Notes under the pieces: generated by a model | What the model was told of the DNA's origin: nothing | The model's input: only the letters and a program-made list of their open reading frames with translations | Databases searched by the model: none | Source of the DNA: Trueperaceae bacterium | GTDB lineage: Bacteria > Deinococcota > Deinococci > Deinococcales > Trueperaceae | Assembly: GCA_965213925.1 (NCBI GenBank) | Contig: OZ243927.1 | Location: forward strand, 3,392,001 to 3,456,000 | Length of the DNA stretch: 64,000 nt | Reading direction: 5' to 3' | Position numbers and translations under genes: made by a program | Shown: positions 1 to 64,000 of the stretch, in pieces | How the letters are laid out: the number at the start of each line of letters is the position of its first letter | Position numbering within the stretch: position 1 is the stretch's first letter

Positions 1-318
1 CCAGCCGCCGTCGTCAACTTGAACAGCGGGGCAGGGTTGACCGAACACCGTGACGGAAACCTCCGGACCGTCAATCTCTAAAGGTAGCTCGAGCCGCTCT
101 TCACCCAATCGTAGTTGCAACGTGTCACCCAACACGACGTTCAGCCCCGCCAACCTCGGGCACTGCCGCTGCGTGACGACCTCGCCGCTTGGGTCGATGA
201 TCGCCCAGTTCCGGTCGAAGCGCAGACCACACGGCGTGAGGTCTGCGTCGCGCAAAGAGATACCGGACGCGGACTTAACCGGATAGCAGTTGAGGCTCTG
301 TAAGTAATCGTTAGACAT
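1..318 (-). CDS. MOSC N-terminal beta-barrel domain protein (YcbX-like), 5' part only, runs off the window start
   Basis: Not in the ORF track. Manual translation from ATG at 318 gives MSNDYLQSLNCYPVKSASG...GLRFDRNWAIIDPSGEVVTQRQCPRL, with the YPVKS, DRxW and TQR motifs typical of MOSC_N; GGGAG RBS upstream. Confidence 0.8.
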   Translation of the reverse strand, partial: MSNDYLQSLNCYPVKSASGISLRDADLTPCGLRFDRNWAIIDPSGEVVTQRQCPRLAGLNVVLGDTLQLRLGEERLELPLEIDGPEVSVTVFGQPCPAVQVDDGGW

Positions 319-584
319 GACGCTCCCTTGCCCCGAGAAAACCTTATTAGCGGTGCACTTCTAGATATCTGTATTCCGACATTTAGTGTAGCACCGAGTA
401 CAATCTAAGTCTACTTTAGAGCGCTGAGGCACACCCCTATCCGCCGAATGTGATAGAATTCACCCGTAGACAACAGTTCAGAACGCACGGGGTAAGGGGG
501 TCATCGGTTGGCACGATCTATAGGCATCGAACGTACAAGCGTCAGCTTAGTGAGCGGGGGTTCGGCTGGTCGCGGTGATACGGG

Positions 585-1664
585 ATGAGCGCGATACGAC
601 TCGAGGGGGTCTCTAAACACTTCGGGGCGGAGGTGGCCCTAGAGCCGCTCGACTTGACCTTCCCCGAGGGCCAGTTCACCGTGCTCTTGGGACCGTCGGG
701 CTGCGGCAAGACCACCACGCTGCGCATCTTAGCGGGGCTCGAGACGCCCACCGAGGGCCGGGTCTTCTTCGGGAACAAGGACGTGACCTTCGAAGAGCCC
801 AGGGCGCGCAACGTGGCGATGGCGTTCCAGGACTACGCCCTGTACCCACATATGAGCGTCCACCGCAACATCGCCCTCAACCTGCGCGTAGGCGGGCTGG
901 GTAAAGCCGAGGCGGACGAGCGCGTGCGGGGCGTGGCGGAGCGCTTGGGCATCACCGAACACCTGGACAAGCGTCCCGGTCAGCTCTCGGGCGGGCAGCA
1001 GCAGCGCGTCGCCCTAGGCCGCGCCATCGTGCGCGAGCCGCACCTCTTCCTGATGGACGAGCCTTTAAGCAACCTCGACGCCGTTTTGCGCGCCAGCATG
1101 AGAGCCGAACTCAAGAAGCTCCAGGCGACCTTGGGCGTCACCGCCGTCTACGTCACCCACGACCAGGCTGAGGCGATGGTCATGGCGGACCAGATCGTGG
1201 TGATGCAGCGGGGCCGCGTGGTGCAGCGCGGCACGCCGCGCGAGGTCTATGACCATCCGGCCACGCTCTTCGTCGCCCGCTTCGTCGGCAACCCGCCCAT
1301 GAACCTCGTTGACGGCGAGCTGCTCGGCTACGGCGCGGATGAGATGGTGGGCGTCCGCCCGGAGTACGTGAAGCTCGTCCCTGAGGGTGCGCCGGACACA
1401 GCGGGGCGGGCGCTCGAGGGTCGCGTCTCCTTCGTCGAGGACGCAGGCGGCTTAGGCTTCGCCGAACTGACCCTGCCGAACGAACAGGTCGTCACCGTCC
1501 AACTCGACCCGCGCGAGCTGCCCCGGATGGGCGAGACGCGCGCCTTGGAACTGCCCGAACCCCACTGCGTCCGCTTCGACCGCGAGACGGGGCGCGCCCT
1601 GTCCGACTCCGCTGATCCAAGCGCAACAAAATCCCACGTCCAAGCTCACCCTCTGGAGGTTTAA
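585..1664 (+). CDS. Sugar ABC transporter ATP-binding subunit (MalK/UgpC-like)
   Basis: Walker A GPSGCGKTT, signature LSGGQQQRV, Walker B LMDEPLSNLD. Confidence 0.95.
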   Translation: MSAIRLEGVSKHFGAEVALEPLDLTFPEGQFTVLLGPSGCGKTTTLRILAGLETPTEGRVFFGNKDVTFEEPRARNVAMAFQDYALYPHMSVHRNIALNLRVGGLGKAEADERVRGVAERLGITEHLDKRPGQLSGGQQQRVALGRAIVREPHLFLMDEPLSNLDAVLRASMRAELKKLQATLGVTAVYVTHDQAEAMVMADQIVVMQRGRVVQRGTPREVYDHPATLFVARFVGNPPMNLVDGELLGYGADEMVGVRPEYVKLVPEGAPDTAGRALEGRVSFVEDAGGLGFAELTLPNEQVVTVQLDPRELPRMGETRALELPEPHCVRFDRETGRALSDSADPSATKSHVQAHPLEV

Positions 1665-1665
1665 T

Positions 1666-2943
1666 ATGGCACGTCTTCTCTTCGCCCTTTTCGCCCTGCT
1701 CCTCAACCCAGCCTTCGCCCAAACCAACCTCACCTGGTGGACCACCTGGAGCGCCGAGGCGGACACCCAAGCCTGGGGCGACGCCCTCGTCGAGGCGTTC
1801 GAGGCGGAGCACCCGGACGTCACCGTCGAGCGCGTCGACTACGCCGGGGACGACCTCAAAGTCGCCATCCAAGCGGCGCTCGCGGCGGGCGCGCCGCCCG
1901 ACGTGTGGCACTCCTGGGGTGGCGGCGTTTTGGGCTCATTCGTGCAAGAAGGGGTCGTCTACGACATGAGCGAGCTGTTGGGCAACCTCCAGTCGGACGG
2001 GCTCGTCGGCGACGGCGTGCTCTCGGCGGCGACGTTTGACGGCACGCCCTACTGCTTGCCCTACGAGGTCTTCGCCGCGCCCATGTTCGTCAACGCCGAT
2101 CTGTTCGAGCAGGTCGGCTTAGAGATCCCCGACCCTATGCAGGGCGAGACCTGGACCTGGGAGGAGTTCATGAGCGCCGTGCAGACCTTTGAAGAGGCGG
2201 GCGTCCAGCCCCTCACCGTAGGCGGACAAGGCAACTGGCAGCTCTCCTTTTACTACATGTACCTCGTCGACCGCTTCGGCGGCTCGGACGCTTTCGCGGA
2301 GGCGCTGAGCCGCGAGGGCTCCTTTACCGCCCCCGCCTTTGTGCAAGCAGGCGAGTACGCGCAAGACCTCGTCGAGATGGACGCTTTCCAGCGCGGCTTC
2401 CTGGGCGCGGACTACGACGTGGGACAGCGCCCCTTCTTCACGGGTGAGGCAGCGATGTACGTGATGGGCTCCTGGATGGTCGGCGGGCTGCGCGAGTTCG
2501 CGCCCGACTTCAACCTGGCGTTCATCAACTTCCCCACCCTTCCAGACGGCGAGGGCGACCCCGGCGTGATGGTCGGCGCGACGCAGACCTACTACTGCGT
2601 CTCCGAAGCGTCGCAGCAGAAGGAGGCGGCTTTAGATTTGGTACGCTTTTTAGCCCGCCCCGAGAACGTGCGCGGTTACGTCGAGGCGACGGGGCGTCTG
2701 GCTGCTCTGAACGTCGACGTGCCCGAAGGTACGTATGACCCTGTGGTGGTGGATTTGCTCGAGCGCATCAGCAGCGCGCCCTACTTGCAGATCGCCTACG
2801 ACCAGGGCGCGCCGCCACAACTCGCCACCGAGCACATCGAACTGATGGGGCAACTCTTCGCCGAGCGCATGACGCCCGAAGAGGTCGCCACGCGCCACGA
2901 GACCGTCGCCGAGCAGTTGGAGTCCTCGGGTGAACTGCCCTAG
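1666..2943 (+). CDS. Carbohydrate ABC transporter substrate-binding protein (family 1)
   Basis: N-terminal signal peptide (AFA-Q), PDVWHSWGG motif, operon position. Confidence 0.9.
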   Translation: MARLLFALFALLLNPAFAQTNLTWWTTWSAEADTQAWGDALVEAFEAEHPDVTVERVDYAGDDLKVAIQAALAAGAPPDVWHSWGGGVLGSFVQEGVVYDMSELLGNLQSDGLVGDGVLSAATFDGTPYCLPYEVFAAPMFVNADLFEQVGLEIPDPMQGETWTWEEFMSAVQTFEEAGVQPLTVGGQGNWQLSFYYMYLVDRFGGSDAFAEALSREGSFTAPAFVQAGEYAQDLVEMDAFQRGFLGADYDVGQRPFFTGEAAMYVMGSWMVGGLREFAPDFNLAFINFPTLPDGEGDPGVMVGATQTYYCVSEASQQKEAALDLVRFLARPENVRGYVEATGRLAALNVDVPEGTYDPVVVDLLERISSAPYLQIAYDQGAPPQLATEHIELMGQLFAERMTPEEVATRHETVAEQLESSGELP

Positions 2944-2961
2944 ACCTAGCGGGCGGCGCGG

Positions 2962-3834
2962 ATGACGCGCCGCCCTAACGCATGGGCGTACGGGTTGTTG
3001 CTGCCCGCCTTGGCGGTGTTCGTGCTGTTCTATATCTGGCCCAACCTGGAGATTTTTTACCTGTCGTTCTTCAACTGGTCGGGCATCTCGCCGCAAAAGA
3101 CCTTTATCGGGCTCACCAACTACCGAGCGCTTTTAGATGATGACCTCTTCATGTTCTCGCTACGCAACACGGCGCTCATCGCGGCTGTGTCGGTATTCAT
3201 ACAGATTCCTATCGCCGTCGCCCTGGCGCTGGCGCTCGAGCGCCCCACCCGTACCAATAAGGCGCTCTCGGCGATCATCTTCTTGCCTATCGTCATCTCA
3301 CTCGCAGCCACCGCGCTCATCTGGACCTGGCTCTTAGACCCGTCGTTCGGCGCGGTCAACTGGGCGCTGGAAGCTGTAGGTTTGGACGCCTGGGCTAGGG
3401 CTTGGCTCGCCGAGCCGCAGACCGCCTTCCCGACGATTCTCTTTGTCACCAACTGGGTCTACATCGGGCTCTACATGGTGCTCTTCATCGCGGGGCTCAA
3501 GGCTATTCCGCGTAACCTCTACGACGCGGCGAAAGTGGACGGGCTCTCGAGGGTGCAGACCGCGCTGCAGGTCTCCGTGCCCCTCTTGCGCGAGGTCATC
3601 GTAGTCGCCCTGATCCTCGCCATCACGGGCTCGTTCAAGGCGTTCGACCTCATCTGGATCATGACGGGCGGCGGTCCCGCGAGCGCCACGGAGGTCGCGC
3701 CGACCGTGATCTACAAAACGGCGTTCCGACGCTTGCAGTCGGGCTACGCCGCCTCACAAGCGGTCGTCGTGTTCTTGGCCGCGCTCTCGCTCGTTTTAGT
3801 GCAGCTCCGTGTGACGCGGGCGAGGGAGGCGTAG
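2962..3834 (+). CDS. Carbohydrate ABC transporter permease
   Basis: Multiple TM helices, EAA-like loop LYDAAKVDG, FDLIWIMTGGGP. Confidence 0.92.
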   Translation: MTRRPNAWAYGLLLPALAVFVLFYIWPNLEIFYLSFFNWSGISPQKTFIGLTNYRALLDDDLFMFSLRNTALIAAVSVFIQIPIAVALALALERPTRTNKALSAIIFLPIVISLAATALIWTWLLDPSFGAVNWALEAVGLDAWARAWLAEPQTAFPTILFVTNWVYIGLYMVLFIAGLKAIPRNLYDAAKVDGLSRVQTALQVSVPLLREVIVVALILAITGSFKAFDLIWIMTGGGPASATEVAPTVIYKTAFRRLQSGYAASQAVVVFLAALSLVLVQLRVTRAREA

Positions 3835-4710
3835 GTGGCACGGACGCAAACACGGGCGGGGCATAGCGACGCCACCGTCAAAACGCAGCAGCGCGGACCG
3901 GGCTATTGGGTCTTGCGCGTCTCGCTCCTCGCGTACGCTTTCGCCGTTCTTTTCCCCCTCGCGTGGATAGCGATTACCGCCCTCAAGACCGAGGACCAAA
4001 TCTTCGAGGAGCCCCTGGCGCTGCCCGCCTCGCCCGCGTGGGGCAACTTCGTTCAAGCGTGGACCCAAGGCGGCTTGGGGCTTGCCTTCTGGAACTCGCT
4101 CTTCGTGACCGTCATCGCGGTGCTCATTGTCGCATTAGGTAGCGCGATGGCGGCGTATCCGCTCGCCCGCGCCTCCTTTCTAGGTCGCCCCGTGTTCTAC
4201 TACCTCTTTTTGTCGGGTACCTTTTTAGCGCCCATCACCGCCATCGTGCCGCTCCTCAAGCTCCTGCGCAACTTGGGGCTCTACAACACGCCCTGGGCGC
4301 TCATCTTGCCGAACGCCGCCTTTGGGTTGCCTATTTCCATCTTCCTGATGCGCTCGTACTACCTCTCGCTGCCGCGCTCTTTAGAGGACGCCGCGCGGGT
4401 GGACGGGCTCTCGCCCTGGCGCACCTTCTTCCAGGTGATCTTGCCGTTGGCGCGACCTGCGCTCTACACCGTCGTCATCTTGCAGACCATCTTCATCTGG
4501 AACGAGTACCTCTTCGCGCTCGTGTTCCTAAACGACCCGGCGACCTACACGCTGCCCCGTGCACTTGTCGCCTTTCAGGGGACGTACGTGACGCAGTACG
4601 GTCCGTTGGCGGCGGGCACGCTGCTGACCGCGCTGCCGACGGTCGTGCTCTATCTCGTGTTCAGCGACCGCGTGCGGCAGGCGATGGGGGTGAGTAGCGG
4701 AAAGGGGTAA
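3835..4710 (+). CDS. Carbohydrate ABC transporter permease
   Basis: LEDAARVDG EAA loop, WNEYLFAL, TM helices. Confidence 0.92.
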   Translation: MARTQTRAGHSDATVKTQQRGPGYWVLRVSLLAYAFAVLFPLAWIAITALKTEDQIFEEPLALPASPAWGNFVQAWTQGGLGLAFWNSLFVTVIAVLIVALGSAMAAYPLARASFLGRPVFYYLFLSGTFLAPITAIVPLLKLLRNLGLYNTPWALILPNAAFGLPISIFLMRSYYLSLPRSLEDAARVDGLSPWRTFFQVILPLARPALYTVVILQTIFIWNEYLFALVFLNDPATYTLPRALVAFQGTYVTQYGPLAAGTLLTALPTVVLYLVFSDRVRQAMGVSSGKG

Positions 4711-5050
4711 AGGACCAGGCGTTCGTCCTCAGTCTAAACTGCCTTGTGGACAAGGGTTGTGCGCACTTCTTACGAAACCGAGCACGGAATCAACCCGACA
4801 GGAATTTATGCAGTAATCAATCGGAATCTGTATAAACCGTGCAATTCCGTATAAGGAGGCAGAAGCGAAAGCTAGCTAGCGCTGAAGAGAAAGCTGGACC
4901 TAACGGTATCTTAGGACCGAGCGCTTATACGAGAGATGCTCCGCAACTTTGAAGACGCTCCAACCTAATGAGTGCTGCGGCGCTGTCCCCCTCGCTCCTC
5001 TTCCGTATGCTCTTCCTGAGGCGTCAGCCTTAACTCAAGGGGGAGTAGCT

Positions 5051-5524
5051 ATGAACGAAGACAACCTTAAACAACTCTTAGCCGATGGACTGTTGGCCCT
5101 CGAAGCGGGCGGGCGCATCGCCGCCGAGTCAGCCGACGAGATCAAGGGCTCAGCGTCCGACGACGAGCTGAAGTCGCTGCTGGAGGAAGGCAACGAAAAG
5201 TCTAAAGAGTGGAGAGCGCGCGTGAACCGGGCGATGGAGGAAGTGGGCGCGAGCGGCGAGGGCGAGAACCCGATCATGAGGGCGCACTACGACGTCTCGA
5301 AGCAGATTCGCGAAGCCGCGCCGGACGACCAGGTACGCGACCTGGGCATCATCACCTCGGGGCAGCTGGTGTTGCACTACTGGATCGCGGCGTTCGGCAC
5401 GATGGCGGCGTACGCGAAGCAGATTGGGCTGGAGACGACGAAGCAGGAGCTGGGAAGCTCTATGGAGGAGGCGAAGCAGGCGGACGAGGCGCACACGCAG
5501 CTCGCCGAGCGCATCATGAGCTAG
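5051..5524 (+). CDS. Ferritin-like DUF892 (YciE/YciF-like) stress protein
   Basis: ATG at 5051 after GGGGGAG RBS; RDLGII...HYWIAAFGT...EEAKQADE resembles the DUF892 pattern. Confidence 0.75.
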   Translation: MNEDNLKQLLADGLLALEAGGRIAAESADEIKGSASDDELKSLLEEGNEKSKEWRARVNRAMEEVGASGEGENPIMRAHYDVSKQIREAAPDDQVRDLGIITSGQLVLHYWIAAFGTMAAYAKQIGLETTKQELGSSMEEAKQADEAHTQLAERIMS

Positions 5525-5542
5525 TTCATAAAATTCGATATG

Positions 5543-5579
5543 AAGAGGGGGGCTGCTCGTAGTAGCTCCCTTTCTTTTT
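5543..5579 (+). terminator. Probable intrinsic terminator
   Basis: AAGAGGGGGGCTGCT...AGTAGCTCCCTTTCTTTTT hairpin plus T-tract just after the stop codon. Confidence 0.6.
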
Positions 5580-5643
5580 GGTATTAGATTCTACCCGTAT
5601 CCGAGCTTCTCCCGAAATAGACACGCATATCGCCGCGCAACCC

Positions 5644-5958
5644 TCAAGCGTCTTTGGCTTTACCACGTCTCTGCGCCTGCTGCTCCTCGCTGTAGAGGAA
5701 ACCCTCGAAGAGGTCGTCGAGCCAGGGCGTAAGTACGAGGTTCAGCAGCGGTACTAAGATGAGCGTCTCCAGAAAGAGCTTGAACCACAGCACCAAGCTG
5801 CCGTCGGGCTTGACTAGCGGCTAGGAGGGTGAGAAGAGGTTTTGGCTGAGCAGTGTGAGGCCATAGGAGATAACAAGCAGCGGCGGGAATAGCCCTAGCC
5901 ACTTGACTAGCATGAGCCGCCAGGTCGGGGGTGAGGGTCCTTCTTTAGGGTCGCTCAT
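5644..5958 (-). pseudogene. Small membrane protein with internal TAG stop (codon 46)
   Basis: Manual translation MSDPKEGPSPPTWRLMLVKWLGLFPPLL...FSPS*PLVKPDGSLVLWFKLFLETLILVPLLNLVLTPWLDDLFEGFLY...; the frame stays coherent and hydrophobic on both sides of the TAG at 5821-5823. Confidence 0.6.
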
Positions 5959-6069
5959 GAGGTGAGCCAAACACTGGGTAGTGCTGCGTGCGGTGAAGGG
6001 ATCATCGGTGGCTATTATGCCGCTTTCAAAGCATAGTGACCGTGAAGCTGCGCATAAATAGCCTGAGTT

Positions 6070-6783
6070 TCACCCCCCGAAGCGCTCCCTCAACTGCTCG
6101 CTCGCGCTTCGGGCAAGCGGCTCACCGTGACCAAACACGGCCACTTCCACCTCGAGCTGGGCCAACTTCTTCAGGCTGCGCTCGCCCTCCTCAAGGTCCT
6201 CGAAAATGGGCGGGTTGCCCAGCCCGCGCTGCCAAGGGAAGGCCCGGTAGGTGGCCGCATCCGCTGCCACGAGCACACCGCCGTGCTGGGACCACACGAG
6301 CGCGATCTGCCCTGCGCAGTGGCCGGGGATGTGGAGCACCCTTAACCCCCCAGCGAAGGGTAAGATGTCGCCCTCCTCGACGTGGTGGTCCACCTCGACA
6401 GGGCTGATTTCCGGCGGAGACGCTAAGCGCATCGCTGTGTAGAGCAGCCGGTTCATAATGCCGGGTGCAGGTCGCACCTCACGCATGGCTCGCCCCTCCC
6501 TTACAAGTTCTGCGTCGGCGGGGTGCATCCAGACGGGTGCGCCTGTCGCCCCCTTGAGCGCTGCTAAGCTGCCGGTGTGGTCGGCGTGGCAGTGAGTCAC
6601 GATGATAGCAGCGACCTCTTCGGGTCTGCGCCCGAGCTCGCGGATAGCGCCGAGAACCTTGTCCTCGCTACCCGGGGTGCCCGTGTCGATCAGGACGAGG
6701 GTCTTGTCCGCAATGAGGTAAGCGTTGACCACCCCGAGCGGCAACCGGTAAAGCCCAGGGACGACCTCTTGAGCTTTAGCCAC
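6070..6783 (-). CDS. MBL-fold metallo-hydrolase
   Basis: THCHADHTG motif, PGH, GHG. Confidence 0.92.
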   Translation of the reverse strand: MAKAQEVVPGLYRLPLGVVNAYLIADKTLVLIDTGTPGSEDKVLGAIRELGRRPEEVAAIIVTHCHADHTGSLAALKGATGAPVWMHPADAELVREGRAMREVRPAPGIMNRLLYTAMRLASPPEISPVEVDHHVEEGDILPFAGGLRVLHIPGHCAGQIALVWSQHGGVLVAADAATYRAFPWQRGLGNPPIFEDLEEGERSLKKLAQLEVEVAVFGHGEPLARSASEQLRERFGG

Positions 6784-6846
6784 TGTTTACGTCGATGACT
6801 GGATGAACATTAAGAAGGTTATGCAAAACTACTCGTTTCACCCTCC

Positions 6847-7617
6847 TCATACGCCTTGACCGACGTTGACCGACTGCCCGCCGTCGATGGTGAAGGTCTG
6901 CCCAGTGGCGAAGTCGGTCTCTTCGGATGCTAAGTAGAGCGCTAAGGCTGCCGCCTCCCAAAGCTCCGCCGCACGCTCCCAGGGGATGTTCTGGGTGCTC
7001 TTCTTGCGGGTCTCCTCGTCTTCCAAAGCCGCCTGGTTAAAAGGCGTCAGCACCATGCCCGGCGCGAGGTTGTTGACGTTGATCTTGTGCGGCGCGAGCT
7101 CCTGTGCCAGCACCCGCGTGAGGTTGCGCAGGCCGCCTTTCGAGGCGTCGTAGGCCGCGCCGCCCGGCGTCGGCAGCTCCTGGTGCACCGAGGTGAGGTT
7201 GATGATCTTGCCCCCACCCCCTGCCGCTTTACGCAAGCGTATGAAGTGCTGGCAGCAGTAGAAGGGGTCGTAGAGGTTCGTCTTCAAAACCTTGCCCCAG
7301 TCTTCCAGGGGCAGCTCGGCCACGGGACCGTCCGCCGACGCGCCCGCGTTATTCATGAGCACGTAGGGCGTACCCAGCTCCCCTGCCCGCTCGAAGAAGT
7401 GCGCCACCTGTTCGGGGTCGCGCACGTTGCTCTGGACAACGACGGCGCGCTGGCCTGCCTCCTCCACCTGGCGCTTCGTCTCCTTGGCCCCTTCTTGATC
7501 TTCCAGATAATCGGTAGCGACGTCCGCGCCCTCGCATGCGAACGCTATAGCGGTAGCCCGCCCTATCCCTGAATCCGAGCCGGTGATGACGGCAACTTTG
7601 CCCTCTAGCTTACCCAT
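6847..7617 (-). CDS. Short-chain dehydrogenase/reductase (glucose 1-dehydrogenase-like)
   Basis: TGSDSGIG, NNAG, YDASK catalytic motif. Confidence 0.9.
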   Translation of the reverse strand: MGKLEGKVAVITGSDSGIGRATAIAFACEGADVATDYLEDQEGAKETKRQVEEAGQRAVVVQSNVRDPEQVAHFFERAGELGTPYVLMNNAGASADGPVAELPLEDWGKVLKTNLYDPFYCCQHFIRLRKAAGGGGKIINLTSVHQELPTPGGAAYDASKGGLRNLTRVLAQELAPHKINVNNLAPGMVLTPFNQAALEDEETRKKSTQNIPWERAAELWEAAALALYLASEETDFATGQTFTIDGGQSVNVGQGV

Positions 7618-7708
7618 AAGTTTCCCCTCCGGTTATGCAGATAAGAGGAGCTTACGAAGCACTCTGCCTTGTCGCTAGAGGGTGTCCTACAGTTCAACGA
7701 CAACTTCA

Positions 7709-7740
7709 GTGTGCGGCGAACGCGCGCGTTAGCCGCACTA
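7709..7740. repeat. 32-bp palindromic module-boundary repeat (A|A arms)
   Basis: GTGTGCGGCGAAC-GCGCGC-GTTAGCCGCACTA. Confidence 0.85.
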
Positions 7741-8009
7741 CACTTACGCAACTCTTGGTTCGGAAGCCTGCGCTAGGCTTCGGCTCGAAGAAGCCAATCT
7801 CGATGACTCATCTATGCTTGTTGCGTTCACCTCTTGGGATAGGCGTAACTCGTCGGAAACACTTATGTCCGAAATCGCTTGTACTCGGGCGCTAGAACGC
7901 CTACGCTAAAGGTGTTCCAAAAAAGTCAATATGGCTTTCTAGTAACCTGGGCAATTTGCCCGGAAGTTCAGTGCAGATGCTCAACACATATTGAGCAGTT
8001 AGGAATTAC

Positions 8010-8234
8010 ATGATGACGACAGGCAAAGTAAAATGGTTTAACGGTGAAAAAGGCTTCGGCTTTATTGAACAGAGTGACGGCGGCAAAGACGTCTTCGTCC
8101 ACTTCTCCGCAATCCAGGGTGACGGCTACCGTGACCTCAACGAGGGTGATGAGGTCGAATTCAAGGTAGAGCAGGGGCAAAAAGGTTTGCAGGCGACCAA
8201 TGTGAGCGTCACCAGCAGCGCGAGCGTCCGCTAA
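8010..8234 (+). CDS. Cold-shock protein (CSD)
   Basis: [15 protein letters not shown] and [12 protein letters not shown] motifs; AGGA RBS. Confidence 0.97.
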
Positions 8235-8265
8235 GCGGCGTTCGCCAACCTATTTGTTCACCTAG

Positions 8266-9648
<1,383 letters not shown>

Positions 9649-9675
9649 CCTTTCACCAGTTCGAGGAGATTTGTC

Positions 9676-9822
9676 ATGTTCAGATGTACCTACCGCCTCA
9701 CCGACCAACGCACCGCCTTGACGACCGCTAAACTAGGGCGCTTATCGCATGCAGGTGAGTACGTCACCCTCCACCATCAATCTTACGCAGTTGACGCTTA
9801 TCGCAAGAAGGCGTCGCAGTGA
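9676..9822 (+). CDS. Small hypothetical protein (48 aa)
   Basis: GAGGAG RBS before ATG, directly downstream of the sigma gene; below the ORF-track cutoff. Confidence 0.4.
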   Translation: MFRCTYRLTDQRTALTTAKLGRLSHAGEYVTLHHQSYAVDAYRKKASQ

Positions 9823-9883
9823 CGACCTCTGTGAGCGAATCTCTAGGCAAGAATGCCCTTAGAGTGGGCAAAAGCTAGCCACT

Positions 9884-10105
9884 ATGGAGCACAACCTGCT
9901 AGATCTTAGAAAGCGCGTCGTTGATCAGCTCAGACCTCCCTATCAACGTTTGTTACAGCGCGGTCAAGAATCCGACGAGGCGTACGCGGCGACCTATGAA
10001 AAAGCCGTCACCTCCCTCGCTAAAACGATGAAGGTGAGCCGAGAAAAGACGAAGTTTGAGTCTCGTACCTTGTTGCAAGAGATCATGAATGAGGTGACTC
10101 GGTAG
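9884..10105 (+). CDS. Small hypothetical protein
   Basis: 73-aa helical-looking ORF in the same orientation; no recognised motif. Confidence 0.45.
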   Translation: MEHNLLDLRKRVVDQLRPPYQRLLQRGQESDEAYAATYEKAVTSLAKTMKVSREKTKFESRTLLQEIMNEVTR

Positions 10106-10163
10106 GGCAGTAGGCGGGGAGGGAGCTTAATGAACCTCGTGACCTCTCAGTCGCATGGGCTTC

Positions 10164-10195
10164 TTCTGCAAGAGTTGCGCGCGTCTCTTGCAGAA
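10164..10195. repeat. 32-bp palindromic module-boundary repeat (B|B)
   Basis: TTCTGCAAGAGTT-GCGCGC-GTCTCTTGCAGAA. Confidence 0.9.
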
Positions 10196-10345
10196 GCAGT
10201 CGTACAGCACTCGAGCCGCCGACAGGGCGTTCTGTCAGTTCCAGACCCTCTCTTAGATGTTTGTTTAGTCGTCTTGGTTGACGTAGCTTTTTAGTGGCAG
10301 ACCGAACAACGCTCTCCTTGCTACGACCACCTGATAGGCTAGTCT

Positions 10346-11314
10346 ATGACCTACCAAACCGTTGGACGTACCGGCGTCAAAGTCTCCAACCTCTGCTTCG
10401 GCACCATGTCATTCGGTGACAGCGCCGACGCCTCTGAGTCCGCCCGGATGTTCAAGCGTTGTTTAGGTACCGGCATCAACTTTTTCGACAGCGCCGACGT
10501 CTACACAGGGGGACACTCCGAGGAGATTTTAGGCGACCTCATTAAGGATATGCGCGACGACTTGGTGATTACCAGTAAGGTGTTCGGCAAAGTTGGTGAG
10601 GACGTCAACGCTAGAGGGCTCTCGCGCAGGCACATCACGAGAGCGGTTGAGGCGAGCTTGAAGCGTCTCCAAACAGACCGGCTCGACTTTTATTTCGTGC
10701 ATCAGTTCGACGCGGACACGCCCATTGAAGAAACCCTGAGTGTATTGGATGACCTTGTTCAGCGCGGCTTGATCCTCTACCCGGCGGTGAGTAACTGGGC
10801 GGCGTGGCAGATTATGAAAGCGCTAGGCATCAGCGCGAAAGACCAACTCGCCCGCTTCGAACTCATTCAGCCGATGTATAACCTCACCAAGCGCCAAGCT
10901 GAAGTGGAGATTTTGCCGCTAGCGCACTCAGAGAGGCTCGGCGTGATTCCGTATAGCCCTCTAGGTGGCGGTCTCTTGACGGGTAAGTACAGCACCCAAC
11001 ACAAGCCCGAGCGCGGTCGCTTGGTGGAAAACAAGATGTATACGAAGCGTTACGGTGACGTCAAGTATTATGAGGTCGCTGAACACTTCACATCTTATGC
11101 TCGCGACCACGAGTTACACCCCGTCACCTTAGCGGTCGCCTGGGTCGGGTCACACCCAGCCGTCACCGCGCCCATTATCGGCGCACGTGACGTGGAACAG
11201 TTAGAGCCTTCATTGGCAGCAGCCGACTTCGAGTTGACGCCGGAGATGCGTGAAGAGATCACAGCGTTGACCCCAGCTTTAGCGCCCGCGCACGACCGGA
11301 GCGAAGAGGCGTAG
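10346..11314 (+). CDS. Aldo/keto reductase
   Basis: LCFGTMSFG, FFDSADVY, SLKRLQTDRLD, YSPLGGGLLTGKY. Confidence 0.95.
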   Translation: MTYQTVGRTGVKVSNLCFGTMSFGDSADASESARMFKRCLGTGINFFDSADVYTGGHSEEILGDLIKDMRDDLVITSKVFGKVGEDVNARGLSRRHITRAVEASLKRLQTDRLDFYFVHQFDADTPIEETLSVLDDLVQRGLILYPAVSNWAAWQIMKALGISAKDQLARFELIQPMYNLTKRQAEVEILPLAHSERLGVIPYSPLGGGLLTGKYSTQHKPERGRLVENKMYTKRYGDVKYYEVAEHFTSYARDHELHPVTLAVAWVGSHPAVTAPIIGARDVEQLEPSLAAADFELTPEMREEITALTPALAPAHDRSEEA

Positions 11315-11342
11315 GGTTAGGAAAGCAGGCAAGGAGACAAAC

Positions 11343-12179
11343 ATGCACATCGTCGTCACGGGCTCGAGTGGCAAAGCAGGTCGCGCCGCCGCCCAAGAAC
11401 TGCTCACTCACGGGTATACAGTCACTGGAGTAGACCGCCTAGCTGCACCGGATGACCTGAACGCGCCCAGCTTGCAAGCGGACCTGACTGACTTAGGGCA
11501 GGTGCTCGAGGTGCTAAGGGGTGCGGACGCCGTCGTGCATATGGCGAACATCCCCGCGCCCGACCTCTATACGCCGGGGCGCACCTTTTCTGAAAACATC
11601 ACCATGAACTACAACGTCTTCTCGGCTGCCGTTAGTCACGGACTCCAGCGGGTGGTGTGGGCGTCTAGCGAGACCACGCTAGGTCTACCTTTCGGTACGC
11701 CGCCGCGCTACGCTCCGGTGGACGAGGCGCACTACCCGCTGCCTGAGTCGTCCTATGCGCTCTCGAAGGTTGCAAGCGAGACCATCGCTGAGCAGTTCAA
11801 CCGCTGGAGCGGCATCCCCTTCGTCGGCTTGCGTTTCTCGAACATCTTGAACCCAGAGGTCTACCAGCAGTTCCCCGAGTACTGGGCTGACGCACACTTG
11901 CGCAAATGGAATTTATGGGGCTATGTGGACGAGCGGGATGTGGGGCAGGCGTGCCGGGTAGCGCTCACAGCGAATATCGCCGGTTCGGAGAACTTCATTA
12001 TCGCTGCCGCCGACACGGTGATGAACCGACCCTCGCGCGAGCTGACGAGTGAGGTTTTCTCTGACGTAACAGTAGAGGACGACCTCTCGGAGTTCGGCAC
12101 CCTACTCGCCATCGACAGGGCAAAGAGGCTACTCGGCTACGAGCCTAAGCACTCCTGGCGTGATCACTTGGAGGGGTAG
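11343..12179 (+). CDS. NAD-dependent epimerase/dehydratase
   Basis: VTGSSGKAG Rossmann motif, YALSK. Confidence 0.9.
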   Translation: MHIVVTGSSGKAGRAAAQELLTHGYTVTGVDRLAAPDDLNAPSLQADLTDLGQVLEVLRGADAVVHMANIPAPDLYTPGRTFSENITMNYNVFSAAVSHGLQRVVWASSETTLGLPFGTPPRYAPVDEAHYPLPESSYALSKVASETIAEQFNRWSGIPFVGLRFSNILNPEVYQQFPEYWADAHLRKWNLWGYVDERDVGQACRVALTANIAGSENFIIAAADTVMNRPSRELTSEVFSDVTVEDDLSEFGTLLAIDRAKRLLGYEPKHSWRDHLEG

Positions 12180-12275
12180 AAGCTACAGTGATGCGTACCG
12201 TAGTTAAAGATGACAAACCGAAGTAAAAGAGTACCTGAGAGGGACGCTTATGCTCAAGAAAAGGGTGACACAACG

Positions 12276-13277
12276 ATGAGAGTTCTGTTTATCGGCGGCA
12301 GCGGCGTCATCAGCTCTGCCTGCTCGGCACTGGCAGCCCAGCGCGGCATAGAACTCTATATCCTCAACCGCGGTCAGAGCACAAGACCCATACCGGAGGG
12401 CACGCACGTCCTGCGGGGTGACATACGTGACCCGACGTCAGCTCGCGAAGTTTTGGGCGACCTAACCTTCGACACGGTCGTGAACTGGGTCGCCTTCACA
12501 CCCGACCATATCGAGACCGACCTGGCGCTGTTTCGAGACAGGACGCAGCAGTACGTCTTTATCAGCTCGGCGTCTGCCTATCAGACGCCACCGGTCAGCC
12601 TGCCCGTCGCCGAATCCACCCCGCTTGTCAACCCCTACTGGCAGTACTCGCGTGACAAGATTGCTTGTGAGGAGCGGCTCGTGCGGGCGTACCGCGACGA
12701 GGGATTCCCAATCACCATCGTCAGACCCTCGCACACCTACGACCGGACGCTCCTGCCGATGGACGGCGGCTACACGGTGGTCAACCGGATGCGCCAGGGC
12801 AAGAAGGTGATCGTCCACGGCGACGGCACCTCGCTCTGGGTCTTGACGCACCACCGCGACTTTGCTCGGGGCTTCGTCGGACTACTCGGCAACCCCCACG
12901 CCACCGGCGAGACGTTCCACATCACCTCGGATGAACTATTGACCTGGAACCAAATTTTCGAAATGGTGGCGCGCGCCGCGGGTGCCACTGCCAACATCGT
13001 CCACATTCCTTCAGAACACATTGCCGCTTTCGACCCAGGCTGGGGTGCGGGTCTCTTAGGTGACAAGGCGCACAGCATGATCTTCGACAACACGAAGATC
13101 AAAAGGGTCGTCCCTGACTACACCGCCACTATCTCGTTCGCCCGCGGGGCCGAGGAGGTGATGGCTTGGTACGACGCTGACCCGGCTCGCCGAACCATTG
13201 ATGAGGAGCGCGACCGGCTGATGGACGGGATTGTCGCCGCTCAAGAAGCAGTGTTACCTCCCCGAACGCCGACCTGA
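12276..13277 (+). CDS. NAD-dependent epimerase/dehydratase (extended SDR)
   Basis: MRVLFIGGSGVIS, FISSASAY, YSRDK; start moved to ATG 12276. Confidence 0.9.
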   Translation: MRVLFIGGSGVISSACSALAAQRGIELYILNRGQSTRPIPEGTHVLRGDIRDPTSAREVLGDLTFDTVVNWVAFTPDHIETDLALFRDRTQQYVFISSASAYQTPPVSLPVAESTPLVNPYWQYSRDKIACEERLVRAYRDEGFPITIVRPSHTYDRTLLPMDGGYTVVNRMRQGKKVIVHGDGTSLWVLTHHRDFARGFVGLLGNPHATGETFHITSDELLTWNQIFEMVARAAGATANIVHIPSEHIAAFDPGWGAGLLGDKAHSMIFDNTKIKRVVPDYTATISFARGAEEVMAWYDADPARRTIDEERDRLMDGIVAAQEAVLPPRTPT

Positions 13278-13345
13278 TCGGCACCCTTTTTGACCTTAAC
13301 CTCTCCAGTGACCCTGATGTCCTACCTCAGAGGGTTGCTGAGCCC

Positions 13346-13377
13346 TTCTGCTACAAACGCGCGCAACTCTCGCAGAA
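13346..13377. repeat. 32-bp palindromic module-boundary repeat (A|B)
   Basis: TTCTGCTACAAAC-GCGCGC-AACTCTCGCAGAA. Confidence 0.88.
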
Positions 13378-13404
13378 GCTCTTCCTACGACCTCGCCATG
13401 AGCA

Positions 13405-14502
13405 CTAAGCAGAGGACGCTCGCGTTCCCCGCTGCATGATCTCTCGCCGGACCACGGGCGCGACCTCGGTGCCCAGAAGCTCGATCGCCCGCATCACCTT
13501 AGCGTGGGGCATCGTGCCCACGCTGAGCTGCAGAAGATAGCGCTGATGCCTGAAGACATCGTGCTGAAACAGGATCTTCTCGGCAACCTCAGCGGGGTTC
13601 CCCACCGCGAGGTGTCCCCTCAAGGCGCGGGACGCCTCGTACTGCGCTCTGGTCAGCGGAGACCAGCCACGCTCCCGCCCGATCTTGTTCATCACGGCGG
13701 CGACTGAAGGGAACGATTCGTCTACAGCTTTCTGGCCGTCGTCCGCAAGATAGCCGTGCGAGTTGATGCTGAGCGGGAGGTGCGCCGGGTCGTGCCCGGC
13801 ACGCCGCGCCGCCTCCCGGTACAGGCGGACAAGGGGCGCGAACCGCTCGGGCTCCCCGCCGATGATGGCCAGCGCCATAGGCAGTCCTAAAGTGCCCGCG
13901 CGCACGACCGATTCAGGGGTGCCGCCAACCGCGACCCAAATAGGCAGCTTCTCCTGCTGCGGTCGGGGATAGATGCCTGAATCCTCGAGGGGCGGTCGGT
14001 ACTTCCCCGACCAGGAGACCCGCTCGGACTCGCGCAGTTTGAGCAGCAGCTCGAGCTTCTCACTGAACAGTACGTTGTAGTCGCGCAGGTCGTAGCCGAA
14101 GAGCGGGAAAGATTCTATAAAAGAGCCGCGACCCGCGATGATCTCGGCACGCCCTTCTGAAAGCAGGTCGAGTGTGGCGAAGTCCTGAAAGACGCGCACC
14201 GGGTCGTCGGAGGAGAGCACAGATACCGCGCTGGTCAGGCGTATTCGTTTCGTGCGAGACGTTGCGGCGGCGAGGACGACGGCGGGTGCAGAGGAGACGA
14301 AGTCGGGACGGTGGTGCTCACCGAGACCGAAAACGTCTAAGCCGACCTGGTCAGCCAACTCGATCTCTTCTACCAAATCGCGCAGGCGCTCGGTCGGGCT
14401 GATGGTACTCCCGGTGGTAGGGTCGGGCGTCAGCTCGGCGAACGAGTAGACACCTAGTTCGAAGGGGCGCTCAGTAAGGGGAGGAGAAGGCAAGGTGCTC
14501 AT
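13405..14502 (-). CDS. Luciferase-like monooxygenase (LLM) flavin-dependent oxidoreductase
   Basis: [44 protein letters not shown]. Confidence 0.93.
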
Positions 14503-14596
14503 ACCTCCTTGTACTCTATTTGCTCATCAGGGTCAGCTTTGCTAGGTACATGGCGACCTCTCATCATGCCTATAGGTGCGTTGGTGACGGGGGTCC

Positions 14597-14628
14597 TTCT
14601 GCGAGAGACGCGCGCGTCTCTCGCACAA
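14597..14628. repeat. 32-bp palindromic module-boundary repeat (B|B)
   Basis: TTCTGCGAGAGAC-GCGCGC-GTCTCTCGCACAA. Confidence 0.9.
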
Positions 14629-14715
14629 TAGTTTGAGTCATAAGCTGAGTCTAATACTAAAGACGTTAGGCGCAGGGCGACCACATAAAGTACTTACCGC
14701 TAAGCTAGAGCCAAG

Positions 14716-16263
14716 ATGGCTAAAGACCAAGGCGAGCCTAGCGCGCTTCGTAACAGAACTAGACAGGAAGTTCGCCTGTCAGAACTTGTCATCGCCCTCT
14801 CCTTGGCCGCCGACCTGGGGATGGGTCAGCCTTTGGGATGGGGGCTTCGGGGCTGTCTATTGGCGATGCACGCTGCCGAGGGGCTCGAGCTAACGCAGCA
14901 CGAACGCAAGGACCTCTATTACCTGTCGCTCCTTCACTACCTGGGCTGTACCACCGACGCCCACCTGTCAGCTCGTCTGTTCGGGCAGGACCGCCGCGCG
15001 ATGCAACACTTTGCCCTCACCCACATGGGTGCCTACCCTATCTTGGAGCAAGCGCGGCCTTCGGAGGTTTCTCGCCCTGTACTGCCCGAGACGCTGCGCG
15101 ACTCCGCTCGGGCCCGCTGCGAGGTCGCCATGCACCTAGCCCGCTGGTGCGACTTCGGCCAGGGGGTCCAAACGGGTTTGTGGCAACTCTTCGAAAGGTG
15201 GGACGGCAGCGGCCTCCCCAACGGGCTTGCGGGTGAGCAGCTTAGCTTACCTGTGCGTATCGTACAGATCGCCCAGGATGCCGAGACCTTTTTTCGCCTC
15301 GAGGGGCTAGCCGGGGTGAAGCGGCTGCTCGCCGAGCGCTCAGGTAAGGGGTATGACCCGCGGTTAGCGGCGCACTTTTTAGACCAAGCGGAGGCGCTTT
15401 TTGCGAGCTTGGAGGTCACCTCGTTACCTCAAGCGGTGCAAGAGGCAGAGCCGGAGGCTATTAGGCGCTTACCTTCCGAGCAGTGCCAAAAGACCTTAGA
15501 GGCGATGGCGGACTTTGCCGATATGAAATCGCCTTTTACCGCCGGGCACGCGCGCGGGGTCGCTGACCTAGCAGCTCGAGCCGCGACCGAAGCGGCTTTG
15601 GATGACACCCAGGTGACGACGATAAAATGGGCGGGCCTCGTTCACGACCTAGGGCGCGTGCGTATCGACGCCGCCATTTTGGATAAGCCGGCGCGTCTCA
15701 GCGATAGCGACTGGGAAGAGGTCCGGTTGCACCCTTACTACACGGAGCGGGTGCTGGCGCGCTGTGAGCCTCTAAGCGACGTTACTCAGCTCGCCGCCCT
15801 CCACCATGAGCGCCTAGACGGCTCGGGCTACCACCGGGGGGTGCCAGCCACGCTCCAGCCGTTCGGGGCGCGGCTGCTTGCGGCGGCGGACGCTTACCAC
15901 GCCATGAACGAAGCCAGGGCCCACCGTGAGGCGCTGCGCCGGGGCGAAGCCGCCGCCGCGCTCAAAGCCGAGGTCAAAGCGGGTAAGCTCGACCCCGAGG
16001 CGGTGGCGTGCGTACTCAAAGCCGCCGGTCATAGGGTGCGCCAGCGCAACCGCGACCTTCCCGGAGGGCTGAGCCCACGTCAAGTGGAGGTGCTGCGCCT
16101 CATCGCCAGAGGTCACACCGATAAAGAAGTGGCTGAACGCTTAAGCATCTCACCGAAAACCGTCGGGCACCACGTGCAGCATATCTACGGCAAGCTCGAG
16201 GTGTCTACCCGGGCCGCCGCGACGCTTTTCGCCGCACAACATCACTTGATCCGCGACCTATAG
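14716..16263 (+). CDS. Tandem HD/HD-GYP-like domains plus C-terminal LuxR HTH regulator
   Basis: ERWDGSGLP, HDLG, HHERLDGSGYH, LSPRQVEVLRL..G.TDKEVA..ISPKTV..H...IYGKL. Confidence 0.9.
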   Translation: MAKDQGEPSALRNRTRQEVRLSELVIALSLAADLGMGQPLGWGLRGCLLAMHAAEGLELTQHERKDLYYLSLLHYLGCTTDAHLSARLFGQDRRAMQHFALTHMGAYPILEQARPSEVSRPVLPETLRDSARARCEVAMHLARWCDFGQGVQTGLWQLFERWDGSGLPNGLAGEQLSLPVRIVQIAQDAETFFRLEGLAGVKRLLAERSGKGYDPRLAAHFLDQAEALFASLEVTSLPQAVQEAEPEAIRRLPSEQCQKTLEAMADFADMKSPFTAGHARGVADLAARAATEAALDDTQVTTIKWAGLVHDLGRVRIDAAILDKPARLSDSDWEEVRLHPYYTERVLARCEPLSDVTQLAALHHERLDGSGYHRGVPATLQPFGARLLAAADAYHAMNEARAHREALRRGEAAAALKAEVKAGKLDPEAVACVLKAAGHRVRQRNRDLPGGLSPRQVEVLRLIARGHTDKEVAERLSISPKTVGHHVQHIYGKLEVSTRAAATLFAAQHHLIRDL

Positions 16264-16278
16264 GGTAAATACCCGATG
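16260..16278 (+). promoter_or_regulatory. Putative operator dyad between the LuxR-family gene and the downstream gene
   Basis: ATAGGGTAAATACCCGATG, an imperfect inverted repeat overlapping the stop codon and upstream of the next gene. Confidence 0.5.
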
Positions 16279-16346
16279 TTCATAGGATTGCTCTTGTCCT
16301 ACGCTGTTCTTAACGCTGATAAGCAGCGTTGGAAAGGAGCTAATCT

Positions 16347-16922
16347 ATGCGAAACTATCGCCACATCATAGCGGCGTTCGGCCTGGCGCTTGGGCTGGTC
16401 ACCTTTGGGCTTACACCAGCGCAGGAGGGCGCCGAACAGCCGTCGGTCAACTACGCTCACGAACACTTTCAACCTGCGTACGCCGAGGGCGGCTTGGTCC
16501 AGTTCGAGCAGCAGGGCCCTGCTCCTGAGACGGTAGCCGAGGAGAACATCCGCTTTCTTTACGAGGTCGAGTACCCGGCAGGTTGGGAAGAGGTGCTCGC
16601 CCGACCTATCTGCAACTACTGTGACCACTTCGGTGACGGTGAAAACGCTTGGGACTACCACGACCACGTGCTGGCTAGTTTGCCAAGCACAGCCCAAAAC
16701 CAGGCGGGTGTGGTGCACTGGCACGTGCTTCACGTCCGCCCCACCTCTACCGGTGATGCGAGTCAGGACGCAGAGATTGCCGCAGCTTACGCAGACAGGT
16801 TGCCCGTGACCTCAAGTCAAACTGTACGTGAGCTGCTTGACAGCACTCTGGCTGACGGTACACCTCTTGCTGAAGTCGTGGACACCGAGTACGTGTTCAC
16901 CGCGCCTCTAAGTCGCCGGTAA
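16347..16922 (+). CDS. Secreted hypothetical protein with Cys/His clusters
   Basis: AAGGAG RBS, signal peptide, CNYCDH, DYHDH, HWHVLH. Confidence 0.75.
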   Translation: MRNYRHIIAAFGLALGLVTFGLTPAQEGAEQPSVNYAHEHFQPAYAEGGLVQFEQQGPAPETVAEENIRFLYEVEYPAGWEEVLARPICNYCDHFGDGENAWDYHDHVLASLPSTAQNQAGVVHWHVLHVRPTSTGDASQDAEIAAAYADRLPVTSSQTVRELLDSTLADGTPLAEVVDTEYVFTAPLSRR

Positions 16923-16980
16923 ACAGTGATTAGTTCTGAGTCAACCCGAGGTACAGAGATTATCTCGGGTTAAATTTTGC

Positions 16981-17012
16981 TTGTGCGACGAACGCGCGCG
17001 TCTCTTGCAGAA
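16981..17012. repeat. 32-bp palindromic module-boundary repeat (A|B)
   Basis: TTGTGCGACGAAC-GCGCGC-GTCTCTTGCAGAA. Confidence 0.92.
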
Positions 17013-17056
17013 GCCCGCATCAGGTTTTAGCTTAGCTCACTGATTTGACCTATAGT

Positions 17057-18001
17057 TTAGTTGTCTTGTAAGCCCTTTAGCGGCATTACGGGCACCTGCA
17101 ATTCGATGACCACCGGCGCGTCCTTGCCCGTTTCTACTACCGGTCCGGAGAGGTGCACCTCGCGCGCCGCGCCCACGCTGCCGTAGCCGTTCGCCCCGGT
17201 CCATAATAGGAGCGCCCGAGCTGCCCTGTCTATCTCGTGATAGTAGCCGCTAAAGACTAGGCTCGCCGCCGCCTTCGCGCCCTGCAGCCTGCGCACCGTA
17301 AAGGTTTCATCGTCGGGCAGCTCGAGCCGCTCCAGGTCGCCGCTGCTCAGGACCACCGCCACCTCCACGTCAACGTTTTTGGTCACGTACTCGCGCGTGT
17401 GGTAGAGGGTGAACTCGGCTTGGATAGGTGCGAGCTTCTGGGCGTTCAGCACAGCGTAGAGCTCTTTGTAAAAGAGGGTGCAATACTCTCCCATCTCCGC
17501 TAGGTCCGGCACAGCGTAGCGTTTGGAGAAGACCGTCATGGTCGGCAGCTTTTTAAGCGTCACGTCGAAGCCGAGCGGCGCGTCCTCGAGCTCTACCTGC
17601 TCGAGCCTCGCTTTCAACCGCGCCAGCCGCGCTTGCTCCCCCTGGAGCTTCAGGGTGATCTCAGCCTGTTTGCGCTCTAGCATCACCTTAAGGTCGTCCG
17701 CCGACAGGTCCTGTTCCAGTAAGGTGCCGATTTCGTTGAGTGAAAAGCCCAGGTCCTTGAGGGCCACGATGCGGTTGAGGCGCGGCAGCTGCCAGGCGGT
17801 GTAGTAGCGGTAGTCGGTCTGCGCGTCCACCTCGGCGGGCTTGAGGAGCCCGAGTTCGTCGTAGTGTCGCAGGGTGCGAACGGACACCTGACCGAGCTGA
17901 GAGAAGTCGCCGATGCGGAACACTGACCCCTGTTCTAGCATAGCTCTCTCGAAGATGTCCATCCGCTCTCCCGCTTCCACCGTTCGTGCTCGAATAGTCA
18001 T
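17057..18001 (-). CDS. MerR-family regulator with GyrI-like effector domain (BmrR type)
   Basis: FRIGDFSQLGQVSVRTLRHYDELGLL..YRYY HTH; start at 18001 (GAGGT RBS) because 18025 lies in the predicted -10 box. Confidence 0.9.
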   Translation of the reverse strand: MTIRARTVEAGERMDIFERAMLEQGSVFRIGDFSQLGQVSVRTLRHYDELGLLKPAEVDAQTDYRYYTAWQLPRLNRIVALKDLGFSLNEIGTLLEQDLSADDLKVMLERKQAEITLKLQGEQARLARLKARLEQVELEDAPLGFDVTLKKLPTMTVFSKRYAVPDLAEMGEYCTLFYKELYAVLNAQKLAPIQAEFTLYHTREYVTKNVDVEVAVVLSSGDLERLELPDDETFTVRRLQGAKAAASLVFSGYYHEIDRAARALLLWTGANGYGSVGAAREVHLSGPVVETGKDAPVVIELQVPVMPLKGLQDN

Positions 18002-18023
18002 AGCGACCTCGCTTTCTACACTC

Positions 18024-18054
18024 ATCTTGAGGTCTCACGTAGCGAGAGGGTCAA
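18024..18054 (-). promoter_or_regulatory. MerR-type promoter (19-bp spacer) of the regulator gene
   Basis: Minus strand TTGACC-ctctcgctacgtgagacct(19)-CAAGAT, with a dyad in the spacer. Confidence 0.65.
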
Positions 18055-18301
18055 TAGAGGGTGCTACGTTACGACACCTGCTCAGCTTCACCTCAAACGC
18101 AACAAAGCCCTGCTGAGCGCGGCTTCTTCTCTATAAACGTTTTATATGACACACCTGAGCACTATCAAGCTTGCCCTTCACCTAGTCGATTCGCTCACCG
18201 ATGCTTGCCGCACCAAAGCCTGGCAATCTCGCTGGAGACGGACTTCTCGCGCGCCGGTCCTCCGCTGACGTCAGCTCTATGCTGCACAAGAAGCCGAGTG
18301 C

Positions 18302-18332
18302 TTGACTCTCTCGCTGCGGGAGGCTCTACCGT
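18302..18332 (+). promoter_or_regulatory. MerR-type promoter (19-bp spacer) of the 18488-20767 operon
   Basis: TTGACT-ctctcgctgcgggaggctc(19)-TACCGT; same operator core as at 18030-18048. Confidence 0.75.
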
Positions 18333-18487
18333 TCTCTTAGCCCTGCAGAAGGGCGGAAGGTCGCGAAGGTTGGAGGCGTTCGGCGGTCACGGACCACAGA
18401 AAGGAGAGTCGCGGTTCTGACGGTAGCGAGGTTGCCCATACCCTCGGCGAAACAGCCAATGAGCGAAATCTAAAAAGGAGAACGACG

Positions 18488-19225
18488 ATGGTAACAACTG
18501 TGAACACGCAAGACCAAAAGCGGGGCAGTCTAGCCTCCCTGACTGTAGCGCTGCTGGTGCTCGAGCCCGTGCTGATGTACCTGGCTTTCTTCGTCCTGAA
18601 CGGCGCGATCGACTGGCCTGCGTCGCTGGGCGAGCCCGCCAGCGTCATCCTGCCGCTGATCACCGAGCAGCGCGGCGCGGTGACGCTGGGCTACGGCGCG
18701 TACCTGCTCTACTCGCTTCTCATCCTGCCGCTCTCGCTGATGCTCTACTTCGCCCTCAAGGAGCGCGGGGTCGCCTCGCCGCTCCTGGCAGTCGCGGCGG
18801 GCTTCGGGGTGGCCTCCGCCGTCACCCGAGTGCTGGGCATCGTGCGCTGGCTTTTCCTGATGCCCTTCCTGGCCGACCTCTACCTCGACCCAAACGCTAG
18901 TCAAGCGACCCGCGAAGCCGTCAACGTAACGTACATCGCCTTTAATGAGTATGTGGGCGGGGTCGGTGAGCTGCTCGGCGTGAGCCTCACCGGTGCACTT
19001 TGGGTTGGTCTGGTCGGCGTGGCGCTGCTGCGCTCAGGCGGGTTCCCACGGTGGCTCGGCGCGCTCGGGTTGCTGACCGCTACCCTCCTGTTGCCGGGAC
19101 TGCTCTCGGTTGTCGGCGTCGACGTTGGGGCGCTGTTCGCGGTGATCGGCGGCAACGCCCTGCTGCTCTGGATGCTCGCCCTGGCGGTGGTACTAGTGCG
19201 CACAAGCCGGGCGAAGGGGGTGTGA
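18488..19225 (+). CDS. Integral membrane protein (DUF4386-like)
   Basis: AAGGAG RBS, about 6 TM segments, DWPASLGEP motif. Confidence 0.7.
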   Translation: MVTTVNTQDQKRGSLASLTVALLVLEPVLMYLAFFVLNGAIDWPASLGEPASVILPLITEQRGAVTLGYGAYLLYSLLILPLSLMLYFALKERGVASPLLAVAAGFGVASAVTRVLGIVRWLFLMPFLADLYLDPNASQATREAVNVTYIAFNEYVGGVGELLGVSLTGALWVGLVGVALLRSGGFPRWLGALGLLTATLLLPGLLSVVGVDVGALFAVIGGNALLLWMLALAVVLVRTSRAKGV

Positions 19226-19227
19226 GG

Positions 19228-19821
19228 ATGGCGCGGGTCGGTCAAGTGGTCGAGGGGGCAAAGACCAAGATCGTCTTTGTAGAAACCTCAGCCGATACGG
19301 GCGGGGCACGGCTCACCTTCAAACAGTTCGTGCAGCCGGGTTCGCCCGCTACCCCCGAGCACCTTCACCCTAAGCAGGCTGAGCACTTCAAGGTCTTATC
19401 TGGGCGAATGGGCGTCCGCGCGGGCGGCGCCGAGAGGGTTTTAGGTATAGGGGAGTCGGTCACCGTCCCGCCCGGCGTAGCTCACGCCATGTGGAACGCC
19501 GGGCAGGAGGTGCTGGAGCAAGAGATCCGGCTCGAGCCCGCCCTCAAGTCTGAGACCTTTTTCGAGACCGTCGTCGGCTTAGAGAGCGAGGGCATGGTGC
19601 CCGAGAGCCGCCCCACCTTTAAGCAGCTTCTGCAATTTTCGCTGATCGCGCCCTACTATGAGAACCCGGTAGCAGCCATCCCTCTCAGACCTCAGCGTGT
19701 GCTCTTCGCCCTGCTAGGTGTAATCGCACGCTCACGGGGCTACCGCCCCTGGTACCCGAAGTACAGCCCCTACGGTCCCGTCACCTTACGACAAGGGCGT
19801 TCCGGCGCTCGAAAGGAGTAA
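19228..19821 (+). CDS. Cupin domain protein
   Basis: PEHLHPKQAEHFKVLSG...PPGVAHAMWN cupin motifs; start ATG 19228. Confidence 0.85.
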   Translation: MARVGQVVEGAKTKIVFVETSADTGGARLTFKQFVQPGSPATPEHLHPKQAEHFKVLSGRMGVRAGGAERVLGIGESVTVPPGVAHAMWNAGQEVLEQEIRLEPALKSETFFETVVGLESEGMVPESRPTFKQLLQFSLIAPYYENPVAAIPLRPQRVLFALLGVIARSRGYRPWYPKYSPYGPVTLRQGRSGARKE

Positions 19822-19825
19822 TATC

Positions 19826-20767
19826 ATGGCAGAAGCGAAAGAATTACACGTCGTCTTCGGTGCGGGTCCCGTAGGACTCGCGACCGTGAGGGCACTTCTG
19901 AGACGTAATCACCGGGTACGCGTAGTGAGCCGTAGCGGAAAACTGCCACCTACATTCGAAGGCGTAGAAGTTGTCGCCGCTGACGCCCTTAACCCAGTAC
20001 AAGCTAGGGAGGTTGTCAAGGGCGCGCACGTGGTTTACCAGTGCGCTCAGTCCGCTTACACCCGCTGGCCCCGAGACTTTCCGCCCTTGCAGCGCGCTAT
20101 TCTAAACGCCACCGCCGAGGCTGGCGCTAAGCTCGTTCTAGCCGACAACCTCTACATGTATGGTGAGGTTCATGGCCCTATCCACGAAGACCTTCCTTAC
20201 GCCGCCGCGACCCGCAAGGGCAAGGTGCGCGCGGCGATGGCGGAAGAGGCACTCGCCGCCCATCAAGAGGGCAGGGTGCGCGTCGCCGTCGGACGAGCTT
20301 CGGACTTCTACGGGCCGTTCGTGCTCGAGTCGGCGCTCGGTGAGCGGGTCTTCAAGCCGCTGCTCAAGGGCAAGTCCGCGCAGCTCGGCGGGGACATCGA
20401 CCTGCGGCACAGCTACACCTTTATCCACGACTTCGGTGAGGCCCTGGCTATCTTAGGTGAGCGTCAGGAGGCGGACGCTCAGGCGTGGCACGTGCCCAAC
20501 GCGGAGGCGCGCAGCACCCGTGAGCTGGTCAGTCAGGCTTTTGCTATCGCCGACAAAAAGCCTAAGATGAGCAGCGCGGGGCGCACCGCCATGCGACTCA
20601 TCGGCCTTTTTAACCCCGGCGCGCGTGAGAGTGTCGAGATGATGTACGCCTATGAAAAACCTTATGTGGTGGACGACGGCAAGTTCAAGCGGGCGTTCGG
20701 GGACATCAGCACGCCCTTCGAGGAGGGGCTCGAGCAGACCTTGTCATGGTATCAGCAGACACACTGA
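19826..20767 (+). CDS. NAD-dependent epimerase/dehydratase family protein
   Basis: VFGAGPVG, DNLYMYG, RASDFYGP. Confidence 0.88.
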   Translation: MAEAKELHVVFGAGPVGLATVRALLRRNHRVRVVSRSGKLPPTFEGVEVVAADALNPVQAREVVKGAHVVYQCAQSAYTRWPRDFPPLQRAILNATAEAGAKLVLADNLYMYGEVHGPIHEDLPYAAATRKGKVRAAMAEEALAAHQEGRVRVAVGRASDFYGPFVLESALGERVFKPLLKGKSAQLGGDIDLRHSYTFIHDFGEALAILGERQEADAQAWHVPNAEARSTRELVSQAFAIADKKPKMSSAGRTAMRLIGLFNPGARESVEMMYAYEKPYVVDDGKFKRAFGDISTPFEEGLEQTLSWYQQTH

Positions 20768-20820
20768 AGGGCGAATCACAGGGCGGAGTAGCGTCTCTTG
20801 CCTAGCTGTAGAAGAGGTGC

Positions 20821-20852
20821 TACTGCGTCAAACGCGCACGTCTCTCGCAGAA
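20821..20852. repeat. 32-bp palindromic module-boundary repeat (A|B)
   Basis: TACTGCGTCAAAC-GCGCAC-GTCTCTCGCAGAA. Confidence 0.85.
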
Positions 20853-20953
20853 GCCCCTACGCAACTCGCAGCCTGATCTCCTTGCTACATGTAAGCCGTA
20901 CAGCGCCGGGTAAGGCAAAAGCTCCGCTGACACGAGGCTGTTACACTAGCCGG

Positions 20954-21475
20954 ATGATCTTCTTCAACTCCTGGGCAGATATAGGGCGCGTGCTGCTGGT
21001 CGGTCCGCTCGCCTACCTCACCCTCCTGCTGATGCTGCGCGTTTCGGGCAAAAGGACGCTCTCGAAGCTCAACGCCTTCGACTTCATCGTCACGGTCGCT
21101 TTGGGCTCGGTGCTGGCGAGCACGCTCTTGAGTAAAGATGTGGCGCTCGCCGAGAGCGTCGCGGCGCTGGCTGTACTCATCGTCGGTCAGTTCATCATCA
21201 CCTACTTGTCGGTGCGTTCAAAACGCTTCCAGGACTTCGTCAAGGGGGAGCCAACGCTTCTCTATTACAAACAGCGCTTCTTAGAGGCGCAAATGAGGCG
21301 TGCGCGTGTGACGAAAGAGGAGGTGAGGGCGGCGGTGCGGGCGAGCGGGCAGGGGTCGCTCGAGCAGGTCGGGGCGGTGGTGCTCGAGACAGATGGCAGC
21401 TTGTCGGCGGTAGGAGATTCAGAGAGCAGCGCTAGCGGGTGGCTTGCGAACGTCGCTGAGCCTGGAGAGGCTTGA
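20954..21475 (+). CDS. DUF421 / YetF family membrane protein
   Basis: GKRTLSKLNAFDFIVTVALGS, VLETDGSLS; TACACT-N6-ATG leaderless-type start. Confidence 0.9.
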   Translation: MIFFNSWADIGRVLLVGPLAYLTLLLMLRVSGKRTLSKLNAFDFIVTVALGSVLASTLLSKDVALAESVAALAVLIVGQFIITYLSVRSKRFQDFVKGEPTLLYYKQRFLEAQMRRARVTKEEVRAAVRASGQGSLEQVGAVVLETDGSLSAVGDSESSASGWLANVAEPGEA

Positions 21476-21496
21476 GCCGGAAACTTTGTAAGTCTT

Positions 21497-21526
21497 CTAT
21501 GCGAGTTATGTGCGTCTGCTGCAGAA
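21497..21526. repeat. Degenerate module-boundary repeat (2 nt short in the core)
   Basis: CTATGCGAGTTAT-GTGC-GTCTGCTGCAGAA. Confidence 0.6.
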
Positions 21527-21642
21527 TGGTGCATCCGGTTAATCTCGCGCACGCTTCGGAAGTGGCTTTCCGTATTGCCAGCGCAAACCACTGAGAAAAC
21601 ACCTTGCAGCGGACTTAAAAGATGCACCAACAGCGACCTAGA
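21521..21642 (+). repeat. ~120-bp inverted repeat, left copy (partner at 25346-25465)
   Basis: GCAGAATGGTGCATCCGGTTAATCTCGCGCAC...AAGATGCACCAA aligns with the reverse complement of 25346-25465. Confidence 0.85.
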
Positions 21643-21766
21643 AGTAGCACGTTGGAAAATTCAACGATTCGAACTCGTATCCTGCAAGGACCGTCCGCTT
21701 ATTCAAGGGGTGGGCAAGCCCCAATTGTATTCACCTCGTGGAGAAAGCAAAAAACTCGACCTCCGC

Positions 21767-23824
21767 TCAGTCTGAGACCGCCACCGGCGCCGACTCGGTG
21801 GGGCGGTAGCGTGCCACCATCCGCGACCAAATCAGGTTGCTCTGGATGCGCGCCTCCAGCACAGCGAGGTAACGCTCGAGCCCCTCATCCGCCGGGCCGA
21901 ACGAAGGTCGCTTCAGCCGCTCCTCGCGGAAGTCCGCGACAGCCTGGTGGTACATCTGCGCCGCCCGGCTCATGGACTCGGGAAGGGAGCCCCCATATTC
22001 TCTCTGTAGTGCGAGCACAAGGTTGTGAACGTCGTCGTGGTGCAGCTCTTTGTTTAGTGAAAAGAGGTCGTTCGCCCAGCACACCGCCTGGTCCGCGAGC
22101 AGATTCAGCCGGGTCACGGTTTGATGCTCGCGCACTTCCTGTGGCAACCAGACGCCGTCAGCGAGTTCGATAAAGGCGGCGTCGATCGAGAGGCCCCCGG
22201 TCACGGGATGCAGGATCAAGTAGCTCGCTAACTCGGGCGGGCTATTCCGAGTCCGGTTCGACGCTTCCCAGACCGTCGCCGCCATGAACGCTTTAACGGT
22301 CGCGCAGAAGCGGGCAAACCACTCGGGTGTGCCGTGCACACGCAGCCGCGCGCCCAGGTCGAAGAGGAGCTGCGCTACCGGTCCCTCGCGCTCGTCGGGC
22401 GGCGTCCCTGCCAGAACCGTAGTCAAGCGGGCGTTCATCCTTTGCAAACGTGCGGGATCGTGACCCACCTTGTCCTCGTCGCAGAGGTCGTCGTAAAAGA
22501 ACATCCACAAATACCAGTCGGCGATGAGTTGTTTGACCTCTTCGCTCGCCTCCCGGTGGATAGTGCTCGCAAGATAGCCGGGGCGGATCGCGGCGACGAG
22601 ACGGTAGAGGTCGCGCTTCGAGGCGATGTCGAAACGCGCCAGCCACCTTACCGCGCCTCGGTCGAGGTGTTCGCTCAGCTCGGCGTCGTAGACGTCGTCA
22701 ACATCGGGCAGTGACGTCAGTTCAGGCGGCGGTAGACGCTCGACATATTTCCTCGTAAACGCCTCGACGCGGTTGCGCCCACCCGCTTTGCTCGCGTAGA
22801 GGGCTTCGTCGGCGCGTCTGATTAACGTGTCCGGCGTGTCCCCTGCCTGACAACTTGCGACGCCGAAGCTGGCCGTAATCCCCCCTATCTCGAAGGGGTA
22901 GTCCGCCACTTGGCGGCGCAGGCGTTCGGCTAAGACGCTCGCGCCTTCAAGTCCGGTGTGAGGCGCGAGGACGAGAAACTCCTCGCCGCCCCAGCGTCCG
23001 AATAGGTCGGTGTCGCGCACGAACGTCGCTGCTAGGTCCGCGACTTTGATCAGCACCTTGTCCCCCGCCTCATGACCGTGAATATCGTTGACCTGTTTGA
23101 AACGGTCGATGTCGACGAGGATGAGCGAGAAGGGGTTACCGTAGCGCTCGCCCACCGCGAACGCTTGAGCGAGGGAAGACTCGAGGGCGCGCCGGTTCGG
23201 CTTGCCTGTCAGTACGTCGAGGTAGGCGAGTCGCTCCATCTGAGCGAGCTGCGTCTGTAACGCTGCGATCTTCGTGCGCGAGAAGGAATAGCTGTAGAGC
23301 ACCCCCGAGTAGAGGGCGTAACTGAGATAGAACTCGGTCAACCCGCTAGGCAGTACGCTCGGAACGCCCCCGGAGGCTGCGAAGGCAGCCGCGAGCCCCG
23401 CTACCAGTGCGAGCGCGTAAATCGACGCTGTGTAGCGCAGCGCCGAGCGTTGCTCGAATAGTATATAGGCCAGTATGAAGATAGTCGGCGACCAGACGTA
23501 GAGCTGGACGAGCTCCTGTTGGGCGCTCGCCTGAGCGTAACTCAGATAGACGCTGGTCGCGAACTTGCCGATAAAAACAGCCGCCAGCACGCTGTAGACG
23601 AAATTCTCGATGTAAAGAAGCGCGGGCTTGCGGAGGTGAACGGCGAGGCTCGCGGCGAGTAGCAGTGCCGCTAAAACGGGTAAGACCAGCGCGTCGAAGG
23701 CGGCAGGCTGCCCGTCCTGGTAATCAACCCAATAGGTCGCCGCGACCGCGACGCTCAGCAGGGGCAGAACGACACGGTAAATCTGGCGCTTGATCGTCTG
23801 GTGGGTGGGTGAGGTCGTGTCCAT
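21767..23824 (-). CDS. Membrane diguanylate cyclase (GGEEF) fused to a C-terminal class I terpene synthase domain
   Basis: About 6 N-terminal TM helices; DVLTGKPNRR, DIDRFKQVND.HGH..GD, RDTD-x5-GGEEF; then FFYDDLCDE (DDxxD), NDLFSLNKE (NSE/DTE), HNLV, WSRMVARY (WxxxxxRY) in one continuous frame. Confidence 0.9.
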   Translation of the reverse strand: MDTTSPTHQTIKRQIYRVVLPLLSVAVAATYWVDYQDGQPAAFDALVLPVLAALLLAASLAVHLRKPALLYIENFVYSVLAAVFIGKFATSVYLSYAQASAQQELVQLYVWSPTIFILAYILFEQRSALRYTASIYALALVAGLAAAFAASGGVPSVLPSGLTEFYLSYALYSGVLYSYSFSRTKIAALQTQLAQMERLAYLDVLTGKPNRRALESSLAQAFAVGERYGNPFSLILVDIDRFKQVNDIHGHEAGDKVLIKVADLAATFVRDTDLFGRWGGEEFLVLAPHTGLEGASVLAERLRRQVADYPFEIGGITASFGVASCQAGDTPDTLIRRADEALYASKAGGRNRVEAFTRKYVERLPPPELTSLPDVDDVYDAELSEHLDRGAVRWLARFDIASKRDLYRLVAAIRPGYLASTIHREASEEVKQLIADWYLWMFFYDDLCDEDKVGHDPARLQRMNARLTTVLAGTPPDEREGPVAQLLFDLGARLRVHGTPEWFARFCATVKAFMAATVWEASNRTRNSPPELASYLILHPVTGGLSIDAAFIELADGVWLPQEVREHQTVTRLNLLADQAVCWANDLFSLNKELHHDDVHNLVLALQREYGGSLPESMSRAAQMYHQAVADFREERLKRPSFGPADEGLERYLAVLEARIQSNLIWSRMVARYRPTESAPVAVSD

Positions 23825-23918
23825 CTAAGCTCACGCTATCAAGCAAGGATATCCGGGAGCGTTAAATTTTGCGCACCTTCACCTGCGGGTACATGGTAAA
23901 AGCGCGAGGGGAGGACGG

Positions 23919-25283
23919 ATGCTCAGCTCAAAACGACAAGGTAATGTGCAAGGGCCGGGGGGCGTTCGCGCACTCGGGGTACTGCCTCGACTGCTCAGAC
24001 ACGACATGCTCAGCGTGCTCGAAGAGGCTAGAGAAGGTTACGGCGACCTCTTCAAGCTCCGCGTTGGCCCCGCCTTGCTGGTCATCGCCAGCCACCCGGA
24101 GCACGCCCGGCACATCTTACAGACGGCGAGTGCAAACTACACTAAAGGGCGGGTCTACGAGCCCGGTCGCCGCTGGATGATCGGCGACGGACTCATCGCT
24201 AGCACGGGCGAGCACTGGCTTCGCCAGCGGCGCATGATGCAGCCACACTTCCACCGCCAGCAGTTGGCGGGTCTCACGACCCTGATGACGGACGCGATTG
24301 GTGAAGCACTGGCGAGTTGGGAGCCTCGAGAAGAGGGAGCGACGCTCCACCTCGACAAGGCGACTGCGCGGCTCTCCATCAAGGTCATCACGCGCACGCT
24401 CTTCGGCAGCGGAGCGTTGAGCGAGGCGGAGATGGACGAGGTCGGGGCGGCGTTTTTGACGTTGATGCGGCAACTCACCCCACGTCTCTTCCTCTACTTT
24501 TTGCCGGAACAGCTTCCGCTGCCCGGCGACCGAGCACTCCGCAGAGTGAGACGAACAGTTGACGCGGCGATCTATAAACTCATCGCGGAGCGGCGGCGTA
24601 CACCTGGCGGGAACGACCTGCTCGCCATGCTCATGGGCGCGGTAGATAGGGAAGGAGCGGGTGAAGGGGGTGGCATGAGCGACGCGCAGTTGCGCAACGA
24701 AGTCGCCACCCTGTTCATCGCCGGATATGACACCGTTTCGACGGGTCTGACCTGGACCTGGCACCTCCTCAGTGAGCATCCCAGGGTGTTGGCGCGTCTC
24801 GAGGAGGAGATTGAGACAGCGTTGGGAAAACGAACACCGACCTTCGCTGACTTGGGAGCGCTGCCCTACACGCGCAACGTGTTGCGGGAGAGCCTGCGCG
24901 TGCGTCCGCCCGTCGGTATGGTGCCCCGCACGCTCAAAGCGGACGATGAACTGGATGGGCACCTTCTGCGTAAAGGCACGACGGTGTGGCTCTATATCTA
25001 CGGCATTCATCACCACGTCGACTTCTGGGACGCCCCGGAGGACTTCGTACCGGAGCGCTTCGAGTCCGACCAGAAACACCGCTTCGCCTATCTCCCCTTT
25101 ATCGCCGGACCTCGGCAGTGTGTCGGCAACGAATTCGCCATGACGGAGATGGCGCTGGCGCTGGTGATGACCGTTCAGCGCTACGAGGTTACAACTCTGA
25201 ACGACCCGCCCGCACTACCGCTACTCACCACGGTGCTCAAGCCTCGGTACGGGGTGCAAGCGAGGGTTCGCTCGCGAGCGTGA
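23919..25283 (+). CDS. Cytochrome P450
   Basis: I-helix AGYDT, K-helix ESLR, PERF, heme motif PFIAGPRQCVG. Confidence 0.96.
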   Translation: MLSSKRQGNVQGPGGVRALGVLPRLLRHDMLSVLEEAREGYGDLFKLRVGPALLVIASHPEHARHILQTASANYTKGRVYEPGRRWMIGDGLIASTGEHWLRQRRMMQPHFHRQQLAGLTTLMTDAIGEALASWEPREEGATLHLDKATARLSIKVITRTLFGSGALSEAEMDEVGAAFLTLMRQLTPRLFLYFLPEQLPLPGDRALRRVRRTVDAAIYKLIAERRRTPGGNDLLAMLMGAVDREGAGEGGGMSDAQLRNEVATLFIAGYDTVSTGLTWTWHLLSEHPRVLARLEEEIETALGKRTPTFADLGALPYTRNVLRESLRVRPPVGMVPRTLKADDELDGHLLRKGTTVWLYIYGIHHHVDFWDAPEDFVPERFESDQKHRFAYLPFIAGPRQCVGNEFAMTEMALALVMTVQRYEVTTLNDPPALPLLTTVLKPRYGVQARVRSRA

Positions 25284-25345
25284 GATAGAGACCCATTCGC
25301 GTAGCGTTCAGCGATGCTCATGCAAAAACTCCGACTACGATGAAG

Positions 25346-25465
25346 CTAGACATTCTTGGTCCATCTTGAAAGTTCGTCGCAGAATGCCTATTCGACGCTC
25401 AGGGCTGATGACGTAGAAAGCTATTTTCAAAGTGTGCGCGAGATTTACCGGATGCACCATTCTGC
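25346..25465 (-). repeat. ~120-bp inverted repeat, right copy
   Basis: Reverse complement reads GCAGAATGGTGCATCCGGTAAATCTCGCGCAC...AAGATGGACCAA. Confidence 0.85.
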
Positions 25466-25491
25466 GGCGAACGCGCGCATTTCACGCAGAA
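25460..25491. repeat. 32-bp palindromic module-boundary repeat (A|B)
   Basis: TTCTGCGGCGAAC-GCGCGC-ATTTCACGCAGAA. Confidence 0.88.
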
Positions 25492-25509
25492 GCTCATGCC
25501 GAAGCCCTC

Positions 25510-26673
25510 TTAGTCTCGAGCCTCCGAACTCACCGCCCGCCCGACCTCGCGCGGCTGGAAGACCAGAACGCCCAGCATGAGCAGCGCACTCAGCCCAAAC
25601 AGGAGGGGCATTCCGAGCGCCGGGACGAGCGCCCCGAATACGGGCGGTCCCACCAACTGCCCCGCCGCGATGAGTAGAAAGGTTGCTCCTAGCCCGGTCG
25701 AGGGGCGCGAGCGGAACACGTTCACGCTCCAAACTGCCATGAGCCCGGTGATGAGAAAGAAGCCTGCCCCGAAGAGCGCAGCGGAGATGAAAGCTGGGGC
25801 GATACTCGAAGGGTTTAGCCCTAGCAGGGCTGTAGCGAGCGAGATGACGACCCCAGTAGCGGTGAAGAAGGTTCGCATCCCGAAGCGCGCGATCAGGTCG
25901 CCTGCTGCTACACCGACCATACCGGCTGCGCCGACGAGAACCCAGAAGAGCTGACCGACACTTGGAGGCAGCTGACCTACGGACACCAGCAGGTCGACTG
26001 CGAAGGTCCAGTAGACCGAGGCGACGAAGCCGAGCCCGAAAGCCGCCGCGAACAGGGGTCCAGAATGGGGGCAGACGAACCAGCTAAGACGTAATTTTGG
26101 CACGCTCACGGCCTCCACCGGTCTTGCCGGGAGCACCCACAAGTTCCATGCAGTCACGAGTAGGGCGAAGACAGCGAAGCATAACCACGCGGTGCGCCAA
26201 CTGCCGCTCAGAAAGAGCGCCACAGGTCCAGAGAGCAAGACGCCGAAGCTCGTGCCCGCGTTAATCCAGGAAAGCGCCCGGTCTTGCTCGCGCTCAGGCA
26301 CCTTCTGCGCCACCGCCTCGGGCATTGCCGGATAGACCCAACCCGAGCCGGTACCCGCCAGTAGCACGCCAACTGCCAAGACCCAGCCACTCGATGCGAG
26401 CGCGACCAGCCCCATGCCCAGGCAGGCGCAGAGTCCACCGATGAGGACGAGTAGCCTAGGCCCGGTGCGACTCGCCACGGCTGAGCTGACCGCTGTGGCG
26501 AGCAGGTAGCCCACGTACGAGCCGCTGGCGATAAGACCAAGCGTGGCAGGGCTCAGTCCTAAAGCCGCGCGGATATCAGGTAAGAACAGACCGTAGCTGT
26601 AGCGAGCCAGCCCGTAGGTGGCCGCGACGATCGCGACGCCCGCGTAGGTGAGTTGCTGCTGGGGGAGTTTCAT
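25510..26673 (-). CDS. MFS transporter (YbfB/YjiJ-like)
   Basis: About 12 TM helices, YGLARYSYGLFLP N-terminal motif. Confidence 0.88.
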   Translation of the reverse strand: MKLPQQQLTYAGVAIVAATYGLARYSYGLFLPDIRAALGLSPATLGLIASGSYVGYLLATAVSSAVASRTGPRLLVLIGGLCACLGMGLVALASSGWVLAVGVLLAGTGSGWVYPAMPEAVAQKVPEREQDRALSWINAGTSFGVLLSGPVALFLSGSWRTAWLCFAVFALLVTAWNLWVLPARPVEAVSVPKLRLSWFVCPHSGPLFAAAFGLGFVASVYWTFAVDLLVSVGQLPPSVGQLFWVLVGAAGMVGVAAGDLIARFGMRTFFTATGVVISLATALLGLNPSSIAPAFISAALFGAGFFLITGLMAVWSVNVFRSRPSTGLGATFLLIAAGQLVGPPVFGALVPALGMPLLFGLSALLMLGVLVFQPREVGRAVSSEARD

Positions 26674-26732
26674 GGCCTTATCTTCCCGCGGTAGGACTAA
26701 GGTGTCAATGAGGCTGCCGAGGGCGAACGGGT

Positions 26733-26764
26733 TTGTGCAATTGACGAGCGCGTCTCTCGCGGAA
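26733..26764. repeat. 32-bp module-boundary repeat (left arm diverged)
   Basis: TTGTGCAATTGAC-GAGCGC-GTCTCTCGCGGAA. Confidence 0.75.
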
Positions 26765-26777
26765 GATACGCTCCCAC

Positions 26778-27002
26778 TCAGTAGTTTGGACGCTTGACGA
26801 GCAGCTCGCTACGCCCCACAATCTCTGGCTCGTAAACCTGCTCACTTCAGTCCTCCTCTGCGACCGGCTCGAAAGCGATGAAGATTGCGCCCTCACCAAC
26901 CCCGAGCGACTGCTGCACGGCTGAGGTGATAGCCTCAGCGAACTCCTGCTTCTCCTGGTCAGAGAGCGGTTGCGGAAAGTGTTTGATGTTGATGTGGGGC
27001 AC
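26778..27002 (-). pseudogene. 4-oxalocrotonate tautomerase family (PptA-like) with internal TGA at codon 52
   Basis: AAGGAG RBS then GTG; MPHINIKHFP...FEPVAEED*SEQVYEPEI...LVKRPNY; catalytic Pro1 present; TGA at 26847-26849 falls where this subfamily usually has Trp. Confidence 0.8.
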
Positions 27003-27093
27003 AGTGTCTCCTTTGAGATGAGTCATTTATCGGTGAGCTTCCCCCGCGAATGAAATAGTGGAACTAGCTTCTCAATCCACTGAACTGCCCGCG

Positions 27094-28038
27094 CTACGCC
27101 GCCTCTCTGTTACCGAAGGTTAGAAAGCCTATTCCCAGCGCAATAAGAACACCTCCTATAGCCAGACCTTGCGGCATCGCCTCCCCAAGTAGGAGCACCG
27201 CGATAGGCACGCCGACCACCGCGCCGACCGAGCCGAGCAAGCTGAGATACACTGGTCCCCCGCGCTTCTGAAGTACGAAGAATAAGAGGAATTGGAGCGA
27301 AAAGGTCGCGACCTGAGCGAGGATGAGCAGGGCGGGCGCGGCGCGATCAAGGGGAACGGCGAGAGAGAAGCCTCCTGGGTTGCTGGGGATAACTCCTGCA
27401 AACACGCCAAAAACGAGAAGCATAAGCCCGGACACCGCGAGCATCCCAGGCGCGAGTTCGTCCGGAGCCGCACCCTCCGGCCAGCGCGCCGTCCGGTAGA
27501 TGTTGCCGACAGCGAGCAAAACCGGACCTAGCAGGGTCGCTGCGACCCAGAGCGGGTCTGCGTTCGGGTCGGAGAGCTTGAAGATAGCGAGCACAGCAGC
27601 ACCGCCTAAGGCGAGTACAACACCGGTCGCGCTGCGAAGTTGTAGACGCTCCATGCCGAGCAGCAGCGCCCCAAGGTAGGTAAAGAGCGGCGGGAAAGCG
27701 ATGGCGAGCGCCACGAAGCCAGCCCCGATGCGGGGCACGGCAGCGAAGAAAAGGAGATTAGGTACAGCGACGCTGATCAGCCCCGAGATGACGAAGTACT
27801 CGGTGGTGCGGCTGGTAAGTTGCGGAAGCCGGTGACGCGCTGCACCGACACCTACGAGCACGGCTGCGGCTCCGACCACCGACCAGGTGAGGAAGGCTAG
27901 CGGGTCGAGCCCAGACTGAGCAGCAAGTTTCGCGAGATTGGTCGAGACCCCGAGGAGTGCACCCGTGGCGAGCAGGAGAGCAAGCGGCATTAGCCATACG
28001 TAACGGGGCGGTGGTTTAGAAATTGAAATGTGAGACAT
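27094..28038 (-). CDS. DMT/EamA family transporter
   Basis: About 10 TM helices in two EamA repeats; GPVYLSLLG, LLLGE. Confidence 0.88.
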   Translation of the reverse strand: MSHISISKPPPRYVWLMPLALLLATGALLGVSTNLAKLAAQSGLDPLAFLTWSVVGAAAVLVGVGAARHRLPQLTSRTTEYFVISGLISVAVPNLLFFAAVPRIGAGFVALAIAFPPLFTYLGALLLGMERLQLRSATGVVLALGGAAVLAIFKLSDPNADPLWVAATLLGPVLLAVGNIYRTARWPEGAAPDELAPGMLAVSGLMLLVFGVFAGVIPSNPGGFSLAVPLDRAAPALLILAQVATFSLQFLLFFVLQKRGGPVYLSLLGSVGAVVGVPIAVLLLGEAMPQGLAIGGVLIALGIGFLTFGNREAA

Positions 28039-28077
28039 AGTGGTTCCTCTACAGACTCGGTGCAATACGCTTAGGGT

Positions 28078-28488
28078 TCACGGACGTAGCACGCCCACAG
28101 CTTCGATCTCCACGAGTTGACCTTCGTACGCCATCGGCGCAACAGGGATGATCGTGCAAGTCGGCTTCAGCCCTTCACCAAACGCCCTCTCGACTTCGGC
28201 GATGAGTGTGCGATGCTTGTCTTTATCATGCTCGGCGATAAGCACAGTGAGCTTCGCGATATCACCTAACCTGCCACCTGCCGCCTCCATTGCAATCTGT
28301 AGATTGGCGAGCACCTGCCGCACCTGTGTTTCAAAGTCGCTTTTGGGCGTGTTTCCGACCTGCCCCGCGACGAAAATCAACCGGGCACCTTCGGGCACCA
28401 CGGCAAGGTGCGAGTAGGCGTTGGCGGAGGGATCGTACAGCCCCTTAGGATTACTCAGCGTGAAGTTTCGGTCCTCTGCTTTGTCCAT
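28078..28488 (-). CDS. RidA/YjgF family protein
   Basis: YSH, FVAGQVG, LVEIEAVG. Confidence 0.88.
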   Translation of the reverse strand: MDKAEDRNFTLSNPKGLYDPSANAYSHLAVVPEGARLIFVAGQVGNTPKSDFETQVRQVLANLQIAMEAAGGRLGDIAKLTVLIAEHDKDKHRTLIAEVERAFGEGLKPTCTIIPVAPMAYEGQLVEIEAVGVLRP

Positions 28489-28509
28489 ATCTCTATCTCC
28501 CTAATCTCT

Positions 28510-29301
28510 CTACGACGTCGCCCGGTGCGCGCCGCCGTCCAGCGCTAGCGACTCGCCTGTCACGAATCCAGAAAGGCTCGAGGCGAAGAAGAGCACGGCT
28601 GAGGCTACGTCCTCTGGTTTAGCCAGCCGTCCCAGCGGCGTCGAGCCAACGAGAAAGTCACGCACGTCTTGCGGGCTTACGCCTTGTGCCTGGGCGAGCT
28701 TCTCCACCATCGCGCCTCCGAGCCCGGTGTCCGCCGCGTTCGGGTTGACGGCATTAACGAGGATGCTGTCACCCGCTAGCTCGTCCGCGGCGCTCTTGGT
28801 GAGTGCGAGCAGCCCGGCGTTGATGACGCTCGGGGCTGTGAGCAAGTGATACGGCTCATGTCCGGCGAGTCCGACGATGTTGACGATTCTGCCGCCCCCC
28901 TGCGCCCGCATCACCTTTGCGGCAGCTCGCATCATCCGCAGATAGCCGAGGAGTTTGAGGTCGAGGTCGGCCTGCCACGCCGCGTCGCTCAGGTTCATAA
29001 GCCCGCCGACCGTCGCGCCACCCGCGGCGTTGACTAAAATGTCGACACGCTCCCTTGCTTTGCTGGCTTTTTCAACTATGCGGTCGGGCTCTCCCTCCTT
29101 AGAAACATCTCCTTCGACTACAGTCGCTCGTTCCCCTAGCTCTTCAGCGAGCGGGCGCAATCTCTCCTGCTCGCGTCCGACTAAAACAACGTTCGCGCCA
29201 GCGTTGACCAAGGCTCGAGCCGACGCTCCACCGAAACCTCCTGACGCGCCGGTCACGAGCGCGACGTTTCCTTGCAAGTTGAATATGTCTTGAGCTTCCA
29301 T
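28510..29301 (-). CDS. Short-chain dehydrogenase/reductase
   Basis: TGASGGFG, VNAAG, PLGRLAKPED, DGG; the catalytic YxxxK is not canonical. Confidence 0.85.
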   Translation of the reverse strand: MEAQDIFNLQGNVALVTGASGGFGGASARALVNAGANVVLVGREQERLRPLAEELGERATVVEGDVSKEGEPDRIVEKASKARERVDILVNAAGGATVGGLMNLSDAAWQADLDLKLLGYLRMMRAAAKVMRAQGGGRIVNIVGLAGHEPYHLLTAPSVINAGLLALTKSAADELAGDSILVNAVNPNAADTGLGGAMVEKLAQAQGVSPQDVRDFLVGSTPLGRLAKPEDVASAVLFFASSLSGFVTGESLALDGGAHRATS

Positions 29302-29452
29302 AGCAATCTCCCTCTGCACTCACATCGCATAATGCTTAACACCAAACTACTTTGTAAATAGCTATATGTCAAGCTAATTTAGACAAAGTTATATAAAGAA
29401 TTAGTTAGCGAAAAGCTATGTGGTAAGTTTAGAAGAGCGGGTTAGGAGGTAA

Positions 29453-30022
29453 TTGTTGGCGGCAAGAAAGCAGGCTTTACCGCGAAAAAAGCGGGAAGTA
29501 GAGCAGGACGGGGTCGAGCTAATCTTAGAGCAGTGGGCGAGAGAACGTCCGGACTTGGACGCCTCGCCGATGGGCGTGATTGGGCGCATTTTCCGGCTTT
29601 CACACCTCTTCCAGCAAGCGGTGCAGGAGGTATTCTCCGACTATGGCTTGCACCGCGGCGAGTTCGATGTTCTCGCGACCTTGAGGCGCTCGGGGGAGCC
29701 CTACCGCCTTACCCCCACAGAGCTTTCGAACGCCTTGATGGTCTCCTCGGGAGGGATGACAAACCGGCTCGACCGTTTGGAGAAGGCGGGGTTAGTCGCC
29801 CGGCAGCCTGACCCTGGCGACCGCAGAGGAAGCTTGGTAGGGCTGACCGAGGAGGGGTTCAGTATAGTGGATGAGGCTGTGGCTGAGCACGTGGCAAACG
29901 AGCACCACCTGCTTGGTGTGCTCGAGGACAAAGAGCAGACAGAGCTCGCTGAGCTGCTTCGCAAGCTGCTGCTCTCGCTAGAGTCGCCCAAGCACCGGCC
30001 AAGCGTGAGGAAGAAGTCCTGA
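29453..30022 (+). CDS. MarR-family regulator (PecS/TamR-like)
   Basis: QWARERPDLD, EFDVLATLRRSG, DPGDRRG; divergent from the SDR operon. Confidence 0.92.
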   Translation: MLAARKQALPRKKREVEQDGVELILEQWARERPDLDASPMGVIGRIFRLSHLFQQAVQEVFSDYGLHRGEFDVLATLRRSGEPYRLTPTELSNALMVSSGGMTNRLDRLEKAGLVARQPDPGDRRGSLVGLTEEGFSIVDEAVAEHVANEHHLLGVLEDKEQTELAELLRKLLLSLESPKHRPSVRKKS

Positions 30023-30035
30023 TTTCACTATTATT

Positions 30036-30067
30036 TTGTGCGCGAGTAGCGCGCGTTCGCCGCACAA
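30036..30067. repeat. 32-bp palindromic module-boundary repeat (B|A)
   Basis: TTGTGCGCGAGTA-GCGCGC-GTTCGCCGCACAA. Confidence 0.9.
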
Positions 30068-30201
30068 ATCCGTCTTGTTGTGGAGCGTCAGGTCACCTGT
30101 TGGGTTCAGGCGCAGTGAGCACGACGGGTTACGTGACCTCCCACCTCCGCTCAACTTCTCACCCGAAGAACCTGGTCCGCCTTTCGGCACTAGGCGAGCC
30201 T

Positions 30202-30591
30202 TTACGCGACAGTCGCGCCGTGCTCGACGAGCAACGCTCTGAGCAGCCTACGATGACAATGCTCCCCGTCTTTGCAGTAGCACCCGACCGAGAAGCTCGT
30301 CGCTGACGAGAGTGCTGCAAGCAACGTCAGGACCCGAGCCGCCGACGGCTCTCGCATCTCGCGGCGGTACTTGCGCGTATACTCGGTCCACCGCTTGTCG
30401 GTGAACGGCTCTGACAGCGCCCACGAGACGAGCGGCGCACTCGGGGCGAGTTCGGGAAGCCAGACGTCATAGTAGTCGCGCCTGGCGAACTCTGATTTGG
30501 GCACACCGCGAGGGGGTCTGCGGACCGTGCCGATGCGGAGACCTTCAGCGGGATGCCGAGCTGTCCCAAGGCGCACAATTCGAATCGGCAT
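30202..30591 (-). CDS. DUF488 family protein
   Basis: RRPPRGVPK, WLPELAPS, CYC...CHR; AAAGGAG RBS before ATG 30591. Confidence 0.82.
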   Translation of the reverse strand: MPIRIVRLGTARHPAEGLRIGTVRRPPRGVPKSEFARRDYYDVWLPELAPSAPLVSWALSEPFTDKRWTEYTRKYRREMREPSAARVLTLLAALSSATSFSVGCYCKDGEHCHRRLLRALLVEHGATVA

Positions 30592-30646
30592 GTCGTTTCT
30601 CCTTTCGCACCGACGAGGCAAGCAGCGTAACGCCCTGGCGTTCACC

Positions 30647-30678
30647 TGCGGCGTGCGAAGCGCGCGTCCGCAACCTAA
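30647..30678. repeat. Degenerate module-boundary repeat
   Basis: TGCGGCGTGCGAA-GCGCGC-GTCCGCAACCTAA; the right arm resembles that at 36371. Confidence 0.45.
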
Positions 30679-31032
30679 AGAATGACGGTGGACATCCGCC
30701 AGGGCAGCGATACCGGTACCTTAGCGCCCGAATACGCAAATGTTTCACTTGACCTAGGTTGCTTAGACAACGCCTCACTGTACGGGTTCGTTCAAGTCCT
30801 GGAGCAACCCTTTATTGAGGCGGTAGAACGATCTGGGGTCTTGTTGGCATCTGTTTAGGAGGCCAGCAGACAACAATGGACCTCCTGCGGAAGCACCGTT
30901 TTTCTACCCGTTGTGCCTGCTCATACTCGGGAGGCTCCGCGTCACTTCGTTCCCACTAGCGACTGCGTGAACTGCTCAGCAAAAGTGGGAGGCAGGCTTT
31001 CTTCGGCCTTCCACTTCTGTAAGAAGCCTAAT

Positions 31033-31422
31033 TTAGGTGCTGAATGAATACATACCAACGTGGTTGCCTTCGGTGTCGCTAAACACAGCCCGAACGAGAC
31101 CAAACTTGCTTTCTTTTTGCGGGGGATGTACGACCCTGCCACCAGCGTCTCTTACTGCTTTCAACTGAGCGTCAACGCTGTCAACCAAAATCATGATAAG
31201 TGGACGGTCAAGCTGCTTACTACGTGGTGAAATGTCGCCATTGATGCCCCCTGCCTCTGTGGGATTGCCTCGCTCATCGGCTGCTGTCGTAAGCGCAAAA
31301 ACACCACCATTGCCCATCGGGGGCGTCCGCCAGCCGAAGACTGTGGTGTGAAATGCGCTCGCTCGCGCAACGTCTTCGGCTGGCAGTTCAAAATAGGCGA
31401 CCTTGTTGACTTGTACTGACAT
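31033..31422 (-). CDS. VOC/glyoxalase family protein
   Basis: YFELPAED..RA..F...VFGW, INGDI, FSDTEGN. Confidence 0.88.
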   Translation of the reverse strand: MSVQVNKVAYFELPAEDVARASAFHTTVFGWRTPPMGNGGVFALTTAADERGNPTEAGGINGDISPRSKQLDRPLIMILVDSVDAQLKAVRDAGGRVVHPPQKESKFGLVRAVFSDTEGNHVGMYSFST

Positions 31423-31491
31423 CTGAAAACTCCTTTTCGATTGGAATCTTCATCTACTTTAGTCAGCCGTAAGCGGCATGTATTGTATAAG

Positions 31492-32188
31492 TCAGACATC
31501 AAACTTCTTTGCGTATTGCGCTGGCGTGTAGCCGGTGATTTTTCGGAACGCGTGAATATAGTGCGACTGATCGAAATAAGACGCCAGGTAATGCTTCTTA
31601 AAGGAATGTTGCAAGCGCAATACTTTGAGAAAATCGTGGGGGAGAGAAGCCTGTCGTTCGTTTGAGTGTTCGCTGGAGTTGACGGGGCGACAAGTCAGCA
31701 ATCATTGCCATGTCCGCTACACTATGAATATCATCAATATGCGCCAGTATTTTCGCTGTTACGGCGTTCGGTACCACTACCTTCTCAGCTATAAGCCGCT
31801 GTACCAACTCTGCCATAACTGGCTGTTTGGCAGGGAAGTCGAATTTGGCAAGTTTGCGGTTTGTTTCAACCAGCGGCAAATCACCTCCGTAAGGTATGCC
31901 CACAAAGCTATCAGCGATCTCGTCCTGGTTGCCTTGCCACACACCGGGTAAGAGTTGAATGCCTGCGTAATGAAATGCCTTACCTAGATTCAATACTATG
32001 TAAGTTGTGCGTAGTGCTGTGATTCCTGCTATTTGCGTATCTGCTTGATTAAATAAAATATTGACGCAGGCATCGGGCACAGCATGAAGATGAAAATCCT
32101 CTGGTAATGCAGTATCTGTTTTGAGTTCCCAAAAACAGTGTACCAATTCAGACAAATCACTCGGCAGCTTAACCTCTAGATACTGCAC
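31492..32188 (-). pseudogene. AraC-family regulator, frameshifted in the HTH region
   Basis: Frame 1 runs to ...SPRQLQRTLKRTTGFSP; frame 2 continues HDFLKVLR...YFDQSHYIHAFRKITGYTPAQY; one extra base in the G5 run at 31638-31642; visibly lower GC. Confidence 0.85.
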
Positions 32189-32359
32189 AGCTTGTGCTGT
32201 TTTATCTATGCCATCTTAAATTGGACTATACATAGTTCTACCCAATTATAACAGTTGGGCCCGTGGGGTATTTGGACAATAGAATAACGATTCTGCGATG
32301 TCGCTGCGTGAGCTGAGTCGAAAAGTGTCTTCCAGGGTAGAGAACGAACTATCTCTGCC

Positions 32360-32391
32360 TTGAGTTACAGTCGCGCGCAACTCGCGCACAA
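32360..32391. repeat. Module-boundary repeat, right arm intact and left arm degenerate
   Basis: TTGAGTTACAGTC-GCGCGC-AACTCGCGCACAA. Confidence 0.65.
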
Positions 32392-32472
32392 AGCTTCTGC
32401 CGCGAAAGGCCCGTAGAGTTGCACAAACCTTTCGGCGAAAGGACGTTTGTCGCAAACCCCGGTCAATAAGCC

Positions 32473-33270
32473 TCAGGCTTGTTGGCTGGGCGCGTTTTTG
32501 CCTATAGCATCGAGCGGTAACATCTCGGTCAGACGCGCTGACTCGGTTAAACTGCTCTTGAGGTACTGTCTCCCCGCCAGGTAAACGAGCAGCCACTGCA
32601 CCGACGCGAGGGCGTTGTAGATCATGTCGATGTTGTAAGACTCGGGCAAACGCACGTAAAATAGATCGGCGAGAAACCACGCGAGGGTCGCGCCGCTCAG
32701 CAGTAAAAAGGGTCGGGTGAGGCGCAGCTCGGCGCGTGAGAACCAGAGCGCCGCCGCAGGCAACACCAGCAAGGCGCTGAAGTACGTTTTGGCGTTGTCC
32801 GCGACCGATATACCTAATTCGAAGTCCAGGATGACGCCGAGCACCAACGCGACGACAAAGGTGACTGAGGAAACCAGTAAGATGAGCTGCGCGATAAGCT
32901 CGATGAAGATCGCGCCTCTGAGCCGCCTATAGACGATAAAGATGGCGAGCGACAAGGCGTACGCCCACGGCGCGCATTCGAGCGTCCACAGTGTCGCGCC
33001 CGCTAGCTCTAGCGCGAGTGGCATCTCGCCCGTGACGCTCCCGTAGACCCAAGCCAAGTTTGCGAAGGCAGTGAGCAGCGCCGCGAACGAGAGCGCGTAG
33101 AGTCCGCGCTGCCAGCGCAGCCCCTGCGCCGCCTTGCCAAAACGAAAAAGCGCCAGGGAGCTCAGCGCCATGAGCAGCGTATAGCTCACCTCCCCGAAGA
33201 GCGAAGGTAACAGGCCAGCCATCACCAGAAGACAAAGACCGACAACTAATCCGTAAGCAGCGATCATCAC
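32473..33270 (-). CDS. Multi-pass membrane hypothetical protein coupled to the GGDEF-EAL gene
   Basis: About 8 hydrophobic segments; GTGA overlap with the upstream stop. Confidence 0.7.
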   Translation of the reverse strand: MMIAAYGLVVGLCLLVMAGLLPSLFGEVSYTLLMALSSLALFRFGKAAQGLRWQRGLYALSFAALLTAFANLAWVYGSVTGEMPLALELAGATLWTLECAPWAYALSLAIFIVYRRLRGAIFIELIAQLILLVSSVTFVVALVLGVILDFELGISVADNAKTYFSALLVLPAAALWFSRAELRLTRPFLLLSGATLAWFLADLFYVRLPESYNIDMIYNALASVQWLLVYLAGRQYLKSSLTESARLTEMLPLDAIGKNAPSQQA

Positions 33271-35957
33271 GCCACCCTTTCTGCGGGCTTTCCCGCTCTG
33301 ACCAATTGAGGCGTTTCGGCTAACGTCAACCGGACGACCTCACCTAGAGTTGTGGGCTTGGAAAAGAGGTAGCCCTGCCCGTAAGGGCAGCCGAAGCCGC
33401 GTAAGACTTCGAGCTCGCGTGCGTGTTCGATCCCCTCCGCGACCAGGTCGAGCGACAGCGCCTCGGCGAGCGAGACGATGGTCCTGACGATCTCGAGCGT
33501 GCGCCTGTCCTCGCCCATCTTCTGAATAAAGGCGCGGTCCACCTTGAGGGTGTCGATCGGCAGGTCCTGGATGTAGGTCAGCGACGAGTAGCCGGTGCCG
33601 AAGTCGTCCATAACGATCTTGACGCCTAAAGCTTTGAGCTCCTCTAGGGGGGCGCGCGCACCGCCGGTGCTCTCGATCACGGCAGTCTCGGTGATCTCGA
33701 GCTTGAGCTGAGCGGGGTCGACCCCCGTCTCGAGCAAGACCGCCCTGACGTCGGAGACGAGGTGGGGGTGCAGCAACTGCTTGGCGGAGAGGTTCACGCT
33801 CATGGTAAAAGCGTCCCCGAGTTCGGGGTGCGCAGCGAGCGCGCTGCACGCCTCCTTGAGCACCCACAGCCCGAGCGGGACGATTAGACCGGAGTCCTCT
33901 GTGGCGGGGATAAACTCGGCGGGCGAGACGAAGCCGCGCTCGGGGTGACGCCAGCGCAAGAGCGCCTCTGCCCCGACGACAGCGCCGCTACCTAGCGCGA
34001 CGATGGGCTGGTAGTCCAGGTAGAAGTCGCCGCGCTCCAGCGCGTAGCGCAGGTCGGTCTCGAGGCGGTGGGCGGCGACCGCGGCGGCGAGCATCTGCTC
34101 GTCGTAGTAGAGGTGGGGCGCGCCGCTACGCTTCGCTTCGTACATGGCGACATCGGCGTTTTCTAGCGCTGTGTCAGGACCCGCGCAGCCGAGCACATCC
34201 TTGACGAGGCCGATGCTGAGACTTGGGAAGAGCGTTTCACCGGCCAAGTCGAAGGGCTCGGCGATCCGCCGCTCGAGCCGCGCGACCGCCGCCTCGAGAC
34301 TCTCCGCTGACGTTCCGTTCAACAGCACGACGAACTCGTCGCCGCCGAGCCGCGCGACGAGGTCGTCGCCCCGTACGCAGCTCTGCAGCCTGGCGGCGAT
34401 TTCCCTTAGCAGCAGGTCCCCGACCTTGTGCCCCAGGCTGTCGTTGACGAGTTTGAAGCGGTTAACATCCATAAAGAGGAGGCTCACGCTCTCCCCGCCG
34501 CCACACTCGAATAGCTGCTCCAGGCGCGCCTGGAGCATCAGCCGGTTGGGCAAGCCCGTGAGCGGGTCGAAGACGCCCCGCATCGAGATGTCCGTGAGCG
34601 AGCCCGCGACGCGTTCGGGAACACCCGCGGCGTTACACACCGACTTGCCGCGCACCAGCACCCAGAGGTAGTCGCCGCCCTTCGTCCTGAGCCGGTGCTC
34701 GTCCTCGAAGAACTCGCTTCTGCCCGCGATGTGCTCTTCCAGCTTCCGCCGCACGCGCGGCTCATCGTCTGGATGCACACGCACTTGCCACGTGTCGGTC
34801 GTGCCGACCCTCTCGCCCTCGTCGAAGCCGAGTAGCTCGAACCAGCGCGAAGAGTAGAGCACCTCGCCGCTGCCGAGGTCCCAGTCCCAGAGCCCGTCGT
34901 TGACCCCTTCGGCGACCAGGCTGTAGCGCCTCTCGCTCTGCGTGAGCTGGCAAAAGGTCGTCTGCAAGGCTTCTAACATGCCGTTGATGTAGCCGCCGAG
35001 CTGCGCGATCTCGTCAACGCCCTCGATCTCGATACGCCCGCCCAGATCGCCCTTTCGCGTGATCTGCTCGACCCAGCGGCTGAGACGCGTCAAGCGTGAG
35101 AGGAGCAGGCGTTCGACGAAGACGAGGGTCAGCACGCCGAAAGCGAGGCTGACGGTTATGAGGAGCGCCAGGAGCGCGCCCGCGCCCCGGGCGCTGCTAC
35201 GGTAGAGCGCCCGGGGATGGTTGATCGCCACCTTTATGGGGACGTCCGCGGTGAGGCTCGGCAGGGCGGCGCTCAGCCGGATGTCGTTGCCGCCTATCTC
35301 GGCCGGCGTTTCGGCGGAGGCGGTCGCGGCCTCGCCCCACAGCAGCTCGGCGTTTACGAGCGTATCCGCCGTTAGCTGCTCCATCAAGGCGTCGTCGAGG
35401 TAGCGCACGGCTAAAAAGGCCCCGTTGACTGCGCCGCTGACCTCGTCCGAGACCGGCGCGCTGACGACTTGCGCCGCACCCTTCGGGAGATACAGGTAGC
35501 CCGCTAGATCCACCTCGGCGTCGGGTGTGCTGAAGAGGTTTGGCATCTTGAGGAGCGCCTCGAGCGTGACTTCGTCTAGGGGTACGGCGTCTTCAAGCGC
35601 AGCGTCATACGCCTCCGCGTAGACGGGCTGGGCTTCTAAATCGGTGATGAGCAGGGCGTCGATATCGAACGTTTCGAAAACGTAAGCGCCCAGGTTCTCG
35701 TCGCGGTAGGTGGCGCTCCTCGCCTCCACAAAGTCATAGGTTTCGTCCCAGAACGCCCAGTCGTGAACAAAGGTTTGCGTGGTCGAGAGCGCATTTTGTA
35801 AATTTCTCTCGGCGCGCGCCAAGTCCCGCTCCGCCGCACGCACCTCCGCCTCGGACACGGACTTGACAGAAAACGCCCAGATAATCGCGGCGAGCGTCAC
35901 TACGAGCCCGGCGAGCACCACGCTGACCGCGCCGCCAATATGGAGCCGCAAGCTCAC
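33267..35957 (-). CDS. CHASE4-HAMP-PAS-GGDEF-EAL c-di-GMP signalling protein
   Basis: DWAFWDETYDFV (CHASE4), DEIAQLG (HAMP), DGLWDWD/VHPDD (PAS), RGDD-x5-GGDEF, EALLRW, DDFGTGYSSL. Confidence 0.93.
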   Translation of the reverse strand: MSLRLHIGGAVSVVLAGLVVTLAAIIWAFSVKSVSEAEVRAAERDLARAERNLQNALSTTQTFVHDWAFWDETYDFVEARSATYRDENLGAYVFETFDIDALLITDLEAQPVYAEAYDAALEDAVPLDEVTLEALLKMPNLFSTPDAEVDLAGYLYLPKGAAQVVSAPVSDEVSGAVNGAFLAVRYLDDALMEQLTADTLVNAELLWGEAATASAETPAEIGGNDIRLSAALPSLTADVPIKVAINHPRALYRSSARGAGALLALLITVSLAFGVLTLVFVERLLLSRLTRLSRWVEQITRKGDLGGRIEIEGVDEIAQLGGYINGMLEALQTTFCQLTQSERRYSLVAEGVNDGLWDWDLGSGEVLYSSRWFELLGFDEGERVGTTDTWQVRVHPDDEPRVRRKLEEHIAGRSEFFEDEHRLRTKGGDYLWVLVRGKSVCNAAGVPERVAGSLTDISMRGVFDPLTGLPNRLMLQARLEQLFECGGGESVSLLFMDVNRFKLVNDSLGHKVGDLLLREIAARLQSCVRGDDLVARLGGDEFVVLLNGTSAESLEAAVARLERRIAEPFDLAGETLFPSLSIGLVKDVLGCAGPDTALENADVAMYEAKRSGAPHLYYDEQMLAAAVAAHRLETDLRYALERGDFYLDYQPIVALGSGAVVGAEALLRWRHPERGFVSPAEFIPATEDSGLIVPLGLWVLKEACSALAAHPELGDAFTMSVNLSAKQLLHPHLVSDVRAVLLETGVDPAQLKLEITETAVIESTGGARAPLEELKALGVKIVMDDFGTGYSSLTYIQDLPIDTLKVDRAFIQKMGEDRRTLEIVRTIVSLAEALSLDLVAEGIEHARELEVLRGFGCPYGQGYLFSKPTTLGEVVRLTLAETPQLVRAGKPAERVA

Positions 35958-36370
35958 GCGAATATCCTTGCGCCCAGATAGCGCTTAGGCAACGCGTCAA
36001 AAGGTTTCTGGTAAGACTCCATATCGGCATAAGGATAGACGAGAGGCTCTTACAGAAATCTTACCGAAAGGTGGTTCGTGGAAGCATCATACAAATTCCG
36101 ATTCATTTTTTATCAGTCTAAACGTAGCGAGTAGGAACAAGTTCGGCGACCTTATTTATCTTTCCCTTGGCGTCGCTACCCCGAACGTCCTCCTTGCCAA
36201 GAGCGCACTCCGCCAGCCGAAGTGATCAGCGTTTCGGTGCAGGCTTGCGCCGGGTAGACCGCTAAGCCGACACCGAGGCGCGTCTGGGGCGAGCGGCTGG
36301 CTCGAGCGGAGCGACGAGCGTCTCGCCGGTGCGCGTCCGTCTTTGGCTAAACGATAAGTGTCTGAGCGAG

Positions 36371-36402
36371 TACTGCAGCTGTTGCGCGCGTTCGTGACCT
36401 AA
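36371..36402. repeat. 32-bp module-boundary repeat (B|A, variant outer ends)
   Basis: TACTGCAGCTGTT-GCGCGC-GTTCGTGACCTAA. Confidence 0.7.
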
Positions 36403-36456
36403 AAGAATCTCCTCCTTTTAACACACCAATCCATATGGTTGTGCTAGAATAGCCAC

Positions 36457-36891
36457 ATGGATGCATTTATTCCCCCTCCAGCACAATCGACGGGCGTTTT
36501 TCATACCTTAGGTCTCACAACCCGACCGCATGATCTAATCAAAGTGGTGAAAGGCGGTCTATCTGTTCAAGTCTTTCGCGTATTAGCCGAAACGCTGGGC
36601 GTCAGCGACGCGGTACTCGCGAATTTAGCAGGCATCAGCGGCACAACCTTGACCCGCCGCAAGCGCGCAGGGCAGCTGACACCCGACGAGAGTGAGCATG
36701 TGCTCAGGATTGCCAACCTACTAGAACGCGCAGCACAGGTGTTCGAAGACGTCGGTGACGCAGCGGAGTGGCTCAAAACGCCTAACCTCAGCCTCGGCAA
36801 CGTCACGCCGCTTAGCTATGCCGACACGGAAATAGGTGCCCGCGAGGTCGAGAACCTACTCGGTCGGATAGACTACGGCGTCTACAGTTAA
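36457..36891 (+). CDS. Antitoxin, Xre/MbcA/ParS family
   Basis: TLTRRK..GQLTPDESE, AAEWLKTPN.SLG..TPL, LGRIDYGVYS; TAGAAT-N6-ATG. Confidence 0.92.
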   Translation: MDAFIPPPAQSTGVFHTLGLTTRPHDLIKVVKGGLSVQVFRVLAETLGVSDAVLANLAGISGTTLTRRKRAGQLTPDESEHVLRIANLLERAAQVFEDVGDAAEWLKTPNLSLGNVTPLSYADTEIGAREVENLLGRIDYGVYS

Positions 36892-36917
36892 ATTGCCCTT
36901 CACCTTACGCAATATGT

Positions 36918-37403
36918 ATGGCTGACGTCCTCACAGCCTGGCGACTTGTCAGACCTAAATATGGCAACCAGGCTGATGCTTTTAGCGGTGAAGGTTCGCG
37001 TCTCTTCGGTGGGCGTTGGAACTCGCCGGGTGTGCGTGTTACTTACGTCAGCTCGAGTCTGTCGCTCGCCACACTAGAGACGCTCGTCCACGCGGACAGG
37101 CGGCGCTTCGAGCGAGACTACGTCGCCTTCAAGCTCTACCTACCTGAAGCGCTCGTGCTCGAGCTGCGCAGTGAGGATTTGCCCGAGGAGTGGCGGGCGA
37201 GGGCCGTGAGCGAGGGCGCGAGGCAAGTTGGAGATGCGTGGCAAGCGGCGCAGGCGAGTGTCGCCTTGTCTGTACCTAGCGTAATCGTGCCTGCGGAGCG
37301 GAACTATCTGCTCAACCCTAGACACCCGCAGTTCAGCGAGCTAACGATTGAAGACCCGCAACCTTTTCGCTTCGACGCACGGCTCGCTGACAAAGGACGA
37401 TAA
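36918..37403 (+). CDS. RES-domain toxin (MbcT/ParT family)
   Basis: WRL, FSGEG...GGRWNSPG, LATLETLVH, VPSVIVP, NYLLNP.H; follows the Xre antitoxin. Confidence 0.92.
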   Translation: MADVLTAWRLVRPKYGNQADAFSGEGSRLFGGRWNSPGVRVTYVSSSLSLATLETLVHADRRRFERDYVAFKLYLPEALVLELRSEDLPEEWRARAVSEGARQVGDAWQAAQASVALSVPSVIVPAERNYLLNPRHPQFSELTIEDPQPFRFDARLADKGR

Positions 37404-37512
37404 AGTCATACTCGCGGCTTTTCATGATCGAGAAGGTACCGCAGTCGCAATGCGTGTGGTCGGGTAGCAGGAGACCGTCACTGGCCTCCCGCCCCTAAGA
37501 GCCGTGCGTGCG

Positions 37513-39948
37513 GTAGGGTAGGATGCCAGCGAGCTGCCTATCAAAGATAGCGCTTTTCCAACATCCCCCCTCCGAACCCCGCATGACCGCTTTCCGTGTC
37601 ACGGGGCTCTCCAGTAATCTCAACATGAAAGTCCTTTCCCGTGGTAGTGCCCTTTATGGATGTCTTGGTGGCAGGTGAGGCAGACCACCAGCGTCTTGCG
37701 TCGGCGAGCCGACATCCTTTGCATCCATTCGGGCCGTGACTTACGCCCTCTTTGTTCAAGGTCTGCCAGTTTTCGGACGTGATGCACTTCGACGTGCTCC
37801 ACCGACCCACAAAGCTCACAGCTTTGCGCTAAAAGGCGGTCCACCACTTCATTACGCCCGTTCCAAATCTTACTGTTCTGGTTGTCGTCCAAGGCTACCC
37901 ATTTGTTCCACCGTAACGGGATGCCGCCAAAGTGGGTGATGAGTGGCTTCTTTTTAGGACCACGGTCCACTTTGACTTGAAGGACTTTATAGCTGCCCTC
38001 CTTGAGGTCGATGGTGGTGCGGTAGCGCCGATAGATTTTCTGGCAACTCGTCCTGAACTTATTCGCCAGCGTTTTCACTAGCGAGAGTTCTGTGACGCGC
38101 TTGAGTCGGCCCAGCGTGTGGAGGTTGTAGGCCATGCGGTAATACTGCACGACCCCGCGGTATTCCGCTTGATATTGGCTGACGATGCTGTAAGCATCGC
38201 TGCTGAGCCTTTGTGGGAGGTGAATGGGCTTGCCGCGTCGCATGTACTTGGCGCAGTGCGCTTTCATGACGTGCGACGGTACCCGGAGTCCGACGCTGCC
38301 GTTGATGCAGCGTTGTCCCCGGTGGTCGTGTTTATCGTCAGCGTGAAGAATGTGGACCTCATAGCCCAGGAAACGCGCTTTCTGCGTGCGCGCGTGGGTC
38401 AGCAGGGTCTTATCCTCGCTAAGCTCAAGCTTGAGTTCGTCGCGTAAGAAGGCGGCAATCTCTTGCTTGATAGCCACGGCCTCGTCTTTTGGCCCTTTCA
38501 GCCCCAGCAGAAAGTCATCGGCATACCTTTGGTACCACAATCGCCGGAAGTTCGGGTCATCGGGGTCGCGCGACGGCATTGTCTGGGCCTGCTGGCTCAG
38601 TTGCCGCGCGGTCTCCCAGTTCCCTGCTTTCCGAGCGTCGTGAGCGGCTTTGGCGATGGCGACATACGGGGGGTAGGTCTTGCGGCGTTCGCCGCGTGTG
38701 TAAGCTGGTATCAGTTCGTGCTCGACAAACTTGTCCAGCCTGTCCAGAACCAGGTTGGTGAGGATTGGACCGACAATCGACCCTTGCGGCACACCGCTGT
38801 AGGTCTGGTGAAAGGTCCAGTTCTCCAGGTAGCCAGCTTCGAGCAGCCCCTTGATAAGCCGCAGGAAGCGGTTGTCGTGGAAGCTCTTCTGCAAGATGTT
38901 CAACAAGACATCGAAGTTAATCTTGTCGAAACACGAGCAGATATCTCCCTCGATAAACCACTTTGTACCTCGACCCTCTTGGGTGACTTTGCGCAAAGCT
39001 GTGTGGCATCCCCGTTTCGGTCGAAAGCCGTGAGAACGGTCGCTGAACCGCGGTTCATAATAGGCTTCCAGGATGGAGCGGATAACTTCTTGAAGAAGTT
39101 TGTCCGACCAGGAAGGCATCCCTAGAGGCCGCATCTTGCCATTCTTTTTGGGAATGTAACGGCGTCGTACCGGCGTCCACCGATACCGCTCTTGGCGTAG
39201 CGCCTCGATGATGGTATCAATTTTCGCTAGGGACATCCCGTCCACGGTTTCGTCCGAGGCACCTGGTGTCAGTGCGCCTTCGTTCTTGTAGAGCTTGGCG
39301 TAGGCGCGCAGGTAGAGGTCAGGCCGGTAGAGTAGGCGATACACCCTTTTAACCGGCAGGCCACGCTGGCCGCGTTCACGTAGGATGGTGAGTACCGTTT
39401 CGGCGGTTCGCATCTCGCGTACCTCACAGTTCCTTTCCATCATGATTACCTGGTCTCCTTCGCCCTGCGAACGGCTCTCCCGCTCTCCCTGGTGGGGCGT
39501 GACGCCCACGACTACTACGAGACCTCCGTTACCTTAGGACTCGCGTCCCTTAGGCAATCCCGTGTTTCGTCACTGAGGAACGTGCTAGAACGACTTAGGC
39601 TCGCCACTCATAGCCTTGGATGAACTCATTGTTCATCGCCCATCAAGCAGAGCGTCATTTGGACGAAACTTGAATCCAAATGTCCTGATGGCGTCGGTGT
39701 ACAGACGTGCTACCGACGGGTGTGCGTGACCACCGCTGGCTATTGGCGTTCAAACAATCCAGTCTTAGCCTTATCATTCAGGCGTTGCAGAGCCGCATCG
39801 TACACGTCTTCCTTTGCGCTCCGCTTTAATGCCATGCTCTTGTCCCCTCCCTCCTTTCGAGCTCAGGTTAGGCATCCGCCTCGGGGTCGTTTGCCCTGAA
39901 CCCCGGCCAACTCCGTTGGCAATTCACTCAATGCGCACCACGGCGCAC
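37513..39948 (-). mobile_element. Inner group II intron with intact RT/maturase/HNH ORF
   Basis: 5' end GTGCGCCG at 39948; domain V GAGCCCCGTGACACGGAAAGCGGTCATGCGGGGTTC and domain VI ending CCTACCCTAC at 37513. Confidence 0.92.
37620..39413 (-). CDS. ltrA: Group II intron reverse transcriptase/maturase with HNH endonuclease (ML-lineage-like)
   Basis: RPLGMPSWSDK, SHGFRP, GVPQGS, RYADDF, FLGY, C-terminal CELC..EVHH..CLTCH; likely start ATG 39413. Confidence 0.95.
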   Translation of the reverse strand: MRTAETVLTILRERGQRGLPVKRVYRLLYRPDLYLRAYAKLYKNEGALTPGASDETVDGMSLAKIDTIIEALRQERYRWTPVRRRYIPKKNGKMRPLGMPSWSDKLLQEVIRSILEAYYEPRFSDRSHGFRPKRGCHTALRKVTQEGRGTKWFIEGDICSCFDKINFDVLLNILQKSFHDNRFLRLIKGLLEAGYLENWTFHQTYSGVPQGSIVGPILTNLVLDRLDKFVEHELIPAYTRGERRKTYPPYVAIAKAAHDARKAGNWETARQLSQQAQTMPSRDPDDPNFRRLWYQRYADDFLLGLKGPKDEAVAIKQEIAAFLRDELKLELSEDKTLLTHARTQKARFLGYEVHILHADDKHDHRGQRCINGSVGLRVPSHVMKAHCAKYMRRGKPIHLPQRLSSDAYSIVSQYQAEYRGVVQYYRMAYNLHTLGRLKRVTELSLVKTLANKFRTSCQKIYRRYRTTIDLKEGSYKVLQVKVDRGPKKKPLITHFGGIPLRWNKWVALDDNQNSKIWNGRNEVVDRLLAQSCELCGSVEHVEVHHVRKLADLEQRGRKSRPEWMQRMSARRRKTLVVCLTCHQDIHKGHYHGKGLSC

Positions 39949-39983
39949 ACTTTCACCGCACACGGCTCAAGCCAATCACGAAG

Positions 39984-40118
39984 CTACCGCGATAAGCTCG
40001 TAGTAGCCCTGAAGATTCGCCCTCTCAGATTGCGAACCCGCCAATTGACAGCTCGCCAGTTCACAGCGTGCCAGTCCGTAGGTCCTTCGGTTTCGTTTGC
40101 AGAGCTTCGGGCTCGCAT
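39984..40118 (-). pseudogene. 44-aa N-terminal remnant of the outer intron's RT
   Basis: MRARSSANETEGPTDWHAVNWRAVNWRVRNLRGRIFRATTSLSR*; the W..VNW....VRNL..RIFRA pattern is the RT N-terminal motif of CL-type intron proteins; it sits directly before domain V. Confidence 0.8.
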
Positions 40119-41060
40119 CTAACTTCCCCTTAGTTGGCAACCTTCAGAACATCTCTCTAGGAGATTGACCAGTCCCACGTCAGCACCCTTTCGGGTTGAG
40201 TATCGGCTCTATCTAGCCCCTTATGATTTCGGGTCGCCTTTCGGCGGCTAGCCTTCGCTTCTTGGGACCTCCTATGCCCGCTGGAGCGTTCGGCGTTCCT
40301 TACGGTTCGCTTACCTGCAACAGGACTCCAACGGGGTTTCCGTGTTCCACTTGTGTGAGCTGCGACCGGGTTAGGCGTGCTCTCTACTCCGGGGTCATGG
40401 TGTCCTCGTGCAGAACGCGCGTACTCTCTGCACCTGTTGAGGCGAGATACCTTATCCTTAGCCTCGACCCGACCATGCCTTATCAACCATCCTTCGACAA
40501 ACCGAACTAACGGAGCTTTGACCGAGCATTCACGTTCGTTCGCCTTACCGGTCTTTCCCTCACCCGAGTCTCTACGATGGTTTAGATTCTCTTAGGCTTT
40601 ACCTCCAGCTTCACACCTTGCCATTACTGGCAACGCATGTGGAAGTCGGGAATGAGCCTGGACACTGGCTCAGAGTTCTTTTCCTCCTTCCTAACTCACT
40701 CACTTCAAGCGACTTCACGTCGCACACGCGCGCGTTAGTCGCACAATGGTTCGTGTGTTGAAAAAGGGTTAAGGGGAAGGTCGAATAACGATGTAATACG
40801 GCTTTCGGGTAACTCCCCTAGGGATTACCTCGAGCGTAGCGAGTAGAAAGAACTACGGATTTCAATGAGTGCGTTCGGACTTCGGTGAAACCCACTGCTC
40901 GTCACTTTGTGGTGTCATGTTGATAGAGCACATAAGAAGCTCAGCTGAGCGCTAGTTCGGCTACAAAGATACTTGTGGTTGTACTTAGCCACATGACGGT
41001 ATACTCTGGGCATCCAAGGTTTGAAGACAAGCCTAGTTCTTGCCGAGCGGAGGGAGTCCA

Positions 41061-43970
41061 ATGGGTAGAGAAGTTTTTCGTTTCCACATCGTCAGACCAC
41101 CAGACGAAAATTTTTTAGAGAAGTTGGGTATTCTCCTCAACCCTGAGGATAGAGAAACTCCTTCTATGAGAGAACTTAGAGAGGCGAAAACACGCGAGGA
41201 GGCGGAACGAGCTGCCACGCGCAACAAAGCTTCAGACGAGTATCTAGACCCTGAGGACGTGCCCGACAATTACAAAACGTTAGCCGAGTGGCAAAAGCAA
41301 AATCCCCACGCACCTCAGGAGCAGGTAGCTAAGGAGGCAAGCATCATCCTCGAGCGCGACCCGCAAGAGGTTGTGGCTAGCGAGGCCTTCCAGTCTCTCC
41401 TCGCTAGGGGAGCAGCTAGCGAAGCCAGCGATTTAATACTAGGTGAACAAGGTTCATCGAAGCAGGCCGTAAAGTATCTACTTGCCGTCAGTAAAGCAGC
41501 TGGCAAGCGTCCCGTCCTCCCCCTCAATCTTAAGTTTGCACCAGGTCCACAGAGCAACACAATGTCTGAGCCTGAGACTTCTAAAATAGATTCGCCGGTC
41601 CCAAGCTTGGTTCAGCTTCAGGCATTGAAGCGGCGTCTGATAAGCTTAAGCCCGTCTAGCCCAACACTCACACTTCAGCAGCAAAGATTCATGCAAGATG
41701 TAAGCCTCCCTCAAGACGACACGACCGGAGATAGTCCCGGCAGAGCAGAACCTCCGCAGCCTGTAGTTATCAGTGACGTCTCCCTCAAGGAGACTGAGGT
41801 CAGCCAACTAAAATCTCTTCAGCTCAGCGCTGACGCATCCATTTCAGAGGCAGTGAATGAACTCGATAGGCAAATGCTGCTTAAGGCCGAGGTCTCAGTA
41901 GCTCCCGCGAGTGCACCTGTGGTCCGGAGTGGGATGCTTGTGATGAGTGCGACCGCATCTGCTGGTGGACCGCAAGCGCTCACTGAATTCAAGGGGGGCT
42001 ACGTTCAAGGGTTTAAGGTCTCTGACCTCGAGGTAGCGGAGCGTGACCTAAAGAGATACGAAGCAGGAGAGATTGCTCACATCGAGAACGCCCTTATGGG
42101 CGAGCGCCGGGTGAGGGAGCATATTAGAAATACGCTACGCGAGGACGTCACCTTTGTGGAGACAAGTATCCTTGAGGCTACAGAGGAGGAACTCCAGACA
42201 GAGGAGAGATTTGGTTTAACGAGAGAAGCGCGTAACGTGCAGCGCTCAGAGGTCGAGAAGCGTGCCGGCTTAAAGCTGGATGCGAGCTACGGACCCTCGG
42301 TAAACGTAGAGACCTACGCTGACTTTTCCTTAACCACGTTTAGTGAGTCTGTCAGCACGACCGCTAGCGAATACGCGAAGACGGTGTCCAGCTTGGCAAC
42401 TGCCCGGATACAGCGTACCTTTAGGGAGCAGCGCCTTACCCGCCGAGTGGAGTCGGTCGAGGAGACAAACTCTCACGAGATTGACAACCGGAACGCTGAC
42501 GGTCACACTGTCGGAATCTACCGCTATGTCGATAAGGTTTACAGCGTCCAGGTTCGTAACTATGGTGTTAGGCTAATGCTCGAGTTTGTCCTTCCTGAGC
42601 CAGGAGCTAATCTCCTGAGGATTGCTAGCCAACCCGTCGGTCAGGTGCTGGTTTTGGACAAGCCGGAGCCGCCGAGGGTGAATGGTAAACCTCTCGAACT
42701 ATCCGATATTGATCCAAATAACGATCTGTGGCGCGTCGTCGCGGCCCGGTATGGTGCCGCGGTCGAACCGCTTCCCGAGAAAAAGGTAGTCTCCCTGACG
42801 CTTAAGTTCGACGAGAAGCCTAACCTCGAGAGAGACGAGGTGAGCCGCCGCGTCGACTCGAATACGGACGAGATCCGGAGCGTTCAGGTCGTTTGGGACG
42901 AGGGCATACTCAAGGTTCCGGATGGTTACGAGGCGCTTAGGGTCTGGGGCACCTCCCTAGGTTTCAACACGACCATAGCTGTATCTTTCGACAAGCATAG
43001 AGCTGAGATAGTTGGGGCAAAACAGCATGTGAAAGTTTATGGTTCAGATTACGTCCGCACCGGCCAAATGCTGGGTGGCTTCAAAGTGCGGGCCGGGATG
43101 GGCCGGGCTGTTGACCTTATAGAGCGCTACGGTGCAGGCGGTGACCTGTACGTTTCGGCTATTTCGTTAGAGACAGAGGAACACAATTATCTCTCCATGG
43201 TAGGTTTCGTCGCCGCCGCTCATGGTCCCCTGGTCATCGAGGCTCTCTGCACACCTACGGAGGAAAGCTGGAACACCTGGCGTTACGAGGTATATACCGC
43301 CATCATGGAGGCGTACAGACAGCAGCAGGCAGCCTACCTAGAAGCGCTGGCTGCCGAAGAGGTGGCGCAAGGGACGAGCATTGACGGGCGCAACCCTGCT
43401 ACTAATCGAGAAGTTGAGAGGGACGAGATCAAGCGGGGCGTGGTCACCTTATTGCGCGGCAGCAAGCCCGACACGGGCTCACTTGCCCAGGATGGCTTTA
43501 GCCCTGACGTCGCGAAGGCCGCTGCACACGGACCCCTCATCAGGTTTTTCGAGACGGCTTTTGAGTGGGAGCACATGGTCTTCGAGCTAGCGCCCTACTT
43601 CTGGGCGAACCCGGATCGTTGGGACCAACTTCTCAAAGCCGACGATCCTGACCCAGAACATAGAAGGTTTCTTCAAGCGGGCTCAGCGCACGTCACCCTC
43701 CCGGTCAGACCTGGGCACGAGTTCTACGCCGCTGCGGCTGTCAGCTTGCTACAGATGACTGGAGGCTCACTTAAGCCTGAGCTATTTACTTCCGAATTAC
43801 CTAACGTCATCCTTCGCGAGTTGTTGGTCGCATCCTTGGAGGCTTCTATCCTCAGAAAGCAGAGGCAAACCGAAGGTCCCGTCGATGTAGGAAAGCCCTT
43901 CGAGGTGACCGTACCAACAAACCTGGTTATCTTGCAGGAGGGCTCGGACCTAAACGAGGCTAAGACGTGA
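41061..43970 (+). CDS. Large hypothetical protein (~970 aa), function unknown
   Basis: Long ORF with GGAGGGAG RBS; conserved-looking blocks LKRYEAGEIAHIEN, YRYVDKVY..QVRNYG.RLMLEF..PEPG, FFETAFEWEHM, FLQAGSA.V..PVRPG. Confidence 0.8.
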   Translation: MGREVFRFHIVRPPDENFLEKLGILLNPEDRETPSMRELREAKTREEAERAATRNKASDEYLDPEDVPDNYKTLAEWQKQNPHAPQEQVAKEASIILERDPQEVVASEAFQSLLARGAASEASDLILGEQGSSKQAVKYLLAVSKAAGKRPVLPLNLKFAPGPQSNTMSEPETSKIDSPVPSLVQLQALKRRLISLSPSSPTLTLQQQRFMQDVSLPQDDTTGDSPGRAEPPQPVVISDVSLKETEVSQLKSLQLSADASISEAVNELDRQMLLKAEVSVAPASAPVVRSGMLVMSATASAGGPQALTEFKGGYVQGFKVSDLEVAERDLKRYEAGEIAHIENALMGERRVREHIRNTLREDVTFVETSILEATEEELQTEERFGLTREARNVQRSEVEKRAGLKLDASYGPSVNVETYADFSLTTFSESVSTTASEYAKTVSSLATARIQRTFREQRLTRRVESVEETNSHEIDNRNADGHTVGIYRYVDKVYSVQVRNYGVRLMLEFVLPEPGANLLRIASQPVGQVLVLDKPEPPRVNGKPLELSDIDPNNDLWRVVAARYGAAVEPLPEKKVVSLTLKFDEKPNLERDEVSRRVDSNTDEIRSVQVVWDEGILKVPDGYEALRVWGTSLGFNTTIAVSFDKHRAEIVGAKQHVKVYGSDYVRTGQMLGGFKVRAGMGRAVDLIERYGAGGDLYVSAISLETEEHNYLSMVGFVAAAHGPLVIEALCTPTEESWNTWRYEVYTAIMEAYRQQQAAYLEALAAEEVAQGTSIDGRNPATNREVERDEIKRGVVTLLRGSKPDTGSLAQDGFSPDVAKAAAHGPLIRFFETAFEWEHMVFELAPYFWANPDRWDQLLKADDPDPEHRRFLQAGSAHVTLPVRPGHEFYAAAAVSLLQMTGGSLKPELFTSELPNVILRELLVASLEASILRKQRQTEGPVDVGKPFEVTVPTNLVILQEGSDLNEAKT

Positions 43971-45493
43971 GCCTGCAAAGCAGCCGCGGGCTTCCCAAAA
44001 AGCGCCGAGGAGGACATCGTCTGAAGGATATCGCTAATATCGCCTTCGGTGGTGGCGGCGCAAAAGGCGTTGCCCACGTAGGGGCGCTCGCTGGACTGGA
44101 GAAAGCGGGTGTGCTTATTTACGGAGACTATAGCTACCGTGAGGGTCACCTTCTCAAACGCCTTAGTAGACTCGTACCGGGGACAATCGGACTCTCGGGC
44201 ACAAGCATCGGTTCGCTCATTGCCGCGCTCACTGCATCGGGTTACACCTCAGCAGAGTTGAAGGCTAAGCTGCTCGACAGCAACGCAATGCTTAAAGCTG
44301 TAGTGAACTTCCAAAGTGCTGCTAGCGCGGGTATACCTACATTGGATCAGAACTTCGCCTACGATCACAAGCCTGCTAAGCGGGAGGGCGCGATATGGGG
44401 TGTTAAAAAATCAGCGCCTCTGACTGTCGATACCCGTAGGCAATACATACGGAAAGGAGGCTGGGTCTTTTTTGGCACACGAGGCAAAGTGGTAGCTAGG
44501 AACGTTGGCTTCTTCGCCCTTAGGTATGCCGTGGAGTCGGAAATACATGATGTGTTAGCTGAACTCTTCCGTGAGAGCTCGCGGCGCGCGCCAAGGGGCG
44601 GTGCGAACGGACTATCTACCTTAGATAAGAACAGGTTGCAAAAACTTGCAGGTGACGCTATACCTGAAACAGTTTATAGATACCTCGGTTTCTTTAAGGG
44701 GCAATCTTTAGTACAACTCGTGAGTCAGCTCATCTATTCAAAGCTGAGGCCTGGTGAGCGTGAGCTGATTCATGAGGACAACCGTATGTATTTCGGAGTA
44801 AAACGGATTGAGGACTTATCAGAAGCCCAGCGAATGAGGGTGTCGTTCGCCCGCCATAAAGAGTGCTTTGGCATCAACCTGAGACTCACCGGGGCCAACC
44901 TCGAGACACAAATGAGCCACGTGTTTAGCGCCCGCACTACTCCTACGATGGCAGTAGCGGACGCCGTACGCATCTCGGCGAGCTTCCCACTCCTATTTAG
45001 ACCGACTCTTATCTCCTTTGAGAAAGCCGAAAAGATGTCTGAGGCAGAGTCTTGGGCGCTGAGCCCCGAAGAGCTTACGGGCATATGGATCGACGGCGGC
45101 ATATACAATAACGTACCTTGGGACGTGTTCGACACCGGCTTAACTCTTGGCTTAGCGCTGGGTGCAACGCCTGAGGAGAAGCGTAGTCCCGCCTGGCAAA
45201 CTGTCCATGACCCGTTCTCTTACCCACCTTTTGAAGAGGATGAAGAGGACCGCCTCAACGCACTACTAGAAACCTATGCGCACAGCAAACTCCTGGACGA
45301 TACGTCGCGGCTCAACAATAGTTACGGTAACGTTAAGTATAGTCGGATTCGCTTAGACGCAACTCCCATTGATACACTCGATATAGCGGGGTATCACAAC
45401 CTCCCACTCCGAGAGCGAACGGCTTTGCTGAATCGCAACCAGACTATTGTTTCGTCACACCTAAAAAAATTTACCTCTGTCGCCCAGCGGTAA
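43967..45493 (+). CDS. Patatin-like phospholipase
   Basis: GGGGAKG oxyanion loop, GTSIG nucleophile, AVRISASFP, DGG catalytic Asp; GTGA overlap with the upstream gene. Confidence 0.9.
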   Translation: MSLQSSRGLPKKRRGGHRLKDIANIAFGGGGAKGVAHVGALAGLEKAGVLIYGDYSYREGHLLKRLSRLVPGTIGLSGTSIGSLIAALTASGYTSAELKAKLLDSNAMLKAVVNFQSAASAGIPTLDQNFAYDHKPAKREGAIWGVKKSAPLTVDTRRQYIRKGGWVFFGTRGKVVARNVGFFALRYAVESEIHDVLAELFRESSRRAPRGGANGLSTLDKNRLQKLAGDAIPETVYRYLGFFKGQSLVQLVSQLIYSKLRPGERELIHEDNRMYFGVKRIEDLSEAQRMRVSFARHKECFGINLRLTGANLETQMSHVFSARTTPTMAVADAVRISASFPLLFRPTLISFEKAEKMSEAESWALSPEELTGIWIDGGIYNNVPWDVFDTGLTLGLALGATPEEKRSPAWQTVHDPFSYPPFEEDEEDRLNALLETYAHSKLLDDTSRLNNSYGNVKYSRIRLDATPIDTLDIAGYHNLPLRERTALLNRNQTIVSSHLKKFTSVAQR

Positions 45494-45611
45494 AGTGCAG
45501 GTCATAGTTCCTAGCAGGTCCATATATCGACGGGAGCGACCTCGGCTACCAATTCTGTAGCTAGATATCGTCGATGTATGGGTAGTTTACGGGTCTTTCG
45601 CACCTTGAGCG

Positions 45612-45643
45612 TTAGGTCGGAGTTGCGCGCGTCCAACGCATAA
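45612..45643. repeat. 32-bp module-boundary repeat (variant arms)
   Basis: TTAGGTCGGAGTT-GCGCGC-GTCCAACGCATAA. Confidence 0.7.
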
Positions 45644-45681
45644 AAATATTTTCGAGTAGAGGTTTATCCTACCGTTCAACT

Positions 45682-46110
45682 TTAGTATGGAGGATGTTCT
45701 CCAATACTGCTGAGTACCACACGTAGATTTACCAATCCCGCACGATTAAGTCTAAGCTTCGCCACGGTCGCACGCCCTGTTGATGTCGTGCCGACTATGA
45801 GGCTGTAGTTGTCGCTCCACACGAAGTGCCGAGACCGCTCATCACGGCGGGGGTGAAATAGAGGCACCCGCTTACCGCTAGCGGGGTCAACTGCATCTAC
45901 GGCAGTGTACTTGTGACTGTTGCAGCCCTGGCAGGCAAGCGCCAAGTTGTCAGATTCGTTACTGCCACCTTGAGTGAGTGGGATGATGTGTTCGACCGAG
46001 AAGGGGTCGGGGGAAAAGCGCAGTTGACTCAGGCAATATTCGCAGCAGCTCTGGGCGCGCTCGGCGACTGATTGCTTTAGGGCTGCCGACAGCGTTGTTC
46101 GCGTACTCAA
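45682..46110 (-). CDS. HNH endonuclease
   Basis: CEYC, EHIIP...GG.N...NLALAC..CN..K, LFHPR. Confidence 0.92.
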   Translation of the reverse strand: MSTRTTLSAALKQSVAERAQSCCEYCLSQLRFSPDPFSVEHIIPLTQGGSNESDNLALACQGCNSHKYTAVDAVDPASGKRVPLFHPRRDERSRHFVWSDNYSLIVGTTSTGRATVAKLRLNRAGLVNLRVVLSSIGEHPPY

Positions 46111-46502
46111 AGGAAATTAGGTTGAGTAACGCCCACCTCTTGCATCAACGTCTCGAGCGGTACCTGCCGACGCTTAGCGAGTTCAGCGAGCACGCCCATG
46201 CGTTTGGCATTGGCCTGCTCGAGCCGCTCGCTTAGGGAGAGTAACTCTCGATGTTCTGCAGCGTCTAAGCTCGCCTCTCGCCGCAATTCTACGAGCTGAC
46301 GATAGCGCTCCCACTCGCGCTCGGAAAAGCCTAGCCCTAACCATTGCAGGAGCTGGCTTTCACTCACTTCCTGCAGTTCGCGGCGCTGGGCGAAGGACTC
46401 GAGGAGTTGCGCCGCGTAGTCCTCGGCGCTTACCCCTTGCTGCTGGGCTAGCTCGCGGAGCTGCGCTTCCGTGTGATGAGGCAAAGTAAGCGTAAGACTC
46501 AT
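46107..46502 (-). CDS. Small helical protein upstream of and overlapping the HNH gene (antitoxin-like)
   Basis: N-terminal RHH-like LTLTLP...QLRELAQQQGVSAEDY; 4-nt overlap with the HNH gene. Confidence 0.7.
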   Translation of the reverse strand: MSLTLTLPHHTEAQLRELAQQQGVSAEDYAAQLLESFAQRRELQEVSESQLLQWLGLGFSEREWERYRQLVELRREASLDAAEHRELLSLSERLEQANAKRMGVLAELAKRRQVPLETLMQEVGVTQPNFL

Positions 46503-46606
46503 AGGTTAGTTAAAGAGTAGCACGTTCTGATGTGGGTTAAGGTGCAAAAGCTAAAGGGATAACTTCGACGATTTCTTTAAAGGCGTTCGCTACAGCGTTG
46601 AAAAGT

Positions 46607-46638
46607 TTGTACGTCAAACGCGCGCAACACGCGCCTAG
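46607..46638. repeat. 32-bp module-boundary repeat (A|B)
   Basis: TTGTACGTCAAAC-GCGCGC-AACACGCGCCTAG. Confidence 0.8.
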
Positions 46639-46980
46639 TGGCTCATCCGCCAAATCCCGCACTTTCCGCATGATTAAATTTCATCTCTGACGCTAGGCGG
46701 TAAACGAGAACTTGACAACAAATCTCATAAATGCACTAAGGAGGGCTCTATAGGCTATATCACGTAGTCCGTTTGGTAGAACAAGTGCGCTGAGGCGCAC
46801 TCTGATACCTACACGCTATTCTAGCTCTACCTAAACTGCCGCCGCGCGCTTTACAGTTGGACTCAGGTGAAGTATAAGAGGTGTCAGGTGCACCCGAAGT
46901 TCCCTGCAGAGAGCTTGTTTCTAACCCAGCAGCCCGTTACACTCTCCATAACTCTATGTTGCATCAGAAAGGCGGCGCGC

Positions 46981-47838
46981 ATGATTCCAACTCAAGTTTT
47001 TGGTCGTAGTGAGCACAGGAGCACGCGTACGATCTTCGGTGCCGCCGCGCTCAGCGAGGTCACGCAAACCGACGCCGACAAGACGATGGAACTTGTGGTG
47101 CGCTACGGCGTCAACCACATTGACGTTGCAGCCAGCTACGGTGAGGCGGAGGTGCGCCTGGCGCCTTGGCTCGAGCAGCACCGCGAGGACATCTTCCTCG
47201 CCACCAAGACTGGTGCACGGGATTACGCGGCGGCAAGAGACGAGATCAGGCGCTCGCTCGAGCGGCTACGGGTAGACCACGTCGACCTGATCCAGCTTCA
47301 TAACCTCGTTGACCCCAAGGAATGGGAGACCGCGCTCGGACCAGGCGGAGCCTTAGAAGCCTGCATTGAGGCGCGCGACGAGGGGCTAGTGCGCTTTATC
47401 GGCGTGACGGGACACGGCGTCGAGGTCGCGGCGAGGCATAAAGCGAGCTTAGAACGCTTCGACTTCGACTCGGTCTTACTGCCCTACAGCTACATCATGA
47501 TGCAGAATTCTCGCTACGCCGCCGATTTTGAAGCGCTCGTGTCCCTGTGCGAGGCGCGGAGCGTGGCGGTGCAAACCATCAAAGCGGTGACGCGGGCACC
47601 GTGGGGCGACAAGACGCAGACGCGCGCAACCTGGTACGAGCCCTTGGAAGAACAAGCCGATATTGATACGACTGTGCATTGGGTGCTCGGGCGCGCCGGG
47701 TTTTTCCTCAACACCGTAGGCGATATTCAGGTTTTACCTAAGGTGCTGGACGCTGCAAGCCGCTTTGAGACAAGGCCAACTGACGTAGAGATGCAGGCGG
47801 TGGTGGAGAAGCAGAAGATGGAGCCGCTGTTCACCTGA
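46981..47838 (+). CDS. Aldo/keto reductase
   Basis: [32 protein letters not shown]; start ATG 46981. Confidence 0.92.
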
Positions 47839-48095
47839 GCCTATTTAGCCCACCGTTCTCCAGTTCGAGTCCCTGCCCGAAAGGGGATGGTTTGCATCCT
47901 GACTTGTGGCAGACCTTTTCTGCACAGTGTGTAACTGGCTAGCGATGCGGTGAAAGGTTTGGTCGATGAAGAGGATGCGGTGGAGATGACGCGTGAACTG
48001 GCAAAAAGGACGGGTAGTGGCTCAACACGAACTGTTAAGCTAAGGTTGGCAGTCTTAGGTGAGCCACCACCAAAGGACGTATAAGTTGTGAAGGG

Positions 48096-48539
48096 TTGAC
48101 GTTGAAATTTGTGGATGTACCTGCTAACAAGTCCGACAAGGTTCGCTTGACGCTTCCCGACATCTCGAGGCGGCTCAAAGCCGCGCTGTTGCAACTATCT
48201 GAATGTGACCTCGTGGTAGGCGTCGCGACAGGCGGTACGGTCTTGGCGAGCTTGGCGGCGTATGAACTCGCGCTACCGCTCAAACTCATCCGTATCAACT
48301 ACCGCGCCGAGGACAATACGCCGCAACGCGTGGAGCCGACGCTACTCCAACCTTTTGAGCTAAGGGGACAGCCGCGCGTATTGCTTGTAGACGACGTGAG
48401 CGTGACCGGCGCAACGTTTCGGGTAGCGACTGCTTTGCTCGGGGTTCGTGAGGTTACAACGTTAGCCCTCAAAGGTCGGGCGGACAGCGTGCTCTACCCC
48501 GAGGTGACGCGCTGTGTGTTGCTACCGTGGCGCGACTAG
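48096..48539 (+). CDS. Type I phosphoribosyltransferase domain protein
   Basis: PRPP loop VLLVDDVSVTGAT; start uncertain. Confidence 0.82.
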   Translation: MTLKFVDVPANKSDKVRLTLPDISRRLKAALLQLSECDLVVGVATGGTVLASLAAYELALPLKLIRINYRAEDNTPQRVEPTLLQPFELRGQPRVLLVDDVSVTGATFRVATALLGVREVTTLALKGRADSVLYPEVTRCVLLPWRD

Positions 48540-48595
48540 AAATAGATATTAGGACTATCTTTAGGTGACCCTACAGGCCTTTCACATTGTAAGCG

Positions 48596-48627
48596 CTGTG
48601 CGTGTGATGCGCGCGTTCGTCGCACAA
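48596..48627. repeat. 32-bp palindromic module-boundary repeat (B|A)
   Basis: CTGTGCGTGTGAT-GCGCGC-GTTCGTCGCACAA. Confidence 0.9.
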
Positions 48628-48642
48628 AGCCTAGAGCGCCAG

Positions 48643-49122
48643 TCAGCTCTTGTTAACCTGAGCACTCTCCTCCACGGCCTGTGCCATCAAGTTCAAGAAG
48701 CGCGTAATCACCTCTCGTTCCTGCTCGTCAAACGTCTCAGCAGTTTGGTTCAACTTGTCATAGAGCGTTAGCGGGCGCTCCATCCCCTCTGTGTCCTGCT
48801 CGACGTAGTGCATAAGCACCTTGCGACGGTCGCCCGGGTGGGACGCTCTCCTGGCGAACCCTCGAGCCTCAAGCCGGTCCAAGAGCCGCGTCACTGCGCC
48901 TGAACTGAGACCGACGCGCTCACCGACCTCCCTAGGCATGAGCGGGCCGTAAAGCCGCAGGTGCTCGGCGACCAGAATCTCGGTTAGCGTGAAGCCCACG
49001 TCCTCAGCGACCCGCGCACTAAGCGTTAGCAGCATCGCGTTGAGATGTTGAAACGAGGCTTGCATGTCCCCCTCCATACCTCTGCTTTGTGCAACCTCTT
49101 GATTTTGCAGCTTCTTACTCAT
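48643..49122 (-). CDS. MarR-family regulator
   Basis: GLSSGAVTRLLDRLE..G, HPGDRRKV; TACAAT-N6-ATG. Confidence 0.9.
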   Translation of the reverse strand: MSKKLQNQEVAQSRGMEGDMQASFQHLNAMLLTLSARVAEDVGFTLTEILVAEHLRLYGPLMPREVGERVGLSSGAVTRLLDRLEARGFARRASHPGDRRKVLMHYVEQDTEGMERPLTLYDKLNQTAETFDEQEREVITRFLNLMAQAVEESAQVNKS

Positions 49123-49181
49123 ATAATCATTGTAGCGGATTACCCGGGTCTCCGCAAACTTTGGAGAAGGTAAGGAGCTTT

Positions 49182-50093
49182 ATGACAGGCATAACAGTAG
49201 GCACACAAAAATCGGTCACGACCTCCGTGCTCGAGCAGGTTTACCACGAGTGGGGCACGGGCGAGCGCTCAGTCCTCCTGCTCCACGGCTTCCCGGAAGA
49301 CGCCGCCGGCTGGGGAGAGGTCGGCGAGGCGCTCGCGAAAGCGGGTTTGCACATCTACGCGCCCTACCTTAGGGGCTACGGTCCGACACACTTTCTCAAA
49401 GGGGACACGCCCCGCAGCGGTCAGCTCGCCGCGCTGACGAGCGACGTGCTTGAGTTCGCCGAAGCGCTAGGCTTAGACACTTTCACCCTCGTCGGTCATG
49501 ACTGGGGTGCACGCGCAGCGCAAGTTGTAAGCGCGCTCTATCCTGAGCGGGTCGAGCACCTCGTCTCTTTCGCCGACTACGAACTCGCTTGGGACGAGAC
49601 GGGCTTCCCGCCGCCCGAGGTGCTGCACGCCCTCTGGTACCAGTGGGTGCTCCTATCTGACATGGGCGAGCCGCTGCTGCGGAGCGACGTTAAAGGCTTC
49701 TGCAAATATCTCTGGAAGGCTTGGTCACCCACCTGGGAGAGAAGTCAGGAGACGTTCGAGGCGGTTGCTACGTCGCTCGAGAACCCCGACTTCGTGGACG
49801 TCGTGCTGAGCGCCTACCGCCACGGGCGCGTCCCCGGTGCGGTAGGCGACCCTCGATACGATGAAATTGAGAAGGCGCTCTCTGAAGGTCCTGACATCAC
49901 CGTCCCGACCACGTTGCTCATCGGCAAAGACGACGCTATCGTCATGCCCTGGGAGGGTGACGAGCGCTACAAGGCACATTTCACGGGCGAGGTCAGTCGG
50001 CATCTGCTTGGAGATGTCGGGCACTTTCCGCACCGAGAAGACCCGGAGGCGGTGGTTAGGGCGGTGACGAAACGCCTTGGGGTGAACGCGTGA
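49182..50093 (+). CDS. Alpha/beta hydrolase (epoxide hydrolase-like)
   Basis: LLHGFPE, LRGYG, GHDWGA (Asp nucleophile), GHFPHRE; AAGGAG RBS. Confidence 0.92.
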   Translation: MTGITVGTQKSVTTSVLEQVYHEWGTGERSVLLLHGFPEDAAGWGEVGEALAKAGLHIYAPYLRGYGPTHFLKGDTPRSGQLAALTSDVLEFAEALGLDTFTLVGHDWGARAAQVVSALYPERVEHLVSFADYELAWDETGFPPPEVLHALWYQWVLLSDMGEPLLRSDVKGFCKYLWKAWSPTWERSQETFEAVATSLENPDFVDVVLSAYRHGRVPGAVGDPRYDEIEKALSEGPDITVPTTLLIGKDDAIVMPWEGDERYKAHFTGEVSRHLLGDVGHFPHREDPEAVVRAVTKRLGVNA

Positions 50094-50740
50094 GGCGAGC
50101 TGCCAAAGGTCACCCAAAGGAGGCGGGACGCTCCGAAGAAGCGAGGAGAAAGCCCTGGCGCTGGTACCACGCTCCACTGCTACACCTCAGCACCGAAGTG
50201 CTCAGCTACGGGCTGAGCAAACTGACCGAGCGTGTGACTGGAAACGACAGCACGAGAAAGGCGCAGGACGCCTTCTACGAAAACCTGACGCTGCCCGTGT
50301 TCGCCCCACCCGGACCTGCCTTCCCGGTCGTTTGGGCGCTTAACAATGCTGCCCGGACCGCAGGAATAGTGCACGTGCTTAATATGCCGAAAGAGACACC
50401 GGGTAGAAGCGATTACCTTGTCCTCCAGGGTGTTTCGCTCGTCAACTACGCGAGCTTCAACCCCCTCTACTTCGGGTTGCGCTCGCCGACTAACGGCGCG
50501 GTAACGACCCTGCTCGACGCCGGGCTCAATCTGGGCAGCTTGTATGTAGCGACCACCCAGCTCAGAGATGCTAAGACCGCCCTCTCCCTCTCGACCATCC
50601 TCCCTTGGCTCGGGCTCGCCTCGGCGGTGTCGGTGAGCGTCGCGCTGTGGAACGAGGACGCCTTCTACAAAACTCAGCCTTTAGTGAAAGACCCGCAGGG
50701 CTGGACAAAAGGAGCAACGTGTGACGAAGATCGTCGCTGA
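50090..50740 (+). CDS. TspO/MBR-like membrane protein
   Basis: FYENLTLPVFAPPGPAFPVVW, YFGLRSP, LPWLGLAS...WN. Confidence 0.75.
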   Translation: MRRAAKGHPKEAGRSEEARRKPWRWYHAPLLHLSTEVLSYGLSKLTERVTGNDSTRKAQDAFYENLTLPVFAPPGPAFPVVWALNNAARTAGIVHVLNMPKETPGRSDYLVLQGVSLVNYASFNPLYFGLRSPTNGAVTTLLDAGLNLGSLYVATTQLRDAKTALSLSTILPWLGLASAVSVSVALWNEDAFYKTQPLVKDPQGWTKGATCDEDRR

Positions 50741-51692
50741 AAACCTCGTCAAGCGCTACGGCAGCTTCACTGCAGTGAATGGCGTTTCCCTAACAATTGA
50801 GCCAGGTGAGGTGTTTGGCTTCCTCGGACCTAACGGCGCGGGCAAAAGCACGACCGTGGCAATGCTCACTACGCTCAGCGTGCCGACGGAAGGGCGCGCC
50901 AAGGTCGGCGGCTACGACATAGCTAAAGAGGCAGCGCAGGTGCGCCGAGTGAGCGGCGTGGCGCTCCAAGAGATCGGGCTGGACCCGCTCATGACGCCGC
51001 GCGAGCTATTGGAGTTGCAGGCGAGCCTGTTCGGGCTGTCTCAGCGCGATACGAAGGCGCGGGCTAGGGAGCTGCTCGAGGTCGTCGGGCTCGCGGAGGT
51101 TACGGATAAGCAGTGCAGCAAGTTCAGCGGCGGGATGCGGCGGCGGCTCGATCTGGCGCTGGCGCTTGTCCACGAGCCCGACATCCTGTTCCTCGACGAA
51201 CCCACGACAGGCTTAGACCCCGCCAGCCGCCGCGACGTGTGGCGCGAGGTCAAGCGCCTCAACCGGGAGCGCGGCATGACCATCTTCCTCACCACGCAGT
51301 ACCTGGAGGAGGCGGACGAGCTGGCTGAGCGCGTCGCCATCATCAGCGCGGGTCAGATTGCCGTTGAAGGCACACCCGCCCAGCTCAAGGCTGAACTCGG
51401 CGGGGAGTCCATCAACCTCGAGTTCGCCGACGAAGACGCGCCGAAGCGTGCTCACAGCGCGTTAGAAGCGCTTACGCACAACGCCGTGCTCGACAGAAAG
51501 GTGCTGAGGCTCTACCTGCCGAACGCCGCCGGAGCCGTTGCTGAGGTCGTGACGGAGCTGAACAGTAGCGGGCTCGCCCCCCAATCGCTCACGCTAACTC
51601 AACCCAGCCTCGACGACGTGTTCCTACAGGTTACCGGACAACGTTTCGAGAACGAAGTCCCTGCAAATGACTCACCCGCGAAAGCCGCTTAG
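50721..51692 (+). CDS. ABC-2 exporter ATP-binding subunit (DrrA-like)
   Basis: GPNGAGKST, FSGGMRRRLD, LDEPTTGLDP. Confidence 0.95.
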   Translation: MTKIVAENLVKRYGSFTAVNGVSLTIEPGEVFGFLGPNGAGKSTTVAMLTTLSVPTEGRAKVGGYDIAKEAAQVRRVSGVALQEIGLDPLMTPRELLELQASLFGLSQRDTKARARELLEVVGLAEVTDKQCSKFSGGMRRRLDLALALVHEPDILFLDEPTTGLDPASRRDVWREVKRLNRERGMTIFLTTQYLEEADELAERVAIISAGQIAVEGTPAQLKAELGGESINLEFADEDAPKRAHSALEALTHNAVLDRKVLRLYLPNAAGAVAEVVTELNSSGLAPQSLTLTQPSLDDVFLQVTGQRFENEVPANDSPAKAA

Positions 51693-51700
51693 GAGAAGCT

Positions 51701-52516
51701 ATGAGCATCGCCCTTCCGACCGCAAACCAGACCACAAAGACTCCTCACATGCCGCTCGCCGCGCAACTCGGCGCGACCACCCTTCGTACGCTGAAAGTCA
51801 GCCTCAGAAACCTCTTCCCACTCGTTGTGCCCCTCCTGATCAGCCTCTTCTTTCTCTTCATCTATGAGGGACAGCTCTCCCAGGCAGCGAGCTTCTTTCT
51901 GCAGGGGCAGGACTACCTGGGCTTCATCCTGCCGCTCTCAATCGTGAGCGCGGCGTTCAGCGGAGCGGGTTTAGCAGGACAATCCTTGGTGCGAGATTTA
52001 GAGAGCGGCTACTTCGACAAACTCCAGCTCACGCCCATCAGCCGTGCCGCGCTCGTATTCGGTCCTATTTTAGCGGCGGGGTTAGTGCTGGTCGTACAAA
52101 CGATCATCCTCTTGGCGGTGGGCTTTCTTATCGGACTCGAGGTCGCCACAGGTTGGCTGGGTCTCTTAACCTTACTCGGCTACACCTTACTTGTAGGCGT
52201 CAGTTTCGGCAGCTTTACGGTCGGGGTGGCACTTTTAAGCGGCAACGCCGCTGCGACCGAGGGGGCGTCGTTCCTGTTCTTCCCGCTCTCTTTTCTGACC
52301 GCGACCTTTGTGCCCATCGAACTGCTGGATGGCTGGCTCGCGGTCGCTGCCCGCGCCAACCCTATCACCTACGTGCTGGACGCCACCCGTGCCCTCGTGC
52401 TGACGGGCTGGGAGGAGCAAGCGCTCCGCAACGGGCTTCTCGCCGGGCTCGTCCTCGCTGCGCTTTCCTTCGGGTTCGCACTAAACGCTCTACGTGTGAG
52501 GTCGAGACAGAGGTAG
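51701..52516 (+). CDS. ABC-2 exporter permease (DrrB-like)
   Basis: About 6 TM segments, GYFDKL.LTPISR, NPITY. Confidence 0.9.
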   Translation: MSIALPTANQTTKTPHMPLAAQLGATTLRTLKVSLRNLFPLVVPLLISLFFLFIYEGQLSQAASFFLQGQDYLGFILPLSIVSAAFSGAGLAGQSLVRDLESGYFDKLQLTPISRAALVFGPILAAGLVLVVQTIILLAVGFLIGLEVATGWLGLLTLLGYTLLVGVSFGSFTVGVALLSGNAAATEGASFLFFPLSFLTATFVPIELLDGWLAVAARANPITYVLDATRALVLTGWEEQALRNGLLAGLVLAALSFGFALNALRVRSRQR

Positions 52517-52543
52517 CGGACCTTAGCAGCCGAAAGGGATGCC

Positions 52544-52585
52544 GAGCCTGCCTCTCCAACTCGATAAAGGCAGGCTCCTTTTATT
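52544..52585 (+). terminator. Probable intrinsic terminator
   Basis: GAGCCTGCCT...AGGCAGGCTC followed by CTTTTATT. Confidence 0.6.
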
Positions 52586-52641
52586 CCTCACCTTAGACCA
52601 CTCCTCAGGTTCGGCTCGGGCAACCGGGTTTTATTGGGATC

Positions 52642-52673
52642 TTGTGCGCGTGTTGCGCGCGTTTGCCGCACAA
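52642..52673. repeat. 32-bp palindromic module-boundary repeat (B|A)
   Basis: TTGTGCGCGTGTT-GCGCGC-GTTTGCCGCACAA. Confidence 0.9.
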
Positions 52674-52751
52674 GGCTCAGGCTTGGATAAGTGTAGAAAC
52701 TCGAGAACGCTCGTATTGTTCATTGAGGTATTCTGGTCGGCCACCCTTGAT

Positions 52752-53630
52752 TCAACCGCCTTCAGCCCCCTCATTGCTCTCCGCCTCATCCTCGTCAGCG
52801 CCCTGGTCGTCCTGTTCTAACAAATAGACATACTGCACGTTCATGGTCTTGACATGGTTGTATTCGATGACGAGCGAGTCGCCTAAAATAGGATAAAAAC
52901 GCGCGTCGTGCTGCGGCGCTGTTCGCTCATCCCCCTGGGAGAGGTCGCTGGCAAGCGCCCGCCGCTGCGCGTCCCCGAGCACGAGCCGCTCTAAACGGTT
53001 GCCTGACCCGAGCGCATAGTCGAGCAAGATGCCCCAGTAGAGGTACGCCTCGTCTCCTTGCTCAACGCCAACCGTTACGAGAATAAAGTCCGGCGCGTCG
53101 CTCTCTCGACCCTCTACCGGATGGGCGATATACCGGCTTCGCGAGAGCCGCCTCTGATCGGCGGAGAAGAGCGCCCAGTACGTACCCTGCGGATTGATGA
53201 TAGGAAAGCGCAGGTCAAGCGCTTGAGCCCGGACGAAACGGTGCATCCCCAAGCCGATGCCTACAGCAAGCAGAAACAGGCACAGCGTATAGATAAAAAG
53301 CGTGCCGAGGTTCGCCTCGAGCCGCGCGAGCGACGCCGCATAGTCCGGCGCGTTCGTGCCGACGAGCAAGGTGAGTACATCCCCGCCGCTGAGCGGGAAC
53401 GAGGTAGGCGACCCCTGCCGGAGGAGGCGAACAAGCCAAGCTCCCAGCAGATAGCCCGCGACCCCGAGTGCGTGGAGCGGCAGCGCGAACAGCAGATAAA
53501 GAAAAAGGTTGGTCTGGAAGGTGCTCGTCTGGTGCGGCTTATCGTTAAACCCGCGCCGATATGCCGCCAGAAAAAGCGCTCCTGGCGTAGCGAGAAGCAC
53601 CACCAGGAGCGCTGAGAACGCGAGGTTCAC
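52752..53630 (-). CDS. Hypothetical membrane protein (3 TM, soluble domain, acidic tail)
   Basis: 292-aa ORF with GTGA overlap with the upstream small ORF. Confidence 0.7.
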   Translation of the reverse strand: MNLAFSALLVVLLATPGALFLAAYRRGFNDKPHQTSTFQTNLFLYLLFALPLHALGVAGYLLGAWLVRLLRQGSPTSFPLSGGDVLTLLVGTNAPDYAASLARLEANLGTLFIYTLCLFLLAVGIGLGMHRFVRAQALDLRFPIINPQGTYWALFSADQRRLSRSRYIAHPVEGRESDAPDFILVTVGVEQGDEAYLYWGILLDYALGSGNRLERLVLGDAQRRALASDLSQGDERTAPQHDARFYPILGDSLVIEYNHVKTMNVQYVYLLEQDDQGADEDEAESNEGAEGG

Positions 53631-53842
53631 TCAGCAGGGTGTGAGGGCGTGCTCGTCTTCACGACGTAGGTCTTGCCGTCTATCTTGACCGTGCCTCCAC
53701 CGAGCCTCGCTGCGCGGATGAGTTCGGGTCCGTATCCCTGCGCGCGTAACTCATCAGCTCTCTTCGAATGGGCGACTTTTTGATTGGGGCGACGCCAGGA
53801 CGATGAAGCGCGCGTGCTGTTTGTAGTGCGACGTACCGACAT
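53627..53842 (-). CDS. Small basic hypothetical protein
   Basis: AGGAGG RBS before ATG 53842; translationally coupled to the next gene. Confidence 0.6.
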   Translation of the reverse strand: MSVRRTTNSTRASSSWRRPNQKVAHSKRADELRAQGYGPELIRAARLGGGTVKIDGKTYVVKTSTPSHPAE

Positions 53843-54046
53843 AGGGTGCCTCCTAATAGGGACATTATACACCTTTTAGATGTCCCTGAGTGGCGTTTAC
53901 TCCGTAGATTAGCTGTTCAAAGATGCAAATCCACCTCGCGAGGGCTCCCTGCTTGAGAAAGAGAGAAAAGCCGCACCGACGCTCCTAGCTATTCGAACCT
54001 CTACTTCACTTGGTCATTAAGTCCCTTACACGCCTTTACTGCTGGT

Positions 54047-55024
54047 CTAGCCCAACTCAAAATGCGCCACAACGGGCGCATGGTCGCTCTCCGGATACTT
54101 CGCGTCGGTCGCAAAGGCGCGGCTCTCGTCGTGCAGGAGTTCATTGTGGATCTCTGTGTGGCGGTAATGCGCGAACAAGGCACGACTCACCAGGATGTGG
54201 TCGATCATCTCACCTTGCCCATGATGGATGAGGCTGTAGCGGCGGTCTTTGGAAACGCTCATCGCGGCGAGCGCGAGCGTCTTGTAGGCAAGCGCCGCGT
54301 TGTTATGGTCTTCAACCTCACCACGTAGGGCGCGCATTGCGGGCTCGTCAGCCTGCTCATTGAAGTCACCTGTGAGGGCGACGAGGGCGTCTGGCTCCGC
54401 TTCGAATATCTCGTCGATAAGCGCTCGCAGCTCAACCGCCTGACCGAGCCGCTTCATAGCGCTCACAAACGAACCCTCCGCCCATACCGCCGCCGAGGGG
54501 TAGGCGAAGTCCTCAGGTTCTCGGCCCAGCACATTAACGGGACGCTTGCTCTTGAGGTGGACGTTGAGAACGTGAAGACGGCGGTTCTCAATTGCTAGAA
54601 TGGCATGCAGGATAGGACGTTCCCACCTGATAGGCTTGGGCTCTTGCGGTTTATCTGTCGTTACGAACCCATAGTGCGGCGCGAAACGCTCGTCTTTAAG
54701 CTGACGCCGCTCGGTGATCTCGAAGCGACTCAGAATGACCAGGTTACGCACGTCGTAGACGGACTCAGGTTCGCTCTTGAGCCGGGTGCTGACGCGGTAA
54801 AAGCCTGCGTAGACCGTTTCCTCTAAAAGTTCGTCCAAGGCGAGCAAGGCTCTAGGTTGCTCCGCACGTTCCTGACCATGTACCTCTTGCAAACAGAGCA
54901 CGTCAGCGTCCAAGCGAACGAGTTGCGGGCGCATGAGCCGGATGCGCTCCTCCAGAGCCACATCGTTTCTGTGATTGGCTTCGTCGAAGTTTTCTAAGTT
55001 AAACGTGGCGATCCGTAAACGCAT
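54047..55024 (-). CDS. Endonuclease/exonuclease/phosphatase (EEP) family protein
   Basis: IATFNLEN, LCLQEV, HLKS, GDFN, IDHIL, SDH; AAGGAG RBS before ATG 55024. Confidence 0.92.
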   Translation of the reverse strand: MRLRIATFNLENFDEANHRNDVALEERIRLMRPQLVRLDADVLCLQEVHGQERAEQPRALLALDELLEETVYAGFYRVSTRLKSEPESVYDVRNLVILSRFEITERRQLKDERFAPHYGFVTTDKPQEPKPIRWERPILHAILAIENRRLHVLNVHLKSKRPVNVLGREPEDFAYPSAAVWAEGSFVSAMKRLGQAVELRALIDEIFEAEPDALVALTGDFNEQADEPAMRALRGEVEDHNNAALAYKTLALAAMSVSKDRRYSLIHHGQGEMIDHILVSRALFAHYRHTEIHNELLHDESRAFATDAKYPESDHAPVVAHFELG

Positions 55025-55157
55025 AGTGGGCTCCTTATGTAGCTGTCGGAGGTCAATCAGATTACGTACGCGGGAGACGGAGCAAGACCACGCTAGGCAG
55101 CCTAGCACGGGCTGAACAGTCTACTGTCAGGTGAAGTCGCTACATCTAGGCTCTATG

Positions 55158-55189
55158 CAACGCGACGAACGCGCGCGTCTCCAGCAATA
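55158..55189. repeat. 32-bp module-boundary repeat (A|B, outer ends diverged)
   Basis: CAACGCGACGAAC-GCGCGC-GTCTCCAGCAATA. Confidence 0.75.
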
Positions 55190-55286
55190 CCCTTACGCCC
55201 GTTCGGGCTCGTCATCATGCATAAAGACGACCTCTTTTTCGCCTAAGCCCAAGGTTTGAGAACCAGTAAGTCTCTATGATTCGAGC

Positions 55287-56303
55287 TCAGCTATCTGACC
55301 ATGGCTTGAGAACAATCTTCCCGGTCGTCTCCCGTTGCTCGAGCATCCTGTGCGCCTCCGCGGCTTGGCTCAGAGGGAGCACCTGATCCACTTGGACCTT
55401 GACTTGCCCCGAGGCGACGTAGCCGATGAGATCTCCCATAGCTTTCGCGGCAGCCTCCGGTCGCAGGGCGAACCACAGACCGAGGTTGAAAACATGAATA
55501 GACTGGCTGGGCGAGGGATCATAAAAGAAGTCGATGACAGTTTGCTCACCAAAGCGTAAAGGCTGACCGCTCGCCATGCCGTACACGACGCAGCGCCCGA
55601 ATGGCGCGAGGCAACTAAGTCCTCGCGCGAAGGTCTCACCGCCCGTCATCTCTAAGATGATGTCGGCACCTTTGCCCTCGGTGAGGTGGCGTACTCGCTC
55701 AGGCCAGTCGGACTGCGTGTAATCGACTGTGGCGTCCGCCCCTAGCTCGAGCACCTTCTGCCTCTTCGCTTCCGTGCTGACCGCGCCTATGACCTGACCC
55801 GCACCGAGTCGCTTAGCGAGCTGTACGGCGTAACTCCCTACGCCGCCCGCAGCACCTTGGATAAGCACTGTTTCGCCAGTCTTCAACCCCGCGATCTCCC
55901 TCAACAGCAGGAGGGCGGTGGTACCCGCTACTGGCAAGGCTGCCGCCTGGTCGGCGCTCACCCCAGGGGGGATTGGAACGGCGCGGTCGGCGGGCGCGAG
56001 CGCGTACTGCGCGTAACCGTTCGAGCCGCTCCCGACGAGTGCAAAGACCGGCGTGCCTACAGAGGGAGCCACGACCCCTTCGCCGAGTGCTTCGACAACA
56101 CCCGCTACCTCGCTCCCCGGAATAAACGGGAGGGGGGTCGGGAACGGATAGATGGCGTTGCTGCGCCGGGCTACATCCGAGTAGTTCACCGAAGCCGACT
56201 CGACCCGGATTAGCACTTCCCCTGCGCCGGGGCTTAAATCGTCAACCGTTTCATACCTGAGAACGTCCGGACTGCCATACTCGTAGATTCGGGCGACTTT
56301 CAT
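55287..56303 (-). CDS. NADPH:quinone oxidoreductase (MDR family)
   Basis: PGSEVAG, GAAGGVG, GKIVL. Confidence 0.92.
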   Translation of the reverse strand: MKVARIYEYGSPDVLRYETVDDLSPGAGEVLIRVESASVNYSDVARRSNAIYPFPTPLPFIPGSEVAGVVEALGEGVVAPSVGTPVFALVGSGSNGYAQYALAPADRAVPIPPGVSADQAAALPVAGTTALLLLREIAGLKTGETVLIQGAAGGVGSYAVQLAKRLGAGQVIGAVSTEAKRQKVLELGADATVDYTQSDWPERVRHLTEGKGADIILEMTGGETFARGLSCLAPFGRCVVYGMASGQPLRFGEQTVIDFFYDPSPSQSIHVFNLGLWFALRPEAAAKAMGDLIGYVASGQVKVQVDQVLPLSQAAEAHRMLEQRETTGKIVLKPWSDS

Positions 56304-56449
56304 AGTGACGCTCCTTTAACGACCAACGTACTTAGCAGAAGGTTTGGCTAAGCACCTGCATCATACACCACCTACTTGTTTTTTACAAGCTAACGCTTGT
56401 TTATAAAAATAATACGGTGCAGATAGGAAATCTGCTCTATAATCAGACT

Positions 56450-57112
56450 GTGACAAACAAGTCTTACGATCAGTACTGCGCCGTCGCTCACGCTCTCGAT
56501 ATCGTAGGGGAACGCTGGACCCTCCTGGTGATCCGCAACCTGCTCATCGCGCCCAAGCGCTTCAGCGATTTACGCAACGGTCTACCCGGGATAAGTACGA
56601 ACATCTTGGCGGACCGGCTGAAGGTTCTGGAGAGACATGGGGTGGTTACGACGCGCTATTTGCCGCCGCCCGCGGCTTCTACGGTGTACGAGTTGACCCG
56701 TTGGGGCTATGGACTTACAGCTACGCTAAGCTCGCTCGCTCGCTGGGGGAGTCAAACTCTGGGCTCTCCCAGAGAAGGTCAGTCCGTCGTCCCGGAGGGG
56801 GTCACCTTTATGATCCAGGGGGTCTTCTGGCGAGAACACTATCCGGACATTAGCCTCAACTGCAATGTTTATGTAGAAGACAAAGACTATATGCAGACCT
56901 TTGGCGTTCGCTTGTCCCCGGCGGGTGTACATATCTCTGGCTCCTTTGATGCCGCTGAGGTGGAGCTGAAAACGGGGCTCGCGTCCCTCAATCTCTTGAG
57001 CAGCCAGCAGAAGCAGCTTCGGGCGTTGGTAGGCGAGGGCGCAGTGCGGTTAGACGGTGATAGCAGCCGTGTGAAAGACATTTATGCCTGGGTAGACGGC
57101 GGCAACACCTAA
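56450..57112 (+). CDS. HxlR-family winged-helix regulator with C-terminal SCP2-like extension
   Basis: YDQYCAVAHALDIVGERWTLL, LPGISTNILADRL, YELT; TATAAT-N6-GTG. Confidence 0.88.
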   Translation: MTNKSYDQYCAVAHALDIVGERWTLLVIRNLLIAPKRFSDLRNGLPGISTNILADRLKVLERHGVVTTRYLPPPAASTVYELTRWGYGLTATLSSLARWGSQTLGSPREGQSVVPEGVTFMIQGVFWREHYPDISLNCNVYVEDKDYMQTFGVRLSPAGVHISGSFDAAEVELKTGLASLNLLSSQQKQLRALVGEGAVRLDGDSSRVKDIYAWVDGGNT

Positions 57113-57122
57113 AGATGGAGCG

Positions 57123-57154
57123 GTCTGCGAGAGATGCGCGCAACTCACGCGGAC
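57123..57154. repeat. 32-bp palindromic module-boundary repeat (B|B), containing the stop codon of the next gene
   Basis: GTCTGCGAGAGAT-GCGCGC-AACTCACGCGGAC; minus-strand TGA at 57145-57147. Confidence 0.8.
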
Positions 57155-57870
57155 TGCGCGCCCCTGTCTGCCCTCGAAGCCTTGCTCACCCTGCTCGGCT
57201 GCTCCGAAAACACCTTGACGAGCGAGTAGAGGTGGGTAATTAGAAACAGCGGCACGGCGAAGATAGGGATCATCGTGAAGTAGTTGAGGTCATAGGGCTG
57301 CTGGGTCGTCAACAGGTAGGGCTGGATGAACAGGGGGCCGGTGGTCAGCGCCACCACAAAGTCGGCCAAGCCGAGGACGTTCCAGCCGAGGATCGCCTGA
57401 CGGGCCCGGCTGTGCCCGGTGACGAACAGATAAAGAACGAATGGCACGGCGAGTGCCGTGATCACGTCGCCATAGCCTGCGGGCAGTGCAAATCCTGCGG
57501 GCAGGTACCCCAGCTCCGACAAGATGATGAAGTTGAAACCGATAATCCGCAGCATGTGGGGGGCGATCAGCATCGTTTGAGGTATAGCGGCGACGAGCTG
57601 ACGGAATTCGGGCTGGCTCAGCAGCAGCGCGCCGCCTAAAATAGGGATAAGTAACGGGAAGAGCACGAAGTAGACGGGGGTCGCCTCCGCGAAGATGAAG
57701 TTCCTATGCGATAGGTAGAGCGTGAGAGCGAGCCAAGCCGCCATCCCGACGCCTATACGGACGCCGAGCGAGCGGCGCTTGGCGGCGTACGCCGCATTGA
57801 CGCTCACCCAGATAGCAAGGGTGACGGCGAGGGCGACCATCATGCCGACGGTGGTGGAGGGAAAAGGCAT
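57145..57870 (-). CDS. Hypothetical membrane protein
   Basis: About 7 TM segments; LPAGFALPAGYGD, WNVLGLADF, MIPIFAVP. Confidence 0.75.
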   Translation of the reverse strand: MPFPSTTVGMMVALAVTLAIWVSVNAAYAAKRRSLGVRIGVGMAAWLALTLYLSHRNFIFAEATPVYFVLFPLLIPILGGALLLSQPEFRQLVAAIPQTMLIAPHMLRIIGFNFIILSELGYLPAGFALPAGYGDVITALAVPFVLYLFVTGHSRARQAILGWNVLGLADFVVALTTGPLFIQPYLLTTQQPYDLNYFTMIPIFAVPLFLITHLYSLVKVFSEQPSRVSKASRADRGAQSA

Positions 57871-57947
57871 AACTGTGTTCCTTTCGCGAGCTGTGAATAG
57901 CCTAGGATTGCCGACGGGCGTTCAAGAAATGACTCAATACCGTGGTC

Positions 57948-59393
57948 TCATTTCGCGTGCTGTTCGCCGATTGTCCGGTTCCGTCGTCGTGCGACCCTTT
58001 CACCACCTTCAGCGCCTCTCGTCTTCACGCCCAAACTGATGAACGAGGTGAGCATGCCGCCGATCATGAGGACTAAGAAGATGCGGTCAAACACCAGTAA
58101 AGGCGCAGTCGGGACAGACGCCGCAAGTAGCGCTACGACCAGCGCTACACCCAAGACCGAGCCGAGCTGCCGCATCGCCTGGTTGACGGCGCTGCCCACG
58201 CCGAAGCGCTCGGGCGGCAAGCTCGCCACCGCAGCGGCGCTCAGCACGGGCAGCAGCAACCCTACCCCGACCCCCGTGATCAGCGCGACCGGCAGCCACA
58301 AGCCCCAGAAGGCGGGCGTAGGCGTTGCGAACAGGTAGAGCAGGAAACCGCCGAGCGCGAAGATGACCCCGCCCGGCACGAGCAGAGCGCGGTGCCCCCG
58401 CCTGTCCGCGACGCGCCCCCCAATCACCGCAACTGGGATAACCGCGAGGGGCCCTGGGGTGGTCGCCAACCCCGCCTGGAGAACCGAGTACCCCCAGACG
58501 CGGGTGAGGAAGAAGATGAAGCCAAAAAACAGGGCGGTGAACGCCACGCCGAAGACGAGCGTTGCGAGATTGGCGTAGCGGTAATTGGGGTCCCGAAACA
58601 AGGTGACGTCAAGAGCGGGTGCAGTGACATGGCTCGAGCGAACAATAAAGACGGCGAGCAAGATGACGCCGAACACAAGCGCGCCCAGGGTGCGGGCGTC
58701 TGCCCAACCCCAAGCGTCGCTCTGCACGGTGCCAAGCGCGACCAGACCCACGCCGCCAATCAGGAGCAGCGAGCCGAGTAGGTCAGGCAAGGCGGCGGTC
58801 GGTCGCCGAGGCGACCTCGTCAAGATGCGGCTACTCAAATAGAGGGCGACTAGGCCGACAGGTAAGTTGATAAAGAACGCCCAGCGCCAGCTCCCCACCG
58901 CGATAAGGGCGGCCCCAAGCGACGGCCCCGCTGCCGCAGCGAGTGCGCCTACCGCACCCCACAAGCTGACCGCAGACGCGCGTTTCTCCTTAGGGAACGC
59001 GCCCAAAATGAGCGCGAGCGAGGTCGGCGTCAGGACGGCCCCGCCGACAGCCTGCAAGACCCTCGAGCTGATGAGCAGCGCTGGACTCGCCGCCAGAGCG
59101 CAGAGCACTGAAGCCAGGGTAAAAAGTGCGACGCCCGCCATAAAGAGGGCACGCCGCCCGAAGATGTCCGCGAGCCTGCCCGCAGGTACGAGCAGCGCGG
59201 CGTAGACGATGGTGTAAGCGTTTAAGACCCAGGAGAGCTGCTCAGCCGAGACCGTGCTGAAGGTGCTCTGGATGTCGGGAAAGGCGACAAACAAGATGGT
59301 CGCGTCGAGCGAGGCGGCGAACACGGCGAGACTCGTAACACCCAAAACGCTCGAGGGGCTCGGCCGCTTCGGTTCGGGCTGTGACATGGACAT
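57948..59393 (-). CDS. MFS efflux transporter, DHA2 (14-TM) family
   Basis: LDATILFVAFP, WVLNAY, GRLADIFGRR, WRWAFFINLPVG. Confidence 0.93.
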   Translation of the reverse strand: MSMSQPEPKRPSPSSVLGVTSLAVFAASLDATILFVAFPDIQSTFSTVSAEQLSWVLNAYTIVYAALLVPAGRLADIFGRRALFMAGVALFTLASVLCALAASPALLISSRVLQAVGGAVLTPTSLALILGAFPKEKRASAVSLWGAVGALAAAAGPSLGAALIAVGSWRWAFFINLPVGLVALYLSSRILTRSPRRPTAALPDLLGSLLLIGGVGLVALGTVQSDAWGWADARTLGALVFGVILLAVFIVRSSHVTAPALDVTLFRDPNYRYANLATLVFGVAFTALFFGFIFFLTRVWGYSVLQAGLATTPGPLAVIPVAVIGGRVADRRGHRALLVPGGVIFALGGFLLYLFATPTPAFWGLWLPVALITGVGVGLLLPVLSAAAVASLPPERFGVGSAVNQAMRQLGSVLGVALVVALLAASVPTAPLLVFDRIFLVLMIGGMLTSFISLGVKTRGAEGGERVARRRNRTIGEQHAK

Positions 59394-59440
59394 CCGACGC
59401 TCCTTGTGCTTGTATATACACGCTTATGGCCAGTGAAACA

Positions 59441-59887
59441 TCACTTGAGCAGGTTAAAACGGTTTAGGTGGTTTAGGAATACACCGTATTCCTCCTCTTC
59501 GAACAGCGTCTTCACCTCCTCTTGCGCCTGCACCCACAAGGGGTACGCCTCGTCGATGAGGCGTTCGCCCGCGTCCGTGATGCTGACGCGCTTTGCCCGC
59601 GCGTCCTCCTGGTCCGCTTTGACGTCGAGTAGCCCCCGTGTAACAAGCGGTCTCAAGTTACGGCTTAGAGTGCTCTGGTCCATCGCCAGCAGATCAGCTA
59701 ATTCTCGGATGGACTGCGACCCCGCGCCCGAGCTTGTGACTAATAGGGTGAACTGGGTGATGTGCAACCCGAGCGGGCTGAGCGCCTTGTCATAGAGCGC
59801 CGTCAGGGTGCGCTCAGTCCGTTTGAGGTTGTAGTGGGCGCAGCTCCGGGCAACGTGGCGGCGCTTCTGCTGTCGGTCGGTAAGCAC
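59441..59887 (-). CDS. MarR-family regulator
   Basis: QFTLL, MDQSTLSRNLRPL, EDARAKRV; upstream of the efflux pump. Confidence 0.9.
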   Translation of the reverse strand: MLTDRQQKRRHVARSCAHYNLKRTERTLTALYDKALSPLGLHITQFTLLVTSSGAGSQSIRELADLLAMDQSTLSRNLRPLVTRGLLDVKADQEDARAKRVSITDAGERLIDEAYPLWVQAQEEVKTLFEEEEYGVFLNHLNRFNLLK

Positions 59888-59973
59888 CTCATCACTTTAC
59901 ATGTATATGCAAGTTTCTGTCAATCGTGTTCATTGAGATAGTCGAGCGAGGTGTATGTGTGAACTTAGATTTC

Positions 59974-60005
59974 TTCTGCGACGAACGCGCGCGTTCGCCG
60001 CAGAA
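59974..60005. repeat. 32-bp palindromic module-boundary repeat (A|A)
   Basis: TTCTGCGACGAAC-GCGCGC-GTTCGCCGCAGAA. Confidence 0.92.
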
Positions 60006-60184
60006 GCACCGAGTTTGTTGGAGACACGTTCTGCAAGCTTTTTCAGTCTGGATATCTCCATGCGCTCGCATAACTATTTGAACTCCACTTTAGAAAGATG
60101 GAATTCTTTTTAGAACAGGAACTCGTTGGAGTTCAAGAGTATTCGCAAGTAAGTTTCGGGTGTTGAGTTTGCTTGAAAATGTGG

Positions 60185-60455
60185 CTAGAAATTGCTGCTT
60201 ATAGCTGCAAACAACAAAGGACCATGAACAATGCCAACTAAATACCAGGGAGGGTTTTTGAATCGCCCTACAACTGCCGCGATAAGAGATTAACGCACTT
60301 GTTATGAGAATATAAATACTTGAGCCCATCAACATGAGTTCTCCGAGTCCGAAGGAAGAATTTGCATCCGATGAAGCAATCATGGCTATTCCCGCTAAGA
60401 TCAACACGCTACAAAACCCGAAGTGGGCTATCCAAACTTTCGATAAATTCGCCAT
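60185..60455 (-). pseudogene. Frameshifted paralogue of the small membrane protein at 60479-60754
   Basis: MANLSKVWIAHFGFCSVL...ALIS, then after a frame change near 60285, IAAVVGRFKNPPWYLVGIVHGPLLF...*; matches RRFKNPPWYLAIIVHIPLLF of the neighbour. Confidence 0.8.
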
Positions 60456-60478
60456 TCTCATCCTCTTCGGCATTAACC

Positions 60479-60754
60479 TTAGAAACTGCCTGACCTCCCT
60501 CCTATCATGATAAAAAGGAGAGGTATATGGACAATAATGGCTAAATACCAAGGCGGATTCTTAAATCTTCGTATAGCTAATGCTATTCCAGAAAATATGA
60601 CGCTAATCGCTAAAATATAGATGCCAAGACCAGCCGCAGCATATACTCCAATTCCAAATGAGTAGTCGCTCGAGTTAGTAAGTAGAAGCACTCCCACCAA
60701 CATCAAAATTCCACAAACTCCAAGATGTAATATCCAGGCTACCGACCATTTCAT
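60479..60754 (-). CDS. Small 3-TM membrane protein (low GC)
   Basis: GAGG RBS, three hydrophobic segments, tandem paralogue downstream. Confidence 0.75.
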   Translation of the reverse strand: MKWSVAWILHLGVCGILMLVGVLLLTNSSDYSFGIGVYAAAGLGIYILAISVIFSGIALAIRRFKNPPWYLAIIVHIPLLFIMIGGRSGSF

Positions 60755-60929
60755 AGCGTCAACCTCTCTATACTTTTATGACAGCTCTGCAAAAACCATA
60801 CCTCGTAAAGTTTAAGTTTAGCCCCTCAACGACCAGGATTCGGCAAATTTCTCATAGCAGCTATCTGTGTTGAAAAAATAGTCGCCCACGATTTGTACCT
60901 TGCTCAATTTTCCAGAATTGACCGACGAA

Positions 60930-60960
60930 GAAGCTAGTGGGTTCGGAACCCACTAGCTTC
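60930..60960. terminator. Perfect 14-bp hairpin after the 60971 gene
   Basis: GAAGCTAGTGGGTT-CGG-AACCCACTAGCTTC. Confidence 0.7.
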
Positions 60961-60970
60961 AAACCTACTA

Positions 60971-62158
60971 TCAGAAACTGTCTTTCGCTCGGCGCAACTC
61001 CCTATCGAGGAAGGGCGACTCTAGTGGTTCGAACAGTATCGCTCCTTGTACACTCGTCGTACTCTGAGCGCGAAGCGATTGAGACGACATCCCGCTCACA
61101 CCATTACACTCCGGTTCGGCTCGACTGCCTACCGTATGAACCCACTGCTCAACCCCGTTATAGGTGAACTTCTGGTCGATGAAGCTAGGTGAGAAGCGTG
61201 CGATAAAGACCAAACCGCCGCTGCTGCTCTCTCTAAAGGTCTGCTCATAAAGCGTCTCAAAGCGCATAAGCAGCTCGCCGTACTCTCCAGCCGCGATGTT
61301 GCGGAGGTTCTGCGGCGTATCCGGGCGACCTGCCACGCTTGTAGTGAGAATGTCGAGCGACATCGGCTGGCAAAGAGGCACATCGGGCGCAGTGTCGGTG
61401 CGATTCCAGGTATAGGTAGGCCAGCGGTTGTCGATGTTCTCAAAGGTATCGTAGAGGTTCGCGTAGAAGCCCGTCCCGGTATCTTCATCGCGGTACTCCA
61501 TCACGAAGCCGAGCCGCTGATCAGGACCTTCAACCTCGTTGCAGTTGCGAATCGTCTTCGTCGTCACCTTGAACGGCTCGTTGCTGAGCTTTTCTTTTTC
61601 GAAGATGCGGACGAAAGCGTCGTTGATCGTCATTGCCGAGTTCTCCTCGGTAAGCGGAATGTTCGGCGCTGCACCGTCGAAGAGTCCTCTGAAGTCAAGG
61701 GTAAATGTTCCTTCGAAGCGGGGGCAGTCCTCGAGGGGACCGTTGTAAGTTTTTACGATCTCCGGCTTGAAGTCGATATAGGGTGCCCAGAGCGTATCAC
61801 TGCCGAGTTCGACCTCAAAGGTCTTCTCGAGTTCTAGGACAAGGTAGCCGTCTTCATCAATCGCTTGAATGTAAGCGATATGCTCGCCGACCGGCAGGGT
61901 GTAAACGTGGCGTTGGTAGTCAGGTTCATGTATACGGAAGTAAGGCGCAGGGTCGCCATTGATGAAGGACTGAACTTCGGCTACGTTGGATAAATCGTAG
62001 AGGTCGCGCACCCAGATTTCGATGTCGCCCGAGTTGAGGAGGTTGGGCAGCATCTCGGTGGTGTAGAAGACGTCGCTCCAGATGCCGCGCTGCTCGGCGG
62101 TGTAGGACAAGACTTCCAAGTCGGTCAAGAAGGGCTTACCGTCTTGATTCTTAGACAT
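60971..62158 (-). CDS. Hypothetical acidic protein, probably 5'-truncated
   Basis: About 395 codons with coding-like composition; its 5' end abuts the subtilase frame head-to-head, with no room for a promoter. Confidence 0.6.
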   Translation of the reverse strand: MSKNQDGKPFLTDLEVLSYTAEQRGIWSDVFYTTEMLPNLLNSGDIEIWVRDLYDLSNVAEVQSFINGDPAPYFRIHEPDYQRHVYTLPVGEHIAYIQAIDEDGYLVLELEKTFEVELGSDTLWAPYIDFKPEIVKTYNGPLEDCPRFEGTFTLDFRGLFDGAAPNIPLTEENSAMTINDAFVRIFEKEKLSNEPFKVTTKTIRNCNEVEGPDQRLGFVMEYRDEDTGTGFYANLYDTFENIDNRWPTYTWNRTDTAPDVPLCQPMSLDILTTSVAGRPDTPQNLRNIAAGEYGELLMRFETLYEQTFRESSSGGLVFIARFSPSFIDQKFTYNGVEQWVHTVGSRAEPECNGVSGMSSQSLRAQSTTSVQGAILFEPLESPFLDRELRRAKDSF

Positions 62159-63940
62159 ATCCGAGGTGGGTGTGATCCGAACTATGTACTTAAAGCGTTT
62201 GCCGTACCTAATGATCCTCGCTACAACGACCAGTGGCACTACCCCGCTATCAACCTACCCAAAGCGTGGGATGTGACTGTAGGAAGCGAGGATGTCGTGG
62301 TTGCTGTTGTTGACTCCGGCATCTTGTTCGACTTGGATGATCCCTCAAGGAGCCACCCCGACTTAGCAGGCAAGGTCGTGCCTGGCTTCGACTTCGTCTC
62401 GAGCCTCCAACTCAGTAACGACGGCGATGGACGTGACGGCAATCCCTATGACCCTGGTGATGTCGTGGGAGGGCAAGGCAGCTACCACGGCTCACATGTC
62501 GCAGGAACTGTAGCAACGACGACGAACAATGGTTTGGGTATAGCAGGCGTCGCTTGGAACGCTAAAGTGTTGCCCATTCGGGTTCTAGGTGTTGGCGGTG
62601 AGGGCACACTTGCAGATATCTTGGATGGTATGCGCTGGGCAGCGGGACTCGAGGTCTCAGGTGTACCTTCAAACCCCAATCCAGCAACTGTGCTCAACCT
62701 GAGCTTAGGTGGACGGGGTTCATGTCCAGGTGCATTGCAAGACGTACTGGATCAAGTGGCAGCAAGGGGTGTCAGTGTCGTCGTAGCAGCAGGTAACTCA
62801 GACGAAGACGCAAACAACACCTTGCCTGCGAACTGCCGTGGTGTCATCACGGTCGGGGCAACCGACGCTGTTGACACCCGCGCTCACTATTCGAACTACG
62901 GCTCGGTTTTAGATGTCATGGCTCCAGGAGGTGATATGCGTGTTGACCTCACTGCTGATAGTCAGCCCGACGGGGTCCTGAGTTTAGGCAAGGACGACCT
63001 AACGAACAGCATGACCTACAGCTACGCTCAAGGCACGTCGATGGCTGCGCCGCACGTAGCTGGGGTGGTGGCGCTGATGAAGGCGCTCGAGCCTGATTTA
63101 ACCCCGACTCAAATTCATAGCGTACTCACCGCGACGGCGCGTCCTTTATCGAGTCTGACCTGCCGCCGTAGCAGCGGAGAGGACTGCGGCGCAGGCTTGA
63201 TCGACGCAGTAGCTGCGTTGACGATGGTGCGAGACGGGGAGGTGCCAACATCGCCTCTGAGTTTCAGCCCTGAGGTGCTGTCGTTTGGAACGGACTTAGA
63301 GGAACTCGAGTTGACCCTCATGAATGAAAGTGACGCGAGCCTCTCCTGGGCATTCCTGCGTTTCGAAGAAGATACAGGTAATCCTCAGGCGGTTCCAGAT
63401 GACGCCCTCTCTATTCCTAGCGACCAACCCTCATCGGGCACGCTCGCTACAGGGGAGCAAACGACTACCCGCGTCGTGCTGGACCGCAGCTTGATAGACG
63501 AAGAAGGAAGTTATGCTCTCGAGCTGCTCTTCTCAGCAAATAGTGAAGAGATTTCGTTGCCCCTACGTTTCACGAAGCAAATTGAAGGAGGCACTACTCT
63601 CAACGGTCCGATGATCGTGGCAGCTTTTCTCGAGGACTCGAGTGGCGACCTCATCTTGAGCGGGGCGCAAGAGAATGACGGCATCATCCGCGACTACGCT
63701 TTCGACGTTTTAGCAGGCGAGAATCTACTCATCGCCTGGTCGGATGAGAACAACGATATCGAGATTGATACAGGCGACTACTTGGGTAGCTATCCTGACT
63801 GGGTCAGTGTTAAGGCGCAAGCTACCTTGACCAACCTGGACATGACCCTATCTGAGGTGGTGGAGACGCAGGATATGAACCTGAGGTCAGCGCTGTTGCA
63901 GGAACTGGAGAGGGTGAGGAGAGACGGAAGCGGGGATTGA
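62144..63940 (+). CDS. S8 subtilase serine protease lacking signal peptide and most of the prodomain (likely 5'-truncated)
   Basis: Catalytic VAVVDSG, HGSHVAGT, AAGN, GTSMAAPHVAG; recognisable sequence begins at DPNY...PNDP..QWHY, the usual prodomain/mature junction. Confidence 0.88.
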   Translation: MILRHIRGGCDPNYVLKAFAVPNDPRYNDQWHYPAINLPKAWDVTVGSEDVVVAVVDSGILFDLDDPSRSHPDLAGKVVPGFDFVSSLQLSNDGDGRDGNPYDPGDVVGGQGSYHGSHVAGTVATTTNNGLGIAGVAWNAKVLPIRVLGVGGEGTLADILDGMRWAAGLEVSGVPSNPNPATVLNLSLGGRGSCPGALQDVLDQVAARGVSVVVAAGNSDEDANNTLPANCRGVITVGATDAVDTRAHYSNYGSVLDVMAPGGDMRVDLTADSQPDGVLSLGKDDLTNSMTYSYAQGTSMAAPHVAGVVALMKALEPDLTPTQIHSVLTATARPLSSLTCRRSSGEDCGAGLIDAVAALTMVRDGEVPTSPLSFSPEVLSFGTDLEELELTLMNESDASLSWAFLRFEEDTGNPQAVPDDALSIPSDQPSSGTLATGEQTTTRVVLDRSLIDEEGSYALELLFSANSEEISLPLRFTKQIEGGTTLNGPMIVAAFLEDSSGDLILSGAQENDGIIRDYAFDVLAGENLLIAWSDENNDIEIDTGDYLGSYPDWVSVKAQATLTNLDMTLSEVVETQDMNLRSALLQELERVRRDGSGD

Positions 63941-64000
63941 AACCCCTAAAATGAAGTGAGCTTTTGTGCGTGTGAACGGGCCGAGGCTCGCCTGAGGCTT

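Follow-up and report, generated by a model that had tools for sequence, protein, structure and literature searches.

A conserved fusion of a membrane GGDEF protein with a predicted class I terpene synthase, seen so far in Deinococcota

The window analysed, a stretch of 64,000 nucleotides from a member of the Trueperaceae, carries a fusion gene on the minus strand (21767..23824) and a divergent cytochrome P450 gene on the plus strand (23919..25283), which have in common an intergenic region of 94 bp (23825..23918). The fusion gene is a single open frame of 685 aa, running from an ATG start to its end without internal stops, and encodes, in this order: a six-helix membrane sensor domain (residues 1-190; 23255..23824); a stalk helix; a GGDEF diguanylate cyclase domain (residues 196-355; 22760..23239) with its I-site codons (23006-23017) and GGEEF codons (22976-22990); a domain join of about 8-9 residues (residues 356-363; 22736..22759); and a class I terpene synthase alpha domain (residues 364-676; 21797..22735) with its DDLCD codons (22478-22492), NSE codons (22046-22072) and, 46 residues ahead of the NSE, where the pyrophosphate sensor lies, a CAT codon specifying His539 (22208..22210), all on the minus strand. 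The uninterrupted frame had been described in the first-pass annotation of this DNA, together with other features that were all recovered here: about six transmembrane helices (by hydropathy and AlphaFold2, the sixth being weak in hydropathy); a GGEEF domain with an intact RxxD motif (by direct reading and a Pfam GGDEF match); a short linker of about nine residues; the terpene cyclase motifs DDLCD, NDLFSLNKE and WSRMVARY (by direct reading and a Pfam Terpene_syn_C_2 match); and the complete P450 94 bp away on the opposite strand.

Hydropathy peaks of the window protein are clear near residues 15-33, 46-64, 68-94, 105-123 and 132-150; the sixth transmembrane segment is weak in this protein (P0001) and clear in its relatives. 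The AlphaFold2 helices of the N-terminal part span residues 6-36, 42-63, 69-95, 100-122, 125-150 and 160-201. Residues 1-199 showed no Pfam match at E 0.01 or better, MASE models included. Only language-model features liken this six-helix domain to MASE-type sensors, and their scores (0.91 for MASE2, 0.89 for MASE6/7) are no more than leads.

The GGDEF half matched Pfam GGDEF over residues 200-352 (E 2.1e-42, 145.1 bits vs a cut-off of 23.8) and TIGR00254 (142.6 bits vs 37.4). The I-site reads R270-D-T-D273 and is followed, after five residues, by G279GEEF283; the latter, with the metal- and guanine-binding residues D238/D240, N246 and D255, is invariant in 14 of 14 aligned members. The active-site stretch is near-identical to that of the active cyclase IsPadC (5llw; 1.1e-35), PleD was also matched, and DgcB (6ttr) is a fold match of the domain (target-normalised TM-score 0.91). 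The GGEEF motif, the RxxD five residues upstream and NDxxGHxxGD are shared with IsPadC, PleD (1w25), DgcB and the MASE-GGDEF proteins (AdrA/DgcC), and in cyclases of the IsPadC/PleD/DgcB type, as in the fusion protein, a stalk helix leads into the GGDEF domain; unlike the fusion protein, none of these has a biosynthetic enzyme after the GGDEF. By its signature, the GGDEF half is predicted to be a canonical, product-inhibitable diguanylate cyclase. D255 occupies what we take to be the specificity Asp position separating Hypr-GGDEF enzymes (cGAMP-making) from c-di-GMP makers and, because this Asp is kept, the Hypr-GGDEF reading was rejected. The invariance of the RxxD motif would also suit a GGDEF half that is mainly a c-di-GMP receptor, gating the synthase through its I-site, such that terpenoid output tracks cellular c-di-GMP; in PleD, c-di-GMP bound at the I-site cross-links domains, and the linker of the fusion joins the N-terminal segment of the synthase. 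However, neither GGEEF nor any of the GTP- and metal-binding residues varies, which is unexpected in a pure receptor, and we consider this explanation quite improbable.

The synthase half matched Pfam Terpene_syn_C_2 (PF19086) over residues 436-631 (E 7.9e-44, 150.2 bits vs a cut-off of 23.7), and NCBIfam sesquiterpene-synthase models aligned over residues 385-680. The motifs read are D445DLCD449, N585DLFSLNKE593 and W666SRMVARY673 (RY being 672-673). Other residues that follow the positional rules given for terpene synthases (accessible parts of PMC5082573 and PMC8450962) are also present: N601, 8 residues after the NSE; W666, 6 residues before RY; and the R505/E553 salt-bridge pair. The closest solved relative is the (+)-T-muurolol synthase of Roseiflexus castenholzii (9hqd, E 1.9e-52, 182 bits), and the fold match has a target-normalised TM-score of 0.90 (Foldseek, 9hr0), with an rmsd of 1.6-1.8 A over 291 columns. 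This enzyme (PDB 9hqd/9hqi; WP_012119179, as described in the available text of PMC5082573) shares with the synthase half the class I alpha fold, the unusual DDxCD, the NSE triad, the RY pair and the 46-residue spacing between sensor and NSE; it is soluble, standalone and about 330 aa long, whereas here the domain lies at the C-terminal end of a larger membrane protein that also carries a GGDEF domain. Among the NCBIfam product equivalogs the best was selinadiene synthase (123 bits vs a cut-off of 450), and all others were likewise far below their cut-offs. We read the synthase half as a predicted, complete class I sesquiterpene synthase of the cadinane/T-muurolol-synthase type.

The join of the fusion begins where standalone TM-GGDEF proteins stop (…GRNRVE) and leads up to the residues with which standalone terpene synthases start (LPxL..PF). 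These nearest standalone relatives, of about 360 aa and about 320-345 aa, are encoded by separate genes and are 33-41% identical to the respective half. In the AlphaFold2 model, pLDDT is low at residues 359-362, within the join, and pTM for the full-length protein is 0.57, too low to settle how the domains are arranged. The soluble part folded alone (residues 196-685) reached a pTM of 0.76, which hints at a defined arrangement of the two modelled domains without proving one. The short tether joins the N-terminal segment of the synthase, which makes cross-talk between the domains plausible.

The search for the same domain architecture suggested in the first-pass annotation revealed a family with 23 proteins beyond that of the window, with identities down to 35%, among them MDQ3399191.1 and one from the cultured species Deinococcus metalli (WP_184109956.1). 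Homologues always encoded as two genes had been proposed as the sign of a recent accidental fusion; on the contrary, all the intact full-length homologues inspected (20/20) are single fused frames of 667-731 aa, distributed over many contigs and four clades. Conservation of the motifs across the 24 members is nearly complete: I-site and GGEEF in 23/23 of those holding the region, DDxCD in 24/24, NSE in 24/24 and the sensor Arg in 23/24; the RY pair is present in 13/14 sequences of one alignment. In the TM-GGDEF tree a single branch (SH-aLRT 97) sets the fusions apart from the other sequences; for the synthase half, a single clade of fusions was not rejected (AU p 0.108). The distance matrices of the two halves are strongly correlated (Mantel r 0.976, 0 of 2000 permutations as high; r 0.945 with 11 representatives).

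One assembly with a split form (P0543, 474 aa, and P0544, 177 aa, on the same contig) and the aberrant C-terminal tails of P0014 and P0136 might raise the suspicion that the fusion was created by faulty assembly or annotation, or by a recent chance read-through from one gene into its neighbour. Against this stand the 20 further intact fused proteins, the presence of the exact window protein on 2 contigs, and the congruence of the trees and distances of the two halves; the probability of such an origin is negligible, and for the family it is refuted. Judged from these comparisons, the fusion is an old, conserved gene family with co-evolved halves and not a recent accident; the family appears small and has been seen so far in Deinococcota. 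No place covering at least 80% of the whole fusion protein was found in plasmids (tblastn). The first-pass annotation knew of no characterised GGDEF-terpene synthase fusion, and our literature searches aimed at the fusion found no published description either.

The product of the neighbouring gene (454 aa) matches Pfam p450 (PF00067; E 9.4e-87, 292 bits), with the Cys-ligand loop FIAGPRQCVG, the ExxR motif (ESLR) and the I-helix motif AGYDTVS all intact. Its ATG is preceded by GGAGG; a sigma-70 scan of 21400-25600 gave no sites, a result that is uninformative for this phylum. The best NCBIfam models were pentalenene oxygenase (229 bits vs a cut-off of 800) and albaflavenone monooxygenase (209 vs 700), both below cut-off, and CYP170A1 (3dbg) matched at 3e-39. 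A P450 homologue of at least 77% identity is paired with the fusion in 7/7 contigs of at least 10 kb from clade A (that of the window), compared with 0/7 long contigs of other clades, among the matches listed (the best 120 of 234); co-location in the relatives was scored by matching contigs of equal size, not by reading the loci themselves. The P450 pairing therefore appears, among the matches listed, traceable only in the clade of the window, a restriction absent from the first-pass annotation, whose fusion is confirmed but whose P450 pairing is weakened by it. No prenyl-diphosphate synthase or redox partner was found near the fusion gene. A contig scan for related loci gave at least 599 stretches, with the GRWGGEEF pattern dominant; the 79 loci fetched comprise nothing but GGDEF or TM-GGDEF genes, with no match extending beyond query residue 373, and neither the synthase half nor the P450 was found within 8 kb at any of them (tblastn, 0/79), while the GGDEF half, used as positive control, gave 91 matches.

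Pentalenene synthase with PtlI and epi-isozizaene synthase with CYP170A1 are likewise cases of a synthase gene adjoining a P450 gene, and the best curated models for the P450 of the window are the oxygenases of those pairs, at scores far below the equivalog cut-offs. The known pairs are co-directional operons encoding soluble proteins, in contrast to the window, whose two genes point away from each other and whose synthase is part of a fusion.

The pyrophosphate sensor of the window protein departs from that of its relatives, a point absent from the first-pass account of the sequence. His539 aligns to R175 of T-muurolol synthase; this position is Arg in 23/23 relatives inspected, including those 93-96% identical to the window protein, and His in the window protein alone. 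The sensor Arg is reported, in the accessible part of PMC8450962, to be important for catalysis in selinadiene synthase, and the available text of PMC10509563 describes low productivity for a natural terpene synthase without the sensor. With R539H in its pyrophosphate sensor, the cyclase of the window strain may therefore be impaired; the prediction is one of reduced activity, which need not amount to complete loss. A wider decay of the synthase domain of the window strain was rejected: the window protein has only 10 private substitutions compared to three close relatives, and R539H is the only one falling in a column conserved in 19/19. The allele, beside Arg-bearing relatives of 93-96% identity, offers a natural contrast for judging what the pyrophosphate sensor contributes.

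Tolerance of R539H by the window allele would also suit a synthase fold that is not an enzyme but a C-terminal ligand-binding module, which would sense isoprenoid diphosphate (the FPP or GGPP pool) and tune the diguanylate cyclase. In favour of such a sensor, ligand binding would require the metal and diphosphate motifs just as catalysis does, the very short tether would suit allostery, and the P450 partner is untraceable outside one clade among the matches listed. However, conservation reaches beyond diphosphate binding: the aromatic residues W437, W440, F442, W519, W583 and W666, together with N601, are kept down to about 35% identity; the sensor Arg is retained in all but one of the 24 members; the synthase half is as near to proven enzymes as these are to one another; and a terpene-type P450 adjoins the gene in the clade of the window. 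We regard a non-catalytic module as unlikely.

The inverted repeat that flanks the fusion gene and the P450 gene is imperfect, its 77-nt arms (left, 21494..21570, in the 3' intergenic region of the fusion gene; right, 25416..25492, in that of the P450 gene) being 78% complementary around a 32-nt core that is 97% complementary (21521-21552 / 25434-25465). A palindromic piece in or adjoining the right arm (25460-25493) recurs at at least 6 other intergenic sites of the window, so that at least some of the repeat belongs to a dispersed REP-like element. Of the "repeat-bounded module" initially proposed, the flanking repeat stands; the dispersal of part of it and the lack of a transposase inside it leave a mobile cassette unsupported. 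RNA folding of the arms gave z-scores of -0.94 and +0.49, which do not point to a structured RNA, and Rfam had no match there.

From the architecture, motifs, folds, conservation and co-evolution of the halves, which are direct observations, we infer both activities, the substrate, the role of the P450 and any coupling of the domains as follows. The six-helix membrane sensor would relay its state via the continuous stalk helix to the diguanylate cyclase, which would convert 2 GTP to c-di-GMP under product inhibition; the synthase half, about nine residues past the cyclase, would convert farnesyl diphosphate to a hydrophobic sesquiterpene at the membrane; and, in the clade of the window, the divergent P450 would probably oxidise this product. 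In this way, one sensor and one dimerisation state would govern both a second messenger inside the cell and a terpenoid that is diffusible or membrane-soluble. We give an even chance to a membrane-anchored bifunctional enzyme of this kind, with a single sensor over the synthesis of c-di-GMP and of a sesquiterpene. A bolder version, which we find doubtful, is that the sensor simultaneously emits two signals of unrelated chemistry, intracellular c-di-GMP and a sesquiterpenoid that is secreted or volatile and oxidised by the P450, with active sites allosterically linked via the nine-residue tether; for example, c-di-GMP bound at the I-site, or the dimer state of the cyclase, might gate closure of the synthase active site. 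If true, this would be the first case in which cyclic-dinucleotide signalling is coupled in cis to an enzyme of specialised metabolism.

The usual partners of GGDEF domains are sensors or c-di-GMP-degrading domains, and bacterial class I terpene synthases are as a rule soluble and standalone; the conserved membrane fusion is a directly testable case of how second messengers might be wired to terpenoid production or to sensing of the isoprenoid pool. A link between a nucleotide second messenger and a volatile terpene has likewise been proposed for 2-MIB synthase and EshA (the 'Cnb' protein), and cyclic-nucleotide-binding proteins in terpene clusters had been invoked as a precedent in the first-pass annotation. 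This precedent has since been revised: according to the accessible part of PMC11550324, the EshA of 2-MIB clusters is a Family 2B encapsulin shell and does not bind cAMP. Unlike the fusion protein, EshA is a separate polypeptide without a cyclase. The D. metalli member of the family is annotated only as "diguanylate cyclase", and counts of terpene synthases or c-di-GMP enzymes obtained by genome mining may therefore mislabel the fusion.

The fusion gene (21767-23824, minus strand) reads from ATG to stop as one open frame of 685 residues, as the first-pass annotation had proposed, and all the motifs quoted there for the protein were found at their positions. Pfam placed GGDEF at residues 200-352 (E 2.1e-42) and Terpene_syn_C_2 at residues 436-631 (E 7.9e-44), and found no family in residues 1-199; NCBIfam diguanylate-cyclase models aligned residues ~153-361, and sesquiterpene-synthase models residues 385-680. 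The roughly six transmembrane helices expected were supported by hydropathy and AlphaFold2, which agreed on six (6-36, 42-63, 69-95, 100-122, 125-150, 160-201), the last of which extends in the model, stalk-like, into the GGDEF domain. The full-length model had a mean pLDDT of 90.6 and a pTM of 0.57, versus 0.76 for the soluble two-domain model, a rise compatible with a defined packing of the GGDEF and synthase domains, though no proof of it. A 183-aa ORF antisense across the 3' end of the gene (21622-22173, plus strand), without Pfam family, is most likely spurious.

Independent homologues, proposed as a check on the architecture, were found. In a word-indexed search, 13 of the 120 proteins listed carried both Pfam domains (93-100% query coverage, 37-93% identity, 667-786 aa). 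Of the 150 proteins listed when 1.84 billion cluster representatives were searched exhaustively, five were full-length matches (P0004, P0133, P0134, P0135, P0010), P0136 was partial and the remaining listed proteins matched one half only. Across the 24 family sequences inspected, cluster members included, the aspartate motif DDxCD and the NSE motif (NDLFSLNKE) were kept in 24/24, and the I-site (RxxD; R270DTD273 in the window protein) and GGEEF in all 23 holding that region. The same I-site could act as a receptor gating the synthase, a reading we consider distinctly unlikely. Some assemblies hold broken or frame-shifted copies: P0014 and P0136 have divergent C-terminal tails unrelated to the family, and P0543 (474 aa) and P0544 (177 aa) split the protein between them on a single contig of 5,287 bases. 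Several other sequences are fragments (P0125, P0126, P0540, P0546, P0547). All of these were excluded from the trees and from the family alignment A2, as was P0542, from the same species as P0135. The intact fusions number 20, in four clades.

In the tree of the TM-GGDEF part (42 rows) a branch with SH-aLRT 97 separates the fusions from the other sequences; the synthase tree (30 rows) requires two changes to account for them, but does not reject a single clade (AU p 0.108). Both trees show the same two major groupings, and the distance matrices of the two halves correlate with r 0.976 (0/2000 permutations as high; r 0.945 with 11 representatives). Between clades, identity is 29-33% in the TM part, 50-54% in GGDEF, 18-27% in the linker and 35-47% in the synthase. 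Judged by these comparisons, the fusion is an old gene maintained whole, and no accident.

The linker is short, as first described. Standalone TM-GGDEF relatives terminate at most ~10 residues from "GRNRVE", and standalone synthase relatives start 5-25 residues from a "[LIV]PxLxCPF" segment; since these two points lie only ~9 residues apart in the fusions, the gene resembles two complete proteins joined end to start. In the window's own clade (clade A) there is a 3-residue insertion, and the CPF part of the segment is missing. In 79 fetched loci of standalone relatives, no synthase or P450 homologue lay within 8 kb (0/79) and no split precursor arrangement was seen.

Among active cyclases, IsPadC (5llw, 1.1e-35) and PleD match the GGDEF half, which has in common with them the stretch RDTDxFGRWGGEEFL; its model superposes on the coiled-coil-GGDEF of DgcB with a target-normalised TM-score of 0.91. 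The best match of the synthase half is the R. castenholzii (+)-T-muurolol synthase (1.9e-52, 182 bits; target-normalised TM-score 0.90, rmsd 1.6-1.8 A), followed by 10-epi-cubebol, 1-epi-cubenol, selinadiene and epi-isozizaene synthases; given these relatives, the substrate is likely to be FPP. On this half, every NCBIfam product model stays below its cut-off. By positional rules taken from PMC5082573 and PMC8450962, the domain holds DDLCD, NSE, RY, the R505/E553 pair, N601 (8 residues after NSE) and W666 (6 residues before RY). That the synthase fold instead serves as an isoprenoid-diphosphate sensor seems unlikely.

His539 (codon CAT, 22208-22210, minus strand), absent from the first-pass annotation, lies 46 residues before NSE and aligns to the pyrophosphate-sensor Arg, R175 in T-muurolol synthase (PMC5082573). 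This Arg is present in 23/23 relatives, including those 93-96% identical, and in 21/22 rows of alignment A3. The exact window protein was found on two contigs. Compared with its three closest relatives it has only 10 private substitutions, among which only R539H affects a fully conserved column. The sensor Arg is reported important for selinadiene synthase catalysis (PMC8450962); because natural enzymes without it can still function, some with low output (PMC8450962, PMC10509563), the window's synthase is predicted to be impaired by His539, its activity not abolished.

What is observed is the architecture and conservation of the fusion. We give about even chances that the protein is a bifunctional enzyme whose single membrane sensor would govern both the diguanylate cyclase and the sesquiterpene synthase tethered to it. 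A full-text literature search of journals other than subscription titles found no published description of a GGDEF-terpene synthase fusion, in line with the first-pass annotation, which knew of no characterised one. What is new is that the two domains are combined, that the combination is anchored in the membrane and that it is conserved; each domain alone is textbook, and fusion proteins are already public under a one-domain name (P0135, Deinococcus metalli WP_184109956.1, "diguanylate cyclase"; P0547, "diguanylate cyclase [Deinococcota bacterium]").

The P450 reported on the opposite strand (23919-25283, plus strand; Pfam E 9.4e-87), starting 94 bp from the fusion gene start, is an intact gene with the Cys-ligand loop FIAGPRQCVG, ESLR and AGYDTVS. 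Its best NCBIfam models, pentalenene oxygenase and albaflavenone monooxygenase, both classic oxygenases of sesquiterpenes, are far below cut-off, and its leading PDB matches are P450 7wzl, CYP97 carotenoid hydroxylases and CYP170A1. Taking equal contig sizes as proxy, P450 homologues (77-95% identity) were paired with the fusion in 7/7 clade-A contigs of at least 10 kb (the window and contigs of 2,193,870, 4,393,473, 69,615, 44,751, 43,065 and 10,917 bases); for the other clades, represented by 7 long contigs, size matching gave no P450 homologue among the best 120 of 234 matches (E <= 0.001). By this proxy, which is not a view of the loci, the pairing looks clade-specific. Beyond the P450 lie an MFS transporter convergent with it (25510-26673, minus strand) and an EamA transporter (27094-28065, minus strand); either could export a terpenoid, and nothing links them to the module.

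The description of the pair as a repeat-bounded module holds in part: an imperfect inverted repeat of 77 nt (21494-21570 / 25416-25492; 32-nt core at 97%) brackets the two genes, with one arm in the intergenic region 3' of each, but the right arm includes a palindromic element with at least six further copies elsewhere in the window. Folding of the repeat was no better than that of shuffled sequence. The element (~34 nt, 25460-25493) is dispersed, intergenic and REP-like, with copies near 7712, 13343, 16981, 30036, 48599 and 59973-60007.

Two other c-di-GMP-type genes encode a CHASE4-HAMP-PAS-GGDEF-EAL protein (33267-35957, minus strand; 896 aa) and a protein that joins an HD_5 (HD-GYP-like) domain to a LuxR/GerE HTH (14716-16263, plus strand; 515 aa). 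A group II intron (37513-40673, minus strand; Rfam Intron_gpII 37513-37611, 46 bits; D1-D4-7 at 40588-40673, 39 bits) encodes a reverse transcriptase/maturase/HNH ORF (37620-39509) and is adjoined by a RES-domain protein (36918-37403, plus strand; Pfam E 1.2e-33) of the type that is the toxin in RES-Xre pairs. At 41040-45493 (plus strand), a 976-aa ORF without Pfam family shares 4 bases with the gene of a patatin-like phospholipase (43967-45493); the two may be a defence pair. A second group-1-like sigma-70 paralogue (8266-9648, plus strand; 460 aa) is 56% identical to the apparent primary RpoD (P0434) and has close relatives at 89-92% identity.

Follow-up and report, generated by a model that had tools for sequence, protein, structure and literature searches.

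The window, the whole 64,000-nucleotide stretch of Trueperaceae bacterium DNA that was analyzed, contains a group II twintron on its minus strand. The inner intron occupies positions 37513..39948 (2436 nt), begins with GTGCG and ends with AC, and shares its boundaries with relatives in other genomes. The outer intron is ORF-less and is split into a 5′ segment (39949..40725, 777 nt), which likewise begins with GTGCG, and a 3′ segment of 54 nt, such that removal of the inner intron leaves 831 nt (40725..39949 joined to 37512..37459). A prior sequence-only reading had proposed that repeat site, outer intron, and inner intron form a nested chain, with GTGCG 5′ ends at 40725 and 39948 and domain V/VI 3′ ends at 37513 and 37459, and an outer intron of 831 nt on its own that retains 44 codons of a reverse transcriptase (RT). 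Each of these elements was recovered in the present analysis.

The 5′ segment comprises domains I–IV and the 5′ half of domain V (DV; 39949..39968). This half consists of 20 nt that carry the AGC triad, the 5′ strands, and the GAAA loop plus 2 nt, and it doubles as IBS2 and IBS1 of the inner intron. The DV 3′ half (37499..37512, 14 nt) pairs with the 5′ half at 13/13 positions and has the same sequence in all four copies in the genome. It is followed by domain VI (DVI; 37459..37498), in which fold prediction places a bulged A 7 nt from the 3′ end. The inner intron had been proposed to split the outer DV just after the GAAA tetraloop, and the exact insertion point was found to lie 2 nt 3′ of the loop.

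The exons of the outer intron are the two parts of a REP-like palindromic repeat. The 5′ exon (40726..40743) forms the left part and contains IBS2 at −14..−8 and IBS1 at −7..−1, and the 3′ exon (37451..37458) forms the right part. At least 40 REP-like repeats related to this exon site are present genome-wide. The twintron lies in an intergenic region and runs antisense to the genes on either side, and a promoter and terminator scan of 37200-41300 returned nothing better than shuffled sequence.

Features of the outer intron

Inspection of the outer 5′ segment reveals the exon-binding sites of a group II domain I. EBS2 (40506..40512, 7 nt) is complementary to positions −14..−8 of the 5′ exon and EBS1 (40416..40422, 7 nt, in a hairpin loop) to positions −7..−1, giving complementarity at 14/14 positions adjoining the splice site. 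The Rfam family RF02012 (group-II-D1D4-7) also matches the outer intron, at 40588-40673, with 39 bits (gathering score 34). The RT gene remnant (39984..40118) corresponds to the N-terminal part of such a protein and matches Pfam RVT_N with E = 1e-4, at 23 bits and hence under the curated cut-off of 28.1. This remnant was detected at three genomic sites.

The outer intron is collinear, from its very start to roughly position 582, with a full-length host intron from another genome (locus L034; nhmmer E = 5.7e-9). This intron and that of locus L036 are the nearest full-length relatives. Both are collinear with the outer intron, share the RF02012 match, and encode proteins that have RVT_N, RVT_1, and GIIM domains and no HNH or other endonuclease domain. 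A full-length RT of the outer type, for which a search elsewhere in the genome had been suggested, was not found. The genome yielded no RT apart from the inner protein, present in four copies, and no GIIM domain, so the outer intron is without a cognate maturase here.

The inner intron and its protein

A frame at 37620..39443 on the minus strand encodes a protein of 607 residues from ATG with RT, maturase, and HNH endonuclease domains (RVT_1, 3.8e-34; Intron_maturas2, 9.8e-11; AI2M-like_HNH, 8e-14), the GIIM match being only 0.051. The frame is open and is stop-free in three full copies. Domains V and VI of the inner intron (37513..37611) match RF00029 with 46 bits (gathering score 40; E = 7e-6). 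Together with the GTGCG/AC ends, an RT with an aI2/LtrA-type maturase and HNH, and EBS-IBS pairing, these features identify an autonomous group II intron, and an ML/IIA type is supported, a label given by Pfam domain types only. The earlier proposal that the two introns are of different lineages was upheld for the ML-like inner intron, on the strength of these three domains, and was left unconfirmed for a CL-like outer intron, for which the evidence is the 44-codon remnant with its sub-cut-off RVT_N score.

Inner EBS2 (39722..39727, 6 nt) pairs at 5/6 positions with target positions −13..−8, and inner EBS1 (39665..39670, 6 nt, in a hairpin loop) pairs at 5/6 with −6..−1, with a G-G mismatch at −2. 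An A stands opposite C at the delta position, and the fit to the present target is thus imperfect. Both sites covary with their targets, EBS2 across 27 distinct relatives.

Rejoining of the outer domain V

When joined in silico, the outer DV halves present the AGC triad, the GAAA loop, and 13/13 pairs of the RF00029 DV consensus as scored by script, and only 0.16% of 5000 random 34-mers reached 11 or more DV pairs. The joined DV/DVI folded at −45.6 kcal/mol (z = −4.6 versus shuffles), and the possibility raised beforehand that the rejoined sequence might fail to fold as DV/DVI was not realized. The AGC triad, helices, GNRA loop, and bulged A expected of a group II intron are therefore all found in the outer DV/DVI after removal of the inner intron. 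A permissive Rfam scan of 36500-41500 (E up to 10) returned no match to the outer DV, an expected outcome for a hairpin in two parts.

The spliced outer intron was also compared with an uninterrupted relative in a same-genus genome (locus L067 in G002). The alignment was gap-free across the junction, with 358/407 aligned positions identical, which confirms a true twintron, in which removal of the inner intron restores the outer one. G002 and a second genome of the same genus (G001) each contain an outer-type intron piece with uninterrupted DV/DVI, scoring 62.6 and 44.1 bits against RF00029, respectively, where 62.6 bits is the score of the L067 relative and not of the rejoined window sequence. 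The two pieces represent natural empty sites for the inner intron. No RVT_1 match was found in either genome.

Copies within the genome and soundness of the assembly

The inner intron is present in four copies in the genome that are 100% identical (2436/2436, 2436/2436, and 1847/1847). All four are lodged in the DV of outer introns that have themselves diverged, with 3′ parts matching at only 50/53 and 44/54 positions between copies. Compensatory changes in the DVI helix were observed in copies 3 and 4, whose 3′ exons carry different versions of this arm of the repeat. Between copies 1 and 2, which lie at two different repeat sites, identity is 100% across 3293 nt of outer and inner sequence and breaks off precisely 18 nt upstream and 8 nt downstream. 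Truncation at the 5′ end affects two of the four outer copies, and the pieces in G001 and G002 are also fragments. Every outer DV half in the assembly (5′ halves, n = 3; 3′ halves, n = 4) adjoins an inner intron, and BLAST found no uninterrupted outer-type DV in the assembly. In a comparable case, identical inner copies in diverged outer copies are interpreted as independent insertions by Mohr et al. (PMC2882425).

The inner 5′ junction is bridged with zero differences by a 712-nt contig in two DNA runs of one sample, which may be the window's own source. At the inner 3′ junction, only overlapping short contigs were obtained, which fall short of the 31-nt bridging rule. The same junctions recur at four loci with different flanks and in more than 20 independent assemblies of other organisms. 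On the question of whether the junctions are assembly chimeras, a possibility named by the sequence-only reading, bridging thus speaks for the 5′ junction and is lacking by that rule for the 3′ junction, and the architecture is repeated elsewhere. An assembly chimera is unlikely.

A lineage that homes into domain V

Relatives of the inner intron were retrieved at 55 loci, with at least one boundary mapped in 44 and both flanks in 24. Most are from genomes of cyanobacteria, and other phyla are represented too. The sequence across the insertion was scored as DV if it contained the AGC triad and at least 6/8 basal DV pairs; 21/24 two-flank loci scored positive, compared with 0.76% of random positions. 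The DV 5′ half motif was present at 23/29 loci (random, 0.9%) and the 3′ half motif at 34/37 (random, 16%). A fixed-register DV template gave at least 11 pairs at 14/24 loci, a count that underestimates hosts with a DV 1 nt different, and it was replaced by the small-shift test. The three negative loci comprised one true non-DV site (L038) and two sites with DV-like halves that are mutually mismatched (L019 and L029). At least L038, L039, and L055 lie in non-intron targets and are nested inside the clade in a quick tree (SH-aLRT support), so specialization for DV is not absolute.

EBS-IBS pairing accounted for 260/324 possible pairs over 27 distinct intron/target combinations and was reached by 0/5000 target permutations, a significance that is overstated because related sequences are not independent. 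Group II RT/maturase domains were found in 17/26 upstream host frames, 16 being GIIM-type (with HNH present or absent) and one ML-type. The same conserved site is thus occupied in different host introns with varied proteins, as is typical of an intron-targeting lineage. The common DV position in varied hosts, together with the covariation of EBS1 and EBS2, places the inner intron in a DV-homing lineage, for which DV appears to be the regular homing site and not the accident of one locus. The clade was seen in cyanobacteria, Pseudomonadota, Bacteroidota, Planctomycetota, and Chloroflexota, in addition to the present non-cyanobacterial host.

Among 127 other genomes of the same family, a single one encodes a relative of the inner protein; the two share 46% identity, and the site is not a DV. 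The nearest relatives are cyanobacterial, at 73-77% identity, and neither PsaA nor PsaB was found in the present genome. The inner intron probably arrived in this genome recently and by horizontal transfer.

Discussion

The arrangement is very probably explained by retrohoming of a mobile ML/IIA intron of a DV-targeting lineage into the DV of a resident ORF-less intron in a REP-like repeat. According to this model, the resident group II intron would first have homed into a palindromic repeat in an intergenic spacer, and the ML/IIA-type intron would then have retrohomed into the DNA encoding the resident's DV. Inner EBS2 would pair with the 5′ strand of the distal DV helix and EBS1 with the GAAA tetraloop and the next 2 nt, with integration directly 3′ of them, and the conserved basal part of DV would fall in the distal 5′ exon, the region usually read by intron proteins. 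As the insertion splits the catalytic hairpin, the host ribozyme is expected to be inactive until excision of the inner intron, with the help of the protein it encodes, restores a continuous DV. We infer that splicing is sequential, inner before outer, and the outer ribozyme might then draw on a maturase in trans, as had been suggested at the outset. The invader would have arrived recently and taken every outer-type DV present, and the outer introns, having no cognate protein, are probably little more than landing pads here.

Whether the outer intron still splices at all bears directly on this model. It could instead be a relic that never splices, in which case the nesting would have no splicing-order logic and the halves would have persisted by chance as a safe landing pad free of genes. 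We give this interpretation nearly an even chance. The cognate maturase is missing from this genome and from the two same-genus genomes, the outer copies and their relatives are often truncated or fragmentary, and nothing selects for outer splicing at a locus that is intergenic and antisense to both neighbors. Against this, EBS-IBS pairing is still perfect over 14 nt in the full-length outer copy, its rejoined DV is intact, and the compensatory DVI changes between copies point to past selection on structure. Some group II introns, moreover, are known to self-splice without protein.

The identity of copies 1 and 2 in their outer parts as well is unexplained by independent invasion alone. Its extent and sharp ends would suit a composite unit, in which an outer intron carrying the inner one reverse-splices into new palindromic repeats and the copies do not stem from separate DV invasions; composite mobility is named as a possibility for twintrons by Mohr et al. 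(PMC2882425). With the outer DV split, however, the composite RNA should be without a working outer active site, and both an outer-type RT and a GIIM maturase are absent from the genome. Copies 3 and 4 are, furthermore, identical inner introns in diverged outer parts, and elsewhere the inner lineage occupies unrelated host introns, all of which makes the composite unit improbable as an account of the copies. That the nesting is an artefact, arising from misassembly or from DV-like halves matching by chance, has a negligible probability: a four-copy repeat is a classic misassembly spot and short-read contigs break near the 3′ junction, but the recurrence of identical junctions in different flanks and organisms, the contig across the 5′ junction, and the 13/13 pairing of halves that match a natural uninterrupted DV all argue otherwise.

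Both DV twintrons and intron-targeting introns are already known. The Euglena gracilis chloroplast psbF twintron likewise has a group II intron within the DV of another (Copertino and Hallick 1991, as described in PMC8393795 and cited in PMC4424553), and in Euglena twintrons the internal intron generally must go first. The psbF case is organellar, in an essential gene, at a single locus, and built of small, degenerate, ORF-less introns. By contrast, the present locus is bacterial and intergenic, its inner intron is a retroelement that encodes an RT and is autonomous, and insertions of its relatives at the DV site recur across many hosts.

The YADD-homing B-like introns M.a.I5, UA.I3, P.l.I2, and B.th.I3, as outlined by Tourasse and Kolsto (2008, PMC2504315), and the intron nests of Methanosarcina described in PMC4424553 are also relevant. 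As in the present case, YADD-homing introns form a lineage that regularly targets a conserved motif essential for catalysis in other group II introns, which yields twintrons and a lasting homing site. Their target is the RT catalytic motif in domain IV, mostly of related introns, whereas the present lineage targets the ribozyme DV of several intron types.

The Thermosynechococcus elongatus TeI3/TeI4 twintrons (Mohr, Ghanem, and Lambowitz 2010, PMC2882425) resemble the present ones in being bacterial, with identical inner copies in diverged outers, which were interpreted as recent independent insertions, and intergenic or other non-essential targets. Their inner intron is ORF-less, their outer intron protein-coding, and the inner one is inserted in domain IV between two start codons; the present twintrons show the opposite division of roles, with DV as the insertion site. 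Sequential splicing was demonstrated for the Trichodesmium erythraeum Tr.e.I7/Tr.e.I8 twintron (Pfreundt and Hess 2015, PMC4649490). There the inner intron lies in host domain I and not in DV, both introns are protein-coding, the host is a conserved gene, and the pertinent part of that report describes no lineage-wide site specificity. A full-text literature search, the scope of which did not extend to the bacterial group II intron database and some earlier intron papers, returned no description of a bacterial DV-homing lineage.

A wider claim is put forward tentatively, its likelihood falling somewhat short of even. The cross-phylum ML/IIA clade may be a dedicated hyperparasite of group II introns of several types, including its own, which homes into the catalytic DV through pairing with the distal helix and GNRA loop and so silences the host ribozyme for as long as the invader remains unspliced. 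DV is the most conserved and catalytically essential part of every group II intron. A DV-homing lineage would thus find a target ready wherever other group II introns live, would never hit a host gene, and would inactivate the resident element as soon as it arrives, making it a clear-cut natural example of a parasite that preys on parasites.

There is also a practical consequence, in that annotation pipelines seeking an intact DV will miss such outer introns, a problem also stated in PMC8919778. The system lends itself to the questions of how an RNA-guided retroelement is aimed at a structured, palindromic DNA target, whether invasion can control the mobility of resident introns, and how nested introns order their splicing, the last of which is relevant to models of how complex intron arrangements arose. 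If the lineage is indeed a dedicated hyperparasite, it may influence which of a genome's introns are able to remain mobile.

Twintron Architecture and the Rejoined Domain V

Two GTGCG intron starts (40725 and 39948) and two domain VI (DVI)-type ends (37513 and 37459) are read on the minus strand, placing an inner intron (39948-37513) within an outer intron (40725-39949 plus 37512-37459). Rfam matches at this locus comprised a domain V (DV)/DVI element at 37513-37611 (RF00029, 46 bits) and a domain I element at 40588-40673 (RF02012, 39 bits), and no further match appeared there with the E-value relaxed up to 10. Directly before 39948 lies the 5′ half of a DV, consisting of the AGC triad, both 5′ strands, and a GAAA loop plus 2 nt; the 14 nt after 37513 form the corresponding 3′ half. 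When the two outer DV halves were joined in a script, they formed all 13 DV consensus pairs of RF00029, whereas at least 11 pairs are reached in only 0.16% of random 34-mers. The sequence-only reading held that the inner intron splits the outer DV, and the rejoined DV with its downstream DVI does fold as such a structure (−45.6 kcal/mol, z = −4.6).

An uninterrupted DV/DVI is present in an outer-type intron piece of the same-genus genome G002 (62.6 bits), which serves as a natural stand-in for Rfam scoring of the joined window sequence. Positions 424-831 of the in silico spliced outer intron aligned with this piece, gap-free at the junction and with 358 of 407 positions identical. A shorter uninterrupted piece occurs in a second genome of the genus, G001 (44.1 bits). 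The two start/end pairs, the rejoining of the split DV, and the gap-free match to the G002 relative confirm that the nested arrangement is real and that its anatomy had been read correctly.

The Outer Intron and Its Repeat Site

The outer intron comprises 777 + 54 = 831 nt. Its exon-binding sites EBS2 (40512-40506) and EBS1 (40422-40416), both on the minus strand, are together complementary to all 14 exon bases beside the 5′ splice site. A 44-codon ORF (40118-39984, minus strand) gives a weak N-terminal reverse transcriptase (RT) match (RVT_N, E = 1e-4) that falls below the Pfam cut-off. Over about its first 582 positions, the outer RNA runs collinear with the host introns at L034 and L036, two loci in other genomes occupied by relatives of the inner intron. 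These hosts match the same Rfam family much more strongly (110.6 and 68.9 bits); their proteins combine RVT_N, RVT_1, and GIIM and lack an endonuclease domain. The collinearity and common Rfam family identify the outer intron as an ORF-deleted member of this kind.

The outer intron has as its exon and homing site a REP-like palindromic repeat around a 10-nt GC-rich self-complementary core. Exact copies of the core number 47 on contig C1 and fall into three clusters. Loose matches to the full 26-nt site number at least 40, and two unoccupied repeats match all 14 intron-binding site positions. Family members lie at window positions 7712, 14600, 16984, 20824, 25463, 40726, 48607, 55161, and 59977 and elsewhere, with clusters on C1 at 0.8-0.9, 2.6-2.7, and 3.4-3.5 Mb among accessory genes. 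The outer arms of the repeat covary.

The twintron locus is intergenic and antisense to both neighbors, which are a RES/Xre toxin-antitoxin pair on one side and a 976-aa ORF followed by a patatin-like gene on the other. The Xre-like antitoxin and RES-domain toxin occupy 36457-37403, ending 48 nt from the outer 3′ exon repeat. A conserved ∼75-nt element at 40788-40874 (minus strand) has five genome copies of 76-84% identity, the others lying near C1 positions 4171669, 260832, 2579834, and 3224802; it has two predicted hairpins with one compensatory pair and no Rfam match.

The Inner Intron and Its Copies

The inner intron (2436 nt) encodes a protein of 607 aa with its ATG at 39443. Pfam identified RVT_1, Intron_maturas2, and AI2M-like HNH domains, so that the predicted protein carries the domain set of mitochondrial-like (ML) introns with IIA RNAs, a label assigned by domain types. 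Of the two lineages suggested, ML-like is supported for the inner intron by this domain set; CL-like was not established for the outer intron.

The inner EBS sites were located through a domain I alignment of 30 relatives by seeking positions that track the 5′ exon. This covariation gave EBS1 at 39670-39665 and EBS2 at 39727-39722 (both minus strand), each pairing with five of six target positions. In the window's own genome (G000), the fit includes a G-G mismatch at −2, and the base preceding EBS1 is unpaired with +1. The guides would fit perfectly a DV with different post-loop bases, as in some cyanobacterial hosts, which suggests that the inner intron came from such a host.

G000 contains four copies of the inner intron, the first being that of the window. 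Copy 2 (C1:3474247-3477513) is 100% identical to the window twintron, including 18 nt + 8 nt of flanking repeat, where the identity stops. In copy 3, the outer 5′ part is reduced to its last 140 nt. Copy 4 (C1:2670202-2672103) has a truncated inner intron, cut off at codon 29 of the protein-coding frame; this reading frame runs open upstream into unrelated flanking DNA (618 aa open). The inner copies do not differ from one another (2436/2436, 2436/2436, and 1847/1847), and the outer 3′ parts have diverged (50/53 and 44/54 matching) with compensatory DVI changes. Mohr et al. interpreted the same pattern in Thermosynechococcus as the result of independent, recent insertions into outer introns that were older and dispersed (PMC2882425).

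Each outer DV half in the G000 assembly adjoins an inner copy; no outer DV was found there in uninterrupted form. An outer-type RT, expected elsewhere in the genome if a maturase acts in trans, was not recovered: the only RTs in G000 (96.9% complete) are the four inner copies, and no GIIM domain was found, leaving the outer intron there without a cognate protein. G001 and G002 have no RT at all, and their DVs are intact.

In a sample that is possibly the source of the window (DNA sequencing runs X1 and X2), one contig bridges the inner 5′ junction. Another carries the uninterrupted DV of a variant outer intron, and a further contig matches the window's upstream flank and continues into an empty repeat; related insertion-free DNA thus exists in this sample. 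Over window positions 39982-40693, X1 and X2 show many variant letters at about half depth, a pattern suggesting that the sample also contains either a related strain or another, diverged outer-type intron; the sequence concerned is absent from the assembly.

DV as a Recurring Insertion Site

Scanning species-representative genomes with the inner protein revealed 55 loci (61-77% identity), mostly cyanobacterial, the rest being from Alpha- and Gammaproteobacteria, Spirosoma, Pirellulaceae, Anaerolineales, and further groups. Mapping of intron ends with nhmmer located the 5′ end in 30 loci and the 3′ end in 38; 24 loci had both and 44 had one or more, and the 11 with neither were left out of the counts. 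The AGC triad plus at least six of eight basal DV pairs spanned the insertion at 21 of the 24 two-end loci, compared with 0.76% of random positions. The misses were L038, a real non-intron site, L019, and L029. At L019 (Chamaesiphon) and L029 (Pleurocapsales), both halves are DV-like yet from different hosts, with 5/8 and 4/8 basal pairs, an arrangement suggestive of recombination between inner copies resident in different hosts. The 5′ half motif alone was present at 23 of 29 loci (random, 0.9%), and three of the misses (L042, L043, and L053) resemble a DV on visual inspection, with a GAGA loop. The 3′ half motif was present at 34 of 37, a weak test given its 16% random occurrence. At L021, an apparent GUGCG start directly after the host DV 3′ half may mark a third intron, nested or adjacent.

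Among 26 upstream reading frames, 16 had RT or maturase domains of GIIM type, with HNH present or absent, indicating that the invaded elements are genuine introns and of several kinds. One of the 26, in the L032 host, encodes the invader's own ML-type domain set, so the inner lineage invades its own kind too. At L031 as well as L032, the host resembles the invader in its DV 3′ half and DVI.

Across 27 distinct intron/target combinations, EBS1 and EBS2 made 260 of 324 possible pairs with their targets. None of 5000 target permutations equaled this, a figure inflated by relatedness of the sequences, although several clear double changes underlie the pairing. A quick tree placed the window protein within a cyanobacterial subclade (SH-aLRT 91) and nested the non-DV members L038, L039, and L055 among DV-resident proteobacterial members (supports 90-99). 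From this nesting, DV homing looks ancestral for the sampled clade, and a few members appear to have escaped it into ordinary genes, including a Fic and an AbiEi gene. The 127 other same-family genomes yielded one hit, a more distant ML-type intron (46% identity) outside DV.

Discussion

The insertion is exact, DV is its target, the guides match and covary with that target, and the host DV is physically split; in G000, the inner element is intact and has been recently active. On the established model of group II introns, the inner ribonucleoprotein would reverse-splice into the DV site of double-stranded DNA, the other strand would be nicked by the HNH domain, and the RT would copy the intron. 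In RNA, the outer DV would form only once the inner intron has left. The identity of copies 1 and 2 extends to their outer parts; candidate routes to this are composite mobility, DNA recombination, and sequential mobility that relied on an RT no longer present.

Earlier reports describe related arrangements. The first twintron described, in Euglena psbF, is a group II intron within the DV of another (PMC8393795), the same domain as in the window. Known bacterial twintrons include those of Thermosynechococcus, with insertion in domain IV (PMC2882425), Trichodesmium, with insertion in domain I and sequential splicing demonstrated (PMC4649490), and Methanosarcina (PMC4424553). Another known intron lineage targets the RT genes of other introns at their conserved catalytic YADD motif (PMC2504315). 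A full-text literature search of incomplete coverage found no report of a DV-homing bacterial lineage, and an earlier description is possible. The single twintron is on its own another case of a known arrangement; what appears new is the lineage-wide, cross-phylum homing to DV, which is of clear interest to mobile-intron specialists.

Follow-up and report, generated by a model that had tools for sequence, protein, structure and literature searches.

We found that the region 40725-37459 (minus strand) of the 64,000-nt window, the whole stretch of DNA analysed here, is a group II twintron made of two nested introns, both contained in the span 37448-40746. The outer intron is 831 nt long and ORF-less, and it is divided into two segments (40725-39949 and 37512-37459), between which lies a complete inner intron of 2436 nt (37513..39948, minus strand) that starts with GTGCGCC and ends with CCTACCCTAC. 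The inner intron has its own ends, its own domains V and VI (D5/D6, 37611-37513) and its own EBS/IBS pairing, and is nested in the outer one, the arrangement that makes a twintron. Taken as a whole, the element is probably best explained by an ORF-less IIB1-like intron having homed into one copy of a palindromic repeat and an LtrA-like intron having then homed into its domain V. The element is intergenic. Judged by Pfam matches, its neighbours are a RES toxin gene on one side and an unrelated operon on the other, and it runs antisense to both. No gene is interrupted, and the only palindrome lost is this one. A promoter scan of 40650-41150 gave no sigma-70-like site upstream on the intron strand.

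The 5' segment of the outer intron (39949..40725, minus strand, 777 nt) begins with GTGCGACGTGAAGTCGC and contains domains I-IV together with 20 nt from the start of domain V. Its 5' end, GTGCG at 40725, fits GUGYG, and its domain I is matched by Rfam RF02012 at 40673-40588 with 39 bits, against a gathering score of 34. The 5' half of domain V (GAGCCGTGTGCGGTGAAAGT, 39949..39968) stops 2 nt past the GAAA loop and doubles as the 5' exon of the inner intron (IBS2 and IBS1), and the 3' half (CGCACGCACGGCTC) is found at 37499..37512. Rejoined (39968-39949 + 37512-37499), the two fold into a 34-nt hairpin with 14 bp, an AGC triad, a 2-nt bulge and the GAAA loop. Domain VI (37495-37462) and the final three intron bases GAC occupy 37459..37495, with the bulged A at 37465 standing 6 nt before the final base, 37459. 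Both the domain V and the domain VI hairpins appear when the outer intron is folded with the inner one removed. Because domain V is split, Rfam has no match to the outer D5 in the window, and the sole D5/D6 match within the element (37611-37513) is that of the inner intron.

The outer intron can be aligned with introns at five loci, L023, L025, L056, L057 and L058, and its rejoined domain V is colinear with the uninterrupted one of L058, with two compensatory pair changes. Both junctions are where the sequence-only reading had placed them. On the 5' side, the exon ends in ...TGCG-ACTAACG-CGCGCGT at 40726 and the intron starts with GTGCG at 40725. On the 3' side, the junction 37459|37458 (...GCTACCCGAC | CACACGCA) is confirmed by L056, L057 and L058, which share the final ten bases and in which an uninterrupted D5 precedes the 3'-terminal GCTACCCGAC; L023 and L025 have related ends.

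The insertion site is a copy of a repeat that is 26-32 bp long, palindromic and intergenic. Its left part forms the 5' exon (40726..40746, minus strand, with the fixed core at 40743-40726) and its right part the 3' exon (37448..37458, minus strand, with CACACGCA at 37458-37451 plus flank). As had been proposed, excision of the outer intron restores a repeat copy, TGCG-ACTA-ACGCGCGCGT-CACA-CGCA, with none of the 18 fixed positions mismatched, and the insertion point lies 2 nt beyond GCGCGC. As a small deviation, the three outermost nt on the right of the restored site (ttg) do not form the palindromic counterpart of those on the left. Allowing up to four mismatches, the repeat has 20 matches in the window, whereas 50 shuffles gave 0.78 on average and never more than 3. 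Twelve intact copies have at most 3 mismatches in the 18 positions, and all but one of them (11/12) lie outside ORFs of at least 150 aa. With its many copies, its palindromic form and its location between genes, the repeat is REP-like. A REP-type (Y1) transposase was looked for among 48 window ORFs scanned against Pfam, which include no transposase family, and the 55 loci related to the inner intron (319,757 nt) hold no match to the repeat at up to three mismatches. The copies are not attC sites either. These have core sites of the RYYYAAC / GTTRRRY type, whereas the copies read ...GCGCGT and continue into variable arms such as CTCTC or TCGCC; the window contains no integrase, and the genes there occupy both strands. 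The sequence-only reading had further taken the intron as support for the repeats being old, numerous and functional. This does not follow, as the insertion shows only that this one copy existed beforehand.

The exon-binding sites of the outer intron match the repeat. EBS1 (ACGCGCG, 40422-40416) lies in the predicted 12-nt loop of a hairpin at 40408..40433 and EBS2 (CGTTAGT) at 40506..40512, outer-intron positions 214-220, both on the minus strand. Together they are complementary to exon positions -14 to -1, as claimed, and all 14 pairs are Watson-Crick. EBS1 pairs with IBS1 (CGCGCGT, 40732-40726), which is the invariant repeat core, while EBS2 makes seven of seven Watson-Crick pairs with IBS2 (ACTAACG, 40739-40733; exon -14..-8), which consists of the core ACG and the arm ACTA. 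The segment 40506-40512, previously only a candidate, does stand in the EBS2 position. The EBS1 hairpin caps an arm whose 5' strand carries this segment, immediately past a short stem (GCTC), and in a six-sequence MAFFT alignment the EBS2 of L058, L023 and L025 are at most 3 nt away from its columns. In a three-sequence MAFFT alignment, those of L023 and L025 fell about 25 columns from that of the window; the sequences in these alignments are about 55-62% identical and the alignments are not structure-aware. The EBS2 candidate of L056 lies about eight alignment columns away, and L057, whose exon is matched by no EBS, was excluded from the argument. In L023, L025, L056 and L058, the loop of the homologous hairpin holds an EBS1 that matches the intron's own exon. 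In 20,000 shuffles, the chance of a perfect 7-mer complement of exon -14..-8 was P=0.031 anywhere in 831 nt and P=0.006 within the 150 nt upstream of EBS1. The surroundings of EBS1 and EBS2 have no extra fold stability relative to shuffled sequence (z=-0.04), and in a search for EBS3 the first base of the 3' exon showed no covariation with any alignment column among the six introns.

A match to the 5' exon is, to our knowledge, common to all group II introns and is by itself uninformative on whether the repeat has been adopted as a target. A 14/14 match is the outcome expected of retrohoming from a donor in the same sequence, and a perfect match in which 10 of the 14 bases belong to the repeat core suggests that the intron was already specific for this sequence on arrival. 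This makes plausible the earlier proposal that a lineage of introns took up the repeat as a multi-copy target, and the match on which it was built stands; the adoption itself is not borne out by the window, where one of 13 copies is occupied and there is no sign of spread. Since a single outer copy is known, specificity for the repeat rests on one site. We regard as tentative the fuller reading in which the outer intron belongs to a IIB1 family homing to the repeat and is itself parasitised by an LtrA-like lineage homing into domain V.

It is conceivable, though doubtful, that an active and numerous outer-intron family has spread through many copies of the repeat as safe landing sites. The 14/14 match spans the conserved core, and at least 12 further copies are present in the 64 kb, several of which would offer 13-14 of the 14 pairs. 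Four such sites, at 7712(-), 16984(+), 55161(+) and 59977(+), are empty, and 16984(+) and 55161(+) also share the first 3'-exon base. Moreover, IIB1 ORF-less introns of Thermosynechococcus are described as having proliferated by means of proteins supplied in trans and through conserved sites in mobile elements (PMC2882425). However, the 12 other copies in the window are all empty and no sibling intron is found there, and the copy described here has no protein gene and a split catalytic domain.

An unlikely alternative to homing is that the outer intron landed once at a partly matching copy, that the perfect pairing arose later or by luck, and that the repeat plays no special role. Only one copy is seen, near-perfect sites are empty, and the five homologues, whose EBS differ, are inserted in unrelated sequence. 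Ectopic insertions, however, usually pair imperfectly, whereas all 14 pairs are Watson-Crick here. A chance landing is also unlikely because the repeat core accounts for only about 0.6% of the window (26 bp in each of 13 copies, over about 60.7 kb), and pairing could have improved later only if selection had acted on an element that is intergenic and without a protein gene.

The outer intron, which has no protein itself, resembles introns of the IIB1/chloroplast-like kind as judged from the proteins of its homologues. Those of L023 and L056 are nearest to the TeI4h reverse transcriptase (6ME0_C; E=1e-161 and 2.5e-117, respectively), and TeI4h is described as a IIB1 intron (PMC2882425). L023 and L025 were placed in the outer class by Rfam only (RF02012, 110.6 and 68.9 bits), and 20 further loci gave no RF02012-type match. 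By blastn, the outer 5' segment is 71.6% identical to an intron on a Rhizobium plasmid over 49% of the query, and its alignment with rhizobial introns extends into the start of their ltrA; when the 55 loci were compared by blastn with the whole element, none matched the outer 5' part. Domain IV retains a protein-gene remnant of 44 codons plus stop (39984..40118, minus strand), identical at 10 of 25 positions to residues 18-42 of the L023 outer-intron protein (BLASTP E=2e-4); the comparison with the L025 protein is not significant (E=15). Since the outer intron lacks a protein of its own, that of a related intron must have acted in trans. ORF-less bacterial introns are reviewed as usually co-occurring with related introns that supply the protein in this manner (PMC4424553), and such a supply is reported as demonstrated experimentally for TeI3/TeI4 (PMC2882425). 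The 64-kb window contains neither a second outer-intron end nor a related protein-coding intron of the outer class.

The rejoined domain V of 34 nt, the EBS2, the insertion inside the palindrome and the TeI4h-like proteins of the relatives bear out the earlier view that the outer intron is not of class IIC; the absence of EBS2, the shorter domain V and the insertion right after a stem-loop that mark class C are not seen in it. We therefore consider it very improbable that the hairpin shape of the palindrome was recognised in the IIC manner, instead of its sequence, even if the target is a palindrome and the outer intron of L025 sits directly after a perfect 20-bp hairpin. Here the insertion is 5 nt beyond the centre of the palindrome, both EBS1 and EBS2 contribute 7 nt, and the two arms of this copy, ACTA and CACA, are not complementary. 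Nor was a preference for palindromes upheld for the outer class as a whole, with only 2 of its 6 introns lying at one.

The inner intron carries a protein gene (37620..39443, minus strand) that encodes, from the first ATG, 607 aa with reverse transcriptase, maturase and HNH endonuclease domains (Pfam RVT_1, Intron_maturas2 and AI2M-like_HNH). The best solved relative of this protein is LtrA (5G2X_C, E=9e-116), and the D5/D6 of the intron matches Rfam RF00029 with 46 bits. The inner intron, whose protein was the query of our genome scan, is colinear with 55 related loci, the best of which is only 77% identical in protein. Its EBS2 (CGCACAC) makes 7/7 pairs with bases -15..-9 of the outer D5, and the loop holding its EBS1 pairs, but for one mismatch, with GAAA and 2 further nt. 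The 5' junction is visible in 29 related loci, and in 24 of these a D5 5' half forms the 5' exon; where both junctions are available, the two exon ends fold into a D5-like hairpin in 17 of 22 loci. The lineage occurs in cyanobacteria, proteobacteria, Rickettsiales and other phyla. Better supported than the adoption of the repeat is this side result, that the inner lineage inserts at one fixed domain V position in host introns of several classes. An inner intron that interrupts domain V is known from the Euglena psbF twintron. We found no description of a domain V-targeting lineage in the openly searchable literature, a scope outside which lie the subscription surveys of the Zimmerly and Michel laboratories. 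A 31-codon ORF with a strong ribosome-binding site in inner domain I (39835-39740) was also considered; it is probably not coding, its ATG being absent from 5 of 30 relatives and internal stops occurring in about 10 of 30.

A single intron spanning 40725-37513, followed by the 3' leftover of an older one (domain VI and half-site, 37512-37459), was discarded as having almost no chance of being correct: the sole Rfam D5/D6 match does stop at 37513, and the bases after it (CGCACGCA) complete the repeat with 0/18 mismatches, exactly as the outer end does, so that restoration alone cannot fix the 3' junction, but the relatives of the protein-coding intron align from 39968 onward only and not from 40725, 20 nt ahead of 39948 combine with 14 nt beyond 37513 into a canonical domain V colinear with that of L058, this split arrangement recurs in the 24 of 29 loci mentioned above, and the 5' 777 nt belong to another intron class than the inner intron, by which the idea is already contradicted.

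Returning to the twintron, we propose that an ORF-less derivative of the IIB1/chloroplast-like lineage may have reverse-spliced into one copy of the REP-like repeat, which it would have recognised through 14 contiguous base pairs, its donor having most probably resided in a different repeat copy. An LtrA-like, endonuclease-bearing intron would then have homed into the outer domain V, 2 nt past the GAAA loop. As the inner intron splits the catalytic hairpin, the outer one can fold and splice only after its removal, and the inner intron, being unable to travel with the outer RNA, inserted in place.

The case shows mobile elements nesting in harmless DNA and not a new kind of system. If the repeat is the homing site of a family, it would be a fourth target of bacterial group II introns beside unique homing sites, terminators and attC, and it would provide an ORF-less ribozyme with hundreds of harmless landing sites per genome. 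Sequence-guided non-IIC introns would then also exploit short intergenic repeats as safe and abundant targets, in parallel with IS elements at REPs and IIC introns at terminators and attC, and the outer intron would illustrate how, in nature, an ORF-less ribozyme persists thanks to a protein provided in trans. The inner lineage represents intron-on-intron parasitism on the most conserved 34 nt of its host, with sequential splicing enforced.

The closest comparison is with TeI3/TeI4 of Thermosynechococcus elongatus as described by Mohr et al. (2010, PMC2882425). The outer intron would share with them the IIB1 chloroplast-like lineage, by the proteins of its relatives, and the state of an ORF-less deletion derivative that keeps domain IV; as in TeI3/TeI4, insertion is mostly intergenic with good EBS/IBS pairing, conserved sites in other mobile elements are used and twintrons are formed (PMC2882425). 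In TeI3/TeI4, however, the inner intron is ORF-less and lies between two start codons in domain IV, whereas here the outer intron is ORF-less and the inner one splits domain V; their targets are an IS element or an intron ORF, not a short palindromic repeat; and their proliferation is documented, against a single outer copy in our window (PMC2882425).

With the IIC introns at terminators and attC, our case shares the insertion of a group II intron in a short, multi-copy, imperfect intergenic inverted repeat (Zimmerly and Semper 2015, PMC4424553). IIC introns insert after a stem-loop, have no EBS2 and a shorter domain V, and their proteins lack the endonuclease domain (partly after PMC4424553), while here 14 base pairs form inside the palindrome and the intron is IIB1-like. 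The bacterial targets named in the pertinent part of that review are only homing sites, terminators and attC (PMC4424553). Intergenic palindromic repeats also serve as landing sites for REP-targeting mobile elements, and among these is a Pseudomonas putida group II intron, two of whose nine copies are associated with REPs (Tobes and Pareja 2006, PMC1525189). As presented there, the association is loose, concerns mostly IS elements and comes without a base-paired EBS1/EBS2 match to the repeat (PMC1525189). A family tied to a particular genetic context is also exemplified by EcKTE56.groEL, a "specialized" IIB1 intron, which is tied to the stop codon of a housekeeping gene present in one copy and whose mobility is reported as shown experimentally (PMC12584367).

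As in the twintrons of Trichodesmium (PMC4649490) and Methanosarcina (via PMC4424553), an intron lies within an intron and the inner one must splice first. In Methanosarcina, repeated site-specific homing into other group II introns is described, with intron ORFs as the targets (via PMC4424553). Trichodesmium, the only cyanobacterial twintron named in the corresponding part of a 2025 review (PMC12702839), has its inner intron in domain I (PMC4649490), whereas here it is in domain V. Unlike in these twintrons, the inner intron described here comes from a widespread bacterial lineage that uses one fixed domain V position in several classes of host intron.

The element lies on the minus strand, where its 5' exon reads ...TTGTGCG-ACTAACG-CGCGCGT up to 40726; the next bases, from 40725, are GTGCG. 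Rfam detects two group II signals within the element, a domain I (RF02012, 40673-40588, 39 bits) and a single D5/D6 unit (RF00029, 37611-37513, 46 bits), while its sole long ORF (37620-39509) carries reverse transcriptase, maturase and HNH domains. Two 3' ends were candidates: ...CCTACCCTAC/CGCACGCA at 37513 and ...GCTACCCGAC/CACACGCA at 37459. The first, which is that of the inner intron, restores the repeat equally, and therefore the excision test alone cannot pick the junction. In the outer domain V, the 3' strand (CGCACGCA, 37512-37504) resembles the right half of the repeat (CACACGCA, 37458-37451), so that either end "restores" it. In addition, the rejoined outer domain V (D5) contains an 8-nt complement of exon positions -19 to -12. 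Both features are probably coincidental.

The anatomy instead follows from the line-up of junctions and the rejoined domains V and VI. We found that a protein-coding inner intron (39948-37513, minus strand, 2436 nt) interrupts an outer intron of 831 nt (40725-39949 plus 37512-37459, minus strand) that has no protein gene. Positions 39968-39949 and 37512-37499 together form a 34-nt domain V, followed by a domain VI with its bulged A at 37465.

When the inner protein was searched against 185,579 species genomes, 55 loci were recovered, at 61-77% identity (best segment; two short fragments reach 83-85%); cyanobacteria were in the majority, and none of the loci came from the window's own genome. 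In blastn, the matches of these relatives to the window start at 39968 or further into the element and never take in the preceding 757 nt, because the junction line-up puts them inside a host domain V. Inner-type relatives start with GTGCGCC, as does the window at 39948. The 5' junction is visible in 29 loci. In 24 of these, the 20 nt before the intron are a group II domain V 5' half (GAGC...GAAA plus 2 nt), and the hosts at this fixed position span cyanobacteria, proteobacteria, Rickettsiales, Anaerolineales and others. At their 3' ends, the relatives are followed by the remaining 3' half of domain V and then by a domain VI. In 17 of the 22 loci where both junctions are visible, the joined exon ends form a hairpin that starts with AGC and has 10 bp or more; L002 and L004 miss this criterion by register alone. 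In this lineage, GAAA plus 2 nt is the pairing partner of the EBS1 loop (..CTTTC), and the D5 5' strand that of EBS2. The five exceptions (L027, L028 and L044 at other sites, L031 and L032 in D5-shaped sequence without AGC) have a changed EBS1, each fitting its own exons. The inner intron is a member of an LtrA-like, HNH-bearing lineage that occupies one fixed domain V position, 2 nt past the GNRA loop.

Some of these loci show further peculiarities. In L031 and L032 (Pirellulaceae), the inner-type intron lies in a hairpin of 13 bp with a 2-nt bulge and no AGC triad, which may represent either a degenerate host intron or a mimic of D5. In L008 and L018, the two halves of the host domain V are mismatched to each other; the L008 5' half is identical to the one in L009, and the L008 3' half is similar to those of L017 and L018. 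This suggests that twintron copies recombined via their common inner intron. Within the inner domain I there is also an ORF of 31 codons (39835-39740, minus strand) that has a strong ribosome-binding site. Its peptide looks conserved, yet the ATG is missing in 5 of 30 relatives and internal stops occur in about 10 of 30; the conservation is probably at the RNA level.

Relatives of the outer intron were fewer. Of 39 loci scanned with Rfam, just two have an RF02012 domain I upstream of the inner-type intron: L023 (110.6 bits) and L025 (68.9 bits). Three more relatives, all full-length, came from plasmids searched by blastn. These introns, from Rhizobium (L056), Kitasatospora (L057) and Arthrobacter (L058), align with between a third and a half of the query at about 70-72% identity. 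Their domain V is unbroken, and that of L058 is colinear with the two halves in the window, the differences being two compensatory pairs. All three end in GCTACCCGAC, identical to the window at 37459, and thus the sequence-only reading had placed the 3' junction correctly. Its assignment to a non-IIC class is likewise borne out by the proteins of L023 and L056, which are nearest to the TeI4h reverse transcriptase (6ME0_C; E=1e-161 and 2.5e-117, respectively). TeI4h is described as belonging to class IIB1 and to the chloroplast-like lineage (PMC2882425). The inner protein is instead nearest to LtrA (5G2X_C, E=9e-116); therefore, the two introns belong to different lineages. Judging from these affinities, the inner protein would be unlikely to serve the outer RNA. 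A remnant of the outer ORF (44 codons, 40118-39984) persists at the homologous place in domain IV, with a BLASTP match to L023 (E=2e-4) and no significant match to L025.

EBS1 (ACGCGCG, 40422-40416) lies in a hairpin loop present in every predicted fold. EBS2 (CGTTAGT, 40512-40506) belongs to the 5' strand of the arm that bears this hairpin, 84 nt farther upstream, and the two sites jointly form 14 of 14 pairs with exon positions -14 to -1. For EBS2, a 7-mer match would arise by chance with P=0.03 over the whole intron; within the relevant 150 nt the value is P=0.006. Homologues have the EBS1-type hairpin with a stem sequence that differs from intron to intron, and their loops pair with their own exons: GGGTTT with AAACCC in L023, GGGTCT with AGACCC in L025, GCTTGGC with GCCAGGC in L056 (one G-U, -1 unpaired) and CATCTG with CAGGTG in L058 (one G-U). 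In a six-sequence alignment, the putative EBS2 of L058 (CAGGGTG), L023 (ATTACA) and L025 (ATCTACA), complementary to their own exons from -13 to -7 or -8, lie at most 3 nt from the window's EBS2 columns, and the L056 candidate about 8 columns off. No match to its own exon was found in L057, and a search for EBS3 found none. These comparisons confirm the placement of EBS1 and support that of EBS2 well.

The motif TGCG-N4-ACGCGCGCGT-N4-CGCA occurs 20 times in the window at up to 4 of 18 mismatches, against a shuffle mean of 0.78. Twelve intact copies have at most 3 mismatches, 11 of them outside ORFs of at least 150 aa; twintron excision yields a thirteenth with 0 mismatches, in agreement with the boundaries, pairing and restored site first read from the sequence. 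The genes around the repeats are of ordinary chromosomal kinds and include neither a transposase nor an integrase. The split copy lies between an Xre-like antitoxin/RES toxin pair (window 36457-37403) and an unrelated 976-codon ORF, 45 nt past the RES toxin gene and ~300 nt ahead of the ORF, both on the opposite strand. This ORF has no Pfam match, and a patatin-like phospholipase is next to it (window 41040-45493 for the two). Elsewhere in the window, one ORF (21770-23824, minus strand) joins a GGDEF diguanylate cyclase to a terpene synthase C-terminal domain, adjoining a cytochrome P450 (23919-25283).

Complementarity to its own exon is a feature of every group II intron. Here, the repeat's invariant core makes up 10 of the 14 paired bases, and the perfect match suggests an intron already tuned to the repeat sequence. 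It is plausible that the lineage adopted the repeat as a multi-copy target. Several observations count against active spread. The site at 7712(-) offers 13 Watson-Crick pairs and one G-U, and those at 16984(+), 55161(+) and 59977(+) 13 of 14 pairs apiece; all are empty, and there is no second outer-intron end in the window. The outer copy has no protein gene and a split catalytic domain, its homologues have different EBS and unrelated insertion sequences, and the repeat was not found in the 55 loci. The further claim that the intron shows the repeats to be old and functional is unsupported. Only L025 among the outer homologues (L025:330-373, Paracaedibacteraceae) sits at a palindrome: its insertion point directly follows a perfect hairpin of 20 bp, and the 3' arm of that hairpin provides IBS2 and IBS1. 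This is a terminator-like setting for a non-IIC intron.

We found no bacterial intron homing into domain V in the searchable literature; the Euglena psbF twintron breaks domain V. Twintron positions described for cyanobacteria and archaea are domain I, domain IV or ORFs (PMC4649490, PMC2882425, PMC4424553). Among bacterial group II targets, a 2015 review names homing sites, terminators and attC, and it describes ORF-less bacterial introns as rare and, as a rule, found alongside related ones (PMC4424553). For non-IIC introns in palindromic repeats, our literature search gave no closer case than the TeI3/TeI4 family of Thermosynechococcus, the closest system (PMC2882425), and a Pseudomonas putida intron for which a table gives a REP association in 2 of 9 copies (PMC1525189). 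As judged from its sequence, the element described here would be an IIB1-like ORF-less intron in a REP-like repeat, itself host to a domain-V-homing intron.
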